Shown: piece by piece, positions 1 to 64,000 of the stretch
Layout of the letters: each line of letters starts with the position of its first letter
How positions within the stretch are numbered: position 1 is the first letter of the stretch
Notes under the pieces: model-generated
Databases searched by the model: none
Told to the model about the DNA's origin: nothing
The model's input: the letters and a program-made list of their open reading frames with translations, nothing else
NCBI GenBank assembly: GCA_963705665.1
Contig: CAVPKQ010000050.1
Span: 3,580-67,579, forward strand
Direction: 5' to 3'
From: an uncultured Acidobacteriaceae bacterium
GTDB lineage: Bacteria > Acidobacteriota > Terriglobia > Terriglobales > Acidobacteriaceae
DNA: 64,000 nucleotides
Position numbers and translations under genes: made by a program

Positions 1-1
1 C

Positions 2-3000
2 TTCCGCTTACCCAGCCCGGATCTGTGGCTGGACATCTTCCAGAAGATGAAGGCCGCGGGCTTCAACGCGACCTCGCTGTACTTCGACTGGGACTACCAC
101 TCGCCGCAGCCGGGCGTCTACGACTTCTCCGGCGTGCGCGACATCGACAAGCTGCTCGACTACGCCCAGCAGGCCGGCCTCTACGTGATCGCCCGGCCCG
201 CGCCCTACATCAACGCCGAGGTCGACAGCGGCGGCCTGCCGACCTGGCTGACCACCAAGGACGAGCAGAACCGCAGCGACGACCCGAAGTTCCTGGCCTA
301 CGCCGACCAGTGGATGACCCAGATCGACCGCATCCTCGCCCGACACCAGCTGACCAACGGCACCGGATCGGTGATCGCCTACCAGGTCGAGAACGAGTAC
401 TACAACGGCTCGGCCGCCGGACGCGCGTACATGCAGCACCTGGAGGACAAGGCACGGGCCGACGGCATCACCGTCCCGCTCACCGGCAACAACAACGGCA
501 CGTTCAACTCGGGCGTCGGCGCGCTCAACGTCGACGGCCCCGACTCCTACCCGCAGGGCTTCAACTGCTCGAATCCGACCAAGTGGAACGGCGTCCCGAA
601 CATCAGCTACGACCACCCCGCCGGCAACCCGCTCTACTCGCCGGAGTTCCAGGGCGGCGCTTTCGACCCGTGGGGCGGCCCCGGGTACGACAAGTGCGCG
701 CAGCTGATCAACGACCAGTTCGCGAATGTGTTCTACAAGAACAACATCGCGGTCGGTGCCACCGCGCAGAGCTTCTACATGACCTACGGCGGCACCAACT
801 GGGGCTGGCTGGGCATGCCGGAGAACTACACCTCCTACGACTACGGCGCCGCGATCCGGGAGACCCGCCAGCTCGACCCGAAGTACTACGAGGACAAGCT
901 GATCGGCGAGTTCACCCAGTCGGTCGCGCCGCTGACCAAGACCGACCAGATCAACGTCACGCCACCGGACAACCCCGCGATCGTGGACACCGCGCGGATG
1001 AACCCGGACACCAGGACCCAGTTCCACACGCTGCGGCACGCGGACTCGACGTCCACCGCGACCGACACCACGCACATCTCGATCGACTTCAACGCCCAGC
1101 CGATCACCAGCGTGCCCTACACCTACGACGACACCGACCCGGCACTGGCGTACACCGGCACCTGGTCGCACGTGGCCAACCAGAGCTACACCGGCGGCGA
1201 CTACCAGAACACCGAGTCCTTCTCCAACACCGCGGGCGACTCGATGACGGTGAACTTCACCGGCACCGCGGTGCACTGGATCGGGTCGAGGACGAACAAC
1301 CACGGCTACGCCGACGTCTACCTCGACGGCACCAAGCAGGCCACCGTGGACGCCTCGGGCAACCAGGACCAGGCGATCCTGTTCAGCAAGAGCGGACTGA
1401 CCGACGGACCGCACACGCTCAAGATCGTGGTCGACGGCACGCACTCGACCAACTCGACCGACAACTACGTCTCCATCGACGCGATCGACGTGCCGACCGC
1501 GGCCGCGGCCAACCCGACCTATCCGGTCGTGCCGCAGCAGCCGGGCACCGGCATCTCGCTCGACGGTCGGGACTCCCACATCATCGTCGCCAACTACCAG
1601 CTCGGCGACTCCCAACTCCAGTACTCCACCTCCGAGATCATGACCAACGCGACGATCGGCAACCGCGACATCGCGGTCCTCTACGGCGATCAGGGCAGCG
1701 ACGGGGAAACCGTGCTGCGCTACTCGGCCAAGCCGACCGTCTCGGTCACCGGGGGAGCGGCCACCACGACCTGGGACCCGACCACCGGTGACCTGCGCCT
1801 GAACTACCAGCACAACGGCCTGCTCCGGGTCACGGTCAACGCCGCGGGCAAACGGCCGCTGCTGCTGTTGATCGGCGACAAGCCGACCGCCGAGACGTTC
1901 TGGCGCCAGGACACCAGCGCCGGACCGGTGCTCGTGCGCGGCACGCACCTGCTGCGCACCGCCGCCGCGCACGGCAACACGGTCGACCTCACCGGTGACA
2001 ACGCGGGCGACAACAACATCGAGGTGTTCACCGCCGCCCAGCACGTCACCTGGAACGGTCAGCCGGTGCGGACCACCCCGACCCCGACCGGGAGCCTGAC
2101 CGGCGTCATCCCGGTCGCCCAGCCGGTGCAGCTGCCCCAGCTGACCAACTGGCAGCACGCCGAGGAGTCGCCCGAGTCGCAGCCCGGCTTCGACGACTCG
2201 ACCTGGGCCGTCGCCGACAAGACCACGACGAACTCGATCACCGGCGTGACCACGCCGCCCGTGCTCTACGCCGACGACTACGGCTTCCACACCGGCAACA
2301 CCTGGTACCGAGGCCGATTCCGCACCACCGGCAAGGAGACCGGAATCCACCTCGTGTCCGACTCCGGTGGCGGCGCACAGGCATTCTCCGCCTGGCTCAA
2401 CGGAACCTTCCTGGGCAGCTCGACCACCGGCTCCGCCGACTTCACCTTCCCCGCGGGCTCGCTGAACGCCAACGGCGACAACGTGCTGTCCGTGCTCACG
2501 GTGAACATGGGCCACGAGGAGGACTACAACTCGACCAACGGCAACAAGACCGCGCGCGGCCTCACCAGCGCCGCGCTCGACGGCGCGCCGATCAACACGA
2601 TCACCTGGCGGTTGCAGGGCGTGCGCGGCGGCGAGACCGAGATCGACCCGGTGCGCGGTCCACTGTCGACCGGCGGGTTGTACGGCGAGCGGGCCGGCTG
2701 GTCGCTGCCCGGCTACCCGGACGGCAACTGGTCGACGGTCTCCCTGCCCACGACCGACACGCGGCCCGGCGTCTCGTGGTACCGCGACGACGTGACGCTG
2801 AACCTGCCGAAGGGCCAGGACACCTCGGTCGGCCTCACGTTCACCGACGACCCGAGCCGCAAGTACCGGGCGACGCTGTACGTCAACGGCTGGCAGCTCG
2901 GCAACTACGTCAACTACCTCGGCCCGCAGCACAGCTTCCCGATCCCGAACGGCATCCTGAACCCCAACGGCCGGAACACGATCGCGATCGCGGTGTGGAA

Positions 3001-3913
3001 CCTGGACGGTTCCACCGGCGGGCTGGGCAAGGTCGCGCTCACCGACTACGGCAGCTACGCCTCGTCGCTGAAGGTCGGCATGGTCAACAGCCCCGGCTAC
3101 GACCCCGCCAAGTACGCGATGCCCAAACCGCCTTCGGCGAACGTGGCACTGACCGTACCGGGCTCGGTTTCCGCCGGTCAGAGCTTCACGGCCACGGCCA
3201 CCATCCAGGTGCCGCAGTGGGCGAGCCCGGCCACCGATGTCACGGCCGCCCTCCAGGCGCCGACCGGCTGGACGGTCGGCGCACCGTCACCCGCGTCGAT
3301 CGCCGCGCTGCGCCCAGGCGGGACGGCCACGGTGCAGTGGCCGGTCACGGGGCCCGCGACGCTCACCCCCTCCTCGGCACTGACCGCCACCGTCCACTAC
3401 ACCCAGCGTGGACGCGCCGGCACCGCGAACGACGAGCGGATCGTCGGGAAGATCCCGCCGCCGCCGCCGGCCGGCACCGACGCCGTGAGCGACCTGCCGT
3501 TCCTCAGCGCCACCAACGGCTGGGGCCCGGTCGAGCGGGACATGAGCAACGGCGAGCAGGCGGCCGGTGACGGCGAGCCGATCACCATCGACGGCGTGCG
3601 CTACGCGAAAGGGCTCGGCACGAACTCGATCAGCGAGGTGCAGGTCTACCTGGCCGGCAAGTGCACCCGGTTCACCGCCGAGGTGGGCGTCGACGACGAA
3701 ACCCACGGCGCGGGCACGGTGACGTTCAGCGTGGCCGCGGACGGCAGGACCCTCGTCACCACGCCGACGATCAAAGGCGGTCAGGCCGCCACCCCGATCG
3801 ACGTCGACGTGACCGGCGCCCAGGTGCTGAGCCTGATCGTCGGCGACGCGGGTGACGGCAACGGCAACGACCACGGCGACTGGGCCTCGCCAACGCTCAC
3901 CTGCACAGGCTGA
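2..3913 (+). CDS. Glycoside hydrolase family 35 beta-galactosidase, 5'-truncated by the window edge, with an internal CBM-like beta-sandwich insert and a C-terminal NPCBM-type carbohydrate-binding module
   Basis: The frame is open from nt 2 (FRLPSPDLWLDIFQKMKAAGFNATSLYFDWDYH...YVIARPAPYINAEVDSGGLPTWL...VENEY), which is a GH35 signature. The C-terminus (GWGPVERDMSNGE...GVDDETHGAGTVTFSV...GDAGDGNGNDHGDWA) resembles the NPCBM/NEW2 module. Codon third positions are strongly G/C biased. Confidence 0.85.
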   Translation, partial: FRLPSPDLWLDIFQKMKAAGFNATSLYFDWDYHSPQPGVYDFSGVRDIDKLLDYAQQAGLYVIARPAPYINAEVDSGGLPTWLTTKDEQNRSDDPKFLAYADQWMTQIDRILARHQLTNGTGSVIAYQVENEYYNGSAAGRAYMQHLEDKARADGITVPLTGNNNGTFNSGVGALNVDGPDSYPQGFNCSNPTKWNGVPNISYDHPAGNPLYSPEFQGGAFDPWGGPGYDKCAQLINDQFANVFYKNNIAVGATAQSFYMTYGGTNWGWLGMPENYTSYDYGAAIRETRQLDPKYYEDKLIGEFTQSVAPLTKTDQINVTPPDNPAIVDTARMNPDTRTQFHTLRHADSTSTATDTTHISIDFNAQPITSVPYTYDDTDPALAYTGTWSHVANQSYTGGDYQNTESFSNTAGDSMTVNFTGTAVHWIGSRTNNHGYADVYLDGTKQATVDASGNQDQAILFSKSGLTDGPHTLKIVVDGTHSTNSTDNYVSIDAIDVPTAAAANPTYPVVPQQPGTGISLDGRDSHIIVANYQLGDSQLQYSTSEIMTNATIGNRDIAVLYGDQGSDGETVLRYSAKPTVSVTGGAATTTWDPTTGDLRLNYQHNGLLRVTVNAAGKRPLLLLIGDKPTAETFWRQDTSAGPVLVRGTHLLRTAAAHGNTVDLTGDNAGDNNIEVFTAAQHVTWNGQPVRTTPTPTGSLTGVIPVAQPVQLPQLTNWQHAEESPESQPGFDDSTWAVADKTTTNSITGVTTPPVLYADDYGFHTGNTWYRGRFRTTGKETGIHLVSDSGGGAQAFSAWLNGTFLGSSTTGSADFTFPAGSLNANGDNVLSVLTVNMGHEEDYNSTNGNKTARGLTSAALDGAPINTITWRLQGVRGGETEIDPVRGPLSTGGLYGERAGWSLPGYPDGNWSTVSLPTTDTRPGVSWYRDDVTLNLPKGQDTSVGLTFTDDPSRKYRATLYVNGWQLGNYVNYLGPQHSFPIPNGILNPNGRNTIAIAVWNLDGSTGGLGKVALTDYGSYASSLKVGMVNSPGYDPAKYAMPKPPSANVALTVPGSVSAGQSFTATATIQVPQWASPATDVTAALQAPTGWTVGAPSPASIAALRPGGTATVQWPVTGPATLTPSSALTATVHYTQRGRAGTANDERIVGKIPPPPPAGTDAVSDLPFLSATNGWGPVERDMSNGEQAAGDGEPITIDGVRYAKGLGTNSISEVQVYLAGKCTRFTAEVGVDDETHGAGTVTFSVAADGRTLVTTPTIKGGQAATPIDVDVTGAQVLSLIVGDAGDGNGNDHGDWASPTLTCTG

Positions 3914-5906
3914 CCAGCGCGGCGTCCGCGCCCGCGCGCAGGAACACCGGGATCCGCGACAGCGGCGCCTCGACGTCGATCGTCCCGCCGCCCGGGTGGG
4001 ACGTCCCGGTCCACGCGTCCGTCCAGTCCGGACCGTCCGGCAAATACACCGTTCTGGCCCGGGAGTTCGGGAACAGGACGGGCGCGACGAGCAGATCGTG
4101 GCCGAGCAGGAACTGGTCGTCGATGTCCCAGGCACGCTCGTCGCGGGGAAAGTCGACGAACACCGGCCGCATCGGTGGCAGCCCGGTCTCGTGCGCGACG
4201 CGCATCTGCCGCATCAGGTAGGGCCGCAGCCGCTCGCGCAGCCGCAGCGTCTGCCCGATCAGCTCGGCCGCCTCCTCGCCATAGGACCAGACCTCGTTGG
4301 GTCCGCCGGTCATGTCCGGACCGAACGGGGGCCTCGGATCGCGGAAGCCGTGCAGCCGGAACAGCGGGCAGAACGCGCCGTACTGGAACCAGCGCACGAT
4401 CAGTTCGCGGTAGTCGGCGGACGTCGGGTCGCCGCCGTGGAAGCCGCCGATGTCCGTGGTCCACCACGGAATTCCGGACAGTCCGATGTTCAGCCCGGCG
4501 CGGACCTGGGCGCGCAGCGATGCCCAGTCCGGGCCGATGTCGCCGGACCAGACGGCGGCGCCGTAACGCTGGCTGCCGGCCCAGGCCGACCGGCTCAACA
4601 ACACCACGTCGTTGTCACCGGCCGCGCGGGTGCCGTCGAAGAACGCGCGGGCGTGCTGCGCCGGGTAGCTGTTGACGACCTCGGCGCCCGGACCACCGTG
4701 GAAGGACAGGTTGGCGGGGTGGCCGGGCTGGATCTCGGGTTCGCAGGCGTCCAGCCAGAACGCGCGAATGCCCAGGTCGAAGTAGTTGCGCTTGACCGTC
4801 GACCAGATGAACTCCCGAGCCGCCGGATTGGTCGGATCGTAGAAGGCGACCGGCAGCTCGACCGGGAAGCCCTTGTCCCGCCAGGGAGCGTGGAACGGGA
4901 GGCCCTGCTCGGTGCCGACCAGCAGGCCGCCGTCATTCAGTTCGCGGTAGTTCTCGCTCAGCGGGCTTACCGTGGGCCAGATCGAGACCATCAGCCGCAC
5001 GCCGAGTTCGGCCAGCTCCCGCACCAGCGCGGCCGGATCGGGCCAGTCCTCGTGGTCGAAGCGCCAGTCGCCGAGGTGCGGCCAGTGGAAGAAGTCGGTG
5101 ACGATGACCGAGAGCGGCAGCTCGCGCCGCGCGTACTCCCGGGCCACCGCCAGCAGTTCGGCCTGGCTGCGATAGCGCAGTTTGGACTGCCAGAAGCCGG
5201 CGGCCCACTCCGGCAGCATCGGCGGCCGACCGGTCGCGTCGGCGTAGTTGCCGAGAATGTCGGCCGGACGCTCGCCCGCGGTGATCCAGTAGTCCAGTTG
5301 CCGGGCGCTGTCCGCGACCCAACGGGTGCCGTTCTCGGCGAGTTCGACCCGGCCGACGGCAGGCAGGTTCCAGAGCAACCCGTAGCCGCGGTTGGACAGC
5401 AGGAACGGCACGCTCACCTCGCCGTTGCGCTGCACCAGATCCAGGACCAGCCCCTTCTGGTCGAGGCGACCGTGCGTGTGCTGGCCGAGCCCGAACAGCT
5501 TCTCCCCGGGATAGCCGGCGAAGCGCTGCTCCAGCCGATGCCCGCCCCCGTGCTGCGGAAGGAACAAACGCGCACCCGGCCACCAGAAGTGTGCCCGCTG
5601 CTCCGCGAGCAGTTCCTCCCCGGAATCCGTGCGCACGAACCGGATCAGCGCGTACGGACCGGTGTCGCCGACGAGTTCCTCGACGATCGCGGTGAGCGAG
5701 CCGTTGCTGATCCGGCCGGTGCGATCGGTGACCGTCACGGTCGGCTCGGACGGTTTGGGGGTGAGCAGCGCGCCCGGCAGGTCGTCCAGGATGCGGTGCA
5801 GTCCCGCGCGCACCCGCAGGCTGTCCGCTCCCCACGGCTCGATCCGCAGCACCTCGTGCCCGATGGTCACCGCAACGGCCTTGCGGTCGTCGGTGGTCGT
5901 GATCAT
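3897..5906 (-). CDS. Glycoside hydrolase family 31 (alpha-xylosidase/alpha-glucosidase-like)
   Basis: 669-aa ORF with GH31 motifs (FWLDACEPE nucleophile region, AAVWSGDI, WWTTDIGGF acid/base region). A GAGGAAG RBS precedes the ATG at 5906. The 3' end overlaps the convergent GH35 gene by 17 nt. Confidence 0.85.
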   Translation of the reverse strand: MITTTDDRKAVAVTIGHEVLRIEPWGADSLRVRAGLHRILDDLPGALLTPKPSEPTVTVTDRTGRISNGSLTAIVEELVGDTGPYALIRFVRTDSGEELLAEQRAHFWWPGARLFLPQHGGGHRLEQRFAGYPGEKLFGLGQHTHGRLDQKGLVLDLVQRNGEVSVPFLLSNRGYGLLWNLPAVGRVELAENGTRWVADSARQLDYWITAGERPADILGNYADATGRPPMLPEWAAGFWQSKLRYRSQAELLAVAREYARRELPLSVIVTDFFHWPHLGDWRFDHEDWPDPAALVRELAELGVRLMVSIWPTVSPLSENYRELNDGGLLVGTEQGLPFHAPWRDKGFPVELPVAFYDPTNPAAREFIWSTVKRNYFDLGIRAFWLDACEPEIQPGHPANLSFHGGPGAEVVNSYPAQHARAFFDGTRAAGDNDVVLLSRSAWAGSQRYGAAVWSGDIGPDWASLRAQVRAGLNIGLSGIPWWTTDIGGFHGGDPTSADYRELIVRWFQYGAFCPLFRLHGFRDPRPPFGPDMTGGPNEVWSYGEEAAELIGQTLRLRERLRPYLMRQMRVAHETGLPPMRPVFVDFPRDERAWDIDDQFLLGHDLLVAPVLFPNSRARTVYLPDGPDWTDAWTGTSHPGGGTIDVEAPLSRIPVFLRAGADAALVSLCR

Positions 5907-5918
5907 GAACTTCTTCCT

Positions 5919-6743
5919 CTATTCCTTGATCGCCCCGCCGGTCACTCCGGCGACGACGAAGCGCTGCGCGATCACCAGCAGCACGGCGGCCGGGATCGAC
6001 GCGAGGACGGCGGTGGCCATGATCCCGTTCCAGTCGGCGGTCTGGTTGCCGACGAAGCGGTAGATGCCCACGGTGATCGGTTCGATGTCCTGGCCGGTCG
6101 TCATGGTCACCGCGAACAGGAAGTCGGCCCAGGCGAACAGGAACGAGAACAGTCCCGCGGTGACCAGCGCGTTGCGGCTGACCGGAATGATGATCGAGGC
6201 GAACACCCGCCAGTGCCCCGCTCCATCCACAGTGGCCGCTTCGGAGAGGTCCCTCGGTATCGCGATCATGAACGCGCGCAGCACCAGGATGGCGAACGGG
6301 ATGGTCGCGGTCGAGTCGGCCAGGATGAGCCCGACATAGCTGTCGATCAGGCCGAGCTTGCTGAACACGGTGTAGAGCGCGTTCGCCATCACGATGCCCG
6401 GGATCATCTGCACGATCAGCAGCGCGAACACCAGCCACGACCGGCCGGGGATCGGCAACCGGGCCAGCGAGTACGCGGCCGGTGCCGCGATCAGCAGCGA
6501 CAGCACCACCGCGCCGAGCGCCACGATCAGGCTGGTGACCAGGTGGGGGAGTTGCCCGCGCAACGCCTCGGTGTAGCCGGTGAACGTGGGACTGGTCGGG
6601 AACCAGTCCGGCGAGGCCCGCAGCAGCGCGCCGCTGGGTTGCAGCGACGCGTTGACCATCCAGTACAGCGGAAACAGCAGCACCACCACGATGAGCACAC
6701 CGACAACCGTGCGAACCCTGCTCCTCATGCTGTCGCTTTCCAT
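5919..6743 (-). CDS. Carbohydrate ABC transporter permease (MalG/AraQ-like)
   Basis: The membrane-protein part of the long ORF 5919..7259 starts at MESDSMRSRVRTVVGVLIVVVLLFPLYWMV. It has six hydrophobic segments and an EAA-like loop (DLSEAATVDGAGHWRVFASIIIP). Sequence upstream of M173 is Arg/Gly-rich high-GC read-through. Confidence 0.85.
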   Translation of the reverse strand: MESDSMRSRVRTVVGVLIVVVLLFPLYWMVNASLQPSGALLRASPDWFPTSPTFTGYTEALRGQLPHLVTSLIVALGAVVLSLLIAAPAAYSLARLPIPGRSWLVFALLIVQMIPGIVMANALYTVFSKLGLIDSYVGLILADSTATIPFAILVLRAFMIAIPRDLSEAATVDGAGHWRVFASIIIPVSRNALVTAGLFSFLFAWADFLFAVTMTTGQDIEPITVGIYRFVGNQTADWNGIMATAVLASIPAAVLLVIAQRFVVAGVTGGAIKE

Positions 6744-7693
6744 GAGGCGGCCTCGGCCAGGGTGCCGCGCGCGGAGCGCAGGTAGAGCAGGCCGAACACC
6801 GCGGTCACCACGATCAGGATGTTGCCGACCGCGGCGCCGTCGCCGAACTGGAACTGTTGGAACGAGAGGCTGTAGGACCAGGTGGTCAGTGTCTGGCTGG
6901 CGTTCGCGGGACCACCCCGGGTGATCACCATGATCACGTCGAAGACCTTGATGGTGTAGACGAGGCCGAGCATCAGCACGATGCCGGTGACCGGCCGCAG
7001 CAGCGGCCAGGTGACGTGCCGGAAGCGCTGCCATGCTCCGGCGCCGTCGAGTTCGGCCGCCTCGTGCAGCGAAGCCGGAATCGCGCGCAGCCCGCCGTGC
7101 AGGATCACCAGGTTGAACGGGATGCCGATCCAGATGTTGGCCAGGATCACCGCGGGCAGCGCCCAACCCGGACTGACCAGCCACGGCACCCCGCCCGAGG
7201 ACAGGTGCAGGGCGCGCAGCACGGTGTTGATCACGCCATGGTCCGCGTCCAGCATCCACCGCCAGACCGCGCCGCTGACCACCAGCGGCAGCAGCCAGGG
7301 CAGCAACAACAGCGAGCGCAGCAGCGCACCGCCCAGGAACCGCCCGTTGAAGAACACCGCGAGGGCCAGCCCGATGGCGAACTGGAAGACGATCGATCCG
7401 ACGGTGAACACCACCGTGTTCACGACGGCCTTGCCGAACACCGGATCGTGCAGCACGGCAAGGTAGTTGCGGGCACCGACGAAGGGCGCGTCACCGGTGT
7501 AGAACGAGCTGACGGTGTAGTTCTCCGACCCCATCACCAGGTTGTTCACCAGCGGATAGCCGAAGAACACCAGCACGTAAACCAGTGCCGGGGCGAAGAA
7601 TCCGATGGCGGCCAGCCGCTGCCCGCGGCGCCGAGCCCCGGTGCGGGTCCTGGCCAGGACGGTGCCGGCCGCCGTCGCGGTCGCCGCCGTCAC
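6725..7693 (-). CDS. Carbohydrate ABC transporter permease (MalF/AraP-like)
   Basis: A GTG start overlaps the SBP stop (GTGA at 7690-7693). Sequence runs VTAATATAAG...RLAAIGFFAPALVYVLVFFGYPL, with EAA loop LHEAAELDGAGAWQRFRHVTWPLLRP. Confidence 0.8.
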   Translation of the reverse strand: MTAATATAAGTVLARTRTGARRRGQRLAAIGFFAPALVYVLVFFGYPLVNNLVMGSENYTVSSFYTGDAPFVGARNYLAVLHDPVFGKAVVNTVVFTVGSIVFQFAIGLALAVFFNGRFLGGALLRSLLLLPWLLPLVVSGAVWRWMLDADHGVINTVLRALHLSSGGVPWLVSPGWALPAVILANIWIGIPFNLVILHGGLRAIPASLHEAAELDGAGAWQRFRHVTWPLLRPVTGIVLMLGLVYTIKVFDVIMVITRGGPANASQTLTTWSYSLSFQQFQFGDGAAVGNILIVVTAVFGLLYLRSARGTLAEAASWKATA

Positions 7694-8910
7694 GAGCCGG
7701 CCGCGGCCTGCTGCTGGGCCTGGGCCAAGGCGGACTGGGGACTCTGCGCTCCGGTCAGCGCGGCCTGGATCGCGGTGGCCAGCGCCGTGGACACCTTCGG
7801 ATATTTGGTGCCGAGGTCGGCGGTCCTGGACCGGGCCGTGTCCACTTCGGTCACGAAGGAGCGCATCGCGGGATTCCGCTGGGCGAACGTGGTCGCGGTG
7901 CTCTGCCGGGACGGCACGTAGTCGTGGCCGGTGTCCCAGCCGAGCATGTTCTTCTCCGACAGCACGCAGGACAGCACCTTGGCCGCCGCCTGCTGGGTGC
8001 CCTCGCCGGTCGCCGGGATCACGCCGACCTCGCCGCCCAGCGCCACCACCGGCGAGCCGCCCGCCGTCGGCGTCGGCAGCGACACCACGCCGTAGTGCAG
8101 GCTGCCGCTTTCGTTGAGCGTAGGCAGCGTCCACGAGCCGTTGATCATCATGGCGGCGTTGCCCGAGGTGAACTGGTCGGTCACGTCGTTCTGGTTCCAG
8201 TTCACCACCGACTTCGACGCCGAACCCGCCGAGACCAGGCCGGCGACGAACGTCAGCGCGGCGACCGCCCGCGGCGAGTCCAGGTGGGACAGATCGGCGC
8301 CGTTGCTCCAGAAGAAGGGCAGGAACTGCCAGGTGCCCTCCTCGGAGTTCGCGGCCGAGAACGCGAGGCCGTAGGTGGATCCCTTGGTCAGCTTGGCCGC
8401 GTCGGCCCTCAGTTCGTCCCAGGTGGACGGTGGGGTGATGTCGGCGGCCTGCAACAGGTCCTTGTTGTAGATCAGCGCGAGCCCGTTCACGCCGGGCGCG
8501 AGGCCATAGACCTTGCCCTGGTAGGTCCCGGCCTTGACGATGCTCTGGTAGTAGCCGTCGGTGCCGATGCCGTAGTCGGTCAACGGGGTCAGCGCGCCGG
8601 TCGCCGCGATCTCCTGGAGCGTCGGATTGTCCGTGAAGGCGAGGTCGGGCAGGGTGTGCGAGGTCGCGCCCTGGAGAATCTTCTGGGTGAGCTGGTCGGT
8701 CGGCACGCTTTGCCGGTTGACCTTCACCCCGGTCTGGGCGGTGCAGGCGCTGAGCACCTGCTGCCAGGCCGCGCTGCCGGACGTGTCCGTGTAGTAGTCC
8801 AGTTCGGTGATCGAGGACGCCGACCCGCCGCTTGCGGACGAACCGCAGCCCGCCGCCGTCAACGCGATGGCGAGCGCGGCGGCTCCGACCATCACCGCAC
8901 GTCCGGTCAT
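7690..8910 (-). CDS. ABC transporter extracellular sugar-binding lipoprotein
   Basis: The N-terminus MTGRAVMVGAAALAIALTAAGCGSS carries a lipobox. The rest looks like a family-1 solute-binding protein. Its ATG overlaps the lacI-family stop (ATGA at 8907-8910). Confidence 0.85.
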   Translation of the reverse strand: MTGRAVMVGAAALAIALTAAGCGSSASGGSASSITELDYYTDTSGSAAWQQVLSACTAQTGVKVNRQSVPTDQLTQKILQGATSHTLPDLAFTDNPTLQEIAATGALTPLTDYGIGTDGYYQSIVKAGTYQGKVYGLAPGVNGLALIYNKDLLQAADITPPSTWDELRADAAKLTKGSTYGLAFSAANSEEGTWQFLPFFWSNGADLSHLDSPRAVAALTFVAGLVSAGSASKSVVNWNQNDVTDQFTSGNAAMMINGSWTLPTLNESGSLHYGVVSLPTPTAGGSPVVALGGEVGVIPATGEGTQQAAAKVLSCVLSEKNMLGWDTGHDYVPSRQSTATTFAQRNPAMRSFVTEVDTARSRTADLGTKYPKVSTALATAIQAALTGAQSPQSALAQAQQQAAAGS

Positions 8911-9935
8911 TTTTCTGCTCCTTCGTAGCTGTGGATGCGGGCGGCGGTGCTCGACCGTTCGGTGAGCCTCGGCGAGAGCAGCCTGATCTCGGGATGGGTC
9001 TCCCCGTTGAGCTGGCGCATCGCCATGTCGACCGCGGTGCGGCCGACCTCGTCGGCCGGGATGGCGACCGAGGTCAGCGGAATCGACTGGTTCGTGGCCA
9101 TGTCCTGCGGGCAGACCGCGACCACCGAGATGTCCTGCGGCACCCGCACTCCGCGCTGACGCAGATCGGAGAGCAGCGCGGGCAGGACCGCCTCGTTGTG
9201 CACGACCAGACCGGTGGTGCCGGGTTGCGTGCGCAGCACGTCGTCGAGGCAGCCGCGAGTGGCCTCGTAGGAGGGGGCGCAGGGGCGCGCGATCGCGTGC
9301 ATGTCGCGTTCGGCCGCGGTGGCGCTGAAACCGCGCAGGAATCGGCCCGCGTAACTGGTGCCGCGCTCGTAGACGGCGGGGGAGGGGCCGATCAACGCGA
9401 TCTCGGTGTGCCCGAGATCGCTCAGGTGGCTCACGCAGACCGCGCCCGCGGCGGCGAAGTCCAGGTCGACGCAGGTCAGTCCGCGCGGGTGATCCGGGAC
9501 GCCGATCAACACGACGGGCCGCTCCAGCGACAGCAGCACCGGCACCCTCGGCTCGGCCGCTTCGACGTCCATCACGATGATCGCGTCCGCCATCGACGAG
9601 CCCGCGACCCTGCGCAGCCCGTCCGGCCCCTCGTCCTTGGTCAGCAGCAGGAGGTCGTGGTCGTAGGTACGGGCCGTGGTCACCGCCGCGGTCACGAACT
9701 GCATCACCACCGGCACGTTCTGGTCCGCGCGCAACGGCACGACGAGCGCGAGCACGTTCGACCGGTTGCCGGCCAGGGCACGGGCGCCCGCATGCGGGCG
9801 GTAGCCGAGCTTGCGGATGCTCTGCTCGACACGGTGCCGGGTCGACGCCGAGATCGATCGCTTCCCGGACAGCACATAGGACACGGTGCTGGGTGACACT
9901 CCCGCGTCGCCCGCGACATCAGCGATCGTCGCCAC
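8907..9935 (-). CDS. LacI-family transcriptional regulator, first gene of the sugar operon
   Basis: N-terminal HTH MATIADVAGDAGVSPSTVSYVLSGKRSISASTRHRVEQSIRKLGYRP followed by a periplasmic-binding-fold sugar sensor domain. A GAGGAGG RBS lies upstream of the ATG. Confidence 0.9.
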   Translation of the reverse strand: MATIADVAGDAGVSPSTVSYVLSGKRSISASTRHRVEQSIRKLGYRPHAGARALAGNRSNVLALVVPLRADQNVPVVMQFVTAAVTTARTYDHDLLLLTKDEGPDGLRRVAGSSMADAIIVMDVEAAEPRVPVLLSLERPVVLIGVPDHPRGLTCVDLDFAAAGAVCVSHLSDLGHTEIALIGPSPAVYERGTSYAGRFLRGFSATAAERDMHAIARPCAPSYEATRGCLDDVLRTQPGTTGLVVHNEAVLPALLSDLRQRGVRVPQDISVVAVCPQDMATNQSIPLTSVAIPADEVGRTAVDMAMRQLNGETHPEIRLLSPRLTERSSTAARIHSYEGAEK

Positions 9936-9959
9936 GTGCCTGCCTCCTCATCGAAGCGC

Positions 9960-9975
9960 ATCGACAGTTGTCGAT
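9960..9975. promoter_or_regulatory. Candidate LacI-type operator (perfect 7+7 inverted repeat ATCGACA-gt-TGTCGAT)
   Basis: The palindrome atcgacagttgtcgat lies 25-40 nt upstream of the lacI-family ATG, in the promoter region of the regulator-led operon. Confidence 0.35.
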
Positions 9976-9999
9976 AGCGCACGAATGTGCCAGACGTGG

Positions 10000-10786
10000 C
10001 AACGTCGCACAAGAGGGCGGCGAATACCAGGGACCGACTTTCAACATCTCTACAGCCTGCTCATCGGCGACCCACGCCTTGGGGCAGGCCTTCTGGATGG
10101 TGCGTTCCGGGGCAGCTCCTCTGGCCATTGCCGGAGGCAGCGAGTCGCCGATCTTTTTGGGTGGCCTGAAGGCATGGGAGGCGATGCGCGTCGTCAGTCC
10201 CGATACCTGCCGGCCCTTTTCCCTGAATCGCTCCGGCATGATCTTAGGAGAAGGCGCGGCGATGCTGGTTCTCGAGCCCCTGGAGCGCGCCCTGGCCCGT
10301 GGGGCCAAGCCCTTGGCGGAGATCGTGGGATTCGGCATGTCGGCGGATGCTTCACACATGACCCAACCGTCCGCCGAGGGAGCAGCCAGGGCGGTCCGCT
10401 CCGCGTTGCGCGATGCAGACTGGGCGCCGGAGCAGGTCGGCTATATCAACGCCCACGGAACCGGCACGGAAGCCAACGACTGCATGGAAGTTGCCGCCAT
10501 ACGGTTGGTCTTTGGTAAACACGCCGACCGTTTGGCCATCAGCTCTACGAAAGCCATGCACGGGCACGCTCTCGGCGCGGCCGGGGCGCTCGAAGCCGCG
10601 GCCACGGTCTTTGCGCTGGAGCAAGGAGTATTGCCCCCCACCATGAACTTCACCGCTCCCGATCCCGCTTGCGATCTGGACGTAGTTCCCAATGAAGCCC
10701 GTCCAGCGCAGGTAGAAGCTGCCTTGTCGCAAAACTTCGCCTTCGGGGGCCTGAATGCTGTGCTGGCCTTCCGGGCCTATCCGTAA
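10000..10786 (+). pseudogene. Beta-ketoacyl-ACP synthase (KAS II/FabF-like), 5'-truncated, C-terminal ~60% only
   Basis: Family similarity starts at the active-site Cys region (GPTFNISTACSSATHALGQAF). It continues through HMTQP, NAHGTGT and KAMHGHALGAAG to the stop at 10786. There is no N-terminal half, start codon or RBS. The fragment abuts the high-GC block. Confidence 0.75.
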
Positions 10787-10872
10787 TCAGGGATCAGGGA
10801 CCGCAAAGCGCTAGTAGACGAGCCCATTCAGGTCGCATATAGTCAGTGGAGCCCAAGGAGGGCAGCTCTCAA

Positions 10873-11199
10873 ATGCGCATGATGCTCAAGGTTTCAATTC
10901 CTGTCGAGGCGGGCAACGCCGCAGCTCGAAATGGCAGTTTGGGGTCCACTATCCAGGCCATTCTCGATGATTTGAAACCCGAAGCAGTGTACTTTACCGA
11001 AGAGAATGGCGAGCGGACCGCCTATGTATTTTTCGACATGAAGGAATCGTCACAAGTGCCGGCCATTGCGGAGCCCTGGTTTCTTGCCTTCAACGCGAAG
11101 ATCACATTGCGTCCGGCCATGAACGTGCAGGATCTCGCCGCCGGCGGCTCGGGAATTGAACGGGCGGTAAAGAGCTACGGCAAGTCCGCGCAGTTCTGA
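10873..11199 (+). CDS. Conserved small hypothetical protein
   Basis: An AAGGAGG-like RBS sits 8 nt before the ATG at 10873. Sequence [41 protein letters not shown]...[13 protein letters not shown] recognise it as a widespread uncharacterised family but cannot name the family. Confidence 0.55.
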
Positions 11200-11271
11200 C
11201 CCTCCGCAGCTGATCTTCTAATTAGGGAGCAGGGGTCAGAATTGGGAATCTGGATTCTGAAACCACTCACC

Positions 11272-11907
11272 CTACGAGTTCTGGGACGCCGTCCTTTGAC
11301 GCATTTCACCGGCTAGCTTTGAGGCTGCCACGCAAATGTCACCAAAAATTCTCGCCTCAAACAGGGTTTGCGTTCCAGCGCTCTCCTGAAGTTCAAGAAC
11401 ATGCTTCCGCAGTCTGCGATAAGTCCACATCATTTGTGGTACGGCTGGCTGACTGTGTCCGCGCCGCACGAACGCATTCCCAAGCTCACGCATCACTCCC
11501 TCGACCGTACCGTCATGAATATTGAAATCCGTGCCATTAAGGTCGCTGATCGACTTTAAAGCCCTTCTAGGCTGAGTTTCAGTTACGAACCATGTATGCG
11601 CGCCGCGATTCAACTTGGCCCAGGCAATCGCAAGACCCAGTTCCAGGGGCATATTGAAGCGTGGAGTCGCCGGAGCGGTCCAATCCAACTGAACACGAGA
11701 GAGGTCATGCATGGAATACCGGCAGCTTTGGATTAGCTTGAAAATTCGGTCCAACCGGCGCTCTCCACCCGGAATCTCCAACGTGGCGCGAGGAGAAAGA
11801 CCCAACACGCTGAGTCCTGCGATGTATGCCAGGTATAGCCTTTCGAATGCGCTGTCGTAAGGAATATTCAAGAAGACGGAATTGCGATCAACCCTTGGTT
11901 TGGGCAC
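11272..11907 (-). CDS. Hypothetical protein with a possible TIR / nucleoside 2-deoxyribosyltransferase-like N-terminal domain
   Basis: 211-aa ORF with motifs VFLNIPYD, CRYSMHDLSR and RFNMPLELGLAIAW. Local GC is lower than the surroundings. No family was confidently recognised. Confidence 0.5.
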   Translation of the reverse strand: MPKPRVDRNSVFLNIPYDSAFERLYLAYIAGLSVLGLSPRATLEIPGGERRLDRIFKLIQSCRYSMHDLSRVQLDWTAPATPRFNMPLELGLAIAWAKLNRGAHTWFVTETQPRRALKSISDLNGTDFNIHDGTVEGVMRELGNAFVRRGHSQPAVPQMMWTYRRLRKHVLELQESAGTQTLFEARIFGDICVAASKLAGEMRQRTASQNS

Positions 11908-12163
11908 CGCTCACCGTTCGGCCCTGGGGTGATGTTGCGGGTTTTCTGTGCGTTGTGCTGGTCTTCTTAGCTGCTCCCCGGCCGTTCTTGAAGCCCGATC
12001 TCCGCCTGGCCTGAAGCGTAGATCGGCTCTTGCGCTTCGCGCTCGGGGTCTCAGAGCCAACGATTTCCGCGATCTCCTGTTGCCGTTGGCGGGAAACCCC
12101 CAAGCGGGCCGCCACTTCTTCCGGCGAGAGGAACGGTGTCGTGATGATTACAGAGTGGCTCAT
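11888..12163 (-). CDS. Small putative DNA-binding protein (HTH plus basic tail)
   Basis: MSHSVIITTPFLSPEEVAARLGVSRQRQQEIAEIV is followed by a Lys/Arg-rich tail. A GAAGGA RBS precedes it. It overlaps the downstream 211-aa ORF by 20 nt. Confidence 0.4.
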   Translation of the reverse strand: MSHSVIITTPFLSPEEVAARLGVSRQRQQEIAEIVGSETPSAKRKSRSTLQARRRSGFKNGRGAAKKTSTTHRKPATSPQGRTVSGAQTKG

Positions 12164-12197
12164 GTCGTCCTTCTCTATCTTAGACCCGTCCCTGGCT

Positions 12198-13493
12198 CTA
12201 ATTGCGCGCCATCTTCTCGAAGACTTCCAAGGCATATTCCAGATGGGCGCGGGTATGCGCCGCCGTGACGCAGAGGCGAAGCCGGGCCGAGTCCTGGGGA
12301 ACGGCCGGGAAGAGCACCGGAGCCGCCAGAATGCCGTAATCGCGCAGCCGTCTGGCAAACAGGCCAGTGGTAGCCTCGTCGTTGAAAATGACCGGGATCA
12401 CCGCGGTTTCCGAGAGGCCGGTGTTGTAACCCATCTCACGCAGGCCATTGCGCAGAAAATTAGCGTTCTGCGCGATCTTGGCGACCCGCTCGGGCTCCAA
12501 AGCGAGGATGGCCAAACCCTCGCGGATCGCGGCCACCGATCCTGGACTCAACGCGGCGGAAAAAATATAAGGCGAGGCAGCGTGCTGGAGAAAGATTGCC
12601 AGTTCCTGCGAAACTGCAGCGAAGCCGCCCGTCGCAGGAATCGCCTTGGCCAGCGAGCCCGTCCAAATATCCACTTCGGCCGCGTCAATGCCGAAATGCT
12701 CATCGACGCCGCGGCCATGAGCTCCCAACACTCCTGTGGCGTGCGAATCGTCCACCAGCAGGAAGCAGCCGAATTCCCGGACCACATCGAGGATCTCGGG
12801 CAAACGGCAAATATCTCCATCCATGGAGAAGACGCCTTCGGTGATGACCAACGTGCGATTGGCGGGCGGCCCGTTTTGAATCTCTTGCCGCAGAGAATCA
12901 ATATCGTTGTGCCGGAAGCGCTGCAGTTGGACGCCGGCAAACCTGCAGGCGTCGGTCAGGCTGCGATGGCAAATGGCATCCATGATTACCCGATCCGCCG
13001 CGCCGAAGAGCCCCCCGATTACAGCGACATTGGCCATATAGCCCGAGCTAAAGGTGATGGCGGCCTCGGTCCCGCGAAAAGCGGCCAAATCCTGCTCCAT
13101 GCGCTGGTGCTGGTCCGTAGTCCCGGTGAGCAGGCGAGCCCCTCCGGTGCCGGTGCCGTACCTCTTGATGGCCTCGATGGCCGCGGCGTCGACCCGCGGG
13201 TCGCCAATCAATCCCAGGTAATCATAGGAGGAGAGCATGAGCATGGAGTGGCCATCGGCTTCGACCTCAGGACCAGTCCTTGCTTGGAGCGGGATCTGAA
13301 ACGGATAGGCATCGACGTTGCAGGCTAAGGCGGTTGTCTCGAAGACCCGCCGCCCGCGGGCATCGATGAGATCATTTTTGCGGAACTTCCAGTCTCTCTT
13401 GCGGGAGAAGTATCCGTTGAAATGCTTGCCGGAAGATGAGGGAAATCCGGCAGCCTTTTCCTGCAGCACTTTTGCTTCGATCGAGGTATCCAT
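12198..13493 (-). CDS. PLP-dependent alpha-oxoamine synthase family (8-amino-7-oxononanoate synthase / serine palmitoyltransferase-like)
   Basis: SSYDYLGL, GTGGARLLTG, FSSGYMAN, DDSHATGVLG and the Lys motif TGSLAKAI. It has a ~60-aa N-terminal extension relative to a typical BioF. Confidence 0.9.
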   Translation of the reverse strand: MDTSIEAKVLQEKAAGFPSSSGKHFNGYFSRKRDWKFRKNDLIDARGRRVFETTALACNVDAYPFQIPLQARTGPEVEADGHSMLMLSSYDYLGLIGDPRVDAAAIEAIKRYGTGTGGARLLTGTTDQHQRMEQDLAAFRGTEAAITFSSGYMANVAVIGGLFGAADRVIMDAICHRSLTDACRFAGVQLQRFRHNDIDSLRQEIQNGPPANRTLVITEGVFSMDGDICRLPEILDVVREFGCFLLVDDSHATGVLGAHGRGVDEHFGIDAAEVDIWTGSLAKAIPATGGFAAVSQELAIFLQHAASPYIFSAALSPGSVAAIREGLAILALEPERVAKIAQNANFLRNGLREMGYNTGLSETAVIPVIFNDEATTGLFARRLRDYGILAAPVLFPAVPQDSARLRLCVTAAHTRAHLEYALEVFEKMARN

Positions 13494-13685
13494 CCGTGTA
13501 GCTGACTATAATCGAGGAACACGCGCCTTGGGAAGCGCTCAGATGCATTTCTGGGGCCGTAATGGCTGCCGGGTTACCGGTCAGCCAAGTTCCGAAATCG
13601 GCCGGGAGTTTTGAGACGGTGTGGGTTCTCAATCTCCTGCGGCGCTGATCGGCGTGCGCTCATCTAACTGAGATGAGGATCTTAG

Positions 13686-14756
13686 ATGCTCCCTGTGCTG
13701 CACAACCCGCCTATTGTGCCTGAACTCTCCGCTAACGGAGAGTTTCTGCCCGGCACGCGCCTGAAGGACAAATACGGGCGAACTATCACCGATCTGCGCG
13801 TCTCGGTTACCGACCGCTGCAACTATAAGTGCGTCTATTGCCGTACCGGCAACCAGGGCGCCCAATTTGCCGAGCTGCCGATAGAGGACTACCTCCGCAT
13901 CATCAAGGTCTTTGTTGGCTTAGGCATCGAGAAGGTACGGCTGACCGGAGGTGAGCCGCTGCTGCGCAAGAACCTGGTGAGCATGGTGGCGCAGCTTTCT
14001 CAGCTGCGCACCGACTTCGGCCGCAGCGGAGAACCGCTCGACCTCGCCATCACCACCAATGGCCACCTGCTGGCGGAGTTAGCCCCTTCCCTCAAGTCTG
14101 CCGGACTTACCAGGGTGACGGTCAGCATGGACGCCGTGGATCCGGCTACCTTCGCCCGCATCACCCGAGTGCCGGGAAGCTTCGAGCAGGTGCTTGCCGG
14201 GGTCCGCGTCGCCCAACGGGTGGGGTTGGGGCCGGTGAAAATCAACTGCGTGCTGCTTCGCGGATTCAATGACAGCCAGATCGTCGACTTTGCCCGCTTC
14301 TCCCGCGACGAAGGAGTTATCGTTCGCTTTATCGAGTTCATGCCTCTTGAAGAGGACCGCCTTTGGACCCCCGAGGTGGTTGTCCCGCTCGAAGAAGTAG
14401 TCGAGAGACTCAATAGCTTTCGGCCGCTGGTTCCGCTGGCGGCCAACAATCCCAGCGAGACCGCGCGCCGCTACACCTTCGACGACGGGCTGGGGGAGAT
14501 CGGCATCATAGCGCCCGTCTCGCAAGCATTTTGCGGAGCCTGCAGCCGGGTTCGCCTTACTTCCGACGGCAAGATCCGCACCTGCCTCTTCTCCCATTTC
14601 GATCACGACCTCTATGGCGTGTTGGCGCGCGGCGGCTCGGATGAGGATCTCGCCGGGTTCATTCAAATGACCGTGTCGAAGAAAGAGGCGCGGCATCACA
14701 TTGGGGAGCCGGGCTTCCTCAAGCCGTCCCGCAGCATGGTCCATATCGGTGGCTAG
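13686..14756 (+). CDS. moaA: GTP 3',8-cyclase MoaA (radical SAM, molybdenum cofactor biosynthesis)
   Basis: LRVSVTDRCNYKCVYCR (CxxxCxxC cluster), LTGGEPLLR, and a C-terminal second cluster region CGACSRVRLTSDGKIRTCLF. Confidence 0.92.
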   Translation: MLPVLHNPPIVPELSANGEFLPGTRLKDKYGRTITDLRVSVTDRCNYKCVYCRTGNQGAQFAELPIEDYLRIIKVFVGLGIEKVRLTGGEPLLRKNLVSMVAQLSQLRTDFGRSGEPLDLAITTNGHLLAELAPSLKSAGLTRVTVSMDAVDPATFARITRVPGSFEQVLAGVRVAQRVGLGPVKINCVLLRGFNDSQIVDFARFSRDEGVIVRFIEFMPLEEDRLWTPEVVVPLEEVVERLNSFRPLVPLAANNPSETARRYTFDDGLGEIGIIAPVSQAFCGACSRVRLTSDGKIRTCLFSHFDHDLYGVLARGGSDEDLAGFIQMTVSKKEARHHIGEPGFLKPSRSMVHIGG

Positions 14757-14916
14757 AGCATTGGCCGTTGGGGAACCAAGAAAGCCAACTCAGGCGGCCG
14801 GCGAAAGCCCTGCGCCTGCTGTCCAACCTGGTCGCGCCGGTAACAATAAGAAGAGCGATAGAAGCAATAGAGTGGTTCCGCGAAAAGCGATACCGGCAAC
14901 CGTCAGGGCAGAAACC

Positions 14917-15966
14917 ATGGCTAATCGTAGAGCCGCGGAGAGCGATTCATTCCATGACCTCCACGTCTTTCATGATGTCGCGCGCGCGCTTACCTCGTCG
15001 CTCGATCTGGATTCGATTCTGGGCGCGATCATGCAGCAGATGGAGAAGTTCTTCGAGCCAGAATCCTGGTCGCTTCTGATCGTCGATGAGCAGCAACGGA
15101 ACCTTTATTATGCGGTGGCCGCCGGAAAATCTCCCGGCAAACCAGGCAGTCTGCCCATCCCCCTGGGCGAAGGCATCGCCGGGTGGGTTGCCCAACACGG
15201 CGAGCCGCTTATCGTGCCGGAAGCGAACGGCGATCGCCGCTTTCAGCCCTCCGGGAGCGATGGCGAACCCTGGCCGGTGCGTTCGGTGATCTGCATTCCC
15301 TTGCGCTCGCGAGAACGGACGCTGGGTGTAATCGAGTTGCTGAATTACCGGGTGAGCAGCCTGACCGACTACACCATATCGTTTCTGCACGTGCTTTCCG
15401 ACTATGCCGCAATCGCTATTCAAAATGCGCGCTCCATGGAGCGGATTCAGGAATTAACCATCACCGACGACTGCACGAACCTTTACAACTCGCGTCATTT
15501 GACTTCCGTGATGGAAGCCGAGATCGAGCGTTCGCGCCGTTTCCATCTACCCTTCAGCTTGATCTTTATCGATCTGGATCATTTCAAGCGCGTCAATGAC
15601 CGTCACGGCCACCTTGTAGGCAGCTGGCTGCTGGCGCAGGTCGCCGCGACCGTGAAACAGAATATCCGGGGCGTCGATTCCGCCTTTCGCTATGGCGGGG
15701 ACGAGTTCATCGTTCTATTACCCCAGACCGGCAAGGATGCAGCCTTTGAGGTCAGTCAGCGATTGCTGCGGGCGATGCGCGAGAGTTGCTATTCACGATC
15801 CGAGCAGGTGTCGCTTACCGTGCGCGCCAGTTTTGGGCTGGCAAGCTATCCGGAGGATGGGCAAACGGCCAATGAAATCATCCGCGCCGCTGACGACATG
15901 ATGTACCTGGTAAAGAACTCCACCCGCGACAATATCGCCATTGCGCAGCGCGGCCTGATTGCTTGA
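14917..15966 (+). CDS. GAF domain-containing diguanylate cyclase (GGDEF)
   Basis: The GAF region (LDSILGAIMQQMEKFF...GEGIAGWVAQHGEPLIV) is followed by a GGDEF domain (RYGGDEFIVLL). The start is set at MANRRAAE. The ORF-track start at 14701 overlaps moaA. Confidence 0.88.
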   Translation: MANRRAAESDSFHDLHVFHDVARALTSSLDLDSILGAIMQQMEKFFEPESWSLLIVDEQQRNLYYAVAAGKSPGKPGSLPIPLGEGIAGWVAQHGEPLIVPEANGDRRFQPSGSDGEPWPVRSVICIPLRSRERTLGVIELLNYRVSSLTDYTISFLHVLSDYAAIAIQNARSMERIQELTITDDCTNLYNSRHLTSVMEAEIERSRRFHLPFSLIFIDLDHFKRVNDRHGHLVGSWLLAQVAATVKQNIRGVDSAFRYGGDEFIVLLPQTGKDAAFEVSQRLLRAMRESCYSRSEQVSLTVRASFGLASYPEDGQTANEIIRAADDMMYLVKNSTRDNIAIAQRGLIA

Positions 15967-16042
15967 CAGGTGTCGCGGATCGGGGTTTCTTCCGACTCGT
16001 TGCGGGATCGTGGACTGAGTGATAATAGTAGAGGGGTTTCCG

Positions 16043-16309
16043 ATGGACGTGCAGCTTCAAATCCCGGACGATGTCGCGCGGATCATCCAGAGCGAACAGC
16101 CGGATCTCTCTCGTGCCGCGCTTGAGGCTTTAGCGCTGGAGGGATACCGAAGCGAACGTCTGTCCGAATCGCAGGTGCGACGCCTGCTTGGATTCAGGAC
16201 CCGGATGCAGGTGCATGGCTTTCTGAAGGCCCACAATGTCTATCTCAATTACTCGATTCAGGAACTGGAACGTGATCTTGAATCGCTCAAGCATTTTGAA
16301 GCAACGTAG
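16043..16309 (+). CDS. UPF0175-family antitoxin-like protein
   Basis: MDVQLQIPDDVARIIQSEQPDLSRAALEALALEGYRSERLSESQVRRLLGF is typical of UPF0175. It lies 12 nt upstream of a DUF3368 gene. Confidence 0.75.
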   Translation: MDVQLQIPDDVARIIQSEQPDLSRAALEALALEGYRSERLSESQVRRLLGFRTRMQVHGFLKAHNVYLNYSIQELERDLESLKHFEAT

Positions 16310-16321
16310 AGCAGGGGCTGC

Positions 16322-16807
16322 ATGATCGTCGTCGCAGACACCTCCCCCGTCAATTACCTAGTGCTCCTCAAACATATCGAAATCCTGCCGAAGATTTATG
16401 GTGAAGTGCTTATTCCGCAGGCTGTATACGACGAGCTTCAGGATTGCGAGGCACCAGCCGAGGTTCGTGCGTGGCTCTCGGCGCCACCGGCTTGGCTGCG
16501 GATCAGCAACGTCAGCTACCAACCGGACCCGTTACTGGCTCTTCTCGATCGCGGGGAACAGGATGCAATTCTGCTTGCGAAATCGGTCAAGGCTGAGCGG
16601 CTGATCATCGATGATCTGGACGGCAGGCGCGAAGCTGCGAATCGCAACCTTCCTGTGATTGGAACACTTGGTGTTCTTGCGGAAGCAGCTCGTCGCAATC
16701 TCCTGGACTTATCGCAGGCACTTGCGGCTTTAGAGGCAACTAACTTTCATGCGGCACCCGAACTCATACAGGTATTGTTAGCTAAAGAGGCCAACAGACG
16801 CAAATGA
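16322..16807 (+). CDS. DUF3368 PIN-like nuclease (toxin partner of UPF0175)
   Basis: MIVVADTSPVNYLVLLKHIEILPKIYGEVLIPQAVYDEL...GEQDAILLA...LIIDDLDGRREA. This is the PIN-like acidic residue pattern. Confidence 0.75.
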   Translation: MIVVADTSPVNYLVLLKHIEILPKIYGEVLIPQAVYDELQDCEAPAEVRAWLSAPPAWLRISNVSYQPDPLLALLDRGEQDAILLAKSVKAERLIIDDLDGRREAANRNLPVIGTLGVLAEAARRNLLDLSQALAALEATNFHAAPELIQVLLAKEANRRK

Positions 16808-16981
16808 GAGCCCTCGCCCAGCGTTTAGAGAGCGACAATGCGATGTATCGTATAGATTTTGGCTCGTTGGGGCGGGTCGCCTCCGCTGACCGCTTTTTGC
16901 TGACTCGCTGACTTGCTGACTCGCTCTTTTCTAGTATTTTTAGAAAGGCGAGTCGAAACACACTCTGAGGGAACCGTTACG

Positions 16982-18142
16982 ATGGGCGAAGAGCCAGCAC
17001 GACGCATTCGAATGGGAATGGTGGGCGGAGGACCGGGCGCTTTTATCGGACCGGTACACCGCATGGGGGCTGAACTGGATGGCAAGATTGAACTGGTGGC
17101 CGGAGCCTTCAGTCACGATGCGGCAAAATCGCGCGAGGCGGGGCGGTCCTATGGCATCGGCGAGGAGCGTTCCTACTCCGGTTATCGGGAGATGATGACA
17201 CGGGAGCGCGCCCGTAAAGACGCCATCGATTTTGTATGCATTGTCACTCCCAATCATCTCCACCTCCCCATAGCCAGCGCCGCCCTGGAGAACGGTTTCC
17301 ACGTGGTCAGCGACAAACCGGCGACAGTCGACTTGAAAGAAGCTCTTGAACTTGAAAGTATTGTCCGCCGCACCGGGCTTCTCTATGCGCTCACTTACAC
17401 CTATACCGGGTATCCGATGGTCCGGGAGGCGCGGCATATGGCCCGCGGAGGCGCTGTGGGCAAAATCCGCAAGGTGGTGGTTGAATATTCTCAGGGGTGG
17501 CTTACCGAAGCGCTGGAAAAAACAGGGCAAAGGCAGGCTGCATGGCGAACCGATCCCCAGCAATCCGGCCTGGGCGGAGCTATCGGGGATATCGGCGTCC
17601 ATGCCTTCAACCTGCTGGAGTATTTCACCGGGTTGCGGGTGGCCGAGTTCTGCGCCTCTTTATCCACCGTTGTCCCGGGCCGGACGCTGGATGACGATTG
17701 CAACCTGCTGCTCAAGCTTGACAATGGAGCACCAGGAGTTATGGTCGTGTCGCAGATCGCCGCCGGCGATCGTAACGATATACGGCTGCACGTCTATGGA
17801 GAAAAGGGCGGACTGCACTGGTCGCATGAAAACAATAATGTGCTCGGACTGAACTTGCTCGATGAACCCAGCCAGACCTTGCATGCAGGCTCCCGTTATC
17901 TTTCCGAGCCGACACGCAGCCTGTTCCGTTTGCCGGTAGGACATCCCGAGGGGCTGATCGAAGCCTTCGCCAACATCTATCGCGACTTTGCGGCCGCGGT
18001 GCGAAACCGATTTACCGATCCCAAGGCGGTGCTTACCGATCTGGTGCCGGGCATCGCCGAGGGCCGGCGCAGCATGGCCTTCGTTGAGCAGGCCGTTGAA
18101 AGCAGCCGTTCCCGCGCGGGATGGGTAGCCTTCAAGGATTAA
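16982..18142 (+). CDS. Gfo/Idh/MocA-family NAD(P)-dependent oxidoreductase
   Basis: Rossmann motif IRMGMVGGGPGAFIGPVHR, then IVTPNHLH and VVSDKP. Confidence 0.88.
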   Translation: MGEEPARRIRMGMVGGGPGAFIGPVHRMGAELDGKIELVAGAFSHDAAKSREAGRSYGIGEERSYSGYREMMTRERARKDAIDFVCIVTPNHLHLPIASAALENGFHVVSDKPATVDLKEALELESIVRRTGLLYALTYTYTGYPMVREARHMARGGAVGKIRKVVVEYSQGWLTEALEKTGQRQAAWRTDPQQSGLGGAIGDIGVHAFNLLEYFTGLRVAEFCASLSTVVPGRTLDDDCNLLLKLDNGAPGVMVVSQIAAGDRNDIRLHVYGEKGGLHWSHENNNVLGLNLLDEPSQTLHAGSRYLSEPTRSLFRLPVGHPEGLIEAFANIYRDFAAAVRNRFTDPKAVLTDLVPGIAEGRRSMAFVEQAVESSRSRAGWVAFKD

Positions 18143-18178
18143 ACCAACACATTTCACTGACAGACTGCGAGTACTTGC

Positions 18179-19231
18179 ATGAAAACACTGAAAGGGCCGG
18201 CGATATTTCTGGCCCAGTTCGCCGGCGACCAGCCACCCTTCGACACGCTTCCCGCCATTGCCCAATGGGCGGCCGGCTTGGGTTTCAAAGGAATACAAAT
18301 CCCCACCTGGGATCGCCGCCTCTTCGACCTGAAGGCCGCTGCCGAGAGCCGCGACTACTGTTCCGAAATCGTCGGCGTAGTGCGCGGCCAGGGCCTGGAG
18401 ATTACGGAGCTCTCTACCCATTTACAGGGCCAGCTGATCGCGGTGCATCCGGCATATGACGCATTGTTTGAGAACTTCGCGCCGGCCGAGGTACACGGAA
18501 ATCCCAAGGGCCGCCAGGAGTGGGCCAACCAGCAGCTTCTGCTGGCGGCCAAAGCCAGCCGCAATCTGAATCTCTCCGCTCACCCAACCTTTTCCGGCGC
18601 GCTTGCCTGGCATCTCTTCTATCCCTGGCCACAGAGGCCCGCAGGGCTGATCGAGGAGGCGTTCGCCGAACTTGCGCGGAGGTGGAAGCCGATCCTAGAT
18701 GCCTTCGATGAGGCCGGCGTCGATCTTTGCTTCGAGCTTCATCCTGGAGAAGACTTGCACGATGGGGCCACATTCGAGCGCTTCCTCGACGCCGTCGGCC
18801 AGCATCCCCGCGCCAATATCCTGTACGACCCCAGCCACTTCATGCTGCAGCAACTGGACTATCTGGCCTTTCTCGATCTCTACCACGAGCGGATTCGCGC
18901 CTTTCACGTGAAGGATGCGGAGTTCCGTCCTAACGGGCGCTCCGGCGTTTACGGCGGATACCAGAGCTGGATCGACCGGCCGGGAAGATTCCGCTCCCTC
19001 GGCGACGGACAGATCGACTTCACCGCCATCTTCAGCAAGATGGCGCAGTATGATTTTCCCGGCTGGGCTGTGCTCGAGTGGGAATGCTGCTTGAAGGACC
19101 CGGAAGACGGCGCGCGCGAGGGAGCGGCATTCATCCGCAACCATATCATTCACGTTACGGAGCGAGCCTTCGACGATTTCGCCGACGCCCGCTCCGACAG
19201 CGGCTTCAACCGGCGCGTCCTCGGCCTGTAA
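18179..19231 (+). CDS. Sugar phosphate isomerase/epimerase (xylose isomerase-like TIM barrel)
   Basis: 350-aa ORF with CFELHPGEDLHD, YDPSHFMLQ and FHVKDAEF motifs. It sits next to the Gfo/Idh/MocA gene. Confidence 0.85.
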   Translation: MKTLKGPAIFLAQFAGDQPPFDTLPAIAQWAAGLGFKGIQIPTWDRRLFDLKAAAESRDYCSEIVGVVRGQGLEITELSTHLQGQLIAVHPAYDALFENFAPAEVHGNPKGRQEWANQQLLLAAKASRNLNLSAHPTFSGALAWHLFYPWPQRPAGLIEEAFAELARRWKPILDAFDEAGVDLCFELHPGEDLHDGATFERFLDAVGQHPRANILYDPSHFMLQQLDYLAFLDLYHERIRAFHVKDAEFRPNGRSGVYGGYQSWIDRPGRFRSLGDGQIDFTAIFSKMAQYDFPGWAVLEWECCLKDPEDGAREGAAFIRNHIIHVTERAFDDFADARSDSGFNRRVLGL

Positions 19232-19251
19232 GAGTGTGCATTCATTCCCGG

Positions 19252-19290
19252 AAAGCAGATTCCCTTCGGGAATGACAGAAAGAAAGGCAA
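19252..19290 (+). repeat. Repeat family A copy 1 (aaagcagattcccttcgggaatgacagaaagaaaggcaa)
   Basis: 39 nt identical to 32552-32590. It contains the internal hairpin ATTCCC-ttc-GGGAAT and lies 21 nt after the stop of the isomerase gene. Confidence 0.85.
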
Positions 19291-19364
19291 AGACGGATTA
19301 CCTTAGCCCTTATCCGCCGCTGCTTCCCTCGATTTGCAATGCTCCGGGCCTTTTGTATTTGTGG

Positions 19365-19465
19365 TTGCTTTTCTTGTCTGTCATTCCCGCAGGGAATCTG
19401 CTTCTGCTCTCTCGGGCATACTCGTAAAGTAGATTCCCTTCGGGAATGACAGACAAGAAAAGAGG
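19365..19465. repeat. Inverted pair of repeat family A copies (19365-19403 inverted, 19427-19465 direct)
   Basis: The reverse complement of 19365-19403 (aagcagattccctgcgggaatgacagacaagaaaagcaa) nearly equals 19427-19465 (aagtagattcccttcgggaatgacagacaagaaaagagg). The two could form a ~39-bp stem with a 23-nt loop. Confidence 0.8.
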
Positions 19466-19580
19466 ACGCAATGGCACCCGGTTTGGTCGCGATGCTATAG
19501 CGCCCAACCTATCAGGCAAGAGAGACGCGTTGAGATCAAGCCACAATCGACGGCGGCACACAAGCAAACTATGCTTCGTA

Positions 19581-21755
19581 ATGCTCCTGTTTCCCTTGTT
19601 CTTGGCGGCGCAGACCCCTGGCCAGCGGCGCCCCATGCGGTTTGAAGATCTGATGAAGATGCGCCGCCTGGGGGACATCGATCTCTCTCCCGACGGCAAA
19701 TGGGTGCTCCTTACTGTCACCGATGTAGACTTGGAGGGCAACACGCGCACGCCCCACCTCTGGATTGTTCCAGTCATTGGGGGCGAGGAAAAGCCGATTA
19801 CCGCCTCTCAAGCCGGGGAGAGCGGCGGCCGGTTCTCTCCCGACGGTAAACAGGTTCTCTTTCTGAGCGCCCGCGGCGGGGTCCAGCAGATTTATCTTGC
19901 CAGCTTCGACGGGGCAAGCGGCAATATCGGCTCAGCGACGGCGCTCACTCATCTCTCCACCGAGGCTGGCGGCGCTCTTTGGTCCCCCGACGGCGAGTCG
20001 ATTCTCTTCACCTCGTCTGTCTATCCTAGCTGTAGCGGTCCGGATGAAGATACCTGCGACCAGCAGCGCGACCAGGAGCAGGAAACCTCCAAGGTGAAAG
20101 CGCAGATCTTCACCCACCTGCTTTTTCGGCATTGGAACCATTTTACCGGCGAGAAACGCAGCCATCTCTTTCTCATCCCGGCGGCCGGCGGCACTGCGCG
20201 CGATCTCACTCCAGGTGTGGACCACGACATACCTCCCTTCTCCTTAGGCGAACCGGAGGGATATGCTTTTTCTCCGGACAGCAAGGAGATCGCCTTTCAA
20301 TGGAAGAATGATCCTCAGCCCGCGATCAGTACCAACACCAACATCTTCACCCTGAGCCTTACCGGCGCCGATGCTAAGCCGGTTCGCATCTCCACCAGCG
20401 CGGGCGGCAATTTCACTCCCCGCTACTCGCCCGACGGCAAGTACATCGCCTTCCGCTCCCAAGCCAGGGCAGGCTACGAGAGCGACCGCTTCCGGCTGAT
20501 GCTTTATAACCGGCAAGACAAGCAAATACGCGAGCTGCTGCCCGATTTTGACCGCTGGGTGGACGATCTGGCCTGGACGCCGGATTCGCAGACCATATAC
20601 TTCCTCAGCGGAGTGGGCGGCGAAGAGCCAGTTTTCAAGGTGGACATTGCCGGCAAGCATCTGACCGAGCTCACCGGACGGGGTGCATACGGCGATCTTC
20701 ACTTTACGCCCGATGGAGAAAAGCTGATCCTGAGCAGGACGACCCTGCGCCAGCCGGCGGAAATCTACATCCTGCGGACGAAAGAGGAGAGCGAGACTCC
20801 ACCTAGAAATCTGGACGCTCCTTTTTCCCTGTCTTCGCACGGTCCCACGCGGATCATCGCCAGCCGGAGCCTATTACGGCAAGACCAGCTCACGCACCTG
20901 AATAGCGCTTTGCTGGCGCAATTGGATTTGCCGGAGATGGAGAGGTTTTGGTTCACGGGCTCGCAGCGCGCCCGCGTCGAAGGCTTTTTGCTGCGGCCCC
21001 CGGGCTTCGATCCGGCAAAGAAATATCCTGTCAAGTTCCTCATCCACGGCGGTCCCGAGGGCGAGTGGGGCAATAGCTGGAGCTATCGCTGGAACCCGGA
21101 ACTCTTCGCGGCCAGCGGGTACGTGGTAGTCATGATCAACCCTCGCGGGTCCACCGGCTACGGACAGGCTTTTGTCGATGGGGTCAATGGCGATTGGGGC
21201 GGTAAGCCCTACATCGATCTGATGCGCGGGCTGGACCGCGTTGAGGCCAGGTACCCATTTGTCGACAAGTCTCGCGAATGCGCTTTGGGAGCCTCCTACG
21301 GCGGCTATATGGCGGATTGGATTCTTGGCCACACCAACCACTTCGCCTGCATTGTGACCCACGACGGCATGTTCGACCCCGAGACCTTTTACGGCTCTAC
21401 CGACGAGCTTTGGTTCCCTGAATGGGAGTTCAAGGGGACGCCCTGGCACGGAGTTGAGGTAGGAGGCGGTAGAGAGGAGTCGCTCTACCGGCGTTGGTCG
21501 CCCATGCGCTTCGCCGCCAACTTCAAGACGCCGACTTTGGTCATCCACGGCCAGCTCGATTACCGGCTGGATGTATCCCAGGGATTCGAGCTCTTCACCA
21601 CCCTGGAGCGCCTGAACGTTCCCACCAAGATGCTCTACTTCCCCGACGAAGGGCACTGGGTGCTTAAACCTCAAAACAGCCGCTTGTGGAACAAGACGGT
21701 CAGTGACTGGTGCGACCTTTATACGAAGACCCAGGAAGGTCCCGTGCAGCCATGA
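19581..21755 (+). CDS. S9-family serine peptidase (prolyl oligopeptidase/dipeptidyl aminopeptidase type) with an N-terminal TolB-like beta-propeller
   Basis: Propeller repeats (SPDGK...) are followed by the catalytic domain HGGPEGEW and the nucleophile motif GASYGGYMADW. The start is uncertain because the ORF-track start at 19446 lies inside a repeat. MLLFPLFLAAQT at 19581 looks like the tail of a signal peptide. Confidence 0.85.
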   Translation: MLLFPLFLAAQTPGQRRPMRFEDLMKMRRLGDIDLSPDGKWVLLTVTDVDLEGNTRTPHLWIVPVIGGEEKPITASQAGESGGRFSPDGKQVLFLSARGGVQQIYLASFDGASGNIGSATALTHLSTEAGGALWSPDGESILFTSSVYPSCSGPDEDTCDQQRDQEQETSKVKAQIFTHLLFRHWNHFTGEKRSHLFLIPAAGGTARDLTPGVDHDIPPFSLGEPEGYAFSPDSKEIAFQWKNDPQPAISTNTNIFTLSLTGADAKPVRISTSAGGNFTPRYSPDGKYIAFRSQARAGYESDRFRLMLYNRQDKQIRELLPDFDRWVDDLAWTPDSQTIYFLSGVGGEEPVFKVDIAGKHLTELTGRGAYGDLHFTPDGEKLILSRTTLRQPAEIYILRTKEESETPPRNLDAPFSLSSHGPTRIIASRSLLRQDQLTHLNSALLAQLDLPEMERFWFTGSQRARVEGFLLRPPGFDPAKKYPVKFLIHGGPEGEWGNSWSYRWNPELFAASGYVVVMINPRGSTGYGQAFVDGVNGDWGGKPYIDLMRGLDRVEARYPFVDKSRECALGASYGGYMADWILGHTNHFACIVTHDGMFDPETFYGSTDELWFPEWEFKGTPWHGVEVGGGREESLYRRWSPMRFAANFKTPTLVIHGQLDYRLDVSQGFELFTTLERLNVPTKMLYFPDEGHWVLKPQNSRLWNKTVSDWCDLYTKTQEGPVQP

Positions 21756-22294
21756 GCTTCGCCCGCCGTCCGAGGAAAGATGCAACTCCTCTGGATGAAA
21801 ACGCCCTCTATGAGTATGCCGTCAAGGCTCTGGCCCGCAGGATGCGCAGCGTCGCCGAGCTCAAGCGCCTGATGCAATCCAAAGTCGAGCCCGGAGAGAC
21901 AGGCGTGAGCAAGATGTCGGCTGTCGTTGCCCGGCTGGAGGAAGATCGCTATCTCAATGACACCGCCTTCGCCTCGGCCTATACCCGGCTTCGCCAGGAA
22001 AATGAGGGCCTGGGCAAACTCCGCGTAAAGCAGGAGCTTGCCCGCAAGGGTGTTGCTCGAGAGCTGATCGAGAGCACCCTTGATGCCGCCTACGGAAACT
22101 TGAGCGAAGAAGATCTGGCCCGCCGCTACCTCGCTCGCAAGCATATCCGCAAGCCTGAGAATCCGAAAGAGACCGCGCGGGTCGTACGCCGGCTCGTCAC
22201 CGCCGGCTTTTCCCTCTCCGTTCTGTCCGCAATCCTCAAGGCCTGGGACATCGAAGTCAGCGAAGAAGATCTGGCCCCGCCCGAGCAGGAATAG
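21752..22294 (+). CDS. recX: Regulatory protein RecX
   Basis: MSFARRPRKD...ALYEYAVKALARRMRSVAELKRLM...DRYLNDTAFASAYTRLR shows the three-repeat RecX pattern. The ATG overlaps the peptidase stop (ATGA). Confidence 0.85.
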   Translation: MSFARRPRKDATPLDENALYEYAVKALARRMRSVAELKRLMQSKVEPGETGVSKMSAVVARLEEDRYLNDTAFASAYTRLRQENEGLGKLRVKQELARKGVARELIESTLDAAYGNLSEEDLARRYLARKHIRKPENPKETARVVRRLVTAGFSLSVLSAILKAWDIEVSEEDLAPPEQE

Positions 22295-22438
22295 AGCCAG
22301 CGCGACAGTGTACATCCGGAACGGACCACAACCCGGATACTACAATGGGCTAGGAGCGCGGAAGCCAACCTGCAGCCTTTCACCGCCGACGATTCCCTTT
22401 CGGTTACACTGTGAATGTTTGTTTGTATAGGTGTGTAA

Positions 22439-22714
22439 ATGGCTGCAGAAGAAGCTGTTCGCTGGAACGTTAAGGTCTCGAAAGAGACCGACGCTTCGCT
22501 GCGCTCCTTTCTCGGCTCACAAGGCATGAAAAAGGGCGACCTTTCAAAGTTCATCGAGCAGGCAGTGCTCGTCCAGGTCTTTCATCGCACTGTAGAAGAC
22601 ATTCACGCACGCAACCGGGACGCCGATCAGAATGAAATCCAGGCCGAAATTGACGCCGCGCTCCGCGAAGTGCGTCACCAAGCCAGAAGCCACACGCGGG
22701 ATCGCAAAGCGTAG
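22439..22714 (+). CDS. Ribbon-helix-helix antitoxin-like protein
   Basis: VRWNVKVSKETDASLRSFLGSQGMKKGDLSKFIEQAVLVQVF shows a beta-strand plus two helices, the RHH pattern. It lies directly upstream of a PIN-family remnant. Confidence 0.6.
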   Translation: MAAEEAVRWNVKVSKETDASLRSFLGSQGMKKGDLSKFIEQAVLVQVFHRTVEDIHARNRDADQNEIQAEIDAALREVRHQARSHTRDRKA

Positions 22715-23129
22715 CTCGCGCGCGTTGCTCTTGACACTAATGTGCTGATTTCGGCCTTGTTGGTTCCTCTCGGAGTTCCGGGAGCAATTTATGGCGCCTG
22801 GCCCGAAGGCGCGTTTACGCTGCTGATCTCGGACGAGCAGCTCGCGGAGCTTCGCCATACCCTCAGAAAGCCTGCTTTGGCCGCACGTATCCGCCCGCAT
22901 CGCGCCGGACGCTTGGTTAATCTGCTGCGGAAACTCGCCGACGATGTCGGACCTTTGCCGCGTGTCGAACGGTCGCCCTGATCCTGACGATAACTTTCTG
23001 TTGGCCATGGCTGAAGCAGGCCAGGCTGAATATCTGGTCACCGGCGATAAGAGCGGCTTGCTCGCGCTGGTTCGTCATGGCGGCACGCGGATCGTCTCCG
23101 CCCGCGAGTTTGTGAATCTGCTGACCTGA
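22715..23129 (+). pseudogene. PIN-family (PIN_3 / TIGR00305-like) toxin, lacking a start codon before the first catalytic Asp and frameshifted
   Basis: LARVALDTNVLISALL follows the antitoxin TAG in the same frame with no ATG/GTG/TTG before DTN. ORF 22742..22981 ends in VERSP*. The family motif continues in the +1 frame (RPDPDDNFLLAMAEAGQAEYLVTGDKSGLLAL, ORF 22944..23129). Confidence 0.65.
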
Positions 23130-23548
23130 CGGGACACGCCGCTAGTCGGTAAGCTTTCGAGAGAATTCTGTCGAACGCCTTTCCAATTCGGCGCTTGGCA
23201 GGAATGCCTTTTTGGGGATACAAATAAGTCCGTAAGCTCCGGGGCATTTCCGCTGTGATTCCAGGCGGCAGCCGTCCCGGAAAACACATCCAAAAACGGG
23301 ACCACACTCGTAAAGTCAATATCGGATCGCAAATTTATGTTTTCCGCCGGTAACTTTGCGACGCTTCATTACTCTCACGCTGTGTTGGATCGGCGGAATA
23401 ACGAAGCGAAGAGATGATTGCAACAAGCGCAAATTCCGTTCGCATCGCAGTAAAGGCCGGCTCCGGACTGCGATGGCACACCACCGACTTTCCTCAACTC
23501 AGGACTGGGGAACCGGCCTGACGCTCAACTTAGAAAGGGTTAGCCCAC

Positions 23549-23848
23549 ATGACCAATAGTGTAAAAACTCTCATCCTCACGGCGGCCGTAACTGGCTTCC
23601 TCGGCGGCACCACGACCCGTCTGCAAGCCCAACCTGCTAGCAACGGAAACTCCACCGCGACCAGCAATGCTGGCGTGTTGGCGCATTCCACCGACTTTAA
23701 GACAAAGGTGCCCAAGCATTCCTGCAAAGGCCAGAACAACTGTAAAGGCCAAGGCGGCTGCAAATCGAGCGACAATGGATGTAAGGGAAAGAATAGCTGC
23801 AAGGGTAAAGGGGGCTGCGCGACCGACGGCTCCAAGATGCCCGGCTAG
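23549..23848 (+). CDS. Sec-signal-bearing Cys-rich precursor peptide (bufferin/HvfA-like, six Cys)
   Basis: A GAAAGGG RBS precedes the signal peptide MTNSVKTLILTAAVTGFLGGTTTRLQAQP. The core is HSCKGQNNCKGQGGCKSSDNGCKGKNSCKGKGGCATDG, made of two CKGxNxCKGxGGC half-repeats. It lies immediately upstream of the DUF692/DUF2063 genes. Confidence 0.7.
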   Translation: MTNSVKTLILTAAVTGFLGGTTTRLQAQPASNGNSTATSNAGVLAHSTDFKTKVPKHSCKGQNNCKGQGGCKSSDNGCKGKNSCKGKGGCATDGSKMPG

Positions 23849-23864
23849 TTGCATCTCCTCGGAA

Positions 23865-23888
23865 GAGCCGGCGCCCAACCGCCGGCTC
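23865..23888 (+). promoter_or_regulatory. Intercistronic GC-rich stem-loop between precursor and maturase genes
   Basis: GAGCCGGCG-cccaac-CGCCGGCTC is a perfect 9-bp stem, 17 nt after the precursor stop. It is not followed by a T-tract, so it fits an attenuator or mRNA-stability element better than a full terminator. Confidence 0.5.
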
Positions 23889-23955
23889 CCCCATTCGAAT
23901 CAGATCCCGTCTTTTGCCCAGGAAGACGGGACCACGTTTACCCGGGATCCACGAC

Positions 23956-24852
23956 ATGCCAGCAAATCGCTTCAACGGATTTACCGAGTATGGGGTTGGA
24001 ATTGGCCTTCGCATTCCCCACTATCGGCATATCTTGGGTGAAAAACCAACTGTAGATTGGTTTGAGATCATCTCCGAGAACTACATGATCGACGGGGGCC
24101 GTCCGCTCCATGTGCTCGATCAGATCCTGGAGCAATACAAGGTCGTGCAACACGGCGTCTCAATGTACTTTGGCTCCGCCCAGCCTCTCAACCGCGAGCA
24201 TCTCAAGCGGCTCAAGACGCTCGCCCGGCGCACCAAAACGCCTTGGCTTTCGGATCATCTCTGCTGGGGGAGTGTAGATGGAAGATATACCCACGATCTC
24301 CTGCCTATCCCGTACACCTTCGAGGCGGCCAAAATCACTGCGGAAAAAGTCCGTCAGGTGCAGGATTATCTGGAGATCCCGGTGGTAGTCGAAAACGTCA
24401 GCAGCTACGCCGAGTTCCATGAGTCGGAAATGACGGAATGGCAGTTCCTCAATGAGGTTGTCGAGTCCGCCGATTGCGGCATTCTTCTCGATGTCAACAA
24501 CATTTACGTTTCATCGCAAAATCACGACTTCGATCCTTTCGTTTATCTGAACAGCGTTCCCGCGGAGCGGGTGGCCCAGATTCACATCGCCGGGCACTCC
24601 AAATATCGAAAGTACATTCTCGATACCCACGATCACCCGGTGATCGATCCCGTCTGGCGCCTCTACGAGCGGGCCATCGAGCGCTGCGGCTCTACGCCCA
24701 CCTTGCTTGAGTGGGATGACAATATCCCCTCCTTTGACGAAGTTCACGCCGAGGCGCTCAAGGCCAACTTGTATCTGAACAAGGCAGCCAAGCGCTGGCA
24801 GGTTCCTCCCCATGCGGCAGAGGGCTCTTCCCGCCTGGAGCTGAGCCGATGA
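23956..24852 (+). CDS. DUF692/UPF0276 family protein (MbnB-like multinuclear non-heme iron oxidase, MNIO)
   Basis: GVGIGLRIPHYRHIL...VDWFEIISENYM...VQHGVSMYFGS...PWLSDHLCW...VVENVSSY...LLDVNNIYVSS is the typical DUF692 TIM-barrel pattern. The ATG at 23956 is preferred over the TTG at 23914. Confidence 0.88.
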   Translation: MPANRFNGFTEYGVGIGLRIPHYRHILGEKPTVDWFEIISENYMIDGGRPLHVLDQILEQYKVVQHGVSMYFGSAQPLNREHLKRLKTLARRTKTPWLSDHLCWGSVDGRYTHDLLPIPYTFEAAKITAEKVRQVQDYLEIPVVVENVSSYAEFHESEMTEWQFLNEVVESADCGILLDVNNIYVSSQNHDFDPFVYLNSVPAERVAQIHIAGHSKYRKYILDTHDHPVIDPVWRLYERAIERCGSTPTLLEWDDNIPSFDEVHAEALKANLYLNKAAKRWQVPPHAAEGSSRLELSR

Positions 24853-25766
24853 CTCTGCTCCAGCTGCAACGGCAAATGGCGGATGCCGTGATGCGTCCCT
24901 TGACCACCCGTTGGGGTATGCAGAAAAAAACCGCCGATGGCAAGGCGGTGGCAGACGAGGCTGAGAGGTTTATCAAACCTAACCGGCGCCTGACCTCGTT
25001 TGAGCGGCTTGAGATTTATAACCGGCAATATTGGTTTCGCGTGCTGTCGGCACTGGCGGACGACTTTCCCGGTCTCGAAGCAGTGGTAGGGAAACGGCAA
25101 TTTGAGAAGCTCGCGCGCGCCTACCTGGAAGCCAATCCTTCACGCTCGTTCACCCTGCGCAACCTGGGGTCGAAGCTCGAGACCTGGCTGCGCGCCAACC
25201 CGGAATGGGCCGGCCCGCGCCACGCACTGGCTCTAGACGTGGTGCGTCTGGAATGGGCTTACGTCGAGGCCTTCGATAATGGGCAGGAGCCTGCTCTCTC
25301 TCTGGCCGATCTCACCGGGCTGGGAGCCGATTCCTGCCTCTCCTTGCAGTCCCATGTGCGCCTGCTGGAATTGGATTTCTCGGTGGATGAATTCACTATC
25401 GATTTGCATCGCAGGCAAGCCGCCGCCAGCGTCGCGAGCAATGCCATGTCCGGCGTGGGAGGACCTGCGCGCCACAAGCGTCTGAACTCCTTTCCTCCCA
25501 GCAAGACCCATCTCGCCGTGCATCGCTTCGAAAACATGGTCTATTACAAACGGCTGGAACGGGAAGCCTACCATCTGCTGCAAATTTTGCAGAACAACGT
25601 TCCGTTGGGCGACGCGCTGGAGAAGACCTTCGAAAACAGCGCAATCCTCCCGGAGGAACAGGCGGCGCGCATTCAGCAATGGTTTTCGAGTTGGGCGGAG
25701 CTGGGATGGTTCTGCCGCCATCGCAAGGCTAAACCGCAGCCCCGCGCCGCCGAAAAGAGAGCCTAA
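24849..25766 (+). CDS. DUF2063 family protein (MbnC/HvfC-like MNIO partner)
   Basis: The ATG overlaps the DUF692 stop (ATGA). LEIYNRQYWFRVLSALADDFPGLEAVVGKRQFEKLARAYLEANPSRSFTLRNLG matches the DUF2063 N-terminal domain pattern. Confidence 0.8.
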   Translation: MTLLQLQRQMADAVMRPLTTRWGMQKKTADGKAVADEAERFIKPNRRLTSFERLEIYNRQYWFRVLSALADDFPGLEAVVGKRQFEKLARAYLEANPSRSFTLRNLGSKLETWLRANPEWAGPRHALALDVVRLEWAYVEAFDNGQEPALSLADLTGLGADSCLSLQSHVRLLELDFSVDEFTIDLHRRQAAASVASNAMSGVGGPARHKRLNSFPPSKTHLAVHRFENMVYYKRLEREAYHLLQILQNNVPLGDALEKTFENSAILPEEQAARIQQWFSSWAELGWFCRHRKAKPQPRAAEKRA

Positions 25767-26270
25767 GTGGCGGGTGACGGTCTGATGGGTCGAATGCTGG
25801 ATCGGGTTTTCGCCGCATACGCAATCTTCTTGAAGGCCGCCTCCAGCTTGCGTTCGCCCTTTCTCCTGCTGGTGCGCCTCTATTGGGGTTGGCAGTTCAC
25901 CCAAACCGGGTTGGGCAAACTGCACCACCTGCCTCGAGTAGCGCAATTTTTTTCCAGTCTGAATATCCCGTTGCCTGGCGCAAGCGCCGCTTTTGTTTCC
26001 TGGCTGGAAGTGGTGGGCGGGATCCTGCTGATCCTTGGCCTGGCTTCGCGAGTTACCGCTCTTCTGCTCGCCATTGACATGTTCGTCGCCTATCTCACGT
26101 CAGACGTGATGGCGCTGCACGCGGTAATCTCCAATCCGGGCAAGTTCTACAACGCCGATCCGTTTACCTTCCTATTCGCCGCCTTGCTGATCCTGATCTT
26201 CGGCCCGGGCAAGTTCGCGCTCGATTCCTTTTTGAGGTGGCGCCAAACCCGCTCTCCCTCGAAGCCGTAG
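25767..26270 (+). CDS. DoxX-family membrane protein
   Basis: The GTG comes directly after the DUF2063 TAA. There are four hydrophobic segments, LLLVRLYWGWQFTQTGLGKL and GASAAFVSWLEVVGGILLILGLASR. Confidence 0.8.
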   Translation: MAGDGLMGRMLDRVFAAYAIFLKAASSLRSPFLLLVRLYWGWQFTQTGLGKLHHLPRVAQFFSSLNIPLPGASAAFVSWLEVVGGILLILGLASRVTALLLAIDMFVAYLTSDVMALHAVISNPGKFYNADPFTFLFAALLILIFGPGKFALDSFLRWRQTRSPSKP

Positions 26271-26294
26271 AAAGCTTTCCCGTCAGCAAATACT

Positions 26295-26335
26295 GGGTGC
26301 CCCAGGTCCCTGATTCTGGGACCTGGGATTCCACG
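26295..26335 (+). repeat. Repeat family D copy (hairpin CCAGGTCCC-tgattct-GGGACCTGG)
   Basis: gggtgccccaggtccctgattctgggacctgggattccacg. An inverted copy at 30220-30259 is ~90% identical. It lies between the convergent DoxX and anti-sigma genes. Confidence 0.8.
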
Positions 26336-26450
26336 GATCTCGATAGAAAGCATCGTCGAGATTTGCGGAATCCCACGTCCGAGAATCCGGACGTGGGGCA
26401 CTCAAGATCGGTTAGAGGAGGAGCTTCAAAAGCCGTGCGCCGGAGGCCTG

Positions 26451-26705
26451 TCATCCTTTGCCACTGTCATCGCGGCCAATCTCCGCGGCGATCCGCGCGT
26501 GCAGCCGCTCGCCATAGCCCAGGGGCAGAGTGAAGATGCGGTCATCGGCGGTAAGCACCAGGATGTTGTGGACCGAATCGAGAATGGCGGAGCAGATCTC
26601 GCAATGGGCAAGGTGCAGCTCGATGGCTTCCCGCTCTTCCGCACTCACCGAGTGGTCGATGTAGTCGGAAATATAAGACCACACGTGCTTGCAATCCAGC
26701 CTCAT
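26451..26705 (-). CDS. Soluble zinc-binding anti-sigma factor (zf-HC2, RsrA-like)
   Basis: 84 aa with no hydrophobic segment. It has C5 and the HLAHCEIC motif (H31-x3-C35-x2-C38). The ATG overlaps the ECF sigma stop (ATGA at 26702-26705). Confidence 0.75.
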   Translation of the reverse strand: MRLDCKHVWSYISDYIDHSVSAEEREAIELHLAHCEICSAILDSVHNILVLTADDRIFTLPLGYGERLHARIAAEIGRDDSGKG

Positions 26706-27340
26706 GCGCGGCCTCCCATCCAGGAGAAAAGCCGCCTGCGGACTGGAATCCGCCGCTTGAGATACGGCGCCAGCTGCTTCTGCAAAAGCATGCGCGCTCT
26801 GAAGAGACGGACCTTCACCAGGCCGGTGCTGACACCGAGGATAGAGGCGATCTCGTCGATGGCCAACTCTTCTTTGTCCCGCAGAAGAAAAACCTCGCGG
26901 TAAGCCGGAGATAGCTCGTCAATCGCCTGCTCGATCCTCTTGGCAAGCTCCTCACGCTCCAGGACCTCGCTGGGAATCTCCCGCCAATCGGCGAGAATGA
27001 AAGGAGTGAAGTTATCCTCGCTTCCGCTGTTGGTGTCTAGAGACTCCAGGGCCGCCCTGCTCATTCGCCGTAATCTCCCGCGGGCTTCGTTGACAACGAT
27101 CGATAGCAGCCAGGTGCTGAACTTAGCCTCACCGCGAAAACCGGCCAGGGCCCGATACGCTTTGATGATCGCCTCCTGAGCGACATCCTCCGCATCCGCT
27201 TCGTTCTTGACTATAGAAAGCGCGGTGACGTAGACCGCGCGCTCGCAGGGCCGAATCAGCTCATGGAAGAGCTGCTCTTCTCCATTCAGAATGCGCGCGA
27301 TCAGATCGAGCTCACCGCTTTGATTCTCGGATCTACCCAT
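26702..27340 (-). CDS. ECF-type RNA polymerase sigma-70 factor
   Basis: Region 2 (AEDVAQEAIIKAYRALAGFRGEAKFSTWLLSIVVNEA) and region 4 (SPAYREVFLLRDKEELAIDEIASILGVSTGLVKVRLFRARMLL) are both present. The start is ambiguous, either ATG at 27340 or TTG at 27370. Confidence 0.88.
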   Translation of the reverse strand: MGRSENQSGELDLIARILNGEEQLFHELIRPCERAVYVTALSIVKNEADAEDVAQEAIIKAYRALAGFRGEAKFSTWLLSIVVNEARGRLRRMSRAALESLDTNSGSEDNFTPFILADWREIPSEVLEREELAKRIEQAIDELSPAYREVFLLRDKEELAIDEIASILGVSTGLVKVRLFRARMLLQKQLAPYLKRRIPVRRRLFSWMGGRA

Positions 27341-27439
27341 GCGTTCAGTATGTCTGCCATTTCCCCGCAAATTGGATGCTCAGGGCGGATTCAGGTTACA
27401 CCGGGACGGCGAGTCTTCATCAGCTAGACTTGGAAGTGT

Positions 27440-30151
27440 ATGCCTCCTAGCTCTGGTTCCGATATACGAGAGACCTTTCTTCGCTTTTTTGAGTCGAAAG
27501 GGCACCGTCGCGTCCACTCCGCTTCGCTTGTCCCGGCAAATGATCCCACTCTGCTGTTCACCAACGCTGGAATGAACCAGTTCAAGGATGTTTTTCTTGG
27601 CGCGGAGCGGCGAGATTACACACGCGCCACCAGCTCGCAAAAGGTCGTTCGCGCCGGCGGTAAGCACAACGATCTGGAGAATGTCGGCTTCACCCGCCGC
27701 CACCATACCTTCTTTGAGATGCTGGGTAACTTCAGCTTTGGCGACTACTTCAAACGCGATGCCATCGCTTATGCCTGGGAACTGGTCACCTCACCCGACT
27801 GGTTCGCTATGCCTAAGGAGAGGCTGTATGTCACCATCTTCAAGGGCGAGCACGGGGTTCCCAGAGACGACGAAGCCTACGATCTTTGGCGCGGTCAAGG
27901 GATTCCTGCGGAACGAATTCACGAGTTAGGCATGAAAGATAATTTCTGGGCCATGGGCGATACTGGACCCTGCGGGCCATGCTCGGAGATTTTCTACGAT
28001 ATGGGGATTGCCGCCTCGGAGACGGGAGAAGACAAGCCTTTCGGCCAGGATGACTCCCGCTATGTGGAGATCTGGAATCTGGTCTTCATGCAGTTCGATC
28101 GCAATGCGCAAGGCGAACTGGACTTGCTGCCCAGCCCTTCCATCGATACCGGCGCCGGACTGGAACGCCTGGCTGCCGTGTTACAGGACAAGATTTCCAA
28201 CTTCGAGACCGACCTTTTCACGCCGTTGATCACCCGCGCCGCCGAGCTTACTCAAACCAAGTATCAGGAGGGCCAGACGCCTGGCGGCGCGTCGCTGCGC
28301 ATCATTGCCGACCATGCACGGGCGGCCACATTCCTCATCTCCGATGGCGTGCTCCCGGCAAATGAAGGCAGGGGATATGTTCTGCGCAAGATTCTTCGCC
28401 GCGGTATCCGCCATGGCCGATTGCTGGGCGAAGAAAAGCCGTTCATGTTTCAAATGACCTATGCGGTTCGCGACCAGATGCAATCCGCCTATCCGGAGCT
28501 CGCCGAAAGCGCCGGACGTGTCGCCAAGACGGTGCAGGCGGAAGAGGAACGCTTTGGGAGAACGCTGGCCCTGGGGTCCAAGCAACTGGATGCGGCTCTC
28601 GCTGACGCGCGCGGCTCGGGTAACCCTCCGCGGCTCGATGGCGCCGCAGCCTTTCACTTGTATGAGACCTTCGGCCTGCCGCTCGATTTCATGATCGATG
28701 CGGCGCGCGATCAGGGCATTGAATTCGATCTCACGGGCTTTGAGCGCGCGCGCGCGGAAGAGCAGGCACGCGCCCGCGCCTCCTGGAAAGGCGGCGCAAA
28801 GAGATCCGCCAGCCCGGTCTTCCGCGGATTGCCGAAGACCGTCTTCGAGGGCTACCGGCAGCTTACCTCGCGAGGCTGTGAAGTATTAGCCATCGTCAAA
28901 GACGGCGCCGGAGTCCCGCTGGCCCAACCCGGCGAGAGTGTCGAGATCGTGCTCGACCACACTGCATTCTATGCCGACTCGGGCGGCCAGGTGGGGGATG
29001 TTGGCTGGTTCTATTCCGCCGACCACAACACCGTGGTCGCCGATGTCCTCGGCTGTGTGCAGCCGGTGCAGGGTGTGCGCGCGCATAAGGTCTACGTGCG
29101 CCAACCGGTCAAGCTGGGCGATCACGTCGATACCGTCGTCGATACGGATTACCGCAACGCCACCCGCCGCAATCACACAGGCACGCATCTGCTCCACGCG
29201 GGATTGAGGGAAGTGCTGGGCAAGCATGTCAAGCAGGCGGGGTCTTTGGTCGATCCCACTCGCCTGCGCTTCGATTTCTCGCACTTCACCGCCGTAGCGG
29301 ATGAAGAATTGCAGGAGATCGAGGACCTCATCAATAGAGAAGTTCTCGCCAACACTCAGGTAGAGACTTTGGAAGACGTACCCATCGATGTTGCCGTAAA
29401 TGAGTATCATGCCATGGCTCTCTTCGGGGAAAAGTATGGCGAGAAGGTCCGCGTGGTAAAAATTGGCGACTTCTCCACCGAGCTCTGCGGCGGCACGCAT
29501 ACCGGCGCGACGGGAGAAATCGGCTTGATCAAGCTGATTGCCGAGGGCAGCGTCTCCTCCGGCGTGCGCCGGGTGGAAGCGCTCACCGGTTTGGGCGCGC
29601 TGAGTGAGTTCCGGCGAGACCAGGAAGTCGCCCAGCTTGCCGGCCAGGTAGCTGGCGCCGCGGGGCCCGATCTTTCCCCCGCCGACGCACTGCGCAGCAG
29701 GCTCGCCGCACAGGAGGATGAACTGAAGAGGCTGCGCCGCGAATTGGACCAGGCGCGCATGAAATCTGCCGCTTCTTCGGTTTCTTCCGCAACCAATCAA
29801 GCGGTGGATGTGGACGGAATCAAGGTTCTCGCCCAGCGGGTCGATGCGCTGGAGCGCGGTCAACTGCGCACCCTGGTCGACAATCTGCGCAACAAGCTCG
29901 GCTCGGGAGTCGTGGTTCTCGGTTCAGCACAACCGGATGGCAAGGTCGCCCTGGTGGTGGGCGTTACCCAGGACCTCGCCGCGCGCCTTCCCGCAGGAAA
30001 AATTATCGGACCGATGGCCAAGAAAGTAGGCGGCTCAGGCGGCGGCCGCGCTGATATGGCGGAGGCCGGCGGTAAGGACGCATCGGCCCTGAATGCCGCC
30101 CTGGCCAGCACCCCCGACGTGGTGCGCAGTCTGCTGGGGGATGCCGGCTAG
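27440..30151 (+). CDS. alaS: Alanine--tRNA ligase
   Basis: 903 aa. It has [10 protein letters not shown], the class II core, the HTGTHLLH editing-domain motif and a C-terminal DHHA1-like region. Confidence 0.97.
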
Positions 30152-30174
30152 CCCATTCGCATCGCCGCCAAACC

Positions 30175-30259
30175 GGGTGCCCCAGGTTCGCGAAGCTAAG
30201 CTGGGGCTTTTTCGCGATTCGTGGAATCCCAGGTCCCAGAGTCGGGACCTGGGGCACCC
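30175..30259. repeat. Repeat family D: partial direct copy plus inverted copy forming 12-bp inverted arms just after alaS
   Basis: gggtgccccagg (30175-30186) pairs with cctggggcaccc (30248-30259). The inner hairpin is cccaggtccc-agagtc-gggacctggg. The structure starts 24 nt after the alaS stop and may act as a terminator. Confidence 0.7.
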
Positions 30260-30283
30260 GGGATTTGTGGTCATCTTTTGGCA

Positions 30284-30332
30284 AACCGCAGATCTCTCCA
30301 CTCCGCTGCGCTCCGGTCGAGATGACAAAGTT
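30284..30332 (+). repeat. Repeat family B copy (aaccgcagatctctccactccgctgcgctccggtcgagatgacaaagtt)
   Basis: Near-identical to 34949-35000, 35341-35392 and 42812-42861, and to 34822-34869 in inverted orientation. It produces spurious ORFs reading ...ADLSTPLRSGRDDK... Confidence 0.85.
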
Positions 30333-30392
30333 ATTCATATTGTCTGTTTTCTATAAATATGAAACGATTAGAAATTCTGCTTGCCGGATGCT

Positions 30393-31154
30393 ATGCCAAA
30401 CTTCCCTTGTCACCACATCAGCTTAGTCACCGGCGCCAGCACGGGAATTGGCGCAGCGGCTGCCGCCGCTCTCGCGGAACGCGGATCCTGCGTCGCAGTG
30501 CATTATCGAGCCAATGAATCTGCCGCGAACCAGGTGGTCGAGCAAATCACCGAACGCGGCGGCCGAGCGTTCACCGTTCAAGCCGACTTGGCGAAAGAAG
30601 AATCGGCCGGCGATCTGGTGAATTTCGTGCTCACCCGGGGGAAGCGTCTGGATCTCCTGGTAAACAATGCCGGCTCTATCGTCCAGCGGCGCAAGCTGCT
30701 AGAGATTACCGATGAATTCTGGCGGGAAGTTATGGAAACCAATCTGGGAAGCGTTCTTCGCACCACGCGCGCCGCTGCTTCCGCAATGATCGAACAGGGC
30801 TCCGGCGTGATCGTCAATGTCGCTTCTGTCGCCGCGCGTAATGGAGGAAGCCTGGGCATCATCCCCTATGCTTCCGCCAAGGCCGCAGTTCTTTGCATGA
30901 CCAAGGGTCTGGCCAAGGAGTTGATCCCCCATGGCATTCGAGTGAATGCCGTCAACCCCGGCGTGATCGACACCCCTTTTCACCAGCGTTTCACCTCGGC
31001 GGCACAAATGAAAGCGCTGGTCGGCGGAATCCCCCAGAGCCGTCCCGGCAGAGCCGATGAAATTGCGGCGGTCATCGCCTTTCTGGCCAGCGAAGAGTCC
31101 TCTCATATCGTGGGCGAAACTATTGAAGTCAACGGCGGGATGTACATGGATTAG
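30393..31154 (+). CDS. Short-chain dehydrogenase/reductase (FabG-like)
   Basis: LVTGASTGIGAAAA cofactor motif, NNAG and the YASAKAAV catalytic tetrad region. Confidence 0.88.
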   Translation: MPNFPCHHISLVTGASTGIGAAAAAALAERGSCVAVHYRANESAANQVVEQITERGGRAFTVQADLAKEESAGDLVNFVLTRGKRLDLLVNNAGSIVQRRKLLEITDEFWREVMETNLGSVLRTTRAAASAMIEQGSGVIVNVASVAARNGGSLGIIPYASAKAAVLCMTKGLAKELIPHGIRVNAVNPGVIDTPFHQRFTSAAQMKALVGGIPQSRPGRADEIAAVIAFLASEESSHIVGETIEVNGGMYMD

Positions 31155-31213
31155 AGCGACCCGGCTTCCCTTTTCAAAACGTTTCATTTTCAGGTTTCGT
31201 TCTGCTCCTCCCT

Positions 31214-32506
31214 ATGCATCGCATTCGCAACCTTCGCTGGTGGATCGCCGGTCTCCTGGCTTGCGCTTCGGCGCTCAGCTATCTTGACCGGCAAAGCTTT
31301 CCTGTCGCAGTCACGGAGATCCAGAAGCACATCGCGATCTCCGACCGGCAATACTCAGTGCTGCAAATGCTGTTCCTTCTTGCCTACTCATTGATGTACG
31401 CGGGCGGGGGCAAACTCGCGGATTGGTTGGGAACCAGGTTAGGCTACTCCATCATCATTCTGTGGTGGTCGGCGGCCACCATCTTGCACGGCTTCGTCAG
31501 CAGCGTCTTTGGTCTGGGGATCGGACGTTTTCTTCTGGGATTAGGAGAGGGTGGAGGGTTTCCCTGCTCGGCGAAGGCTATATCCGAGTGGTTTCCGCCC
31601 GAAGACCGTGCATTCGCCTTTGGAATCTTCAACACCGGATCCAGTTTAGGAGCGGTTGCCGCCCCGCCTCTCATTGCCCTTATAATCCTGACCCTCAACT
31701 GGCGATGGGTCTTTTTTCTGACCGGAGCTTTGGGGCTGGTGTGGGCCTCGGCTTGGTGGTGGTTTTACGATCTTCCGCAAAACCACAAACTGATCGCGCA
31801 GGAGGATCGGGAGCAGATGCAGAAATTACTCGCCCCAGCAGAAATCGAGGATGGAGTAGCTTCCCAGCCTCGCATCTCCTGGCTTGGACTCTTCAGATAC
31901 CGGCAGGTGTGGGCGCTAATCTTGGCTAAATTCTTCACTGATGCCGCCTGGTTTTTCTTCATCTTCTGGCTGCCCAAATATCTTGTCGATGTGCGGCATC
32001 TCAACATCAAGCAGATCGGGTATTATGCCTGGATTCCTTATGCCTTAGCAGGCGCCGGAAGCTTTGTAGGCGGCTGGCTCAGCAGCATCCTTATCCGCCA
32101 CCATTTGACGCTTAATCTCTCCCGCAAGATTTGCCTGGGTGTGAGTGCCGCAATGATGCCGATTTCCCTCCTCATTGCTACATCCCCCCTCGGCCTGGCG
32201 ATCGCATTTTTCAGCATGGCTCTTTTTGGACACCAATTCTGGTCTACTATCCTGCAGACCCTCGCCGCCGACATATTCCCATCCGCGGTTGTCGGTTCGG
32301 TCGCTGGGCTGATGGGCGCCGTGGGCTCATTCGGAGCCATGCTCTTTGATTTACTGGTTGGCTCAATTCTCACCTATTCTCATAGTTATTCCTGGGTGTT
32401 TACTATCGCGGGCTTGCTCCATCCCCTCTCTTTCCTGCTCATTTTGCTGTTGATCCCCAGGATTGCGCCTGCCGTGAGCCGGAGGAACGCGCCCCAGACG
32501 CTCTGA
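31214..32506 (+). CDS. MFS transporter (hexuronate/acid-sugar ExuT-like)
   Basis: IRNLRWWIAGLLACASALSYLDRQSFPVA, 12 hydrophobic segments, and GRFLLGLGEGGGFP (MFS motif A-like). Confidence 0.88.
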   Translation: MHRIRNLRWWIAGLLACASALSYLDRQSFPVAVTEIQKHIAISDRQYSVLQMLFLLAYSLMYAGGGKLADWLGTRLGYSIIILWWSAATILHGFVSSVFGLGIGRFLLGLGEGGGFPCSAKAISEWFPPEDRAFAFGIFNTGSSLGAVAAPPLIALIILTLNWRWVFFLTGALGLVWASAWWWFYDLPQNHKLIAQEDREQMQKLLAPAEIEDGVASQPRISWLGLFRYRQVWALILAKFFTDAAWFFFIFWLPKYLVDVRHLNIKQIGYYAWIPYALAGAGSFVGGWLSSILIRHHLTLNLSRKICLGVSAAMMPISLLIATSPLGLAIAFFSMALFGHQFWSTILQTLAADIFPSAVVGSVAGLMGAVGSFGAMLFDLLVGSILTYSHSYSWVFTIAGLLHPLSFLLILLLIPRIAPAVSRRNAPQTL

Positions 32507-32551
32507 TCCTGATCTGTATTCGCATCCTTTGGGAATAGCGCTGCGATAGGA

Positions 32552-32590
32552 AAAGCAGATTCCCTTCGGGAATGACAGAAAGAAAGGCAA
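32552..32590 (+). repeat. Repeat family A copy (identical to 19252-19290)
   Basis: 39/39 nt identity. It lies in the convergent intergenic region between the MFS and DUF2961 genes. Confidence 0.85.
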
Positions 32591-32611
32591 CCTCTCGATG
32601 TGGCGAGCAGA

Positions 32612-34828
32612 TCACCGGCGGCTCTTTGGAGTGATGAAGCAGTAAGCGGTGTATTTGATTTCACTCCAGGCCCGTTCGCCGACAGGATAGCCGGGAAACA
32701 AGGGCCGGTCGACCGGCGTGAACCTGACCCGCACCCAAATCGACTTTTTGCCCTGTGTGAGGCTGCGCGGGATGAGGAATTCATCGTCGCGGAATCTACG
32801 ATTCGAAGTCTCGACTTTGTGTTCCGTGGCTCCCAACTCCTGCTTCGGATTGGAGTAGACCACCGTATTCGAGCCGGCGAGATACCAGGTGCCTGCCAGC
32901 TTCCATCCCGATCTGGACTTACCCGCGACATACACTTCTGCCCGCTGATCGGCAAAGGAGTAATCGAGCTTACGGCGAAGAAGCACCCCTAAGTTATCGG
33001 GACGAAGAGCAAGACGAAACTCCGAAGTGCCCTTGGTCGTGCGTCCCGTGTCCTGTTCCTCTGGGTAGATCACTTTGCCGTTCAGGGTATCGACTCCCCA
33101 TTCATAGCGAGATGAAATCTTGTATGGCAAGGAAGCCTGGGGCGAGGAGTAGCCGTGGTCATGCTCAGACGCTGGATCTCCGATCTGCAACTGATCGGTC
33201 TGGACCAGCGAGGGCGACGGGAGGCCGTACCAGTAGGCGATAGTTTCATAGTGTTCAGTCGATTCATTCGTACCGCCATGCTCCAGACGGATGACCGCGT
33301 TCTTTCCAAAGGGCATGAGGTCGGCCAGCAGATAACGATAGGCGGACTCAATCTTGTCTTCATCGTTCACGGCAACCTGTGCCGAGCGAGCGCCAACCGG
33401 ATGTCCCGCGAAGGCCAGGCTCATGTTTAAGCCGCCCCAATAATCTCCTCCGCCGCCCCATTCTTCAGTCCCGGTACCCTGAGCCTGGGGCGTGAGGCTG
33501 TCATCGAAAAAGAATCGGGGATCGCCTTCGAGCGTGCGCAAATATGCGTTGTGAGAAAAGATGAACGACGTGCCCACAAAGCTTCCCGACCACTCCTTGG
33601 CGCCCTCCACACCTCGCGTATCGAGGAGCACCATGTCTTCTCCAAGCACCGGATGCGGGATGTCGCGGTACGTCGCGTGAAAGTAGGCAAGATGATTCGC
33701 AGGTTCATGCAATGGCATGTACCGGACGCCCCAGTCGACTCCGTCGATGGCTTGGCCGGCGCCCGAAAGCTCGATGCGCGCGGAGTGGAAAAACGGCATG
33801 GGGAAATAGCAAGCAAAATATATCCGGTCGCTGGCGAAGCGAATGCTCACTGGAAACGCCTTGACCAGATACTCCCGGTTATCCCGGTTGTAGAGAGTGC
33901 CCGCGCCATAAAAAAGCGCGATGGGAGCATCGATTGACGGTTGCTGCCTTCCATCCCAGGTCACGCGCAGACGAACGTCTTTGAACGCATCAGCCTGATC
34001 GCGCGGAATGGAGAAGGTCAAGGCGCGAATCACCGCCTTTCCGCTCAAATTCGCTACAGTGACAGAGTCCTTCGCGGGAATCTTCAGCCTTCCGCTAACC
34101 TGTTTGGCTCCTGTCTTGGGGGCAATGTCCGTGCCCGCTTTGGAGATAAGATCGAGCACATCCCGGTCGGGGACCATGCTCTCATTCCAGCTCTGAAGTG
34201 GGTGCGAGAGCGGAGTTCCCGGCACAAACCGGTCGTAGATGTAATACCCGGTTCCGTAATGAGTCCGGGTATAGGCCATTTGAAAGCTGCGCTCGAAAGC
34301 AATCGGAGTCCAGACAAGGTCGGCCCCTTTTGTTGTCGCCCAAGTCTCATTCAGTGGACTCGGAAAGGCGGCCAAGGGAAGGAATGTGGAATTAGGCGCC
34401 GGGTGCAGCGGGTCGGCGGTGCTGCTCTCCTGAACCAGATTGTCCTTTCCGTCGACCACATAATGCCAAGGGCTTCCGTGCCAATGGTTGTAGCGGCTGA
34501 ACAACAAAATTCCCGGGCCTTCCAGATCAAGCGTCACATTGAAGTCGTCGGAGAGCTGATAAAGAAAATGCGATGCATCGGCGCCTTCATTGCCGCCGGC
34601 CCTGTCGTAGGTGCTGCGCATGTAGGCACGCATTCCGATCCGCTGATCGGCCCATTGGTCCCAAGCCCGATAGGCATCGAGCCCTACAGGAATGGGAGGG
34701 GGCTGCTGCGCCGCGCGAGCAATCCCAGCCGAAAGCAATACCGCGCAGCAGCAGAGGCATCCTGAGAGCGAGTTGGATCTGGCGTGGGATTGCGAAAGCT
34801 TCATTGGCAATTTCATCTTATTTGTCAT
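32612..34828 (-). CDS. DUF2961 domain protein (GH172-like), secreted
   Basis: N-terminal signal-like segment (LSGCLCCCAVLLSAGIARAAQ). The DUF2961-type motif is LEGDPRFFFDDSLTPQAQGTGTEEWGGGGDYWGG. The start is ambiguous (34804/34816/34828), and the outermost option lies inside a repeat. Confidence 0.7.
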   Translation of the reverse strand: MTNKMKLPMKLSQSHARSNSLSGCLCCCAVLLSAGIARAAQQPPPIPVGLDAYRAWDQWADQRIGMRAYMRSTYDRAGGNEGADASHFLYQLSDDFNVTLDLEGPGILLFSRYNHWHGSPWHYVVDGKDNLVQESSTADPLHPAPNSTFLPLAAFPSPLNETWATTKGADLVWTPIAFERSFQMAYTRTHYGTGYYIYDRFVPGTPLSHPLQSWNESMVPDRDVLDLISKAGTDIAPKTGAKQVSGRLKIPAKDSVTVANLSGKAVIRALTFSIPRDQADAFKDVRLRVTWDGRQQPSIDAPIALFYGAGTLYNRDNREYLVKAFPVSIRFASDRIYFACYFPMPFFHSARIELSGAGQAIDGVDWGVRYMPLHEPANHLAYFHATYRDIPHPVLGEDMVLLDTRGVEGAKEWSGSFVGTSFIFSHNAYLRTLEGDPRFFFDDSLTPQAQGTGTEEWGGGGDYWGGLNMSLAFAGHPVGARSAQVAVNDEDKIESAYRYLLADLMPFGKNAVIRLEHGGTNESTEHYETIAYWYGLPSPSLVQTDQLQIGDPASEHDHGYSSPQASLPYKISSRYEWGVDTLNGKVIYPEEQDTGRTTKGTSEFRLALRPDNLGVLLRRKLDYSFADQRAEVYVAGKSRSGWKLAGTWYLAGSNTVVYSNPKQELGATEHKVETSNRRFRDDEFLIPRSLTQGKKSIWVRVRFTPVDRPLFPGYPVGERAWSEIKYTAYCFITPKSRR

Positions 34829-35392
34829 CTTGACCGGAGCGCAGCGAAGTGGAGAGATCTGCGGTTTCCACAGAACTCTCAGCTCCGTCGAAAATCATCC
34901 TGCAAAACCTGGGTGCCCCATATCTGGCGCGCTCTTTGCGCCAGATGTGGGAAACCGCAGATCTCTCCACTTCGCTGCGCTCCGGTCGAGATGACAAAGG
35001 CAGGTGTAGTTGCCGACCAAGCCTTCCTCAGCCCGATTTTCACCCCCTTGGGTGGGCCGCAGGCCTATAAGCGCTAACTTAAGGCTTCGCTGAGGCAATT
35101 CCACTAATTGCAACCGCTACGGATGGGTAATCAAATTAGATTCCGCACAAAATAAAGGGGTTAGCTCCGCCTATCTTAGCGCCTATGGGCCGCAGGCCCA
35201 TGAACACTCTGTCGAAAATCATCTCAGGACATCCTGGTGCCATCGGTTATGGTCTCCCACTCTGATCTGTTTGAAGTATGGATCCAAAACCACCACCAAT
35301 CGAGGTGCCCCATATCTGGCGTCCCTTCTGCGCCAGATGTGGGAACCGCAGATCTCTCCACTCCGCTGCGCTCCGGTCGAGATGACAAAGTT
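34822..35392. repeat. Repeat-packed intergenic region: family B inverted copy, two composite C+B elements, and an extra inverted pair
   Basis: B inverted copy at 34822-34869. One composite element spans 34887-35000 (gtcgaaaatcatcctgcaaaacc + hairpin CCCCATATCTGGCGC-gctcttt-GCGCCAGATGTGGG + B). A second composite spans 35211-35245 plus 35304-35392. An inverted pair gggccgcaggcctataagcgctaa / ttagcgcctatgggccgcaggccc lies at ~35052-35199. Confidence 0.85.
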
Positions 35393-35450
35393 AGGTGTAA
35401 TGGCCAACCAAGCCTTCCTCAACTCGATTTTCATCCTCCTGAGTGAGGTG

Positions 35451-38400
35451 CTAGAAGACATACTTCAGCGCAATTTGCATAATACGAGGGTCGTTCGAGG
35501 TTAGAACGACGCCGAAATTCGGCGAAGTGAAAGTACCGCTCGGGTTGGCGAAGGTTGGATGATTCAGCGCATTGAACGCCTCCACACGCAGCTCGAGATA
35601 TTGAGGTTTATCGAAGGCCTGAAAGGGGAAATTTCGGAATACCGATAGATCCGCATCATAGCGCCCCGGCCCTTGGAGCGAGTCGCGCCTGGAATTTCCA
35701 TAAGTGCCCGGGGTGTTTGCGCTAAACGCCTTGGTATTGAACCATGTTTTCAGCGTTGGGTGCGCCAGGTTGGGATTTCCCTTCACGTTAGGCCTATCGA
35801 AGCCAACGCCGGTCAACGACGCGTCCGTCCCGGTGGAGGGAGTGAACCACAGACCGGTGTGCGCGGTTACGATCGCGCCCAACTGCCAGTCGGCAAGCAG
35901 CCGCCAAGCCCAATTTCCCGTAAAGTGAGGCGTACCGGCGACTAGCGACGTATTGAAGATCTGGCGCTGATCCGTCACGCAGTTTCCCCGGTCGCCTGCG
36001 CGATCATAAGGGTTTTGATATGAATTTGTAATCTCCGATATGATTGCGCCGTCACTGAGGCAGTGCGACCAGGTGTAGTTGATGAGCAGGCTGAGGTTCC
36101 TCGTCAAACGGTGGTTCAGAGTGGCAAGCATGGCGTGATAAGACGAATTGCCGCCGTCGTCGACCAGGATAATTGAGCTGAAGGCGCTTCCCGCCTGAGG
36201 GTTGATCCGGGCCAGAACGCGCCTGCTATTCGTATTCGCAACTGTGGAGCAGTTCGTTTTGCCGCATACGCCGGGAATATAGACCGCCGGATCCTGCTGG
36301 GTCTGGAACCAGAGATGCGTTCCCTTATTGCCTACATAGTTGAGAGAGAACATCCAGTTCGAGCCTCACCTGCTGCTGCAGGCTCAGGTTCCATTGCTGC
36401 AAGTAAGAGGAGCGGATATGCAGCGGAAGGTTTGCATATTGACCCTCTGAGGCAAAACTCGCATTTGCCGTCGGAGGGATGGGCAAGGGGAACGGATTGC
36501 CACCCGGATAGTCGAGATAAGGATTGCCAAATCCGCCGGAGGGATTATTGAGCGTGATCGCGCTTGCCCAAGGCGGCCCAAAGCCGAAGCGATCGAAGTA
36601 TTGCTGCGGTGGCAGGTCATAGAGTATCCCGTACCCGGCGCGCACGATGGTTTCCGCATTTCCGTGTGCATCCCAGACTACGCCGGCTCGGGGAGCGAGA
36701 TTGACGAATCGCTTGCTTGTGCCCGCGCGGGGAAAGCCTGCATCGCCTGGGAAGGAAAGTCCGGGCGCCGCGTTTTGAAAGACCTGGCTCTTTGTCCCGG
36801 CAATAAAGGACGGCAAATCGAAATGCGTTGCCCGCTTCTGCGTCTCGACTTCCGGAAGATAGGGCTCCCACCGCAGACCGAGGTTGACACTGAGGCGAGG
36901 GCTGAATCGTATCTTGTCGGAGCCATACAGCCCGAGATAATTTTGCACGTAGTCGAGCAAGGTCAGGTTTCCCTGGATGAACGAGCTGGGCAGACCTAAT
37001 AACAGATCGGTCAGCGCATAGCCTGTGGCTTGCCCATTAAAGCTAAAGCTCGCATCTTGTTGAGTCGAAGTCTGGTAGCTCGTAGTACGCCGGATCCACT
37101 CACCGCCGAAAGCAATCTGATGACGCCCTTTGACCAGATCGACATCGTCGGCAAATTGCCTGCTGCCGCTATAGACATGCGCATGAGAACAGGTTCCACA
37201 GAAAGTATTAAAGAAACCGGTGACGCCTATTTGCGGAAAATTGCCGGGGGAATCCGCCACATTGAGGCCGATATCCTGAATGGTAGGCAGCCCGGACGCG
37301 GGACCGCGGTTAACGTGTTCGCGGATCCATGTGAAATGAAAAGCATTGATAGCGGCCGGCGCCAGAGTGTAGGAATCCCCAAGGACCAGCGACTGAACGG
37401 TATCGTTGACTCCGGGATTCTGCGTCAGCAATAGATCGTTGTTGTTATAGACCGCGGGATTGCTGTCATTGGTGTAGAAATAGCGCCCGAAGAGCGAATG
37501 GCGCTGGGACTGAGTCCAATCGATCCGACCGATGTATTGGTTCTCGTTGGAGTTATTGGTGATTTTATAAAGTATCTTGCCGCAGGGATCGCTACTCGAT
37601 GGAATATATTTCAGCAGATTGAGCGCCTGTGGGCTGAATCTGGATACCGGTATTTGCTTATTCGGAAATGCCTGGTTGGTCGTGGGATCGTTGATGGTGT
37701 TCGGCACCGTGCCGCACCCGCTGAAATCCCCCTGAAGTTCCCGGGCGGTGGGAACAAACGAAGTTGTGGTCGGCGGCGCGGTATGGATGACGGTCCCTTG
37801 GTAGCCGCCAAAGAAGAAAAGCCGATTGCGCAGAATGGGTCCCCCAAGCGTGCCCCCGTATTGGTTCCGCTTCAGTTGATCCACACTGTGTGCAAAGTAG
37901 GGAATAGCGTTTACGGCTCCGTTGCGCAGAAATTCAAAAAGGTCTCCGTGAAATCCATTCGTGCCCGATTTGGTCACGATGTTGACAACTCCGCCGGCGC
38001 GGCCGCCATAACTGGCCGGGATGGCGTTTGTCTGCACGCTGAACTCTTGCAAGGCATCGGGAAACGGGATGGGGAGGTTGATGGCGCCGAAGGCATCATT
38101 GTGATCTCCGCCATCCATGAGGTAGACCGTGCCGTTGGCCTGGCCTCCGGCGATCGCGATGGTGGTTGAGGAAGGATAATTTTTGCTGCTGGCGAGGTCG
38201 CTGGGAGGAGCCGTCACCGCGGCGCCGGAGAGCAGGATAAGCTGCGTCGGCTGCCTGCCATTCAGAGGCAGATCCACGACGCTCTGATCGTTGATCACCT
38301 GGGAGATGCCGGTGGTCTGCGTCTCCGCCATAACGGCATTGCCATGGACCTCGACCTGCTGTGACACCGCGCCCACCTGGAGCACTACATTGATGGTCGG

Positions 38401-38730
38401 GTTGGTGTTGACCTGCAAAACGACACCGTCCTGCCGCGAGGTCTTAAAGCCTGGAGCGCTTACCTCGATCCGGTAAGGACCGATAGGCAGGTTGGTAAGC
38501 ACATAGGAGCCGTCGGAGCTGCTGACAGTGGACCGGGTAAATCCGGTATCCGTCTGCAACGCCTTGATCTGAGCGTTGGGAACGGCCGCGCCAGAAGCGT
38601 CCTGAATCGTTCCAGCAATCCGATCGACAACGGTTGCCTGCGCATGGGATCGGAGGGGCGGGGAGAGGAACAGAACAAGGGCGGCGGCAGCGAGCGCCCG
38701 GCTCAACTCGCTAATCCAATGGATTCGCAT
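35451..38730 (-). pseudogene. TonB-dependent receptor with an N-terminal carboxypeptidase-regulatory-like domain, interrupted by a 1-nt frameshift
   Basis: A GGAGGA RBS precedes the ATG at 38730 and a signal peptide (MRIHWISELSRALAAAALVLFLSPPLRSHAQ). ORF 36325..38790 ends ...SSYLQQWNLSLQQQV then RLELDV.... The barrel continues in another frame as GSNWMFSLNYVGNKGTHLW...ALKYVF (ORF 35451..36353). Deleting the single A at 36366 (minus strand) joins the frames. Confidence 0.85.
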
Positions 38731-38871
38731 TTCAGTGTCCTCCAAGGAATAATTCGGGCGCTCACATACACGGAGCAGCTCGGCGGCCAATTTTAGGCGC
38801 GGTGAAATCGCGCTCCATGACTCGATAGCTGCCTAATGTACACTACGGTTTTTACCGCTGTCAATAAAAAC

Positions 38872-38881
38872 GAAACGTTTC
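38872..38881. promoter_or_regulatory. Candidate LacI-family operator (perfect palindrome GAAACGTTTC)
   Basis: It lies between the LacI-family stop (38887) and the TonB-receptor start (38730). The core fits the AANCGNTT-type LacI operator consensus. Confidence 0.35.
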
Positions 38882-38886
38882 AGAAG

Positions 38887-39939
38887 CTACTTGACGGCAG
38901 GTTTCCGCGGAGTGGAAGCCGCCGCTCGCGCAGTGGACTCCCTGACCCGCAGTTCCGGCTTCAGAAGTACCTGGCGGGGGGCGCCGGGAGAGTCTTCTGT
39001 TTTGCTCTCAACCCTGTCGAGAAGCAATTGCATCGCCCGGCGGCCCAACTCGCGCGCCGGCTGAGCCACGGTGGTGAGCCGTGGATGAAAGTTCTCCGTC
39101 CAGGAAAAATCGTCGAATCCCACCACGCTGATCTCTTCAGGGCAGCGCACTTGAGCCTCATTCATAGCCCGCACAAAGCCCAGCAACAGCTTGTTGTTGG
39201 TGCAAAAAACCGCGGTTGGCGGGTCGGGCAGATTGAACAATCTCCGGCCAAACTCATAGCCGGTGTGGGGCTGCATCCCTCCCAGCAGGGAGTGATCGTC
39301 GAGCGCCGGCAAGCGGGCATCGGCCACGGCCTTGCGGAATCCTTCCAATCGCCGCGAATGCGTGGATAATTCGGTTCTCCCGGCGAGAACCACGATCCGC
39401 TTATGGCCCAGCTCAATCAGGTGACGAGTTGCCTCATAGGCGCCCGAGAAGTTGTCCGTCGCCGCCGTATCTCCTCGGAAGCCGGGCGGGATACGATCGA
39501 AACAGACAATGGGAAAGCGGCGGCGCATGAGCCGGTCGAAGGAGATCCCAGGATCGGAACAGGCGATCAGCACTCCGTCTACCCGATGGCTGAAGAGAAT
39601 ATTCAGTTGTTGCTGTTCTTGCTCTGCATCCTCGTTCGCGTTGCACAGAATCACGGAGTAGCGGCTGGCGCGGGCAATCTCCTCTGCCCCAACAATGACC
39701 TCCGGATAAAAAGGATTCGTCACGTCAGGCAGAATCATGCCGACAACTTGGGTTCGGCCGGTCTTGAGACTTCGAGCGATCTGATCGGCATGATAATCCA
39801 AGGCCTCCATCGCCTGGCGAACCCGTTCCGCTCGCTTGAGACTAACTCCCGCTGTGCCGTTCGCGACCGCTGAAACTGTGGCGACGGAAACCTCCGCCAA
39901 ACGCGCCACATCCTTCATCGTGGGCGCATTCTTCTTCAT
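38887..39939 (-). CDS. LacI-family transcriptional regulator
   Basis: MKKNAPTMKDVARLAEVSVATVSAVANGTAGVSLKRAERVRQAMEALDYHADQIARSLKTGRT followed by a sugar-binding fold. The longer ORF-track N-terminus (to 40287) overlaps the MFS gene and is discounted. Confidence 0.9.
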   Translation of the reverse strand: MKKNAPTMKDVARLAEVSVATVSAVANGTAGVSLKRAERVRQAMEALDYHADQIARSLKTGRTQVVGMILPDVTNPFYPEVIVGAEEIARASRYSVILCNANEDAEQEQQQLNILFSHRVDGVLIACSDPGISFDRLMRRRFPIVCFDRIPPGFRGDTAATDNFSGAYEATRHLIELGHKRIVVLAGRTELSTHSRRLEGFRKAVADARLPALDDHSLLGGMQPHTGYEFGRRLFNLPDPPTAVFCTNNKLLLGFVRAMNEAQVRCPEEISVVGFDDFSWTENFHPRLTTVAQPARELGRRAMQLLLDRVESKTEDSPGAPRQVLLKPELRVRESTARAAASTPRKPAVK

Positions 39940-40168
39940 GATCACCCTCATGAAACGATTTGAAGATCCTTGAGCGGCGGGCGCGAGATCTCCTGAACCC
40001 GGCTGCGCCTTCCGCCTTCGCATTATTGCATTCGGCCGATGTAAAAGAGAATGTCTTTGTGGCGAAGGAGCTCGCCGCAGCAATCTCGAGGGTTGTTCCC
40101 TTAACGTTTCAATTCTATCGCCATTGGAAGGGCGAAAGCGCACGAGACCAGACGCCTTGCTTCGTTGA

Positions 40169-41470
40169 CTATTCTCCAGCCGCGAGACCGCTGCTGACGA
40201 TCCCAGTTTCACCTGGTGACCGGAGATCTCCCACGATGAACCAGTAGCACAAAATGCCCGCGAGCAAAGTGACCGCGGCCAGCGCAAATCCAGGCGCGTA
40301 GGAACCGGTCCGGCTGATCAGGAAGCCGGTGAGCAGGGGCGCCAAAACGCCGCCCAGGTTTCCCGCAAAATTCTCAAAGCCGGTCCACAGACCCACGTCT
40401 TCGTGTGGGGCACAGCACTGGAGGATGACTAATAGATTGCCGGTTGCCAGTCCTACCAGCGACGCGCCGGCGATGAGCGCCACGGCGACGTTGGCGCTAT
40501 GCACGCGGGAAGCGGGAATCAGCAGCAATCCGGTAAGGAACGCCACCGCCACAATCCCTTTGCGGGTTCGCGTTTCACTCCAGCCGTGCAGGATAAGCCG
40601 GTCCGCAATCCAGCCGCCCAGAGGTTCGCTGGCGCCAAATACGAAAAAAGGCAGTGAGGCGAAAAAGCCAGCCCGCAAAATAGTGAAGTGCCGCACCGTC
40701 ACCAGGTAGTCCGGAAGCCAGGTGACAAAGAGGTACCAGTAGTAATCGAAGCAGAAGAAGCCGAGGCAGATACCGATGAGATTGCGATTGCGAAGCAACG
40801 ATCGCAGATGCTGGCCGGTAATCCGGGGCGCCGAAGCCGGCCGGCGGCGCGACTCAAGCCGGCCGCGTGTGGCCAACAACCATGGGATAAGCCACAACAG
40901 CGCCGCAAACCCGATCAGCCGGAAGGTCAAGCGCCAGCCCCAGTGAACCAGCAGCCAAGGGACGGTCAGGCCGCCGAGCACCAGGCCCATGCGCGTGCCG
41001 AAGTCGAAGATCCCGCACGGCAGGCCGCGCTCTGCGGGCCCGAACAGCAGGCTCACAATCTTGGTTCCACCCGGCAGATAGATCGATTCGCCCACGCCCA
41101 GCAGCAGCCGAAACAAGATCAGCACCCCAAGGCTCCCGGCGAAACCGGTAAAACCTTGGCCCAATGACCATAGGGCGAAAGCCGCGGCGTAGAGCCAGCG
41201 CAGGTTGACCCGATCGACGGCCCAGCCGATGGGGATTTGCATGAGGGCGTAAGACCAGAAAAAGGCGGAAAGCAAGAGGCCCTTGCTCTCCGGCCCCAGC
41301 ACCAGGTCTCTCGAGACCAGCGGCAAGGCCAGCGAGATGGTGGACCGGTCCAGGTAATTGATCAAAGAAGCTGCGAACAGCAACCCCACGATCGTCCAGC
41401 GGCCGGACTTGACAGCCGCAGCAGCGCGCAAAGCAGGATTCTCTTGGTCTTGGCGAGCGTTCGTCGTCAT
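40169..41470 (-). CDS. MFS transporter (acid-sugar/anion:cation symporter-like)
   Basis: WTIVGLLFAASLINYLDRSTISLALPLVSRDL..., 12 hydrophobic segments, LLLGVGESIYLPGG. Confidence 0.88.
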   Translation of the reverse strand: MTTNARQDQENPALRAAAAVKSGRWTIVGLLFAASLINYLDRSTISLALPLVSRDLVLGPESKGLLLSAFFWSYALMQIPIGWAVDRVNLRWLYAAAFALWSLGQGFTGFAGSLGVLILFRLLLGVGESIYLPGGTKIVSLLFGPAERGLPCGIFDFGTRMGLVLGGLTVPWLLVHWGWRLTFRLIGFAALLWLIPWLLATRGRLESRRRPASAPRITGQHLRSLLRNRNLIGICLGFFCFDYYWYLFVTWLPDYLVTVRHFTILRAGFFASLPFFVFGASEPLGGWIADRLILHGWSETRTRKGIVAVAFLTGLLLIPASRVHSANVAVALIAGASLVGLATGNLLVILQCCAPHEDVGLWTGFENFAGNLGGVLAPLLTGFLISRTGSYAPGFALAAVTLLAGILCYWFIVGDLRSPGETGIVSSGLAAGE

Positions 41471-41692
41471 GGTTTACCAGCGCAGCGCAAAAGCGGCAAC
41501 TACTCCTTGATCCTACAATCACTTGAAAGCGCCAGCCAAAAACTGGCCGTTCGACAGGCCAGATCGCCGAAGTCCGGATAGTTGCCAAGAGGCTGTGGAA
41601 CCGTGATCTGATAGCTACGATTGGGCAGCGCGTTGTTTTTGACCGGGCAACGCAAATCGCTACAATTGGTCATAGAGAAAGGGAAATCGGCC

Positions 41693-41944
41693 ATGATGAT
41701 CGAACTCCCAGAGAAGCTTGAAGCGGCCCTGAAGGTCCAAGCTAACGCGCATGGAATCTCCCCAGCCGGTTATGTGTGTGAGGTTCTTGAACGCGACCTC
41801 GCTTCCTCACTAGAAGGCAACTCATCGAGCGTTCCGTTTAAGACGGGGCGGGGCATGTTTGCCAAATATGGACAGGCTCCATCTACCGAGGAAATCGACG
41901 CTAACCGCACCGATATGTTCCAGAACTTCGGCAAACACTTTTGA
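41693..41944 (+). CDS. Antitoxin-like protein (VapB-type partner of the downstream PIN gene)
   Basis: MMIELPEKLEAALKVQANAHGISPAGYVCEVLERDL has an RHH-like N-terminus. Its stop overlaps the PIN gene ATG (TGATG). Confidence 0.6.
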   Translation: MMIELPEKLEAALKVQANAHGISPAGYVCEVLERDLASSLEGNSSSVPFKTGRGMFAKYGQAPSTEEIDANRTDMFQNFGKHF

Positions 41945-42345
41945 TGATCGCTGGCGTCGCCGATACCCACACGGCGCTGTGGCATCTATTCGACGACGCC
42001 AGACTGTCGTCTGCCGCCGGAGCTTTCATCAACCAAGCGGCTATCGCAAGACGAAAGATTGCCATTTCAACCATAAGCCTTGCTGAAGTGGTCTATCTAG
42101 TCGAGAAAAACCGCCTGCCTCTTTCGGCATATGAAGAACTGGCGCAAGTACTAGCCGACCCCGAACACGTTTTTACAGAAGCCGTTTTTACGGCTGCTAT
42201 CGTGCACGCCATGCGGCAGGTATCACGCGCTGAAGTTCCGGACATGCCCGACCGTATGGTGGCGGCCACTGCTCTCTATTTCGATGTACCGGTCATTAGC
42301 CGTGACAGCCGCATCCGCGCCGCCAGCCTGAAAACAGTTTGGTAG
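41944..42345 (+). CDS. vapC: PIN-domain ribonuclease toxin (VapC-like)
   Basis: MIAGVADTHTALWHL...ISTISLAEVVYL...DMPDRMVAATALYFDVPVISRDSRI shows the PIN acidic residues D, E, D, D in the canonical order. Confidence 0.8.
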   Translation: MIAGVADTHTALWHLFDDARLSSAAGAFINQAAIARRKIAISTISLAEVVYLVEKNRLPLSAYEELAQVLADPEHVFTEAVFTAAIVHAMRQVSRAEVPDMPDRMVAATALYFDVPVISRDSRIRAASLKTVW

Positions 42346-42369
42346 CGGGGCCTTACGGACCAATAAAAC

Positions 42370-42443
42370 AGGCCCTTGCTCTCCGGCCCCAGCACCAGGT
42401 CTCTAGAGACCAGCGGCAAGACGAGCGAGATAGTGGACCGGTC
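42370..42443 (-). pseudogene. 74-nt fragment duplicating the 5' coding region of the MFS gene (copy of 41278-41351)
   Basis: 70/74 nt identical to 41278-41351. It translates as DRSTISLVLPLVSRDLVLGPESKG versus DRSTISLALPLVSRDLVLGPESKG in the intact gene. Similarity stops abruptly on both sides. Confidence 0.8.
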
Positions 42444-42529
42444 CTTGCCAATGGACTGTGAATCTTGCGACGGAGAGTAAATAGGTGCAATGGCCAGAAA
42501 GCCATGGTTCGCACCAAAGCGGTTCGGGT

Positions 42530-42721
42530 ATGGAGCCTCGCCCGGTCACCTGGCAAGGATGGGCGGCAACGGCCCTTTTCATCGCTATGATGGTATTAGA
42601 TGTCGTGCTGCTTCGGGGCATCCAGCGATGGGTTGGCGGACTTTTGCTTGTCGCGGTCTTGGTCGGTCTGGCTTACATGAAGAGCAGCGGCGAATGGCGC
42701 TGGCGATCAGGCAAAGATTAA
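42530..42721 (+). CDS. Hypothetical small membrane protein (two hydrophobic segments)
   Basis: MEPRPVTWQGWAATALFIAMMVLDVVLLRGIQRWVGGLLLVAVLVGLAYM. There is no recognised family and only a weak RBS. Confidence 0.3.
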   Translation: MEPRPVTWQGWAATALFIAMMVLDVVLLRGIQRWVGGLLLVAVLVGLAYMKSSGEWRWRSGKD

Positions 42722-42749
42722 GGCAAGTAACCGCAAATCTCCTTACGCT

Positions 42750-42861
42750 GTCGAAAGCTATTCTGCAAAACCTGGGTGCCCCATATCTGGCGCGCTCTTT
42801 GCGCCAGATGTGGGAAACCGCAGATCTCTCCACTCCGCTGCGCTTCGGTCGAGATGACAAA
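42750..42861 (+). repeat. Composite repeat element (families C+B), third full copy
   Basis: gtcgaaagctattctgcaaaacctgggtgccccatatctggcgcgctctttgcgccagatgtgggaaaccgcagatctctccactccgctgcgcttcggtcgagatgacaaa is about 93% identical to 34887-35000. Confidence 0.85.
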
Positions 42862-42873
42862 TTAGCTGGGGCG

Positions 42874-43920
42874 TTACTGTCCGGCCGGTTCTGGCACAGT
42901 CGCGTGGCAATAGGAACAACTCCGGTTGGGAACAGCCAGAGGCGGATCATTTGACGGATCGCTATCGGCATAGAGTGCCGCCCGGGCACTGAGGTCGGAA
43001 TTTTCCAGTTGCTCCAGGTAGCTCCGGTAAGGCCATTCCGCATAGTGATCGGCGTATCGGGCATCCGCGAAGATAACCTTCGCCGCCTGTATCTGCCCCG
43101 CTTTTACCAACCCACTCCCCAGATTGAGCATGAAACCCTCAAAGCTATGGGGCGCGAGCGTTCCTTCGGACCAGCAGGCTTTCTTTCTACCCGTTGCGGT
43201 CTGAAGGTAGAGATATGGCTTGAGATCGGGATTGGATCTATCGACCGTCGTTCCCGTACACGTATCCAGGGCCTGCCACAGTGAATCGAGCGCTTTCTGG
43301 TAAGTGTCGCTGTCTTTCGGATCGGTGTTGTGCGCAGCCCAACGATTGAAGTTGTTGAACTCCGGGAACTGGTAGGCCGCCATGTCCAGTATCTGATCTC
43401 CCTTTGCAATCGTATCCGGGTCCGCGTTCTGCTGGCCAAGATGCACGGTCGTGATTCCCCAATATCCAGGCAAATGGTCGTCATTGACGTAGCCGATCAA
43501 ATGCTTGCCGTAATAGTCGATATCCAGAGCCTTGCCAAAGAAGCTGACTGCATTGGGAAAATCCTGCTGCAACACGCCCGGATTGGGATGAGGATCCCGT
43601 GAATATTCGCCGATATGCCAAAAATACGTGGCGCCCAGCAAAGCATACAAAGTAGAGTTATCGGGATCGCTCTCGATAGCATTCTGTAACTCCTGTTGCG
43701 TCTGGGGAATTTGAGCGTATTCGTTGCCGTGAAAGACCTTCCAGAATCGCACGATTGCCGCTGAACTTTCATCGCTTTCACCAGGATGATCGTCTTCTCC
43801 GGAACTCATCGAAAATCCCATGGCGGTAAACAACGCCGCGCTCAAGAGCAGAATCAGAGCGATCGACTTGGCATGGGGCCGGTTAAGGATGATCTGACGA
43901 GACAAGCACGCCTTCTTCAT
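42874..43920 (-). CDS. Hypothetical secreted protein with a C-terminal CxxCH motif
   Basis: N-terminal hydrophobic segment (SIALILLLSAALFTAMGF), a helical repeat-like body, and the extreme C-terminus ...NRSCSYCHATVPEPAGQ. It is divergent from a TetR gene. Confidence 0.55.
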   Translation of the reverse strand: MKKACLSRQIILNRPHAKSIALILLLSAALFTAMGFSMSSGEDDHPGESDESSAAIVRFWKVFHGNEYAQIPQTQQELQNAIESDPDNSTLYALLGATYFWHIGEYSRDPHPNPGVLQQDFPNAVSFFGKALDIDYYGKHLIGYVNDDHLPGYWGITTVHLGQQNADPDTIAKGDQILDMAAYQFPEFNNFNRWAAHNTDPKDSDTYQKALDSLWQALDTCTGTTVDRSNPDLKPYLYLQTATGRKKACWSEGTLAPHSFEGFMLNLGSGLVKAGQIQAAKVIFADARYADHYAEWPYRSYLEQLENSDLSARAALYADSDPSNDPPLAVPNRSCSYCHATVPEPAGQ

Positions 43921-44093
43921 TGCGGACCTCTTTCAGATGGAGATGCGGACCAATGTTGACACGAGCAACACGTGATCGTTCTCCAATCATGCATGCTGGA
44001 TGTTGCGACTGTCAACATTGTCCAATGAAAATTTACATTTAGGGCCGCATGTTGCTCCTGCCAACACCCAACGGATAAAATCCTGGTATCGGA

Positions 44094-44687
44094 ATGAAGA
44101 AGCCTAAGCCTTACCATCACGGCAACTTACAAGAGGCTCTCCTCGAGTCAGCCATCTCCCTGATAGCCGAGGCCGGGCCGGCCGGGTTCACCTTGCGTGA
44201 GGTGGCCCGGCGAGCCGGAGTCTCACACAACGCGCCCTATCGCCATTTTCGGGACAAGGACGAGCTTCTGGGGAGGGTAGCCGCTCAAGGGTACAAGGAA
44301 TTGGCAAAGGCGATGACTGAGGCCGCCGCCCGGCACGCTCCTTTGGATGGTCTGAAGCGAGCGGGTCTGGCATATGTCTCCTTCGCCCTGCGCCGGCCTG
44401 AGCATTTCACAGTGATGTTCGATGCGCCGCTTGCCAAAGATTCCCATCCCGAAGCCGCCGAGGCCTCGGAGCGTGCGTTCTCGGTGCTGGTGCAGCTGGT
44501 GGGGGAGTGCCAACAGAAAGGGGAGATCCCGGCCGGGGATCAGCTCGAGTTTGCATTGCTCGCCTGGACGATGGTGCATGGCATCGCGAAGCTGGCTATA
44601 ACTCAGCGACTGCCATATGCTTCAAAATCGGGAATTCTGAGGTTCGCACGTTTCGTGATCGACGAATCACTTCCCGCGAAGGAATGA
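44094..44687 (+). CDS. TetR/AcrR-family transcriptional regulator
   Basis: KPYHHGNLQEALLESAISLIAEAGPAGFTLREVARRAGVSHNAPYRHFRDKDELL. Confidence 0.9.
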   Translation: MKKPKPYHHGNLQEALLESAISLIAEAGPAGFTLREVARRAGVSHNAPYRHFRDKDELLGRVAAQGYKELAKAMTEAAARHAPLDGLKRAGLAYVSFALRRPEHFTVMFDAPLAKDSHPEAAEASERAFSVLVQLVGECQQKGEIPAGDQLEFALLAWTMVHGIAKLAITQRLPYASKSGILRFARFVIDESLPAKE

Positions 44688-44915
44688 GAAACCCGCCCGC
44701 CTAGGAAACGAGCGCCCATCGCCAGGGAATTTTGCATTAAACTACAAAGTTCAGAATTTCAGCCAAATCGACTTCCTCACATCCTCCTGTCCCGGAAATT
44801 TTCCAGATGGCTCGTCCCGAGTAAGGGACGAAAATCACGGCGCGTGGATTCGGGGCGGAGTGGAAGTCGCTCGCGAAGGCAGTTTCATTCAAGAGATATT
44901 CCAGGAAAGGAACTC

Positions 44916-46243
44916 ATGAGTCAATTCACGCGAAGAGGGTTTGTCGGATCCCTTTCGGGGCTAGCAGCCGCAACGGCGCTGGGCGCTCAGCAGGGGGGCG
45001 GCACGATGGGGTCTGAAAGGCGGCCGGGGAATGTATCGATCAAAATCACGGACCTCAGATGCGCGATCATCGGGCGCAACCCGGTAGTTCGCATTGTCAC
45101 CGATCAGGGCATTTCCGGATATGGTGAGGCCGAGTCTGCCAAGCCGTATCTCAAGCCGATGGTGCTTTTCTATAAACAGTATCTGGTGGGCGAGGACCCG
45201 ACTGACGTCGCGCGCATCATGCTCAAGATCCGCCGCATGGGCGCCTTTAAGCCCTGGGGCGCCGCGGTGAGCGCCATCGAAATCGCGCTCTGGGACGTCG
45301 CCGGGCAGGCAGCCGGATTGCCGGTATACAAGCTGCTCGGCGGAAAAATCCGCGACCGCGTCCGTCCCTACGGAAACTCCGAAAACAACTCTGAAATGCC
45401 GCTCCGCACGCCGCAGGATTACGCCGCGGTCGCGCAGCAGGTGAAGGAAGCGAAAGAGGGTTACACGCTGGTCAAGCTGCCCGTCGGCTTCCACAATGCG
45501 GCCATGATGAATGCCATCCCGGACGCATGGTACGGCAAGCGCTGGACGGGAGGACGGATGCCTCCTTACATGGATCGCGGGCCGATGACAGAAAGTGGCA
45601 TCGACCATGTCATCGCCTGCGTCGAAGCTACTAAGAAGGTCCTTGGCGATCAGGTCGGGCTGGCCTGCGACTGCGGGCCCGGCTGGGCGCCAAGGATGCC
45701 ATCCGCTTTGCCCGTGCCGTCGAGCCGTATCACCTCGCCTGGCTCGAAGACCTGATCACAGGCGACTACGAGCCTTACCCGAAGGCCCAGATCTTCAAGC
45801 AGGTGAAAGACAGCACGACAACTCCCATTCACACGGGAGAAGAGATCTACCTGCGAGAGAACTTCATGGAGCTGATCGAGACGCAGGCGGTCGATGTATT
45901 GGGGCCGGACCCGGAGGATGTGGGCGGAATGGCCGAATTGAAGTGGATCGCCGAATACGCCAATCTCCACGGCATCCTGGTGGCTCCGCACGGAATTTTC
46001 GACGGGCTGTTTGGAGTTGCCGCGCAAGTGCATATGGGGGCGGCCATGCCGCAGAATTATATCGCTTTCGAATATGCGAAGGGCCAGCCGGAGTGGTGGT
46101 ATGACATTGTGGAAGGCTTGCCGGATCCGATTGTCAAAAACGGCTTCATCGACGTTTGGGACAAGCCGGGTCTCGGCATCACCTTCAACGTCCGGGCAGC
46201 CAAAGCACACCTGTCGGAGGAGGATCGTACTTTCTTCGACTGA
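44916..46243 (+). pseudogene. Enolase-superfamily (mandelate racemase/muconate lactonizing, sugar-acid dehydratase-like) enzyme with a twin-arginine signal, frameshifted
   Basis: MSQFTRRGFVGSLSGLAAATALGA is a Tat motif. The MR/MLE N-domain reads IVTDQGISGYGEA...AVSAIEIALWDVAGQAAGLPVYKLLGG. Frame 0 ends ...GLACDCGPGW then APRMPS.... The family continues in the -1 frame as GAKDAIRFARAVEPYHLAWLED...IHTGEE...APHG. One G is missing from the GGG run at 45685-45687. Confidence 0.8.
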
Positions 46244-46336
46244 GGCCAGGATCCGAGGCTGTGGTGATCGGATACGCGAAATGGACTTCCGCTATGCCGG
46301 CTTGTCGTTATCCTCCGAGGCAAGCTGGCGCGGCAG

Positions 46337-46372
46337 CACCGCTCACCCCACCGCTCACCCCACCGCTCACCC
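46337..46372. repeat. 12-bp tandem repeat x3 (caccgctcaccc)
   Basis: Three perfect copies in the intergenic region upstream of the DUF4256 gene. Confidence 0.9.
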
Positions 46373-46404
46373 CATGGTCCGGCGCGATTTAAGAAGATAA
46401 AACT

Positions 46405-46971
46405 ATGTCCACTGTGACTCTTTCGAAGGTACAGCGTGAGCAACTACTCAGAGAGTTGAAGAGCCGCTTTGAGAAGAATATGAACCGTCACGAGGGTCTC
46501 GAGTGGGCCGAGTTGCAAGCAAGGCTTGCACAGAAGAGCCGGGCACTTTGGCCGCTTAGTGAAATGGAAAGAACCGGCGGTGAACCGGATGTTATAGGCA
46601 AGGATAAGGAGACGGGCGAATACGTCTTCTGTGATTGTTCGGCGGAGAGTCCTCCGGGCCGCAGAAACACTTGCTACGACCGTGAAGGCCAGGAGAAAAG
46701 GGAAAAGGAAGGTTTGCGTCCAGCCGGCAACGTCCTCGATATGGCAGCCGCCATGGGTATCGAGCCTCTAACAGAAGAGCAATACCGGGAGTTACAGAAG
46801 CTCGGAAGTTTCGATACGAAGACCCAGAGCTGGTTGAAAACGCCCGCTGATATCACAAGACTAGGTGGCGCCATCTTCGGCGACCGCCGCTTCGGGCATG
46901 TCTTTGTGTATCACAACACCGCCCCCTGCTTTTATCGCGGTAGAGGATTCCGTGGCTCTTTAAAAATCTAG
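46405..46971 (+). CDS. DUF4256 domain protein
   Basis: LKSRFEKNMNRHEGLEWAELQARL...LSEMERTGGEPDVIGKDKETGEYVFCDCSAESP...TKTQSWLKTP is recognised as the DUF4256 pattern. Confidence 0.7.
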   Translation: MSTVTLSKVQREQLLRELKSRFEKNMNRHEGLEWAELQARLAQKSRALWPLSEMERTGGEPDVIGKDKETGEYVFCDCSAESPPGRRNTCYDREGQEKREKEGLRPAGNVLDMAAAMGIEPLTEEQYRELQKLGSFDTKTQSWLKTPADITRLGGAIFGDRRFGHVFVYHNTAPCFYRGRGFRGSLKI

Positions 46972-47014
46972 TCCAGACTTGAAACATCGGCACTCTAATT
47001 GTTCCACGTTACTA

Positions 47015-47584
47015 TTACGGCAATGGCCTTGGCGTCCCATGCTTCCACTCGGGCGGATTGTATCCATTACGATTTGGCATTTTGACCTGCGGCAGACTCT
47101 GGGCGTCGAGTACCTCGTCCTCTGGGATGACACCGTTTTTATAGAGCAGAAACGCAGTCAAGGCGTATACCTCGTCGGGTTTTAGCGTGCCCTCCTGCGC
47201 GAAAGGCATGGCGCGGTTGATGTAATCCCATATGGTGGTCGCGTATGGCGCGTGAATCGCCATTACGTTTCCCGCTCTTATACAAGGCGCGAGACAAGGC
47301 GTAGAGCTGGTCGAAGTGCTCTGGCCTCTTATCAACATAGGAGCCATGCCTCCTGACCCTGTCGCCCCGTGGCATGCCGCACACTTCTGCGCAAAGATCT
47401 GTGCACCTTGCTTGGCGGTTCCGCTCCCGGGCGGGAGTCCCTTTCCCGTGGGACTGATAGAGATATCCCAGGCACGGATCTCTGCTGCGGTCGGAGTCTT
47501 TCCCAAACCATAGGTGGGGGACTGCGCCCATCCGGTCTGGCAGAGCCCCAGAATCGTCACAGACAGGAGAAGCCTAAATCGCAT
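47015..47584 (-). CDS. Monoheme c-type cytochrome (SorB-like electron acceptor subunit)
   Basis: Signal peptide MRFRLLLSVTILGLCQTGWAQ, heme motif CAACHG, and YINRAMPF...EVYALTAFLLYKNG. It overlaps the upstream molybdoenzyme gene by 11 nt. Confidence 0.8.
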   Translation of the reverse strand: MRFRLLLSVTILGLCQTGWAQSPTYGLGKTPTAAEIRAWDISISPTGKGLPPGSGTAKQGAQIFAQKCAACHGATGSGGMAPMLIRGQSTSTSSTPCLAPCIRAGNVMAIHAPYATTIWDYINRAMPFAQEGTLKPDEVYALTAFLLYKNGVIPEDEVLDAQSLPQVKMPNRNGYNPPEWKHGTPRPLP

Positions 47585-48821
47585 TGTGGACGCTCCCATC
47601 GCCGGCCACTCTCCACGGTTGAATGGTATTGTCCGAACCCTGCACACCGTGTGTTTTGTAATAGTCTGGGGAAACATTAAAGAATTTGGCTAGTTGGGCC
47701 CGTGTCGGTTGAACCTGGCCCAGTTCATCCGTGCATCGCGACTGGAGCACACACTCTTGTCCCTCCCACTTCCACTCCATACCAAAGCGCGTGTGCGCCA
47801 TGCGATGGACCGCCCCCTGAATCTGGGCATCTTTCCAGGTCTGGCCGCCGTCGGCGGATACCTCCACTTTGCGAACGGCGCCCCCACCGGACCAAGCCAA
47901 GCCACTGATCTGGTAGAATCCAGGACCGGACAGCTGCTGTCCCCCGGAAGGAAAAATGATGACCGATTTCGGTCCCCATTGGAACGTCAACGCGGCGACT
48001 TTAGGATCCTTCGAGATGTGCCCGTAGTCGTTATAGGTCATATAGTACCGGTCCACCACTTTGATTCGCCTCAGCCACTTGGTGTTATAGATACCTTCAA
48101 AGCCGGGGACTACCAGCCGCAGCGGGAAACCCTGCTGAGGACGCACAGCCTCGCCATTTTGGCCGTAGCACACCAGACAGTCGTCCATAGCCTTGGCTAG
48201 CGGAATGCTCCCCGCTCCTTTAACCTCTTCGGATCCTTCCGAGACTACCCAAGCCGCCCCCTTTTGCACGCCGACCGCATTGAGCAACACCGACAGGGGC
48301 ACTCCGGTCCACTCGCTGCAACTGGTCAGCCCGTGGGTTTCCTGAACTGTCTTATATTCGGGTCTCGAATGGTTTCCCAGGCACTCGATAAAATGAACGC
48401 GAGATACGGAAGGAAAGCGCTTCAAGTCTTCCATGGTGAACTCCAGTGGCCGGTCCACCATGCCATGGATCATGAGACGATGCTCCCGGGGATCGATGTC
48501 CGGGACAATCGATCCCCGGTGAGTACCCACAAAATGGAGCGCGGATGGCGTGATAATCCCCACCGAATCCTGGATTGGACTCGACACGTGAAACGTCATG
48601 CCGAAGGCATCGGGCGAAGGTCTTTCGGCCACCGGTACGCGTATCGAGGTCACGAAGCGGGAACGCTCGCCATAGGCGACCAAGTCTTTAAGCTGTTTTT
48701 CGGAGTGCGCATCAGATGCCGATGCCTGACCGCTTGCCGGCTGCATCGCAGTTGCGGCCAACCCAGCCACGGCGGCGCTGCCCGCTAGGAATTTCCTTCG
48801 ACTAGTTCTTTTCGAGTCCAT
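47574..48821 (-). CDS. Sulfite-oxidase-family molybdopterin oxidoreductase (SorA-like) with a Tat signal
   Basis: An AGGGAGA RBS precedes MDSKRTSRRKFLAGSAAVAGLAATAMQPASG (twin-arginine). The Moco-binding region contains the FIECLGN Cys, and there is a C-terminal dimerisation domain. Confidence 0.88.
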   Translation of the reverse strand: MDSKRTSRRKFLAGSAAVAGLAATAMQPASGQASASDAHSEKQLKDLVAYGERSRFVTSIRVPVAERPSPDAFGMTFHVSSPIQDSVGIITPSALHFVGTHRGSIVPDIDPREHRLMIHGMVDRPLEFTMEDLKRFPSVSRVHFIECLGNHSRPEYKTVQETHGLTSCSEWTGVPLSVLLNAVGVQKGAAWVVSEGSEEVKGAGSIPLAKAMDDCLVCYGQNGEAVRPQQGFPLRLVVPGFEGIYNTKWLRRIKVVDRYYMTYNDYGHISKDPKVAALTFQWGPKSVIIFPSGGQQLSGPGFYQISGLAWSGGGAVRKVEVSADGGQTWKDAQIQGAVHRMAHTRFGMEWKWEGQECVLQSRCTDELGQVQPTRAQLAKFFNVSPDYYKTHGVQGSDNTIQPWRVAGDGSVHNAI

Positions 48822-49021
48822 GGGTTTCTCCCTTTCAGCTTTCTTCCACTTCCTGCCAGCGCACGCTTTTGCTGTCGCGAAACATACGCCAGTCTGCCTG
48901 AGCAAGTCAAGTTTAGAAGCCGTCACACAACTAACTTGAAATGCATTCTGATAGTATGCCGTGCCATGCTTAAAGAATATCGATCTCGATACGACACGAA
49001 AGTCCGGGTAACGGTGGGTCT

Positions 49022-50509
49022 TTACGTCGTGCGTGATGATCCAGGAAGCAGCACTAGTTCTGCCGCCACTGACTGAAACGCTTCCAGCGCAGCCTGTAGA
49101 TTCTCGACGATCTCGGCGGCGATCACATCAGGAGACGGAAGGCTGTCGATGTCATCGAGGCTATCGTCTTTCAGCCAGGTGATGTCCATATTCAGCTTGT
49201 CGCGCTTCAGCAGGTCATCGACCGCGAATCGCTTGAAACGCTCGGCCTTGTCTTCTTTCCGCTTGCTGCGATCTGCGGTCGAATAGCACTTCACGAAGTC
49301 GTCGAGGTCTGAGGACTTGAGCGTGTTCTTCCGCAGCGTGAAATGCATGTTCGTGCGGAAGTCATAAATCCAGACCGCTTTCGAGTTGGGTTTTCCATCG
49401 GCACGGGGCGCGTGTTTGTCGAAGAACAGTACATTCGCCTTCACGCCGGGTTTGTAGAAGATGCCAGTAGGCAACCGCATCATCGTGTGGAAGTCGAACT
49501 GCTTTAGCAGGCGCTCGCGGATTCCCTCACCGGCGCTGCCCGCCTCAAAAAGCACATTGTCCGGGAGCACGACGCCGGCGCGGCCGCCCGTCTCCATGAT
49601 GGTCATGATGTGCTGCAGGAAGTTGAGCTGCTTGTTCGACGTGGTGAACTTGAAATCCTGGCGCTCGTAATCCTCGCGCTCCGTATCGATCTCGCCGTCA
49701 TCGCCAACCACGCGATAGCTCGACTTCTTGCCAAAGGGCGGATTGGTCAGGATCACGTTGTAGCGGCCGCCAGGATCGGTTGCCAAGGCATCGCCCTGGC
49801 TGATGGGGCTCTCGCCGTTGCCGATGCCGTGTAGGTAGAGGTTCATCCCGCACAGGCGTACCACCTCGTCCACAATGTCCACGCCGGTCAGGGACTTTTC
49901 GCGCAGTTTTCTCTGCAAGCTGCGATCCTGTGACTGGCCCTTCATGTGGTCATAAGCAGCGAGCAGGAACCCGCCCGTGCCGCAGGATGGATCGTGGACT
50001 GTCTCACCGATCTTTGGGTTGACCACTTTGACCATTGCTTGAATTAGAGGGCGCGGCGTGAAGTACTGGCCTGCGCCAGACTTCACTTCGGCGGCGTTCC
50101 TTTCGAGCAAGCCCTCGTAGATCGCGCCTTTCACGTCTACGCCGATGCCGATCCATGTCTCATCGTGGATGAGCGAGACGATGCGCTTCAGCTTGGCCGG
50201 GTCGGTCAGCTTGTTCTGCGCCTTGCGGAAGATGGTGCCGATCAGGCCTTTTTCATGAGCGAGATTCTCGAGCGTGTGCCGGTACTGGAGTTCGAGCGGG
50301 TCGCCAGAGAGCGGAGCGAGCTTCTCCCAGCGCCATTTGGCCGGAATGATCGACGGTTCGCCCAGAAGCTCGGAGCGCTCCTGGTCCATCTTCAGGAAGA
50401 GCAGAAAAGTGATCTGCTCCACGTAATCACCGTAGCTGATGCCCTGATCGCGCAGCACGTGCGCATAGTTCCAAACCTTCTGGACGAGATTGTTCGATTC
50501 GTTGCTCAT
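49022..50509 (-). CDS. hsdM: Type I restriction-modification system DNA methyltransferase subunit
   Basis: HsdM N-terminal domain (VWNYAHVLRDQGISYGDYVEQITFLLFLKM), SAM motif DPSCGTGGFL, and catalytic motif LTNPPFG. Confidence 0.93.
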   Translation of the reverse strand: MSNESNNLVQKVWNYAHVLRDQGISYGDYVEQITFLLFLKMDQERSELLGEPSIIPAKWRWEKLAPLSGDPLELQYRHTLENLAHEKGLIGTIFRKAQNKLTDPAKLKRIVSLIHDETWIGIGVDVKGAIYEGLLERNAAEVKSGAGQYFTPRPLIQAMVKVVNPKIGETVHDPSCGTGGFLLAAYDHMKGQSQDRSLQRKLREKSLTGVDIVDEVVRLCGMNLYLHGIGNGESPISQGDALATDPGGRYNVILTNPPFGKKSSYRVVGDDGEIDTEREDYERQDFKFTTSNKQLNFLQHIMTIMETGGRAGVVLPDNVLFEAGSAGEGIRERLLKQFDFHTMMRLPTGIFYKPGVKANVLFFDKHAPRADGKPNSKAVWIYDFRTNMHFTLRKNTLKSSDLDDFVKCYSTADRSKRKEDKAERFKRFAVDDLLKRDKLNMDITWLKDDSLDDIDSLPSPDVIAAEIVENLQAALEAFQSVAAELVLLPGSSRTT

Positions 50510-52276
50510 GATGTGACTTTCTTTCTGCGGCCTTTGGCGGGAGCAGTGTGTTTCAGAGTCTTTGCGCGCTCAGCGGCGATGCGTCCGAGGAGGACCGAGG
50601 CGGGTTCGTCAGTCGGGTCCTGGAGAACAAGCTCACCGGAAAATGCCGCGCTCAAGATTTCTAGTTTAAGTCCGTGAGTTCGCTTTGACTCGCGAGCAGC
50701 GCCATCCTCCAGTACTTTCGTCTGCATCTCGATAGAAGCCATTTCCTCAACGATCCTCGTTTGTTCGTCGAACGGTGCCAAGGGTATGGCATGATGGGAG
50801 AGTTTCCCGGCACTGAGATGGTTAATTCCTACGCCGCTAGCAAGTACTTTGAACCAGCCAAGCTCTTGCGATGCTTTGAAACAACGGCTCCAACATGAGG
50901 ACCAACGGATAGCGCTTCTGGCCACTCAATCGCTTTTTCAAGACATAGGTTGCAACCGTCCACATCTGTGAAATCGGCACCATGGTTTTATCGCAAGATG
51001 CACATCCCGGACGATCCTCTCTATTACGAGAAGTTCTATTTCACGCCCGGCGACCTGGGCTTTCGCGCCTTCGACACGCAGGCCGGGCGCATCGGCGCAT
51101 CAAGAATAGGTATTCACTTGAAATCACGCATGGTTGGACTCTGATAACGGTGTTCTGAAAACAATACAAACCTTCTACTTTTGGCCACACCACCGGGCGG
51201 CCGACATGTCTGGGGCTTCCGGAAGCCTCTGTTAGCAATACATCTCCTGCATGAAGTCGAAAAGTGAGTTTCTCTACCTCGTCGAAATCCATCTGGTACA
51301 CGTTATTAAAATCAATTCCTGCCAATGTGATATTCGCGGCACGAATGTACTTCTGTGGAGAGATTCCCTTCTGCTTTTCTGGGGATCGTTGGCGCCCTAA
51401 TTGGACCAATCCGACTTGTTCGACTGATACCCACACCCATCCTTCCGGGAGTACGGGGAGGTTGGTGGTATCGGGGGTGACGGGCTCTTTGTATTTCTTC
51501 TTCCAGAGGTCGTTGGTGGGCTTTTGGCCCTTGGCCTTCATTTTGGCGAGCTCGGATTTTTCCCAGGCTTCGCAGCGGGTTTTGAGGATGCGTGAGAGCA
51601 GGGCTTCGCCGGATTCCAGCTTGCTTTTGTGCTTCTCGCGCCACTCCCGCGTGAGTTCGCCGGTCACAGCCGCCTTGAGCACCGACTGACGGTACCGCTC
51701 CACCAGTTTCTGCACCCACTCCAGCGCCCGCTCGCCCTCATCAATCCTGCTCAAGAACTCGGCAATCTTGGAGACTATGCGATCTTGCTCTGTCGTGGGT
51801 GCCAACTGAACCTCATATGCGTCGAGTCTGTCGAAATCTACGCTACTAACCGTTGTTCCATCTTTCGAGCACGTATGAAGAATTTCTCGTCCACGGGATT
51901 GCAGGAAATACGCAATATAGAGCGGGTTGATGCCTCCGGCCGGAGTCCAGGCCTTTAGATCCTGGTTGACAGCGACTCGAATGGTGTTCACTGCAACTGG
52001 AAATGTGTGCTGCAGAATGCCGGAGCGGGTAACCATCAGAACCGAACGCTCCGGGATTAGACTCGTTGATGAATTCGTAACTGCCTCTTCGGTTATCTGG
52101 TCTTGTGCAGAATCAATAATCAAGCGCTTCATGTCCTTTGGCGAGACCCAATGGACGGTTCCATTTTGCCAATAACGTGGCTCTGATTTAGCTGGGGTTC
52201 CTCCGCCTCTCCATGTGCCGATCTTTCCGAGTGAAGATGCAGACCAACCCTTGGGCATACTTGTGATTTCCTTCAC
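50506..52276 (-). pseudogene. hsdS: Type I R-M specificity subunit, disrupted by a foreign insert plus a frameshift
   Basis: The GTG overlaps the hsdR stop (GTGA). TRD1, the central helix (EQDRIVSKIAEFLSRIDEGERALEWVQKLVERYRQSVLKAAVTGELT) and TRD2 are intact down to ...SSEYLFLM at ~51101. A non-hsdS insert follows. The tail (50506-~50960) reads ...RYPLVLMLEPLF / FKASQELGWFKVLASGVGINHLSAGKLSHHAIPLAPFDEQTRIVEEM and needs a 1-nt correction at 50879-50881. Its TGA overlaps the hsdM ATG. Confidence 0.8.
50986..51100 (+). pseudogene. ~115-nt fragment of a carbon-nitrogen hydrolase (N-carbamoylputrescine amidase-like) gene embedded in hsdS
   Basis: It translates as FYRKMHIPDDPLYYEKFYFTPGDLGFRAFDTQAGRIGA, a highly conserved internal block of that family. 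The flanks have no family similarity. Confidence 0.6.
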
Positions 52277-55026
52277 GCTGCCAACGCCTCGCAGAGTTCA
52301 TCCAGCATTCGATTCAGCTCGGTGCCGAAAAGCCTGCGCGCAGCGACAACCCCACCCCACTCACTAAAGGGCTGGTCCCGCATGAGATCCGCCGACGCGA
52401 TCTCGACATTTGCGGCGAGGTAATCCTTGATGGCTTTGAGCCAGTTCATCTGTTCCTCATTGAACGTGCGGCCTGCCTTGAACTGGCGGCCGATCCAAAG
52501 ATTGAAGCGCTGCTCCACACGAGCGGCATAGGGCTCCAGGGTGTCAGTCTGTCCCGTGGCAAAGCGAACTAGAGAGATGATATCGGTTAGCACCTTGTCG
52601 CTGGGCGCTCCGCGGACGAGCGAGGATTCAAGCCGCTTATAAGCCTGCCAGACATCGGCCGTGGTCAGGTGATAGGGCGGGTCGGTGAGCCGCTGCGCCA
52701 ACTCGCGAATGCTGGCATATGTTAGGCGGCGTTTTGGATAGGGCTGCCTATAGAGAATTTGCAGAGACAGCAGTTCGTTCTTGTGCGTCTCGATGAACTC
52801 GCGGAAGCTGGTCGTGCGCTGTTCGGCCTGGCGCAGGTCATAGCCGGCGCTCGTGACCTGATCCACCGTCCCTTCGTCGATGACGATATCCGACTTCTTC
52901 TTGATGACCTTGAGCAGGTTACGGAGGTTGGCATCGTCAAGGGGACCGCAGGCGCGATCCTTCAGCTCTTCCTCGACTGCATGGATCTCCGCTTCTGTGG
53001 CTGTTTCAGGATCGCCATGACGGCGGGCAATCTCAGCATTGATCACGTCGGGACTGATGGATTCAAGCAGGTTTTGCGCGAGCGTTTTGAGTGTCTGCCC
53101 GGGTGCAGTTTCGCTGATGCGCTGGCGGTCCTCATCCTCCACCTTGCGATCGAGAGCCGCAAGACGGCCGGCCAGGCTGGAGATGGCGTCGAAGTCCCTG
53201 CGGCCCTGCGCGATCTGGTCAATCAACTGATCGAAGGAGGCGCCGCGCTTGCGCTCGAGCGGCTGCGAGATGGTCTTTTTGCCCTCCGTGACGCCGACTG
53301 CGTCGACTAACACGAAGCGCGTCTTGGTCGGTGCGTCGGGCGTTACTTGCCTGAGGTCGGCATCTTTCAAGGTGCGCACCCCGCGACCCTTCATCTGCTC
53401 GTAGTAGCCCTCGGATTTCACGTCGCGCATGAAGATGAGGCACTCGACAGGCTTGATGTCCGTGCCGGTGGCGATCATGTCCACGGTAACGGCGATGCGC
53501 GGGAACGGATCGACGCGGAAGGCGGCAATCAGCTCCTTGGGCTTCTCGTTGGTCTGATAGGTGATCTTCTTGGCGAAGTCGTTGCCCTGGCCGAAGACCT
53601 CGCGCACGGCATGGACGATCTCTTCGGCATGGTTATCGTCTTTGGCAAAGATGAGTGTCTTGGGCACCCATTCCCCCGTGCGGTCCGGAAAGAGCTCGGT
53701 AAAAAGCTTGTCTCTGAAGCATCGCAGGACGGCGCGGATCTGGTTGGGGACGGTGACGTCGTTATCGAGCTGCCTTTGGTTGTAGGGCAGGTCGCTGTCG
53801 AGCTGCCTATAGCGGATGGCGCGGGTGCGGCGGTCGCGCACGGGGACCTGATACTCGGAATCGACGACCCCACCCTGTTCCGTGACGCGAGTCCTGATCC
53901 GGTAGACTTCAAATCCAACGTTGACTCCATCGACGATCGACTGCTCGTAGGGATACTCGGCGACAAGGTTCTGATGGAAAAAACCGAGGGTGTGCATGGA
54001 GGGGGTAGCGGTGAGGCCGATCAGGTGCGCGTCAAAATATTCCAGCACCTGGCGCCAGAGGCCATAGATGGAACGGTGGCACTCGTCGGTGACGATGAAG
54101 TCGAAGGTCTCGATGGGAATGGCCGGATTGTAGGAGATGGGGGGAATTTCGCCCTCGTCGTTGGCCCATGTCTCAAACGCAGAAGTCTCTTCCGCGGATT
54201 CGTCCAGTTCTTCTCCGCGCAGCATGGCGTAGAGTCGCTGGATTGTAGTGATGAGGACTTTGGCATCAGGGTCAATCCGGTTGGAGTGCAGATGCTGCAC
54301 GATGTAGGTCTTGTCGAACTTGCGGCCTGAGCCGGGCGGATCGTAGTTCTGGTACTCCTTAAGCGTCTGATCGCCGAGATTGTTGCGGTCGACCAGGAAG
54401 AGAATGCGACGTGCTCCGGAGAACTTAAGAAGCCTCCAGCTGAAGGTGCAGGCGGTGAAGGTCTTGCCGGCTCCGGTGGCCATCTGGATGAGCGCACGGG
54501 GCTGATCCTTTACGAGTGATGCCTCCAATCCACGAACGGCATCGATCTGGCAGTCGCGGAGGCCGGTCGTATCAAGCGGCGGCATCTGCTGCAGACGGCC
54601 ACGCAAGGTGTCGACCTCTTTGAGCCATGCATGAAGTGTCTTCGGCTGATGGAAGGCGAAGACGCGGCGCGAGCGGGACTGCGGATCGCGAGTGTCGCGG
54701 AAGAACGTCTCTTCTCCTGTGGATTCGTAATGGAAGATGAGACGATCGGCCCAACGGGCGAGGTGTCGAGGCAGTTCTTGCATGTACTTGGCTGATTGCT
54801 CAGCAACACCGCTCAGCGTGACCCCAGCCTTCTTTGCCTCAATGACGCCGGCCGCCTTCCCGCCCACGAAGAGCAGGTAATCACAGGGACCGTTGGGGAG
54901 CGAAAACTCACGGACGGCAACGCCTTCACCGGCGTTGCGATTGAATTCTGCGTTGTTCTGCAGGACCCAGCCGGCAGCTTCGAGCAGGGCGTCGATCTGT
55001 TGTCGTGCAAGTTCTTCAGGGGTCAT
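52273..55026 (-). CDS. hsdR: Type I restriction enzyme endonuclease/helicase subunit (EcoEI-like C-terminal domain)
   Basis: N-terminal nuclease region (ARQQIDALLEAAGWVLQ), helicase motifs MATGAGKT, VTDECHRS and GLTATP, and a long helical C-terminal domain. 917 aa, uninterrupted. Confidence 0.93.
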   Translation of the reverse strand: MTPEELARQQIDALLEAAGWVLQNNAEFNRNAGEGVAVREFSLPNGPCDYLLFVGGKAAGVIEAKKAGVTLSGVAEQSAKYMQELPRHLARWADRLIFHYESTGEETFFRDTRDPQSRSRRVFAFHQPKTLHAWLKEVDTLRGRLQQMPPLDTTGLRDCQIDAVRGLEASLVKDQPRALIQMATGAGKTFTACTFSWRLLKFSGARRILFLVDRNNLGDQTLKEYQNYDPPGSGRKFDKTYIVQHLHSNRIDPDAKVLITTIQRLYAMLRGEELDESAEETSAFETWANDEGEIPPISYNPAIPIETFDFIVTDECHRSIYGLWRQVLEYFDAHLIGLTATPSMHTLGFFHQNLVAEYPYEQSIVDGVNVGFEVYRIRTRVTEQGGVVDSEYQVPVRDRRTRAIRYRQLDSDLPYNQRQLDNDVTVPNQIRAVLRCFRDKLFTELFPDRTGEWVPKTLIFAKDDNHAEEIVHAVREVFGQGNDFAKKITYQTNEKPKELIAAFRVDPFPRIAVTVDMIATGTDIKPVECLIFMRDVKSEGYYEQMKGRGVRTLKDADLRQVTPDAPTKTRFVLVDAVGVTEGKKTISQPLERKRGASFDQLIDQIAQGRRDFDAISSLAGRLAALDRKVEDEDRQRISETAPGQTLKTLAQNLLESISPDVINAEIARRHGDPETATEAEIHAVEEELKDRACGPLDDANLRNLLKVIKKKSDIVIDEGTVDQVTSAGYDLRQAEQRTTSFREFIETHKNELLSLQILYRQPYPKRRLTYASIRELAQRLTDPPYHLTTADVWQAYKRLESSLVRGAPSDKVLTDIISLVRFATGQTDTLEPYAARVEQRFNLWIGRQFKAGRTFNEEQMNWLKAIKDYLAANVEIASADLMRDQPFSEWGGVVAARRLFGTELNRMLDELCEALAA

Positions 55027-55069
55027 TTCACCACCTGAGTTCTGGAACCGCGTCGCTGCATATTCGTGC

Positions 55070-56245
55070 TCATTTGAGGGGTTCCGTTCCTTCGTTCAGA
55101 ATGGCTAAATACTCCTCGTAGACAAACAGCCTGTGCCGCTCCCGGCCTGTTACTTCATGCAGAATTCCCAAGTCGATCATATGCATCATCGATTTCGTGA
55201 CCGTCGGCGCGGAGATGCCGATCTTGGCGGCGGTCGTGGGAATAGCGACAATTGGATTTCGCTGCATGTGCTGGAATACACGTAGGACAGAGGCCGCTGG
55301 CCGCCCTAAGCCTTCGATCTTCTTCTGATCCTGTTCGAAGAGGGCCAGGATGCGGCGAGCTGCGTTTGCAGCCTGGTCGGCTGTATCCCGAATTCCAATC
55401 AAAAAGAAGTCGAGCCAGGCTTCCCAGTCGCCTCTGGTCCGCACACGATCGAGGAGTTCGTAATATGCAGCACGATTGCTCTTGAAGTACAGGCTCAGAT
55501 AGAGAATTGGTTCCCTGAGCGTGCCTTGGGCGCAAAGGAGAAACGTGATCAGGAGCCGGCCCAGCCTGCCGTTGCCGTCAAGAAATGGGTGGATCGTCTC
55601 AAACTGGACGTGGATGAGGCCAGCTTTGACCAGCAGGGGAAGTTTTGACTGCTCCTCATGGAAGAAGAGTTCGAGTTGCCCAAGGCATTCCTGAACCAGC
55701 TCCGGCGGCGGGGGAACGAACACTGCGTTCCCTGGGCGGCTGCCGCCGATCCAGTTCTGGCTATGTCGGAATTCTCCGGGCTGCTTGCCGCTTCCCCGAC
55801 CTTTGGAGAGGAGGATTTCATGAATTTCACGGATGAGCCGCAGGGATAGGGGGAATCCGGCCCGCAGTCGTTCCAGGCCGTGGTCCATCGCAGCAACGTA
55901 GTTCGAGACCTCCTGCACGTCCTCGATCGGCGCCCCGGGGACCTCTTCGTTTTCGAAAAGGAGCAGGTCGGACAGAGAGGACAGCGTGCCCTCAATCTGT
56001 GACGACAGCACAGCTTCCTTGCGAACGTAGGTGTAAAGCAGGAGGGAAAGGTCGGGGAGCAGAGAAGCCAGCCCGTCGAGCCGCCCCACCGCCTGATTCG
56101 CCTGCTCCAGAAGGAGCTGCAACCTGTCGAGCTGTACGGGTGGAATTGGGGGCAACGAAGACGGGACAAACGCGCGAACCGTCTCGCCTTCGAATACTTT
56201 GGCAACGTATCGGCCGAGGCGAGATTTGGCCGGCAATTGGGGCAC
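55070..56245 (-). CDS. Fic-family protein (AMPylase/adenylyltransferase-type) with a C-terminal winged-helix
   Basis: The Fic motif HPFLDGNGRLGRLL fits HxFx(D/E)GNGRxxR. The N-terminus GRYVAKVFEGETVRAFVPSSLPPIPPV is typical of this family. The start is taken as the GTG at 56245, which has a GAAAGG RBS; the ORF-track TTG at 56314 is also possible. Confidence 0.85.
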   Translation of the reverse strand: MPQLPAKSRLGRYVAKVFEGETVRAFVPSSLPPIPPVQLDRLQLLLEQANQAVGRLDGLASLLPDLSLLLYTYVRKEAVLSSQIEGTLSSLSDLLLFENEEVPGAPIEDVQEVSNYVAAMDHGLERLRAGFPLSLRLIREIHEILLSKGRGSGKQPGEFRHSQNWIGGSRPGNAVFVPPPPELVQECLGQLELFFHEEQSKLPLLVKAGLIHVQFETIHPFLDGNGRLGRLLITFLLCAQGTLREPILYLSLYFKSNRAAYYELLDRVRTRGDWEAWLDFFLIGIRDTADQAANAARRILALFEQDQKKIEGLGRPAASVLRVFQHMQRNPIVAIPTTAAKIGISAPTVTKSMMHMIDLGILHEVTGRERHRLFVYEEYLAILNEGTEPLK

Positions 56246-56708
56246 GAGAACCTTTCGTTGCAGTTTCAGTAACGAAAGGATAGCGTTATTTCCTTTAGTA
56301 AGGCAAACTGGCAACTAAGTTTGCTCGCCTGGCAGCGAACATCGATCCCGATTTCCTCACCCAACGGTCTATGAGGTTGCCAGTCCGAAAGGGGAAGACC
56401 GGACTCTAATAGGTGACGGAAAGAGCCGCCGCAAATGGTTACTTAATAGGCCTGCGCCAAAATCGAAGCTACTAGTCGGAATGTTGCGGGCTGAGATCGA
56501 AGAATCACCTTCCGAGATGATTCTTTCGGCGCCCAGAAGGAGAGATAAAGTCCCTTTCGATTTCGCGCTGTTTGGCATCCGCTGCGGGCGGGCGCTTTAG
56601 TCCCCCACTGATCTTGGATGTTGTAGTCGCAACGGACCGCCTGTATCGTCCTAGCCAGCCACCCACCTGTGAAACCGCTTCAACGTCATTCAGCGGACGA
56701 TGATAGAC

Positions 56709-56736
56709 GAAAACCCCAGTTTTGCTGGGGTTTTTG
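56709..56736 (-). terminator. Bidirectional rho-independent terminator downstream of tRNA-Ser
   Basis: gaaaaCCCCAGttttgCTGGGGttttt. The stem is flanked by A-tracts and T-tracts on both strands. It lies 40 nt beyond the tRNA 3' end. Confidence 0.6.
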
Positions 56737-56776
56737 CTTAATTTCTGGATTGTCTGAGATCGCTTTGGAAGCTTGA

Positions 56777-56866
56777 TGGCGGAGGGAGAGGGATTCGAAC
56801 CCCCGTAGCCCTTGCGGGCTAAGCGGTTTTCAAGACCGCCTGTTTCAACCGCTCACACATCCCTCC
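56777..56866 (-). tRNA. tRNA-Ser (anticodon UGA), CCA encoded
   Basis: The minus strand reads GGAGGGATGTGTGAGCGGTTGAAACAGGCGGTCTTGAAAACCGCTTAGCCCGCAAGGGCTACGGGGGTTCGAATCCCTCTCCCTCCGCCA. The 7-bp acceptor is GGAGGGA/TCCCTCC, the anticodon loop is CTTGAAA, there is a long variable arm, and the T-loop is TTCGAAT. Confidence 0.9.
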
Positions 56867-57084
56867 GCGTGAGGATTATCAATAGTTTACCAGTAGCTGG
56901 ACGCTGCCAACCTGGAGCGAAGAGCTGCTCCAGGTTAAATCGCTCCGGTTTTTCCACCGCTTTGCGCTTGTGCTCCGGGGATGGATCGGATGGATCCACG
57001 TACCGCATGGTGGTTGCGATGGCCGCTTGCGTCACATCCTTCAATGAGGGCGATCCAGCTCGTCCTTGCAGCCGGATTGTATTC

Positions 57085-57498
57085 CTAAGCGGCTTGGAGC
57101 TTTTGGAAGAGGGCCTGGAGATCCATCTGATTCCAGCCATCCATGATCTGGTTACCCTGGACAACGATGAAGGACGACCCGACCAGTACGCCCCTCTTGC
57201 CACTTGCGGGGAAGCCGAGATGATTCCCACGATGGGTCATTACGGCTCGCCACCGGATCGCGACACGGTCGCCTTCGGCAATCATGTCCTGTATTTCGAT
57301 TTCCAGATCCGGGAAGGCGCCGCAAAAGGTGCGATGGACAGCCTTGAAGGCTTCGGGCCCCTCGAGCACAGAGTCCGCGTCCGGAAAGCCGTGGGCCTTT
57401 CCTTGAGGGTGAAACATTTCATCGATTGCTGCTTCGTTCCTTTGGTTCCAGACCCGATCGAACCAACGCGCTGCGACAAGCTTATTTGCTTCGGACAT
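57085..57498 (-). CDS. SnoaL-like / ester-cyclase-like small protein
   Basis: An AGAGG RBS precedes MSEANKLVAARWFDRVWNQRNEAAIDEMFHPQ...GDRVAIRWRAVMTHRGNHLGFPASGK, the typical SnoaL/NTF2-like polyketide cyclase fold pattern. Confidence 0.7.
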   Translation of the reverse strand: MSEANKLVAARWFDRVWNQRNEAAIDEMFHPQGKAHGFPDADSVLEGPEAFKAVHRTFCGAFPDLEIEIQDMIAEGDRVAIRWRAVMTHRGNHLGFPASGKRGVLVGSSFIVVQGNQIMDGWNQMDLQALFQKLQAA

Positions 57499-57568
57499 AC
57501 GGACCTCTGATGTGCCGTGAAGCTTAGCACGCAGCCGATGAGATGAACAGGTATCAGTAAGGCGGGTA

Positions 57569-57599
57569 TGGCGGGAGGGGGATTCGAACCCCCGTAGCC
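57569..57599 (-). other. Degenerate 3' fragment of a tRNA-Ser-like gene (T-arm plus acceptor 3' strand)
   Basis: tggcgggagggggattcgaacccccgtagcc compares with tggcggagggagagggattcgaacccccgtagcc at 56777-56810. Similarity ends at the variable arm, and no matching 5' acceptor strand lies nearby. Confidence 0.55.
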
Positions 57600-57671
57600 T
57601 CCCTCGCGCAAGTGTTATCAAGCTCGACATTCAATCGGAATTGAGCAAGCCATTCGAAATCCCCGACGTTT

Positions 57672-58160
57672 TCAGGAAATCTTGAAGTTGAGCTCGCGGT
57701 AGAACACAAAGTCATTGATACAGCGAATGCTGAAATTCTTGCAGACATCGGGAACCCTGCGATTCGCTCTTTGTTTAGCAGGCGCAGATACCTCTTTTGT
57801 CACCACGGTGGTTCCATTGATGTCAGCCAACGCATAGGCGATCAGAAATGGGTCTTGGCCGATCTCTTCGATTTCGCTGTCGTTCAAGTCGGGTGCGTAA
57901 CCTTGCACGAGTACGGTATTCAAATTCGTTGGATCGATCCGCTGATCGAAACGCATAACTTTGGAGATGATGGCATCTGTCAGCCAGTCGTGCAGCGGGC
58001 CAGTTGAAACCGCAATTTCGCCGTAGATTTCATATGGAACCTTAGCGATGCCGTCCTCTCCCAATCCAGCAAGCCAGGCCCAAAATTGGGGGATGCGATC
58101 AATAGGATAGTAATCTTCGTGAGCGCGGATCAGCACGTTGGCATCGAGCAGGTAGAGCAC
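57672..58160 (-). CDS. DUF4411-like PIN-fold nuclease
   Basis: VLYLLDANVLIRAHEDYYPIDRIPQFWAWL...DPFLIAYALADINGTTVVTKE. The GTG at 58160 is one nt after the upstream gene's TAA; the alternative start at 58196 overlaps that gene. Confidence 0.65.
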   Translation of the reverse strand: MLYLLDANVLIRAHEDYYPIDRIPQFWAWLAGLGEDGIAKVPYEIYGEIAVSTGPLHDWLTDAIISKVMRFDQRIDPTNLNTVLVQGYAPDLNDSEIEEIGQDPFLIAYALADINGTTVVTKEVSAPAKQRANRRVPDVCKNFSIRCINDFVFYRELNFKIS

Positions 58161-58161
58161 C

Positions 58162-59418
58162 TTAGCGCAGGGCCTCGCGGCCGAGGGACGCTGCACTCTT
58201 CTCGTAACCGCGGAGAAGCGGTTCGACCGAGGATGGACTCACGCCGAGTACTTTTGCGGCCTTGGTATGCGTTAGGCGGCTCTCCCGGACAGTTCGAAGA
58301 ACCACGTTGATCAGAGCATCGCCTAGCCTGCTTTGCTTTACCACGTAGTAGCTCGGACCGCCGTCCCTCATCTGATTCGCAGCTTTGGCGCTGGCCTTAT
58401 ACGAGGCCCAGCGAGCGCTATAGGAGGCGCTGAGAGTTCTATAGATCGACGCAGATATCCATCCAAGCCGGCGGAGCCGTAACGCGACGAGCGGTTCGCT
58501 AACTAGCCAGCGTTTGGCCATTTCTTCAATGTATCTACTTGCCGATGGTTGATCCCCTCGAGCGAGCTCCGGTGGTTTTTGTAGGGCAAAGCTTTTGGGA
58601 AGGAGCACTAGACCGGCGACATCATTGCAGAAGCTCTCAATTCGTCCTTCGGCTGAGTTTTCTTTCACGGATTCCGGGGCTCCACTCACACCGCTTTGGC
58701 CTAGGTAGATATGCGCCAGTTCATGGATGAGGGTGAAGGACCGTGCGGTTCTCGCGTCGTGATCGTTGATGACGATAAATGGAGCAAACGAGTCCGCAAG
58801 AGCAAAGCCGCGAAAGACGTCTTCGCTTAGCGCAGAATGATGCGATCCCAGGTCGCCGGCGAGCAGCACGAAGACCCCAAGTCTTTCTGTGGCCGTCCTA
58901 AGCTGCCTGAAGAATTCGTCAGCCGTACCGCCCCAATCTCCGCGTCGGGCGGGTAGCTGGAGTGCGGATGTAATGCGCTGGGCAACTGTTTCCGCCCCGT
59001 CGGCGAGGGACGAGGAAGATACAAAAGATCTATTCTGCGCCTCATCCAGGTCTTCGAGCATGCCACGGACCATTTCCTGACGCGCTTTGATGTCCCGGAC
59101 CATGGCATCTAGTAGTGCATTCTCTCGGAGCGAAACTTCCGATCCCGTAGATCGAAAATCCTCCCCCCGGGGGCCCCTGCTGGGCGGAGCTGCCATGTAG
59201 AAGGCAAGAAGCGGCCGACGATAGGTTTTCGCAATTTTCATGAGCTGGGCCCGGGAAGGGCGGCGCGCCCCTTTCTCGAGATCAAGGAGCTTCTGCTCGC
59301 TGTTCTCGTTCTTGGAGTCGCCCAGGGCGAGGCGCCTTGCCGCATCCTGGACATCGAGTCCGGCTGACTCTCTGGCCCAGACAAGTAGTGCGGGATTTAT
59401 CTGTTCTCCTGGCTGCAT
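58162..59418 (-). CDS. XRE-type HTH fused to an ImmA/IrrE-family zinc metallopeptidase (COG2856-like)
   Basis: N-terminal HTH region (LLVWARESAGLDVQDAARRLAL...RPSRAQLMKIAKTYRRPLLAFY) and the HEXXH motif in SFTLIHELAHIYLG. 418 aa. Confidence 0.8.
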   Translation of the reverse strand: MQPGEQINPALLVWARESAGLDVQDAARRLALGDSKNENSEQKLLDLEKGARRPSRAQLMKIAKTYRRPLLAFYMAAPPSRGPRGEDFRSTGSEVSLRENALLDAMVRDIKARQEMVRGMLEDLDEAQNRSFVSSSSLADGAETVAQRITSALQLPARRGDWGGTADEFFRQLRTATERLGVFVLLAGDLGSHHSALSEDVFRGFALADSFAPFIVINDHDARTARSFTLIHELAHIYLGQSGVSGAPESVKENSAEGRIESFCNDVAGLVLLPKSFALQKPPELARGDQPSASRYIEEMAKRWLVSEPLVALRLRRLGWISASIYRTLSASYSARWASYKASAKAANQMRDGGPSYYVVKQSRLGDALINVVLRTVRESRLTHTKAAKVLGVSPSSVEPLLRGYEKSAASLGREALR

Positions 59419-59708
59419 GGCATGTGCCTATCGCCTACGAGCGCGCCGAGACGATCTTTCTAAAGTATATGAGACTGCTCAGCCTCGGATATCGAGCCAG
59501 ATGGGCTATGGACTTCGTCGGATTCCCGAGTTCACCCTTTATAGAAGATCGCCCAAAGGGCATCGAGACTGTAGGGACTTTTGTAGGGACTGCTGCGACA
59601 GATTGCCACACTTCAATACATCCCGGCACAACGTGCTGCATGAGTACAACTAATTGAAAAGAAGTGGGTTGCAGGATATCTGCTTCGGAATCAATTGTTT
59701 AGAAAAAG

Positions 59709-59809
59709 GGCGGTTTTAGATTTTCAAGACCGCCTGTTTCAACCGCTCACACATCCCTCCGCGTGAGGATTATCAATAGTTTACCAGTAGCTGGAAGCTG
59801 CCAACCTGG
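59709..59809 (-). repeat. Duplicate of the tRNA-Ser 5' half (acceptor 5' strand to anticodon arm) plus 49 nt of its upstream flank
   Basis: 59709-59809 matches 56823-56915 with one mismatch plus a 7-nt insertion (agatttt) in the anticodon loop. The variable arm, T-arm and 3' acceptor are absent. Confidence 0.8.
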
Positions 59810-59849
59810 GTCAAAAAGCTGCGGCCACTCCCGGCAGATGAGGGGCTGG

Positions 59850-60900
59850 TTACTTTTGCAGGCCGGTCTGATCAGCCTGCTCCGTAATGGCATGGACGGC
59901 GGAAGACATCCTGGCAGGATCTCGCTGCTTAAGAAGCTGCCCAAGCTGCTCGTATTGATCGCTCGCGAGATAGTCCACTCCATCGCTGGCCGCGGCCCGC
60001 CAACGTTTCTCAGCTGCGGGCAGGCTCCCGAAGTTATATGCGCGGAACCATCCGTGGCAACTGCGACTCCTGCATGGTAGCGCCGTCGAGCGTGTAGAAC
60101 CGGATCCAGAGATGGTTGGCATGCGCATGCTCCACCAGAGAGCGGAGGCGAAGCTCATCGGAACGAGTCCAGTCGCCGGCATGATTCTGGCCGCCAGCCT
60201 CGACCACATTCCAAGGGTTATTCCACCAGCGGCGGTAGTTGCTCGCGTGCTCAGTCTCGAGGACGTTGGCCGGCGCCATGGGAGCGGCAGTGTTCGTGTG
60301 CACGGCGCCAAATACCAAGAGGCGCCCACCTACGGGGACCTTGTCGTAGAAGACAGCCTGCTGCGCATCCGATGATCCGGTCAGCACCAGTATCGGGCGG
60401 ACTGCCAGAGGCTCCATTTGAGCCGGATCGGCCGTCTTCGGCGCAGTTGTTATCCAATCGCGATACTTGGTGAGCAGAGCCCAGACAGCCTCAAGATGCG
60501 CAGGCTCCTCCGTCTTAAAGTCGAGGTTGAGCGTGATGAGCGGCCATTGGCTCCGATCGCCGCTCTCGAGCGCGCGTTCTACTATCGGGCGCACGCGATC
60601 GAAGGAGTAATGCTCCATTGTGGGCTCGTGGCCCGAATAAGGAACTCCGTGGGCGACGATCGACCAGGAGCGCCCGGTCTTCGGATCGGTATACCAGGCG
60701 AGATCCTGTTCGACCGCGAGCGGCGTGCCGGCGGACAGAGCGCGGTCGATGCGGTCGCTCCACCACTCAAAATACGGATAGCAATTGTGCGCGTCCAGAA
60801 TGGTGCGCGTGCCGGGCGCGATGGCCGAGGTTTTCTGAGCCTGCGACCTGGGCAAAACCAGCAGCGTGAGCACAGCGAAACCGGGCAGGAGGGCTCTCAA
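59850..60900 (-). pseudogene. Secreted PI-PLC-like (Ca-dependent PLC-C1-like) phosphodiesterase, frameshifted near the C-terminus
   Basis: A TTG start precedes the signal peptide MRALLPGFAVLTLLVLPRSQAQ. The family-like block is ILDAHNCYPYFEWWSDRIDRALSAGTPLAVEQDLAWY. ORF 60034..60900 ends FYTLDGATMQESQLPRMVPRI*. The conserved tail GWFRAYNFGSLPAAEKRWRAAASDGVDYLASDQYEQL lies in another frame (ORF 59850..60329). Confidence 0.55.
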
Positions 60901-60950
60901 TCCGTTCCTCTCAATCCGTTCCTCTCAATCCGTTCCTCTCAATCCGTTCC
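60895..60950. repeat. 14-bp perfect tandem repeat x4 (tctcaatccgttcc) covering the start codon and RBS of the PLC-like gene
   Basis: There are four exact units. On the gene strand each unit reads GGAACGGATTGAGA, which supplies an AGAGGAA Shine-Dalgarno-like element plus a TTG. Only the last TTG opens the long ORF. Confidence 0.9.
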
Positions 60951-60996
60951 TGGGGGGGATGTCTTCTGGTTCAAAGAAACGGCGCCGCCCCAATCA

Positions 60997-63900
60997 TTAG
61001 AAGGAAACGCGTATGGCAAACTGCATCACTCGCGGATCTCCGGAGAGCGAGGTGATCGAGGCCGCGCTGCTGCTGCTCACATTGCCGCTCGGCTGACCGA
61101 ACAAGGGGTGATTGGCGACGTTGAATACCTCCCAGCGCGCCTCGGCATTGAAACTCTCATGGATGGGGATCTCCTTGATCAAGGCCGCATCAAAGACGTC
61201 AGTGTTTGGACCCCGCATGGAGTTGCGGCTGCCATTGCCCACAGTGTAGTTGCCCGGATCGGTGAACGCATTCGTCAAGCCAGAGCCTAAAGAACCGCAG
61301 GCGCTGTTCCCGCTGGTATAGAACCAGCAGGCCGGCTTGCCGAATACGTGTGGTTTGCCGACGACGTTGGGCACGGCGGTGGCGTAGCCATATGCGTCCA
61401 ATAGGCTGCTCTCGCTACCCCAGTTCACGGTGAACGGGTGTCCGCTGTAGTAGGTATAGACGCCCGATGTCTGCCAGTTGCCCAAGATCCAGGAGAGCGG
61501 GCCGGAATTCAGCATGGCCTTGCCGCGTCCGAAGGGCAGCTCGTAGATGTAGCTGACGGATATACGGTGAGGCACATCGAAATCGCTCGGACCATACCAC
61601 GCGCCGTAGTTGCGGCCGTCGGGCGGATCGCCCGAATTCGATTCCAATTCTTCGGGCGTGTTGTCCAGGCTGCGGGAGTAGGTATAGGCCGCCTGCAGGC
61701 TCAAGCCATGCGCGAGGCGATGAGTCAGGCTGGCCTGAAGAGCGTTGTAGTTGCCGAAGCCGATCGGCGAGGTGTACTCGACCTGGCCAAAATTGGAGTA
61801 TGGCTGGATCTTCGTGCTCACGCCGGCCACAATCAGCGGCTGATTGTAATCCCGGATCACATCAAGGTGCGTGGACTTGGTTCCAACGTAGTCCACTTCG
61901 GCAAGCCAATTTGGCGCAAACTCCCTTTGTACGCCCGCGCTCCACTGCTGCACCATCGGCGTCACGCTCCGCGGGTCGAGCGCGCGGATGTGGAAGGACT
62001 GCAGCGCGCTGAAGTTGATGGTGCTCGGATCAAGAAAATTCGAGGGGAAGCCAACCTCCGGAGTAATAACCGGGGAGGTGTTGCTGGCCGGAGCTTTATT
62101 GACCAGGAATGGAGGATTCAGCGCCAACTGATCTTCACTGCCGATACGTTCGAGAGTGGTGTAATACACGCCGTAGCCAGCGCGGAACACGGTCTTGCTG
62201 TCCGGAGAGTATGAGATGCCGATGCGTGGACCGAAGTTCTTAGTGGCGGGATTGACCAGCGCGCGGTCTCCAATCGACCCGGACTTGGCGAAGATGAGAG
62301 AGCCCGAGCCGGCCGGATTAAAGTTCGCCAGTTCATTTCTGCCCTCCAGCGCCGGGGTCGCGAATTCGTAGCGGAGACCCAGATTGAGGGTCAGGCGGGG
62401 CGTAGCCTTCCAATCGTCTTCCACGAAGCCGGAGGCCATCCATAGGCGCTGATCCACAAAAAAGACATTCGTCAATTGGGTATATTGGGTAGCTCCGATG
62501 AGACCGTCGGCATACGAGATGCCCGAGCCTTTAACGGCTGCGCTGCCGGTGAAAATGCCGGTAAAGGTGAGATCGCCTCGGGTTCCGGGTTCGTCCTGGA
62601 AAAGGTTACGCATCGGCGCATAGACGGTCGCGCCGAACTTTAAATTGTGCGCTCCGAGTGTCCAGGTGAGAGTGTCATTATATTGATACAACATAGGAAC
62701 CTGTTGCTTGGGCAGGAAGTCGGGCGAGCCAAGGAAGGTCTTGTTGGTAAAGGTGGTCAGCGGGACTCCGCCGCCGGTGGCTGAGTTCTTCGGTATTCCA
62801 GGAACAAAGTCGCCGGCCGTCTGGCTCAACGGGAAAGGCTGCTGCTCGGCAAACGAGAAATCGCGGACCCAACCAAAGCGGAAGTCATTGACCATCCGCG
62901 GGCTCACAATGTGCGTCCAGCCCAGCACCAGACTGTGGCTCTTGAGGATCTGGTTCCCCCACGCCGACGTAGAGCTGCCGTCAGCGAGTCCGCCGAAGTA
63001 GCCGGGAATATCGCGGGTGCGGTTGGAATAGTCATAGCGCGCGAACACGGTGTCTGAGGACGATGGCGCCCAGTCAACCCGCGCGTTGTAGCTGTCGTTG
63101 AAATCGGTGAGAGCGCCGGTGCGGGAGAAGTTGTTCAGCTCCGGAAAAGTGGCGCGGCCATTTTTGAAGTTTGGCTCCGGAAAGAGCGCCATCAGCTTGC
63201 TTACCGCAGTGTCAATACGGCCTGCGGGAATCCGGTTGTTGGGGAATGCGGTGCAGCCTACGCCCGAGTAGGGTGTTGGGCATGTAGCCGGATCGTAAAT
63301 CGTGGGGTATGCGGGAAGTCCAGCCGCGGCGGCAGCAGCCGGGCTGAAGTCTCCAATCCGCTCGTTGTCCAGAGGAACGGTCGAGATGCGCGAAACCCCC
63401 TGCTTGATGCGCGTGCCCTCGTAGTTGAAAAAGAAGAACAGCCGGTCGCGAAGAATGGGGCCACCCAGGCTTGCTCCAAATTGATTCTGATTGTCCTCGG
63501 CTTTGCGCGTGGCCGTCTGCTTGGTGAAGTAGTCGAAAGAGTCGAAGTATTGGTTGCGCACATACTCGTATGCGGTCCCGTGAAAGCGGTTCGATCCGCT
63601 CACCGTATTGACAGAAACCACAGCGCCCGGCCCGCGCCCGTATTCCGCCGAATAGGGGTTGGTGATGACATTGAATTCGGCGATCGTGTCCACCGACGGA
63701 TGAGAGGCTTCTGTGCTCAGCTCCTGCACGTTTTCAGAGAACGTATTGTTGTCGATGCCGTCGAGAATGAAATTGTTCTGCAGCGAATGCACGCCATTCA
63801 CGTTGAAGCTGCCTGTGCGGCCGGACGAGGTGGCGCCGCTCTGGTTCGTATAGCGATTGATCTGGACTCCGGGCACGGAGCGCAGCAGATCATCCCAATT

Positions 63901-64000
63901 GCGCAGATAGAGCGGCGTTTTCCTGATGGTCTCCGCGTCGATGACGGTGCTGATCGAGGCGTCGTCGGGCGAGAGACGCGACGCAGTGCTTTGGACCTCG
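60997..64000 (-). CDS. TonB-dependent receptor (Acidobacteria-type, plug plus beta-barrel), 5' end beyond the window
   Basis: The frame stays open to nt 64000 (…IDAETIRKTPLYLRNWDDLLRSVPGVQINRY is the plug domain). The barrel ends with the terminal aromatic ...QFAIRVSF. It is paralogous in pattern to the 35451-38730 receptor. Confidence 0.88.
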   Translation of the reverse strand, partial: EVQSTASRLSPDDASISTVIDAETIRKTPLYLRNWDDLLRSVPGVQINRYTNQSGATSSGRTGSFNVNGVHSLQNNFILDGIDNNTFSENVQELSTEASHPSVDTIAEFNVITNPYSAEYGRGPGAVVSVNTVSGSNRFHGTAYEYVRNQYFDSFDYFTKQTATRKAEDNQNQFGASLGGPILRDRLFFFFNYEGTRIKQGVSRISTVPLDNERIGDFSPAAAAAAGLPAYPTIYDPATCPTPYSGVGCTAFPNNRIPAGRIDTAVSKLMALFPEPNFKNGRATFPELNNFSRTGALTDFNDSYNARVDWAPSSSDTVFARYDYSNRTRDIPGYFGGLADGSSTSAWGNQILKSHSLVLGWTHIVSPRMVNDFRFGWVRDFSFAEQQPFPLSQTAGDFVPGIPKNSATGGGVPLTTFTNKTFLGSPDFLPKQQVPMLYQYNDTLTWTLGAHNLKFGATVYAPMRNLFQDEPGTRGDLTFTGIFTGSAAVKGSGISYADGLIGATQYTQLTNVFFVDQRLWMASGFVEDDWKATPRLTLNLGLRYEFATPALEGRNELANFNPAGSGSLIFAKSGSIGDRALVNPATKNFGPRIGISYSPDSKTVFRAGYGVYYTTLERIGSEDQLALNPPFLVNKAPASNTSPVITPEVGFPSNFLDPSTINFSALQSFHIRALDPRSVTPMVQQWSAGVQREFAPNWLAEVDYVGTKSTHLDVIRDYNQPLIVAGVSTKIQPYSNFGQVEYTSPIGFGNYNALQASLTHRLAHGLSLQAAYTYSRSLDNTPEELESNSGDPPDGRNYGAWYGPSDFDVPHRISVSYIYELPFGRGKAMLNSGPLSWILGNWQTSGVYTYYSGHPFTVNWGSESSLLDAYGYATAVPNVVGKPHVFGKPACWFYTSGNSACGSLGSGLTNAFTDPGNYTVGNGSRNSMRGPNTDVFDAALIKEIPIHESFNAEARWEVFNVANHPLFGQPSGNVSSSSAASITSLSGDPRVMQFAIRVSF

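Follow-up and report, generated by a model that had tools for sequence, protein, structure and literature searches.

A 64-kb window of a public Acidobacteriaceae contig that very probably joins actinomycete and acidobacterial DNA falsely at one blunt point

The DNA analyzed here (the window, a stretch of 64,000 nt) contains two blocks that meet near its left end, and the features of both that lie around their meeting point are collected in Table 1. The left block is part of a sugar-utilization locus in which Pfam matches of the genes are to glycosidases, an ABC transporter and a LacI regulator only. Its first gene, which encodes a GH35 beta-galactosidase, is cut at the 5' end by the window edge (its frame is open from base 2, and its relatives are 1376-1379 aa long). 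An earlier description of this DNA made from its letters (the sequence-only reading) had reported overlapping genes and long antisense open reading frames in this block, and both are present: the LacI gene and the solute-binding protein gene overlap by 4 nt, and the ORFs 8..2932 (minus strand) and 3852..6785 (plus strand) are shadows, the first opposite the GH35 gene and the second opposite the GH31 gene and the permease gene downstream of it.

Upstream of the LacI gene the window retains only a remnant of the expected intergenic region. In relatives this region measures ~275-320 nt and has a divergent GH3 gene on its far side; the window lacks this gene. The remnant includes the palindrome that had been pointed out at 9960-9975, ATCGACA-GT-TGTCGAT. 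Its perfect 7-2-7 form is a 1-nt deletion relative to both of the closest actinomycete relatives (L081 and L082, below), which read TCGAC-AGTTC/AGTCC-GTCGA at this site. In the relatives the part of the intergenic region that the window has lost carries two further TTCGAC(G/A) motifs, and the native LacI operator is therefore probably a multi-site array.

The right block begins with the 3' part of a gene for a NodE/FabF-like beta-ketoacyl-ACP synthase (KAS), which is followed by a 108-aa gene, a 211-aa gene, a gene for a PLP-dependent enzyme that resembles AONS and serine palmitoyltransferase, and MoaA. In the window and in the relative L001 the 211-aa gene separates the AONS-like gene from the KAS cluster; the relatives L083, L085 and L086 lack it. 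It is best read as a small accessory insertion within the acidobacterial lineage.

Table 1. Coordinates of the breakpoint, the two blocks and the genes and regions near their meeting point in the 64,000-nt window
Feature	Coordinates	Strand	Basis or remark
Actinomycete block	1..10026		69.0% GC; part of a chromosomal sugar-utilization locus; extends leftwards beyond the window
GH35 beta-galactosidase with NPCBM domain	2..3913	+	Pfam Glyco_hydro_35 (8e-74), BetaGal domains, NPCBM
GH31 glycosidase	3897..5906	-	Pfam Glyco_hydro_31_2nd (3e-85); same position in L081
Two ABC sugar-transporter permease genes	5919..7693 (about 5919-6746 and 6725-7693)	-	Pfam BPD_transp_1 in both; syntenic with L081
ABC-transporter extracellular solute-binding protein	7690..8910	-	Pfam SBP_bac_8, SBP_bac_1
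LacI-family repressor, 342 aa	8907..9935	-	Pfam LacI and Peripla_BP_3; GTG start, GGAGG upstream
LacI upstream-region remnant, 91 nt	9936..10026	-	Includes the palindrome 9960-9975
Blunt breakpoint	10026..10027		Last actinomycete base 10026, first acidobacterial base 10027
Acidobacteriaceae block	10027..64000		57.7% GC; collinear with acidobacterial relatives
NodE/FabF-like beta-ketoacyl-ACP synthase (KAS), 3' fragment	10027..10786	+	Translation, Pfam
Conserved 108-aa gene after KAS in the native cluster	10873..11199	+	Beside KAS in L083 and L085; no Pfam match
211-aa gene	11272..11907	-	No Pfam match; low GC3 (0.57)
AONS/serine-palmitoyltransferase-like PLP enzyme, native KAS neighbor	12198..13493	-	Pfam Aminotran_1_2; 98% aa identity to L083 and L085

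The base compositions of the two blocks differ in the way that the sequence-only reading had judged by eye, with very high GC on the left and a clear drop on the right: positions 1-10026 have 69.0% GC and positions 10027-64000 have 57.7%. In one-kb windows the values are 0.690 ± 0.020 on the left and 0.577 ± 0.024 on the right, and their ranges do not overlap. GC3 is 0.90-0.96 in six left genes versus 0.57-0.77 in nine right genes, and the left block is without compositional amelioration. Tetranucleotide usage, compared between 5-kb blocks, also separates left from right: the correlation is 0.95 within the left block, 0.86 on average within the right block (range 0.78-0.92) and 0.68 on average across the junction. 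The composition of the right block is uniform as far as the end of the window. Thus, composition and codon usage change abruptly at a single point, as they do in chimeric contigs. By GC alone the change-point would fall at ~10607, because the KAS fragment is itself ~65% GC, and for this reason GC was dropped as a locator of the breakpoint in favor of homology, which places it better.

From what organisms do the two blocks come? Protein searches assigned the left genes to Actinomycetota and the right genes to Acidobacteriaceae. Among named relatives the LacI protein comes closest to proteins of Pseudonocardiaceae MAGs and Phaeacidiphilus (79-80%), and for the GH35 protein the identity is 88% to a protein of a Pseudonocardiaceae MAG and 77-79% to many proteins from Streptomyces, Streptacidiphilus and Actinacidiphila (none of the matches listed for it is a 100% match). 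At the DNA level large Streptomyces replicons match only in part, at 74-81%; a plasmid origin of the left block was considered and, as no better matches to such replicons were found, rejected. Much closer are two metagenomic contigs: L081, a 62-kb JGI contig, is collinear with window positions 2228-3913 and 3923-10026 at 92-93% nt identity, and L082, a 1.8-kb Logan contig from another sample, is 98.3% identical over positions 8552-10026. Judged by these relatives the left block is Actinomycetota DNA, and its synteny with L081 is that of an ordinary chromosomal sugar locus. L081 carries an extra gene between GH31 and GH35 (positions 16039-19337 of L081), which encodes a 1051-aa alpha-L-arabinofuranosidase-like protein and is missing from the actinomycete block at window positions 3913-3923; its presence or absence is ordinary gene-content variation in the locus.

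The right block is collinear with L001, an Acidobacteriaceae MAG contig, at 80-85% nt identity and with L086 at 85-88%, and it is collinear with L083 and L085 at 90-95% over at least 15 kb. By these alignments it is Acidobacteriaceae DNA, in agreement with the Acidobacteria-like gene content that had been noted to the right of the junction. One S9/Tricorn-type peptidase gene in these relatives differs between two of them: it is a single 743-aa gene in L085 (2566-4797) and is split into four ORFs of 174, 110, 114 and 334 aa in L083 (2132-4402). The split looks like the result of uncorrected indel errors in the public contig.

Close relatives of each side allowed the breakpoint to be placed to a single base without the use of reads, as follows: L081 and L082 align with the window to exactly position 10026 and then continue with intergenic sequence of their own, L081 reaching the divergent GH3 gene and L082 heading towards the divergent gene, and the alignments of L001, L083, L085 and L086 begin at 10027/10028 with 85-95% nt identity. 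All four of these right-hand relatives continue leftwards into the 5' part of the KAS gene, and three of them reach codon 1. Over the 40 nt left of the junction L081 and L082 match the window at 30-33 of 40 positions and the four right-hand relatives at 8-11, and over the 40 nt right of it L081 and L082 match at 7 of 40 and the right-hand relatives at 26-37. At 10026|10027 the left and right relatives share 0 nt, so there is no microhomology. The sequence-only reading had put the junction within 9936-10030, which contains the breakpoint, and its narrower placement at ~9975-10000 is corrected by homology to 10026|10027. No N occurs in the window, and neither an ONT nor a Nextera adapter remnant was found near the junction; a 13-mer that resembles TruSeq (up to 5 mismatches) does occur nearby and was set aside as a chance match. 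Each side is thus collinear with a different set of references that run natively through the breakpoint, and by these assignments gene-level taxonomy switches at the same point, both of which are expected of a chimeric contig. The proposal of separate evolutionary histories for the two blocks is borne out, since they belong to different phyla and each has relatives that run through the breakpoint.

The KAS gene is the one that the junction cuts. What is left of it comprises the last base of codon 157, codons 158-409 and a normal stop at 10786; it starts 9 codons ahead of the active-site Cys and matches the Pfam ketoacyl-synt profile from position 164 of 252 on, followed by the complete C-terminal domain. 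The first matches in the protein search are from Acidobacteriaceae MAGs, the best being L001 (93% aa identity), and the fragment is 96% identical to the proteins of L083 and L085. The KAS proteins of L001, L083 and L085 are all full-length at 409 aa, and the gene of L086 runs on leftwards to the end of its contig. Against these full-length relatives 252 of 409 residues are kept in the window, very close to the truncation (about 255 of about 410 aa) that had been estimated from the letters. It had also been said that the gene has no start codon; in fact a GTG at 9893 opens an in-frame 297-aa ORF, and this ORF is spurious because the DNA of its first 45 codons is actinomycete and runs antisense to the start of LacI. 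The match is unbroken across the break site in most of the 80 JGI metagenome loci that were recovered, and it is likewise unbroken in P0179, a JGI protein that is 98% identical. In L083 and L085 an ACP gene precedes KAS. The ACP, the NodE-like KAS, the 108-aa protein and the AONS-like enzyme form a conserved cluster (window 10027-13493; L083 10001-13500) that is present in Acidobacteriaceae and Bryobacterales MAGs; it may specify a specialized lipid pathway, for example one of the sphingolipid type.

Public records place both sides of the junction on one contig. Eight exact window proteins are each recorded, in NCBI and ENA, on a contig of 90,312 bp: from the left block these are LacI (P0001, a 100% match) and the solute-binding protein, and from the right block MoaA, AONS, an AP endonuclease (18179-19231), AlaRS (27440-30151) and two further proteins (49022-50509 and 58162-59418). 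Because the exact proteins of both sides are found there, the junction lies inside one deposited contig. The native 5' neighbors of KAS appear to be elsewhere: the ACP, a 206-aa protein, a methyltransferase, the M50 protease, RsmI and others were looked for, and for none of them is a member of its protein cluster recorded on the 90,312-bp contig. RsmI, M50 and a 5' part of KAS (P0147) are carried by a contig of 14,108 bp, also recorded in NCBI and ENA, on which neither AONS nor MoaA is found. The proteins of the 14,108-bp contig are 94-98% identical to those of L083 and L085, the same divergence as that of the right block. P0147 stops at residue 136 because of a frameshift after W124 and a natural stop met in the new frame, so its end is not necessarily the end of a contig. 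The same sources and the same divergence from L083 and L085 are circumstantial evidence that the 14,108-bp contig could be the true left continuation of the right block, from the same assembly and split off by a false join. Another candidate for a KAS part, P0182 (a 229-aa C-terminal product on a 14,182-bp ENA contig that ends inside KAS), proved to be an unrelated relative.

Does the junction carry any sign of a biological insertion? Pfam searches of all left-block genes found no integrase, transposase or conjugation gene. There is no tRNA gene at the boundary (the only one in the window is at 56.8 kb, at least 46 kb away), and no direct or inverted repeat flanking the junction was found. The visible boundary therefore has none of the mobility genes, tRNA or att repeats by which a genomic island is recognized. 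A 42-mer that spans the junction had no match in the JGI metagenome contigs, the collection in which we looked for the same junction in independent assemblies.

Taken together, these results indicate that the window is very probably part of an assembly-chimera contig in which actinomycete DNA was joined to Acidobacteriaceae DNA. According to this explanation a stretch of actinomycete chromosome would end within the LacI-GH3 intergenic region and would have been joined end to end to an Acidobacteriaceae stretch that starts at the end of KAS codon 157. Since left and right relatives share no sequence at the junction, the join would stem from a chimeric molecule or read, or from a bridging error with long reads, and not from a shared repeat. 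We infer that it was made during sequencing or assembly and not in a cell; the likeliest cause would be a chimeric long read in a low-coverage long-read metagenome assembly, either a ligation artifact or a bridging read that was wrongly accepted. The truncated KAS gene and the orphaned operator would then be by-products of a false join, and no biological mechanism would have acted at the junction. The closest relatives bear MFD MAG names and contig_NNNN labels, and their pipeline consists of Nanopore sequencing, metaFlye assembly, Medaka polishing and then binning (PMC12313526); the source assembly was presumably made with Nanopore and metaFlye as well. The frameshifted genes in L083 and P0147 fit the Nanopore technology.

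One point that speaks against a chimera is that rare illegitimate recombination also gives blunt joins without microhomology, and a real event would have to be a recent horizontal transfer in which at least 10 kb of actinomycete chromosome entered an Acidobacteriaceae KAS gene by illegitimate recombination and reached a high frequency in the population. The location of the junction within a single deposited contig agrees with such a transfer, and the absence of Ns, adapter and shared k-mers would be compatible with end-joining in a cell, but we consider it very unlikely for the following reasons: neither a mobile-element gene nor an att repeat nor a tRNA lies at the boundary; the supposed donor DNA is a sugar locus of the ordinary chromosomal kind, shows no amelioration (GC3 as above) and is 98.3% identical to the contig of a free-living actinomycete; and the insertion would cost the host a KAS gene found at full length in three relatives, continuing to the contig end in a fourth and matched without a break in most of the JGI loci recovered. 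Moreover, the native 5' neighbors of KAS are absent from the 90,312-bp contig and appear on a separate one, and the junction was not found in the JGI metagenomes. That the junction is real, with at least 10 kb of an unameliorated, LacI-controlled galactoside-utilization locus end-joined into an ACP-KAS-aminotransferase lipid cluster, is in our estimation highly improbable; if it were true, transfer between phyla would have been caught directly in the act, with no mobile element involved.

Artifacts of other kinds were weighed in the same way. Two contigs could have been concatenated without a gap marker by scaffolding, reassembly or curation before deposit, and the perfectly blunt, overlap-free join has the look of a simple concatenation, with both sides on one 90,312-bp record. 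This too is very unlikely: standard scaffolders insert Ns, which the window does not contain, and the pipelines of the closest relatives include no contig-joining step (PMC12313526). The sequence alone does not separate such joining from a chimeric read, and either way the junction would be an artifact. Binning contamination is the commonest way in which two phyla come to sit together in one "genome", but it is extremely unlikely here, as is a concatenation of two contigs in the making of the 64-kb window, because the contig on which exact proteins of either side are recorded is one and the same, 90,312 bp long every time, and the window has no Ns. The sequence-only reading had held a chimera to be the most economical explanation and had offered an assembly chimera, a binning chimera and an artificial concatenation; its preference is supported, and of the three the record of both sides on one contig removes the latter two and leaves an assembly mis-join.

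The assembly chimera favored here can be compared with known systems. Multi-phylum chimeric contigs have been documented from metaFlye, metaMDBG and hifiasm-meta, and are recognized by a shift in GC, a shift in taxonomy and read clipping (bioRxiv 10.1101/2025.04.22.649783). The window has the same sudden shift in GC and gene taxonomy at one point and the same cut genes at the break, with each side otherwise a normal genome; the documented cases were defined by read clipping and a step in coverage, whereas the present one is defined from sequence, with the assembler an inferred one. In genomic islands and integrative elements, likewise, a block of foreign composition borders on native sequence at a point where a gene is disrupted. 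Unlike them, the left block has no integrase, transposase, conjugation gene, tRNA target or flanking repeat at its visible boundary, and it holds a sugar locus of the housekeeping type that has synteny with an actinomycete chromosome and is unameliorated. Repeat-mediated mis-joins by de Bruijn or overlap assemblers also make two genomes falsely adjacent in one contig, but they pass through sequence common to both source genomes, of which there are 0 nt here.

As biology the junction is of no importance; it is a matter of data hygiene. At least 10 kb of a 90-kb contig in a public MAG comes from a different phylum, and false claims of gene transfer between phyla could arise from this contamination, which could also inflate the apparent carbohydrate-use repertoire of the acidobacterium. 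Contamination checks based on marker genes would probably miss the foreign block, because such checks use gene families of another kind than its glycosidases, ABC transporter and LacI regulator. The case is also a clean worked example of how close relatives of each side make it possible to locate a chimeric join to the base when no reads are used.

Several repeats were seen elsewhere in the right block. A dispersed intergenic repeat of ~50 nt (GGAAACCGCAGATCTCTCCACTCCGCTGCGCTCCGGTCGAGATGACAAA) occurs at 30279-30330, 34821-34869 (inverted), 34948-34999, 35339-35390 and 42811-42862. A 42-nt hairpin unit (34912-34953, 35304-35345 and 42775-42816) frequently accompanies it, giving composite elements of ~130 nt, and the repeat looks like a REP- or MITE-like family. 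A second family of short intergenic hairpin repeats (AAAGCAGATTCCCTTCGGGAATGACAGA) is found at 19252-19290, 19368-19403 (inverted), 19426-19464 and 32552-32590. Window positions 19253-19290 and 32552-32590 match intergenic sequence of L085 (about 4929-5079), which in the collinear alignment occupies the position of window 19253-19460.

The tRNA of the window, tRNA-Ser(tga) at 56777-56866 (minus strand), is partly duplicated nearby: its 3' end is repeated at 57570-57599 (93%), and a second copy (95%) of its 5' part with upstream sequence (56827-56928) lies at 59721-59822. The ~3-kb interval 56777-59822 contains a DUF4411/PIN-like ORF and an ImmA/IrrE-type XRE-peptidase gene pair (resemblances judged by eye), and an ORF with a Fic motif (HPFxxGNGR) lies just outside it at 55070-56314. 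The interval, with its att-like duplications, may be a small integrated islet.

Follow-up and report, generated by a model that had tools for sequence, protein, structure and literature searches.

The analysed stretch of DNA (the window, 64 kb) comes from an Acidobacteriaceae genome and contains an intact four-gene cluster, bufA2-bufB-bufC-bufD(doxX), with a sigma/anti-sigma gene pair beyond it. The features are as follows:

23350..23380, forward strand: promoter-like element 'M2' (GTAACTTTGCGACGCTTCATTACTCTCAC), some 200 nt before the bufA ATG
23549..23848, forward strand: bufA2-like precursor gene, 99 aa, with signal peptide, variable linker and six-Cys core KHSCKGQNNCKGQGGCKSSDNGCKGKNSCKGKGGCATDGSK
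23865..23888, forward strand: hairpin GAGCCGGCG / CCCAAC / CGCCGGCTC, a perfect 9-bp GC-rich stem with a 6-nt loop
23905..23931, forward strand: second hairpin, 11-bp stem and 5-nt loop, shortly before the bufB start
23956..24852, forward strand: bufB, MNIO (DUF692) bufferin maturase, 298 aa from ATG 23956
24849..25766, forward strand: bufC, DUF2063 / PME1 partner, 305 aa
25767..26270, forward strand: bufD / DoxX membrane protein, start GTG 25767 or ATG 25785
26301..26327, no strand: perfect 10-bp palindrome CCCAGGTCCC-TGATTCT-GGGACCTGGG, between doxX and the anti-sigma gene, which converge
26451..26705, reverse strand: soluble zf-HC2 (ZAS) anti-sigma, 84 aa, C5-x25-H31-x3-C35-x2-C38
26702..27340, reverse strand: ECF sigma factor, likely start ATG 27340, the ORF reaching TTG 27370
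27374..27400, reverse strand: promoter-like site before the sigma gene, TGTAACC-N16-ATCC, its GTAAC -35 part common to M2

The statements of the earlier note on the sequence hold with small corrections only. Thus, the 99-aa open reading frame was found as quoted at 23549-23848 of the forward strand, and its product contains exactly six cysteines, at residues 59, 65, 71, 78, 84 and 90, with the described spacing C-x5-C-x5-C-x6-C-x5-C-x5-C and both of the described half-repeats, CKGQNNCKGQGGC and CKGKNSCKGKGGC. Lysine follows five of the six (CKG, CKG, CKS, CKG, CKG), the last Cys standing in CAT; the Gly/Lys-rich core is conserved, and the linker of about 30 aa is variable. The Sec-type signal peptide claimed for this product is supported by heuristics, with an ambiguous cleavage point (residues 19 to 27): the N-termini of the window peptide and 26 relatives display an n-region with one or two Lys/Arg, a 12-residue hydrophobic stretch (mean hydropathy about 2.0) and then small residues. 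The AlphaFold2 model of the precursor, built with a shallow 27-sequence alignment, has a mean pLDDT of 47, a pTM of 0.15 and no secondary structure, which is not proof of disorder because of the shallowness of that alignment.

A database search at E <= 0.001 gave 6,835 relatives of the precursor, nearly invariant in the Cys core, and therefore the small ORF is real beyond chance; the six Cys are invariant in two alignments. The best 80 of at least 584 species genomes with precursor relatives are all of Acidobacteriota (Terriglobia), and Edaphobacter aggregans DSM 19364 is a cultured carrier of the cluster. As was anticipated, the small ORF is kept upstream of the MNIO gene in relatives (69/72 related loci, in different Terriglobia species), and the order bufA-bufB-bufC-doxX, with DoxX as the fourth gene, is likewise the same in 69 of the 72. 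The genes neighbouring the cluster in relatives include those for thioredoxin/DsbH-like and AhpC/Redoxin proteins, and in one relative the cluster adjoins the genes of cytochrome c oxidase, a copper enzyme. By the BufA2 model NF050166 the window precursor is recognised at E 1.8e-11 with 44 bits, under the curated cut-off of 60, and all 27 aligned relatives match the same model at E <= 0.01 (best 1.1e-13); because the precursor falls under this cut-off, its public relatives are named "hypothetical". The Pfam scan at E <= 0.01 gave no match of the precursor to DUF2282 (PF10048), and the EGKCG motif is absent from the peptide.

The profile searches came out as the earlier note had predicted, with BufB above its curated cut-off, DUF2063 and DoxX above the Pfam cut-offs, and BufA2 significant. 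The bufB product scores 359 bits with the NCBIfam BufB model NF050167 (curated cut-off 310) and 366 bits with PF05114, matches the PDB entry 3BWW at E 3e-51 and has a median identity of 82% to its relatives. In the alignment with 3BWW, the segment LLEWDDN of BufB stands against LLERDFN, i.e., the Asp-Asp of BufB takes the place of the Asp-Phe of 3BWW, a Lys-Cys-type enzyme, and the LEWDD motif is present in BufB of 81 of the 82 related loci. An Asp after the catalytic Asp is the published MNIO determinant for Cys-Lys substrates (PMC13097082); judged by sequence, the Asp-Asp dyad of BufB matches a substrate of this type, five of the six precursor Cys preceding Lys. The MNIO start is most likely ATG 23956 (298 aa) rather than TTG 23914, because the latter is covered by the second hairpin (23905-23931).

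The proposal that the peptide is exported unmodified or disulfide-bonded only, in a metallothionein-like manner, with the MNIO and DUF2063 proteins serving some other substrate, is the least probable of the readings considered here. A sizeable share of the database Buf precursors has no adjoining MNIO (PMC12452194), and the window precursor lies under the BufA2 cut-off; however, bufA stands immediately upstream of bufB-bufC in 69/72 loci of many species, the 64-kb window holds no second Cys-rich small ORF of bufA type, and the MNIO Asp fits a Cys-Lys substrate.

The overlap of the bufB TGA with the bufC ATG (ATGA) was located at 24849-24852 in agreement with the earlier description, and bufC is translationally coupled to bufB. 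Its product matches the DUF2063 N-terminal domain PF09836 with 62 bits (cut-off 27.2), its C-terminal half, where an RRE-like domain would be expected, matches NGO1945_C weakly (18.8 bits, cut-off 27), the HvfC model gives 40 bits, below the cut-off of 142, and no match was obtained by sequence in the PDB. The bufD product is a DoxX protein by PF07681 (66 bits), and with the HvfX family it scores 60.6 bits, below the cut-off of 80. The zero spacer claimed before doxX stands for GTG 25767, which abuts the bufC stop at 25766, but ATG 25785 is an equally possible start.

The locus is a further example of a published family, found here in a soil bacterium, and adds detail to a system that is itself already known. 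The branch is Buf2 (BUF_6/12Cys, 'Cys-Lys') and not HvfA/oxazolin (EGKCG): from the former designation 'bufferin/HvfA-like', the bufferin part is retained with the BufB score (359 versus 310), and the HvfA part is not, HvfB reaching 264 bits with a cut-off of 360. Oxazolin (HvfA) and fontiphorin (FonA) systems likewise combine an MNIO with a DUF2063/PME1 partner, the DoxX-like HvfX and a Cys-rich exported substrate, and probably have a 5-thiooxazole copper binder as product in common with the window cluster; their Lys, however, precedes the Cys, in EGKCG repeats that the window peptide does not possess, whereas here it follows the Cys. The oxazolin/HvfA assignment was thus ruled out by the lack of EGKCG, by the scores of HvfB (264/360 bits/cut-off), HvfC (40/142) and HvfX (61/80), and by Asp-Asp instead of Asp-Phe. 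Bufferin 1 (buf1ABCD) likewise comprises a precursor, MNIO, DUF2063 and DoxX genes with a neighbouring ECF sigma/anti-sigma pair, but its precursor is a DUF2282 protein with four Cys, whereas the window precursor has six Cys and no Pfam match, which rules out Buf1; its anti-sigma is the membrane protein NrsF, in contrast to the soluble zf-HC2 protein of the window. In the methanobactin system (MbnA/MbnB/MbnC), an MNIO-family enzyme likewise modifies the Cys of a ribosomal peptide to a copper ligand, but methanobactin is a secreted chalkophore, whereas the window product would be expected in the periplasm after Sec export, and the cluster lacks both an MbnA-like leader/core peptide and genes dedicated to export or uptake. 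Methanobactin was ruled out by the MbnB model TIGR04159 (43 bits, cut-off 325) and by the absence of MbnA/MbnC matches among the six ORFs scanned.

The closest comparison is with bufferin 2 of Caulobacter vibrioides (BufA2-BufB2-BufC2, CCNA_03001-02999), which likewise has a precursor with a Sec-type signal peptide, six Cys and a Cys-Lys-rich core, a BufB-model MNIO with Asp-Asp, and a DUF2063 partner directly downstream, in the order A, B, C. The window cluster differs by phylum (Acidobacteriota versus Pseudomonadota), by a DoxX gene missing from the Caulobacter buf2 operon, and by a precursor below the BufA2 cut-off, with its variable linker of ~30 aa and Gly/Lys-rich core, for which no confident fold is predicted (pLDDT 47), whereas Caulobacter BufA2 reportedly models as a small folded protein. 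The regulators differ as well: a neighbouring ECF sigma with a ZAS protein in the window, and the distant SigF/NrsF pair in Caulobacter.

Accordingly, the locus is interpreted as a Buf2-type bufferin biosynthetic cluster ('Cys-Lys' captophorin), for which, together with the mechanism outlined below, a probability of about 0.8 is given. The steps of this mechanism are inferred from the characterised Caulobacter homologues, the published work on Buf1 and Buf2 covering both chemistry and function (PMC11626156); the chemistry and the copper function would accordingly be ascribed to the window cluster by homology. The 99-aa precursor would be synthesised in the cytoplasm, where BufB, as an iron- and O2-dependent MNIO, may act with BufC to oxidise several CKG-core Cys to 5-thiooxazoles, with an expected loss of about 4 Da per residue converted. 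The peptide would then be exported by the Sec system and the signal peptide removed, and the mature peptide, basic and about 70 aa long, is predicted to bind excess periplasmic copper, with DoxX as a conserved, putatively accessory membrane protein, which is dispensable in Caulobacter. Up to six modified Cys, as suggested in the earlier note, are conceivable. In the only characterised Buf2, modification affects the four central Cys, and a disulfide joins the outer pair (PMC11626156).

The installation of another modification by the MNIO, e.g., the methanobactin-type oxazolone-thioamide, would be conceivable with the diversity of MNIO chemistry, the more so as oxazolone-thioamide and 5-thiooxazole are equal in mass and have been confused in the literature, but it is considered very unlikely: the enzyme exceeds the BufB cut-off with MbnB at only 43 versus 325 bits, the assignment of oxazolin was revised from oxazolone-thioamide to 5-thiooxazole, and 5-thiooxazoles have been proposed as the general MNIO-PME1 product (PMC13097082).

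The possibility that the same modified peptide has a role other than copper buffering, such as the binding of soft metals (Hg, Au, Ag, Cd) or protection from periplasmic or thiol oxidative stress, deserves more weight and is nevertheless unlikely. The soluble RsrA-like ZAS class senses thiol oxidation, and the associated anti-sigma is of this kind with all four ligands. Besides, published MerC-Buf2 fusions suggest mercury for some members (PMC12452194), the thioredoxin/DsbH-like and AhpC/Redoxin genes lie near the clusters of relatives, and genes for copper efflux or oxidases are absent from the flanks of the cluster in the window. On the other side, for both characterised Caulobacter bufferins induction is specific to Cu and so is protection, which does not extend to Fe, Zn or Mn (PMC11626156), and the cluster of one relative adjoins cytochrome c oxidase genes.

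The perfect 9-bp stem-loop reported between bufA and the MNIO gene was confirmed at 23865-23888; it lies 16 nt past the bufA stop without a U-tract and is therefore not a canonical terminator. The bufA-bufB intergenic region has a folding z of -4.1, and most of 87 loci have a similar hairpin after bufA, the best 40-nt MFE being on average -22.2 kcal/mol versus -11.9 kcal/mol in shuffles; values of -18 kcal/mol or lower were found in 79% of the loci versus 6% of the shuffles and 1% of the upstream controls. The position of the hairpin is conserved and its sequence is not, with five or more T within 9 nt past the stem in only 13 of the 86 loci. In the proposed mechanism, the hairpin may raise the precursor:enzyme transcript ratio by partial termination or by 3' end protection.

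The ECF sigma gene, named in the earlier note as a hallmark of such clusters, does adjoin this one (26451-27370 with its anti-sigma), but on the opposite strand, convergently and outside the operon; it has been published as a feature of Buf1 and not of Buf2 clusters, in which sigma genes were reported absent (PMC12452194). The sigma factor matches Sigma70_r2 and r4_2, as well as TIGR02937 with 108 bits (cut-off 42.9), and its likely start at ATG 27340 is suggested by the promoter-like site and the N-termini of homologues. The anti-sigma gene directly follows and overlaps the sigma gene, and its product scores 41.6 bits with PF13490 (cut-off 22.2); the ligand motif C-x25-HxxxCxxC is found in 29/29 anti-sigma orthologues beside buf clusters. 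By these sequence features (zf-HC2, H-x3-C-x2-C, an upstream Cys), the pair can be assigned to the ZAS + ECF sigma type. SigR-RsrA likewise has a small soluble anti-sigma with C-x25-H-x3-C-x2-C and an overlapping ECF sigma gene directly upstream, but the phylum and the regulon differ, and the RsrA model gives the window protein only 26 bits, under the cut-off of 62.5, so that it falls outside the RsrA equivalog. The orthologues of the pair occur within 7 kb of 28/72 clusters, in five different arrangements, and no sigma gene is near the cluster at the other 44.

The element M2, proposed from its sequence as a putative ECF-type promoter of the buf operon, belongs to a motif GTAAC-N16/17-ACTC that also precedes bufA in related loci and is the best-conserved block where the upstream regions of two clades are aligned. 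Matrix matches above the background 99th percentile were obtained in 41 of the 84 bufA upstream regions, and 27 of the 38 strict matches in 2.25 Mb lie upstream of bufA. M2 is associated with sigma adjacency (25/29 loci with an adjacent sigma versus 16/55 without; Fisher p = 6e-7, which overstates independence because the loci are phylogenetically related). The 64-kb window contains only two relaxed matches, one preceding bufA and the other the sigma gene, and their -10 parts are unlike (ACTC and ATCC, respectively). The syntenic loci L002 and L003 share the TGTAACC-N16-ATCC site before sigma, and M2-type sites precede the separate sigma units of L082 and L004/L005; where the order is sigma, anti-sigma, bufA (14 loci), sigma is not preceded by M2. 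In the published SigF promoter, GTAACC-N16-CGAA (PMC3511200), the -35 element GTAACC resembles GTAAC of M2, but the -10 element differs. The neighbouring ECF sigma, held by the RsrA-like zinc anti-sigma, would drive the operon from a GTAAC-type promoter, with thiol or metal stress as the presumed trigger.

Tentatively, and with rather more doubt than confidence, the cluster may represent a distinct Terriglobia Buf2 subclade that combines a disordered Lys/Gly-rich 'CKG' precursor, bearing five or six and not four thiooxazoles, with an operon under a dedicated RsrA-like/ECF pair and a GTAAC-type promoter. If true, cytoplasmic thiol/copper stress would be coupled to periplasmic metallophore production, under a control that differs from the published SigF/NrsF control of Buf1.

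The bufferins (captophorins) are among the most numerous RiPP classes, and the characterised examples are all of Pseudomonadota. The claim that no member from the present phylum had been characterised stands for the literature searched, but acidobacterial Buf2 clusters were already tabulated, the supplementary table of one survey including Acidobacteriaceae genomes with Buf2 adjacent to MNIO genes (PMC12452194). In the Acidobacteriaceae, a dominant and hard-to-culture soil group, the four-gene Buf2 cluster is near-universal and highly conserved; thousands of its precursors carry the label 'hypothetical protein' because automatic naming misses them, which would be remedied by lowering the cut-off or by building a clade-specific BufA2 model. 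The new details are the stable post-bufA hairpin with its conserved position, the adjoining ECF sigma/ZAS pair and the GTAAC-type motif before bufA and sigma; thus, the cluster brings a candidate regulator and a candidate promoter, testable in a cultured carrier.

The palindrome at 26301-26327 may serve as a terminator in both directions and may belong to a repeated intergenic element. An inverted related copy of this element is located at 30212-30267, after alaS.

The cluster noticed in the earlier note, consisting of the precursor gene bufA, the MNIO (DUF692) gene bufB, its DUF2063 partner bufC and doxX (bufD), was confirmed in the window, and its reading as a bufferin/HvfA-like metallophore locus is supported on the bufferin side and refined to the Buf2 (Cys-Lys) branch by the below-cut-off score of its MNIO with the HvfB model and by the Asp that follows the catalytic Asp. 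The features of the cluster are as follows.

23549-23848, plus strand: bufA, the 99-aa ORF encoding the very peptide quoted in the earlier note
23865-23888, after bufA: first hairpin, perfect 9-bp stem with 6-nt loop, as previously noticed
23905-23931, bufA-bufB intergenic region: second hairpin, 11-bp stem
23956, plus strand: likely ATG start of bufB
24849-24852: ATGA overlap of bufB and bufC, as claimed
25767: GTG, possible start of doxX (ATG 25785 being equally possible), immediately after the bufC stop, as claimed

Bufferins were described in 2024, with BufA1 (DUF2282, four Cys) and BufA2 (BUF_6/12Cys, six Cys) of Caulobacter vibrioides both carrying Sec signal peptides; their Cys residues are turned into 5-thiooxazoles by BufB (MNIO) and BufC (DUF2063), the four central Cys being modified in Buf2 and the outer two being probably joined in a disulfide, and the Caulobacter bufferins bind copper and protect in copper stress, with DoxX being dispensable (PMC11626156). 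The genes for the precursor, MNIO, DUF2063 and DoxX proteins were recognized as the cluster core in a 2025 survey, whose supplementary table lists a Buf_6-12Cys hit with adjacent MNIO, DUF2063 and DoxX accession numbers in Candidatus Koribacter versatilis and one Acidobacterium genome, and adjacent accession numbers for the precursor, MNIO and DUF2063 in a third Acidobacteriaceae genome (PMC12452194). Therefore, the kind of cluster is known and its presence in the phylum is already catalogued; the suggestion that no member from this phylum had been characterised stands insofar as no paper characterising an acidobacterial one was found, but acidobacterial Buf2 clusters had been listed (PMC12452194). 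The additions of the present analysis are modest: a conserved hairpin after the precursor gene, a recurrent pair of a zinc-binding anti-sigma (ZAS) and an ECF sigma with a promoter-like motif in common, and a gap in annotation that is systematic. The modification chemistry, export, metal specificity and regulation that the cluster would have are inferred from its homologues and from patterns seen in the comparisons.

The precursor contains exactly six Cys (residues 59, 65, 71, 78, 84 and 90) in the two half-repeats with the spacing C-x5-C-x5-C-x6-C-x5-C-x5-C reported before, and Lys comes next after Cys at five of the six. Its N-terminus, with one Lys followed by a 12-residue hydrophobic stretch (mean hydropathy 2.0) and small residues, bears out by hydropathy heuristics the proposed signal peptide; this layout is common to 26 relatives, and the predicted cleavage is ambiguous between residues 19 and 27. 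The match to the BufA2 model NF050166 is significant (44 bits, E 1.8e-11) and lies below the cut-off of 60; all 27 aligned precursor relatives match the model too (E <= 0.01, best 1.1e-13). Across relatives the core KHSCKGxNxCKGxGGCKxxDNGCKGKNSCKGKGGCATDGSK hardly varies, and the linker of about 30 aa after the signal peptide is variable. The exact window peptide was absent from the contig collection, where the closest was a protein with 93% identity (P0001), and the bufA-type peptide gene of the cluster is the only one in the 64-kb window. No plasmid match to the precursor came out of tblastn, probably owing to the low-complexity filter. The AlphaFold2 model was not confident (pLDDT 47). The Pfam family DUF7640, considered for the precursor, was rejected at 20 bits, below the cut-off, with 2 of 26 relatives matching it and no paper mentioning it.

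Some precursor relatives (P0029, which has nine Cys, P0121, P0142, P0152 and others) carry extra CKGxNxCKGxGGC half-repeats, so that the half-repeat behaves as a module; some relatives of 160-190 aa contain two or three full matched stretches.

The profile searches for the other proteins of the cluster gave the following scores.

bufB, bufferin maturase BufB (NCBIfam NF050167): 359 bits, cut-off 310
bufB, Pfam PF05114: 366 bits, cut-off 25
bufB, HvfB model: 264 bits, below the cut-off of 360
bufB, MbnB model: 43 bits, below the cut-off of 325
bufC, DUF2063 (PF09836): 62 bits, cut-off 27.2
doxX, DoxX (PF07681): 66 bits, cut-off 23.6

Thus, the DUF692, DUF2063 and DoxX assignments made by eye all hold above cut-off, and among the bufferin and HvfA models suggested for comparison BufB was matched, BufA2 was significant but below its cut-off, and HvfB was not reached. 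The LLEWDDN stretch of bufB is aligned to LLERDFN of the solved MNIO 3BWW. In published captophorin work, MNIOs for Lys-Cys (EGKCG) substrates are reported to have Phe directly behind the catalytic Asp, and those for Cys-Lys substrates, BufA2 among them, to have Asp there (PMC13097082). Asp is present at this position in the window bufB and in 81 of 82 related loci, which fits the CK-rich precursor core. For bufC, no sequence match was found in the PDB, and its fold is presumably that of the 3DEE family.

Relatives of the precursor are numerous: the 90%-clustered collection has 6,835 of them (E <= 0.001) and the 50%-clustered library 1,566 clusters, and at least 584 genomes with a relative were found when one genome per species was scanned. 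The best 80 of these at least 584 genomes all belong to Acidobacteriota, class Terriglobia, including Acidobacteriaceae, Terracidiphilus, Granulicella, Silvibacterium, Bryobacterales and the cultured Edaphobacter aggregans DSM 19364. Among the 27 aligned relatives, those named by their source all bear the name 'hypothetical protein'. The survey proposed in the earlier note, for CKG peptides beside MNIO genes in relatives, showed the order bufA-bufB-bufC-doxX kept in 69 of the 72 loci with enough flanking DNA. Compared with the window proteins, median identity is 60% for BufA, 82% for BufB, which is the most conserved, 49% for BufC and 58% for DoxX. The GC content of the window cluster is that of its surroundings, and the two closest relatives (L002 and L003) have the same synteny as the window, i.e., S9 peptidase, recX, the buf cluster, sigma/anti-sigma and alaS.

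Several variants were seen among the loci. In L004 and L005 (6263-9420) the MNIO encoded after bufA is longer (345 aa), no bufC was found in this variant cluster, and a gene for a RES-domain toxin adjoins it. Two complete buf clusters stand back to back on opposite strands in L081 (3759-9097), and two bufA genes flank a sigma/anti-sigma pair in L025 (3764-5870). In L001 (501-10572, on a 4.97-Mb contig) the cytochrome c oxidase genes COX2, COX1 and COX3 lie upstream of the buf cluster and a 597-aa thioredoxin/DsbH-like protein is encoded after it, a neighbourhood that may tie the cluster to the physiology of copper enzymes or redox.

Folding of the bufA-bufB intergenic region is far more stable than that of shuffles (z = -4.1), and since the second hairpin covers the alternative TTG 23914, the MNIO start is most likely ATG 23956. 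In the 70 nt that follow the bufA stop, the most stable 40-nt fold has a mean of -22.2 kcal/mol over 87 loci, compared with -11.9 for shuffles and -10.5 for the control upstream of bufA; the share with a fold of -18 kcal/mol or lower is 79% for the loci, 6% for shuffles and 1% for the upstream controls. The hairpin lies at a median of about 13 nt past the stop and its sequences differ among loci, therefore it is structure and position that are conserved. At least five T in the 9 nt after the stem were found in only 13 of 86 loci, and the window hairpin has no U-tract. The idea that the hairpin sets the precursor-to-enzyme ratio thus gains a conserved feature, which may act either by partial termination or by protection of a processed 3' end.

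In the 2025 survey, sigma and NrsF genes were found in Buf1 clusters and not in Buf2 (PMC12452194). In the window, the genes of the ECF sigma and of its 84-aa anti-sigma are on the minus strand and run towards doxX. The anti-sigma carries the ligand pattern C5-x25-H31-x3-C35-x2-C38 and a zf-HC2 domain, and on inspection of its sequence no hydrophobic stretch long enough to span the membrane was seen. In 28 of 72 loci, bufA has orthologues of both proteins (at least 45% identity each) no more than 7 kb away, in five arrangements: same-strand and upstream of bufA (14 loci), same-strand and downstream of doxX (9 loci, one variant order counted in), convergent, divergent, and divergent with doxX moved to the front of sigma. 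The order in Edaphobacter aggregans DSM 19364 (L052) is bufABCD-sigma-anti-sigma. The pattern C-x25-HxxxCxxC is kept in all 29 anti-sigma orthologues examined. In the nearest relative, L003 (93% precursor identity), doxX and the anti-sigma gene are parted by an inserted IS481-family transposase (10881-12041), so the sigma pair is physically separable from the buf cluster.

A promoter-like motif, M2, has the form TGTAACC-N-(C)ACTC(C/T)TA with 16-17 nt from GTAAC to ACTC and sits 95-250 nt ahead of bufA. No other block is as well conserved in the upstream alignments of two clades, and the -35 part of M2 resembles the Caulobacter SigF site GTAACC-N16-CGAA (PMC3511200). In 2.25 Mb of locus sequence there are 38 strict matches, 27 of them upstream of bufA, and 3 further ones precede a divergent doxX, the first gene of a doxX-sigma-anti-sigma operon in L004 and L005 and a lone gene in L043. 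With a matrix built from the found sites, 41 of 84 bufA upstream regions exceed the 99th percentile of background, i.e., 25 of 29 sigma-adjacent loci versus 16 of 55 others (Fisher p = 6e-7, with independence overstated as the loci are related). A similar site precedes sigma where it has its own transcription unit (the window lineage, L082, L004/L005), and no M2-type site was found upstream of sigma in the 14 loci ordered sigma, anti-sigma, bufA. The relaxed pattern has two sites only in the 64-kb window, 23350-23374 before bufA and 27400-27374 before sigma, the latter placing the sigma start at ATG 27340. These patterns suggest that the window ECF sigma would drive the buf operon from M2.

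A second motif, M1 (CAATCCG-N17/18-CGTA, often followed by ATGTAGTCTAAT), lies 87-232 nt upstream of bufA in 38 loci (e.g., L006, L014-L016, L019, L023, L024), most of which lack a neighbouring sigma; the window has a degenerate form of M1, which may mark a different regulator. A generic scan for sigma-70 promoters and terminators gave nothing informative near bufA. Rfam gave no match in 23100-24100 and the putative 160-nt bufA 5' UTR is no more stably folded than shuffles are (z = -1.3), therefore no riboswitch-like element is proposed.

A toxin-antitoxin-like pair lies between recX and bufA (22439-23129):

22439-22714: RHH_6 antitoxin (86 bits)
22742-22981 and 22944-23129: PIN_3 toxin, two overlapping ORFs in different frames

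Being split over two frames, the toxin gene is probably a frameshifted pseudogene; no RHH_6- or PIN_3-domain genes were called at this position in the syntenic L002 and L003. An intergenic element of about 55 nt, possibly REP/MITE-like or a bidirectional terminator, is repeated in opposite orientations after doxX (26287-26343) and after alaS (30212-30267). In the copy after doxX, where the doxX and anti-sigma genes converge, there is a perfect 10-bp palindrome at 26301-26327. The short repeat GATTCCCTTCGGGAATGACAGA, a small palindrome, has four copies in the window (19243-19462 and 32558-32579) with none expected by chance, three of them lying, in both orientations, in the intergenic stretch that precedes the S9 peptidase gene.

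Follow-up and report, generated by a model that had tools for sequence, protein, structure and literature searches.

A tRNA-Ser(UGA) locus in an uncultured Acidobacteriaceae bacterium, read as a probable accretion scar of reverse-orientation tyrosine-integrase elements

Results

The intact tRNA-Ser(UGA) gene and its repeated 5′ half

In the window, that is, the whole 64-kb stretch of DNA analysed, ARAGORN called a single tRNA, an intact tRNA-Ser(UGA) on the minus strand (Table 1), and the Rfam tRNA family (RF00005) matched 56780-56866(-) with a score of 53.7 bits, so that the intact gene named in the original prediction was confirmed by both. The recurrence of its 5′ half together with upstream flank was likewise recovered, as an ungapped direct repeat of 102 nt with 95% identity (56827-56928 vs. 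59721-59822), which spans tRNA positions 1-40 and the 62 nt ahead of them (flank F), with the two copies 2.9 kb apart. Reading the two sequences side by side, 88 nt (40 nt of tRNA and 48 nt of flank) are identical, and the 5 mismatches all fall within the distal 14 nt. The 37 nt at 56831-56867, a 5′ half stretch with one flank base, had exactly two occurrences (0/100 shuffles). Neither ARAGORN nor Rfam called a tRNA at the displaced 5′ half. The att-like repeats are thus made of a tRNA segment, and the intact tRNA stands at one end only, as in an element at a tRNA site.

Table 1. Features of the tRNA-Ser(UGA) locus, in positions of the window
Feature	Position	Strand	Basis
Intact tRNA-Ser(UGA)	56777-56866	-	ARAGORN; Rfam RF00005
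Flank F_A, 62 nt upstream of the intact tRNA, copy of 59761-59822	56867-56928	-	direct repeat
C-terminal tyrosine integrase pseudogene remnant, ~55 codons	56880-57047	-	tblastn
SnoaL-like gene, 137 aa, intact	57085-57498	-	PF07366
Internally deleted tRNA-Ser pseudogene (3′ fragment, frag3)	57570-57622	-	repeat and flank match
DUF4411 PIN-like gene, 162 aa, GTG start	57672-58160	-	PF14367
Fused HTH(XRE)-ImmA/IrrE (M78/DUF955) zinc-peptidase gene, 418 aa	58162-59418	-	PF06114
Conserved element left arm (P′-arm-like), from anticodon-loop junction to tandem repeat AGTCCCTACA-AA-AGTCCCTACA	59568-59720	-	homology
tRNA-Ser 5′ half displaced to the attL side (positions 1-40, up to anticodon loop CTTGAAAA)	59721-59760	-	repeat comparison
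Flank F_B, second copy of the flank (5 mismatches to F_A, all distal)	59761-59822	-	direct repeat

The genes between the repeats had been named as SnoaL-like, DUF4411 and HTH-ImmA/IrrE, and the profile matches agreed for all of them. The SnoaL-like protein matched PF07366 at 1.8e-26 (positions 3-125 of 126) and the DUF4411 protein PF14367 at 1.8e-32 (positions 1-158 of 159), while the HTH-ImmA protein, in which the HELAH motif is present, matched PF06114 (Peptidase_M78/IrrE) at 2.1e-10 and HTH_31 at 5.7e-7, and gave RmrA/CapP-like PADLOC matches of 1e-10 to 1e-12. The GTG start of the DUF4411 gene lies 1 nt after the stop of the ImmA gene on the same strand, and its PIN-like product is a predicted nuclease or toxin partner. 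Within the cassette, GC content falls to 0.49-0.51 vs. 0.57-0.62 outside, and the 2.8-kb region adjoins a SoFic and type I restriction-modification defence block.

An integrase remnant overlaps the shared flank

The cassette had been described as integrase-less. This held insofar as no intact integrase was found within the 64-kb window, but a C-terminal remnant abuts the intact tRNA and reads towards it. By tblastn, the remnant matched residues 426-479 of the L348 integrase (E=7.5e-10, 49% identity) and the L315 integrase (E=2.3e-8), the integrases of L315 and L348 themselves being PF00589 members (1.9e-22 and 8.7e-25). It keeps the R-Y catalytic-tyrosine region (TTMRYV), while a 3-codon insertion is present and the LGHS motif is lost. 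As the window holds no intact integrase, the cassette can probably no longer move, although homologous recombination between the 102-nt repeats could still remove it.

F_A carries TAAACT and GATAAT -10-like boxes, the former conserved among right-end flanks, and shares sequence with the final codons of the integrase remnant. Because the tblastn match of the integrase runs to 56880, the shared flank comprises an integrase 3′ end and the tRNA upstream region, and what had been taken for a promoter flank is largely integrase 3′ coding end. A simple sigma-70 consensus scan of F, with rules that do not cover acidobacterial promoters, gave no match; F is a putative tRNA promoter. F is without the full arm repeat described below, with a ~45-nt gap relative to L348 as judged by eye.

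F_B begins 27 nt past the stop of a frameshifted PLC-like gene, the end of which (59850) was placed by homologues. As the flank is largely integrase coding sequence, the copy beside the PLC-like gene most likely stems from the right end of an even older element, as the last remnant of its integrase 3′ end, and is not virgin chromosome. The original prediction had left the ancestral 5′ half beside the PLC-like gene; a resident 5′ half does appear to have been displaced there, but the flank that adjoins it most likely belonged to that older element.

The anticodon-loop junction and the conserved left arm

The truncated tRNA copy is fused at the anticodon loop to an element arm of ~150 nt, which is 74-81% identical to the DNA that follows truncated tRNA-Ser halves in L098, L110 and L081. 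Homology to the tRNA ends after CTTGAAAA and element DNA starts there, with TCTAAAAGTGGG, TCAAAAAACCGT or CCTAAAGCAGGG in this place in other family members. The 7-nt insertion formerly seen in the anticodon loop was therefore an artefact of an alignment forced across the junction, at which relatives differ in the same place; being the attL junction, it gives no evidence for a 7-bp crossover. In the window as in the relatives, the arm terminates in the repeat AGTCCCTACAAAAGTCCCTACAG, which in complete relatives is also present at the opposite arm, while the right arm of the window lacks the full repeat. The tandem repeat AGTCCCTACA-AA-AGTCCCTACA, at 59570-59591, occurs nowhere else in the window, and the AGTCCCTACA repeat is a putative arm-type binding site of the integrase.

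The 3′ fragment retains a flank and the start of the tRNA

The degenerate T-arm/acceptor fragment between the two repeats proved real, with a 93% match of 57570-57599 to 56781-56810 and an exact 21-mer (57579-57599) that has only two occurrences, but it holds more than had been described. Ahead of it, 57600-57622 keeps ~16 nt of flank from upstream of the gene, followed by 6-7 nt of the tRNA start, so that the order is a right-end-type flank TTGATAACACTTGCGC, GAGGGA (tRNA positions 2-7), and then the last ~31 nt of the tRNA with the end of the variable arm, the T arm, the acceptor 3′ strand and GCCA. This flank aligns in register with the right ends of L315, L091, L121 and L289, a score reached by 0-4 of 2000 shuffles. 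The fragment is therefore an internally deleted whole tRNA copy, likely the attR tRNA of the distal element. Given its right-end-type flank, the 2.8 kb are more likely two decayed tandem elements than the single small cassette, with the fragment as an older scar, that had been proposed.

Complete elements and cassette-free loci in relatives

Acidobacteriaceae genomes were used for comparison, and tRNA-Ser(UGA) 5′-half matches were taken from species-representative genomes. Eight of 116 scorable matches were truncated, and three of the eight (L081, L098 and L110) run into the same ~150-nt sequence as window 59720-59568; seven further junction or arm examples came from metagenomes. The claim of an element that carries the tRNA 5′ half with its flank and inserted at the anticodon loop was thus upheld by the same junction and arm in independent genomes. 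Two loci, L110 to L315 (~18 kb) and L081 to L348 (~14.5 kb), each hold on a single contig a truncated 5′ half, arm, cargo, integrase, repeat, flank and intact tRNA. A complete 8.2-kb element lies at tRNA-Arg(CCT) (L361 to L360), where the same arm follows the truncated tRNA-Arg(CCT), position 3 distinguishes the native from the element-borne 5′ half, and their flanks show no relation to each other. In these complete relatives of 8-18 kb, AGTCCCTACAAAAGTCCCTACAG doubles as the last codons of the tyrosine integrase gene, which is full-length (PF00589), occupies the position of the window remnant, and ends ~53 nt upstream of the regenerated tRNA in the same orientation.

Other integrase lineages occupy the same reversed position in L185 (element span from L164 ~37 kb), L163 and L090. 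L289 offers a direct precedent for tandem accretion: the remnant of an older integrase, with repeat, flank and 5′ half, lies ~39 kb upstream of the L163 integrase and an intact tRNA.

Related genomes are polymorphic for the insertion at this site. In L184, which has no cassette, remnants of a TonB-receptor and the PLC-like gene, an integrase remnant, F and the intact tRNA follow one another, the PLC-like gene end leading directly into the integrase remnant; a clean scar-free empty site for the exact window lineage was not found among the relatives compared. In L200, the downstream side matches at 96.7% identity, starting 27 nt ahead of the tRNA, and the DNA further upstream is unrelated. Within the same arm-repeat family, most members have the classical orientation, at tRNA-Asn and tRNA-Lys.

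Discussion

Proposed history of the locus

With a probability of roughly 0.8, the locus is an accretion scar of reverse-orientation tyrosine-integrase elements at the tRNA-Ser(UGA) anticodon loop. The 5′ fragment is displaced, the 5′ part and upstream region are carried by the element, and the integrase lies upstream and co-oriented, as in a reversed (5′-distal) element. Judging from the intact relatives, the attP would comprise the integrase gene, whose last codons ESLQKSL* coincide with AGTCCCTACAAAAGTCCCTACAG, a ~53-nt spacer with the TAAACT box, tRNA positions 1-40, the crossover in the anticodon loop and the ~150-nt arm ending in the same repeat. Integration would join the upstream region and 5′ half of the element to the resident 3′ half, by which fusion the tRNA would stay intact, and would strand the resident 5′ half and flank at the far end of the element. 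In the intact tRNA of the window, the 5′ part and upstream flank would be element-derived and the 3′ part resident (attR side).

Along the tRNA strand, the oldest element would be represented by F_B and its 5′ half, a right-end scar after the PLC-like gene end. The second, its integrase lost, would have contributed the left arm, the intact HTH-ImmA/DUF4411 pair and, from its right end, a remnant of flank with the deleted tRNA copy, and the most recent the SnoaL-like gene, the truncated integrase, F_A and the intact tRNA. At least two decayed elements thus probably make up the 2.8-kb cassette, although we infer the order and number of integrations. The SnoaL-like gene either came as cargo with the proximal element or was captured. 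As the 3′ fragment retains the tRNA 3′ end, which would have been lost in a second integration at the anticodon loop, the proximal element must have crossed over near that end or arrived by another route.

Some observations run against the accretion history, among them the tRNA 3′ end kept by the 3′ fragment, the incomplete arm repeat of F and the lack of a recognisable left arm after the 3′ fragment. F_A and F_B, identical over 88 nt, are closer to each other than to the F of L184, a likeness that two independent integrations would not predict, barring gene conversion or same-type re-integration. In addition, the integrase remnants of the window and L184 start at one and the same nucleotide, while the DNA upstream differs, and this shared boundary is not explained by the proposed history.

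Alternative explanations

A single reverse-orientation element, running from left arm to integrase, F and 5′ half and integrated once with the 3′ fragment already inside it as an older scar, is an unlikely alternative. Left arm and integrase remnant are of one integrase/arm-repeat family, and the arm is recognisable only once between the two repeats, with none after the 3′ fragment, as such an element would have it. However, the flank of the 3′ fragment is in register with tRNA position 1, which has the look of a chromosomal attR copy and not of a passenger, L289/L163 is an observed case of tandem accretion, and the integrase 3′ coding sequence of F_B beside the PLC-like gene would be left unexplained.

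Somewhat less probable still is a homology-driven insertion, in which an integrase-less circle that took up the resident flank and 5′ half by aberrant excision (λdgal-like) re-inserted by Campbell-type recombination or through an integrase in trans, duplicating the resident flank. The 88-nt identity of the flanked copies would fit this route, as would L098, in which a 5.4-kb arsenic-resistance cassette without integrase lies between 191-nt repeats of 98% identity that include the first ~12 codons of the adjacent chromosomal gene, with L104 as the matching empty site. Yet a single crossover predicts the integrase remnant upstream of copy B, whereas it was found upstream of copy A; moreover, F is integrase-derived and not host-derived, and extra deletions would be required for the observed structure.

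A plain local duplication, tandem or segmental, that copied the tRNA 5′ region without a mobile element might suit direct repeats that bracket 2.8 kb with no working integrase, but is very improbable, contradicted as it is by the integrase remnant adjoining the tRNA and by the same anticodon-loop break and 150-nt arm in unrelated genomes with different cargo, while L200 and L184 are without the arrangement. An assembly mis-join or expansion at the repeated tRNA sequence, to which ~100-nt repeats can lead short-read assemblers, is equally remote in view of the 5 differences between the copies, their distinct, coherent junctions, and the same architecture in many independent assemblies, including megabase-scale contigs.

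Implications of the accretion reading

If the locus is an accretion scar, the message for annotation is that the 2.8 kb are decayed mobile DNA with a toxin-antitoxin-like pair. The 5′ side of tRNA-Ser(UGA) in Acidobacteriaceae is a recurrent landing pad, with a truncated 5′ copy in about 7% of the genomes sampled and at least three integrase lineages immediately upstream of the tRNA. Island-finding tools and the textbook view assume 3′ replacement and 3′ fragments, and 5′ scars are missed or misread. Reversed elements would have to bring the tRNA promoter with them, which would make the locus a natural case of host gene expression handed over to mobile DNA.

More tentatively, and with the odds somewhat against it, one Acidobacteriota integrase family (with an ESLQKSL*/AGTCCCTACAAAAGTCCCTAC 3′ end) may have repeatedly flipped its orientation, being reversed at tRNA-Ser(UGA), Arg(CCT), Arg(ACG) and Met but classical at Asn and Lys. 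In the reversed members, a tRNA that is presumably essential would have its sole promoter within the integrase 3′ end or immediately behind it. After integration the host would depend on this stub, and deletions could remove the element but not the integrase 3′ remnant. If true, this dependence would explain the same remnant and flank with an identical 5′ boundary in the window and L184, as well as the stacking of scars on the 5′ side of the tRNA. The relatives provide attP/attB pairs for testing the choice of orientation at a symmetric anticodon-loop site.

Comparison with known systems

Classical tRNA-integrating prophages and islands with an anticodon-loop crossover are reportedly covered by the 2002 classification of Williams. 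Like the locus studied here, classical elements have a tyrosine integrase beside attP, a crossover in the symmetric anticodon stem-loop and an element segment that regenerates the tRNA, and tandem accretion and decay are common among them. It is the 3′ half that they carry, with a 3′ fragment remaining downstream, whereas in the window the 5′ half and upstream region are carried and a 5′ fragment lies upstream.

According to a paper citing them, Zhao and Williams are said to have described a reverse-orientation tRNA-targeting integrative element in 2002, in J Bacteriol 184:859. In such elements, as in the window, the 5′-distal part of the tRNA is recombined and carried by the element, and the resident 5′ fragment is stranded. 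The copy in the window differs in being decayed and composite, in belonging to an Acidobacteriota-specific family, and in a conserved arm repeat that also forms the final codons of the integrase gene. The reverse orientation itself is rare and already described: recombination of the 5′-distal part is "considerably less frequent" than that of the 3′-distal part, with archaeal cases listed (PMC6563490), so that the orientation is unusual, as had been claimed, but not new.

With CIMEs, the locus shares cargo between attL/attR-type repeats without a recombinase, and a related integrase might conceivably mobilise it in trans. CIMEs (of ICESt-type islands) are att-flanked, cis-mobilizable remnants without their own recombinase; in the window, by comparison, no cognate integrase was found within the 64 kb, and the right arm is without the full repeat.

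The tRNA-dependent lysogeny of actinobacteriophages (Guerrero-Bustamante and Hatfull, 2024; PMC10865867) resembles the locus as integration into a tRNA gene that departs from the rule of 3′ end replacement. Those phages destroy the tRNA gene of the host and make up for it with a distinct tRNA gene of their own, but in the window the tRNA gene is rebuilt at the junction.

Finally, HTH-DUF955 (ImmA/IrrE) and PIN-like DUF4411 genes form three-component toxin-antitoxin-like modules (Matelska et al., 2017; PMC5499597), which like the locus have a fused HTH-DUF955 gene immediately upstream of DUF4411. Unlike the described modules, the pair in the window is surviving cargo of decayed elements with a putative toxin-antitoxin role, and such cargo may favour retention of the cassette.

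The tRNA-Ser(UGA) 5′ Half Is Repeated Together with Its Upstream Flank

The tRNA-Ser(UGA) was the only tRNA found in the 64-kb window by ARAGORN, which the original prediction had proposed as a check, and it was also called by Rfam (53.7 bits). A repeat finder detected a 102-nt direct repeat with 95% identity, which on the tRNA strand consists of 62 nt of upstream flank followed by tRNA positions 1-40 and ends in the anticodon loop with CTTGAAAA, confirming the predicted duplication of the 5′ half plus flank. A 37-nt piece of this repeat occurred exactly twice in the window and zero times in shuffles. The copy at the intact gene is referred to as copy A (flank F_A), the truncated one as copy B (flank F_B), and the ~2.8 kb between them as the cassette.

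Positions of the features at and around the tRNA-Ser(UGA) locus in the window
Feature	Position	Strand	Description
Split receptor gene	35451-38790	minus	OMP_b-brl_4 / CarboxypepD_reg outer-membrane beta-barrel receptor, two overlapping ORFs
Dispersed sequence	42805-42868		~50 nt
Defence block	49022-56314	minus	directly downstream of the tRNA
tRNA-Ser(UGA)	56777-56866	minus	intact gene
Direct repeat, copy A	56827-56928
Integrase remnant	57047-56880		matches residues 426-479 of the L348 integrase
SnoaL-like gene	57085-57498		Pfam model almost fully covered, looks intact
tRNA-Ser 3′ fragment	57570-57599		93% identical to the intact gene's T-arm and acceptor end
DUF4411 gene	57672-58160		Pfam model almost fully covered, looks intact
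HTH + ImmA/IrrE peptidase gene	58162-59418		Pfam models almost fully covered, looks intact
Arm terminus	59570-59591		AGTCCCTACA-AA-AGTCCCTACA, unique within the window
Conserved arm	59720-59568		follows the copy B break
Direct repeat, copy B	59721-59822
PLC-like gene	59850-60900	minus	frameshifted
Tandem repeat	60894-60949		perfect, 14 nt, CTCTCAATCCGTTC x4

A Conserved Arm with Variable Cargo Follows the Anticodon-Loop Break

When the exact 40-nt tRNA-Ser 5′ half was scanned for in one genome per species, 116 scorable matches were obtained, 108 being complete tRNA genes and 8 truncated. The truncated copies in L081, L098, and L110 (L numbers denote DNA stretches retrieved from other genomes and metagenomes) have a break point identical to that of copy B, and after it run for ~150 nt at 74-81% identity to the window arm. 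Seven further arms were recovered by a metagenome scan with the arm core, several of them preceded by variously decayed tRNA-Ser 5′ halves. The cargo behind the arm varied: the ImmA/DUF4411 pair in the window, an arsenic-resistance operon in L098, glycoside hydrolases in L373, and in L110 a HipA-like kinase plus an HTH gene, followed by what looks like a CRISPR array, judging from repeated peptides in the translations. Such a combination of conserved end, variable interior, and fixed insertion point in a tRNA marks an integrative element. What was once read as a 7-nt insertion in the anticodon loop of copy B proved to be just the first 7 nt of the arm, and the equivalent positions elsewhere do not restore an anticodon stem. 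The arm had no Rfam match even at a permissive threshold.

A hairpin with a T-run at the copy B junction (GGCGGT...ACCGCC) was considered both as a terminator and as proof of a 7-bp overlap; it was rejected in either role, as its fold scored no better than shuffled sequences (z=-1.4) and other family members do not conserve it. Separately, in the metagenome contig L372 (1608 nt) a truncated 5′ half that runs into the arm is preceded, ~100 nt upstream, by a complete tRNA-Ser(UGA), an arrangement not predicted by simple reverse-orientation integration.

Complete Elements Place the Integrase Upstream of the Rebuilt tRNA

A genome scan for GTCCCTACAAAAGTCCCTAC yielded 93 stretches, nearly all labelled Acidobacteriota. 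Most of them show the classical arrangement of an integrase converging on a tRNA 3′ end, with ~60 nt between the repeat and the 3′ end of a tRNA-Asn(GTT) or tRNA-Lys(CTT) gene encoded on the other strand. Eight stretches carry it ~50 nt upstream of a tRNA 5′ end on the same strand, the tRNAs being Ser(UGA) in five cases and Arg(CCT), Arg(ACG), and Met in the others. The repeat is the end of an ORF (...ESLQKSL-stop) for a 359-404-aa protein of the Phage_integrase family (PF00589, 1.9e-22 and 8.7e-25).

Both ends of such a reversed element were found on one contig twice, with L110 (truncated half and arm) and L315 (integrase, repeat, flank, and intact tRNA) ~18 kb apart, and L081 and L348 ~14.5 kb apart. 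Further, a complete 8.2-kb element (L361/L360) occupies tRNA-Arg(CCT), where the stranded 5′ half is again followed by this arm and the intact gene is preceded by the integrase. Position 3 distinguishes the native 5′ half from the element-borne one, and their upstream flanks are not related to each other; both are what genuine site-specific integration of foreign DNA should produce.

Two more integrase lineages, L185 with L163, and L090, lie in the reversed position at tRNA-Ser(UGA); the L185 integrase matches PF00589 at 1.2e-32, and its 37-kb element spans L164 to L185.

Truncated tRNA-Ser(UGA) 5′ halves with the anticodon-loop break, followed by other conserved sequences, were also observed in L093, L111, L123, and L170. 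L093 and L111 have one post-break sequence in common, and L093 has an L090-type integrase remnant upstream; L170 bears a second and different tRNA-Ser-like 5′ half 60 nt after the truncated one. Several unrelated element families appear to use this site in reversed orientation. A predicted viral contig, L370 (IMG/VR UViG_3300048598_000270, 4991-6176), encodes an integrase ~27% identical to those of L348/L315 with the same terminal arm repeat, and no tRNA was found in the stretch examined.

An Integrase Remnant Adjoins the Intact tRNA

A tblastn search of the whole window with the L348 integrase gave one significant match (E=7.5e-10, 49% identity; alignment rows TLKELMGHSSITTTMRYVHPT---PEHKRKAIDKLEQFNIEQMFAQ / SLKDVT-QAAIATTMRYVDPSDPSPEHKRKAVEKPERFNLEQLFAP), and the L315 integrase matched the same remnant at E=2.3e-8. 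The original prediction of no integrase stands for an intact one, but the last ~55 codons, including the catalytic-tyrosine region, are retained in damaged form and continue into the sequence flanking the intact tRNA. What copies A and B share as flank is thus an integrase 3′ end plus a short pre-tRNA spacer. The remnant has lost the LGHS motif and gained three codons, and compared by eye with L348 the shared flank misses ~45 nt, the full repeat included. Significance was reached only against the L348/L315 lineage: a BLASTP comparison of the remnant with the L185 integrase and a Pfam search both gave nothing significant, and no other integrase of the three lineages was found within the window. 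A metagenome scan for the flank plus tRNA start returned 0 matches. The flank may serve as the tRNA promoter, as suggested by necessity and its conserved TAAACT box; a sigma-70 scan found no match in it.

Synteny in Relatives Breaks at the tRNA 5′ Side

Judging by the relatives retrieved, the window comes from a member of the Acidobacteriaceae (Terriglobales). L200 (MAG MFD06092.bin.2.40) is 96.7% identical to the window over a span that starts 27 nt upstream of the tRNA and takes in the tRNA, the Fic gene, and a portion of the type I restriction-modification genes; its DNA further upstream is unrelated and has just a degenerate repeat copy. In L184 (MAG MFD09603.bin.2.275), which is related to the window on the opposite side, a TonB-receptor fragment is fused to the last PLC-like codons, followed by 43 nt and then by a sequence ~89% identical to the window's integrase remnant plus F_A; this continues into an intact tRNA, with no cassette. 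Synteny is thus lost precisely on the 5′ side of the tRNA, in keeping with elements coming and going there. The search for an empty site in relatives gave a cassette-free allele in L184, although not a scar-free one. Synteny of the PLC-like gene was useless for this search, because no tRNA-Ser(UGA) lay beside it in the 60 relatives scanned for tRNAs, out of 80 fetched.

The ~50-nt dispersed sequence of the window has at least five copies upstream of the tRNA in L200 (5644, 5957, 6259, 8781, and 8883-8938), one inverted, and appears to be a small repeat dispersed in this lineage.

The 3′ Fragment and the Order of Events

The predicted tRNA 3′ fragment is present, yet it is more than a 3′ end. 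Its 31-nt 3′ piece, which keeps GCCA and, compared with the end of the intact gene, carries a single T-to-C change and lacks 3 nt, is preceded by TTGATAACACTTGCGC-GAGGGA. In register, this sequence matches the right-end flanks of L315, L091, L121, and L289 together with their tRNA positions 1-7 (TTGACAACACTCACGCGGAGGGA), with a score reached by only 0-4 of 2000 shuffles. The fragment is therefore interpreted as a whole tRNA-Ser copy with an element-type flank that later lost positions ~8-58. A break directly after tRNA position 7 (GGAGGGA) was seen in two independent scars, at window 57600-57606 and in the metagenome stretch L375, either by coincidence or at a deletion hot spot.

In the simplest reading, the element with its left arm at 59720 would have regenerated this tRNA copy as its attR. 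A later arrival would account for the SnoaL gene, integrase remnant, F_A, and intact tRNA, and F_B beside the PLC-like gene would be all that is left of an even older element. L289/L163 show tandem accretion of just this kind. F_A and F_B, however, are identical over 88 nt and nearer to each other than to L184, which would require gene conversion, a second use of the same type of element, or a step driven by homology. Because the fragment kept its 3′ end, the anticodon loop of that copy cannot have been where the later element inserted. Nor does this history account for the integrase remnant having one and the same starting nucleotide in the window and in L184, though the upstream DNA differs.

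Homology-driven steps do occur. In L098, an integrase-less cassette lies between 191-nt repeats (575-765 and 6000-6190, 98%), each made up of the tRNA-Ser 5′ half and 149 nt of native flank that takes in the beginning of the adjacent chromosomal gene. This suggests integrase-less derivatives capturing host flank, and L104 looks like the empty site for this cassette. The cassette genes, named by reading translations, are ACR3, ArsR, ArsM-like, two ArsC-like, and an oxidoreductase. The general mechanism of reverse-orientation integrative elements at this tRNA is held with high confidence, but, given the flank identity, fragment 3′ end, and remnant boundary, the detailed integration history of the locus only with low confidence.

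Cargo Genes and Neighbouring Features

The Pfam matches agree with the SnoaL-like, DUF4411, and HTH-ImmA/IrrE genes originally called between the repeats. The order of HTH-ImmA and DUF4411 is that of the predicted three-component toxin-antitoxin-like system of Matelska et al. (PMC5499597), and a stabilising role for the pair is plausible. In PADLOC the peptidase showed just RmrA/CapP-like similarity and DUF4411 had no match, and an exact-protein look-up found no identical entry for the ImmA protein. Autonomous excision is unlikely because the integrase is only a stub and the right arm lacks the full repeat; cassette loss via homologous recombination between the 102-nt repeats is possible.

Homologues match the PLC-like gene at 60948-60067 in one frame and at 60167-59916 in another, placing the frameshift near 60067-60167, which reflects either a pseudogene or a sequencing error; its real stop, at 59850, lies 27 nt before F_B. 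The tandem repeat is at its 5′ end, between it and the TonB-dependent receptor gene. The defence block encodes a SoFic-type Fic protein (PADLOC SoFic, 1.8e-119) and type I restriction-modification HsdR, HsdS, and HsdM; no tRNA 3′-end repeat was found at its far border. The close relative L200 shares the block, but an internal deletion there, spanning window 54352 to 50434, has joined the N-terminal region of HsdR to HsdM. The split receptor ORFs cover profile positions 1-545 and 549-838, a probable frameshift.

Comparison with Known Systems

The family context may be of broader interest: a single arm-repeat/integrase family uses both target orientations, and in Acidobacteriaceae the 5′ side of tRNA-Ser(UGA) is targeted recurrently. 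Recombination at the 5′-distal part of tRNA genes is rare but documented (PMC6563490, which cites Zhao and Williams (2002) and several archaeal cases). In tRNA-dependent lysogeny (PMC10865867) the host tRNA is not rebuilt, whereas it is rebuilt at this locus, which is a decayed, composite member of the already known 5′-distal tRNA integration.
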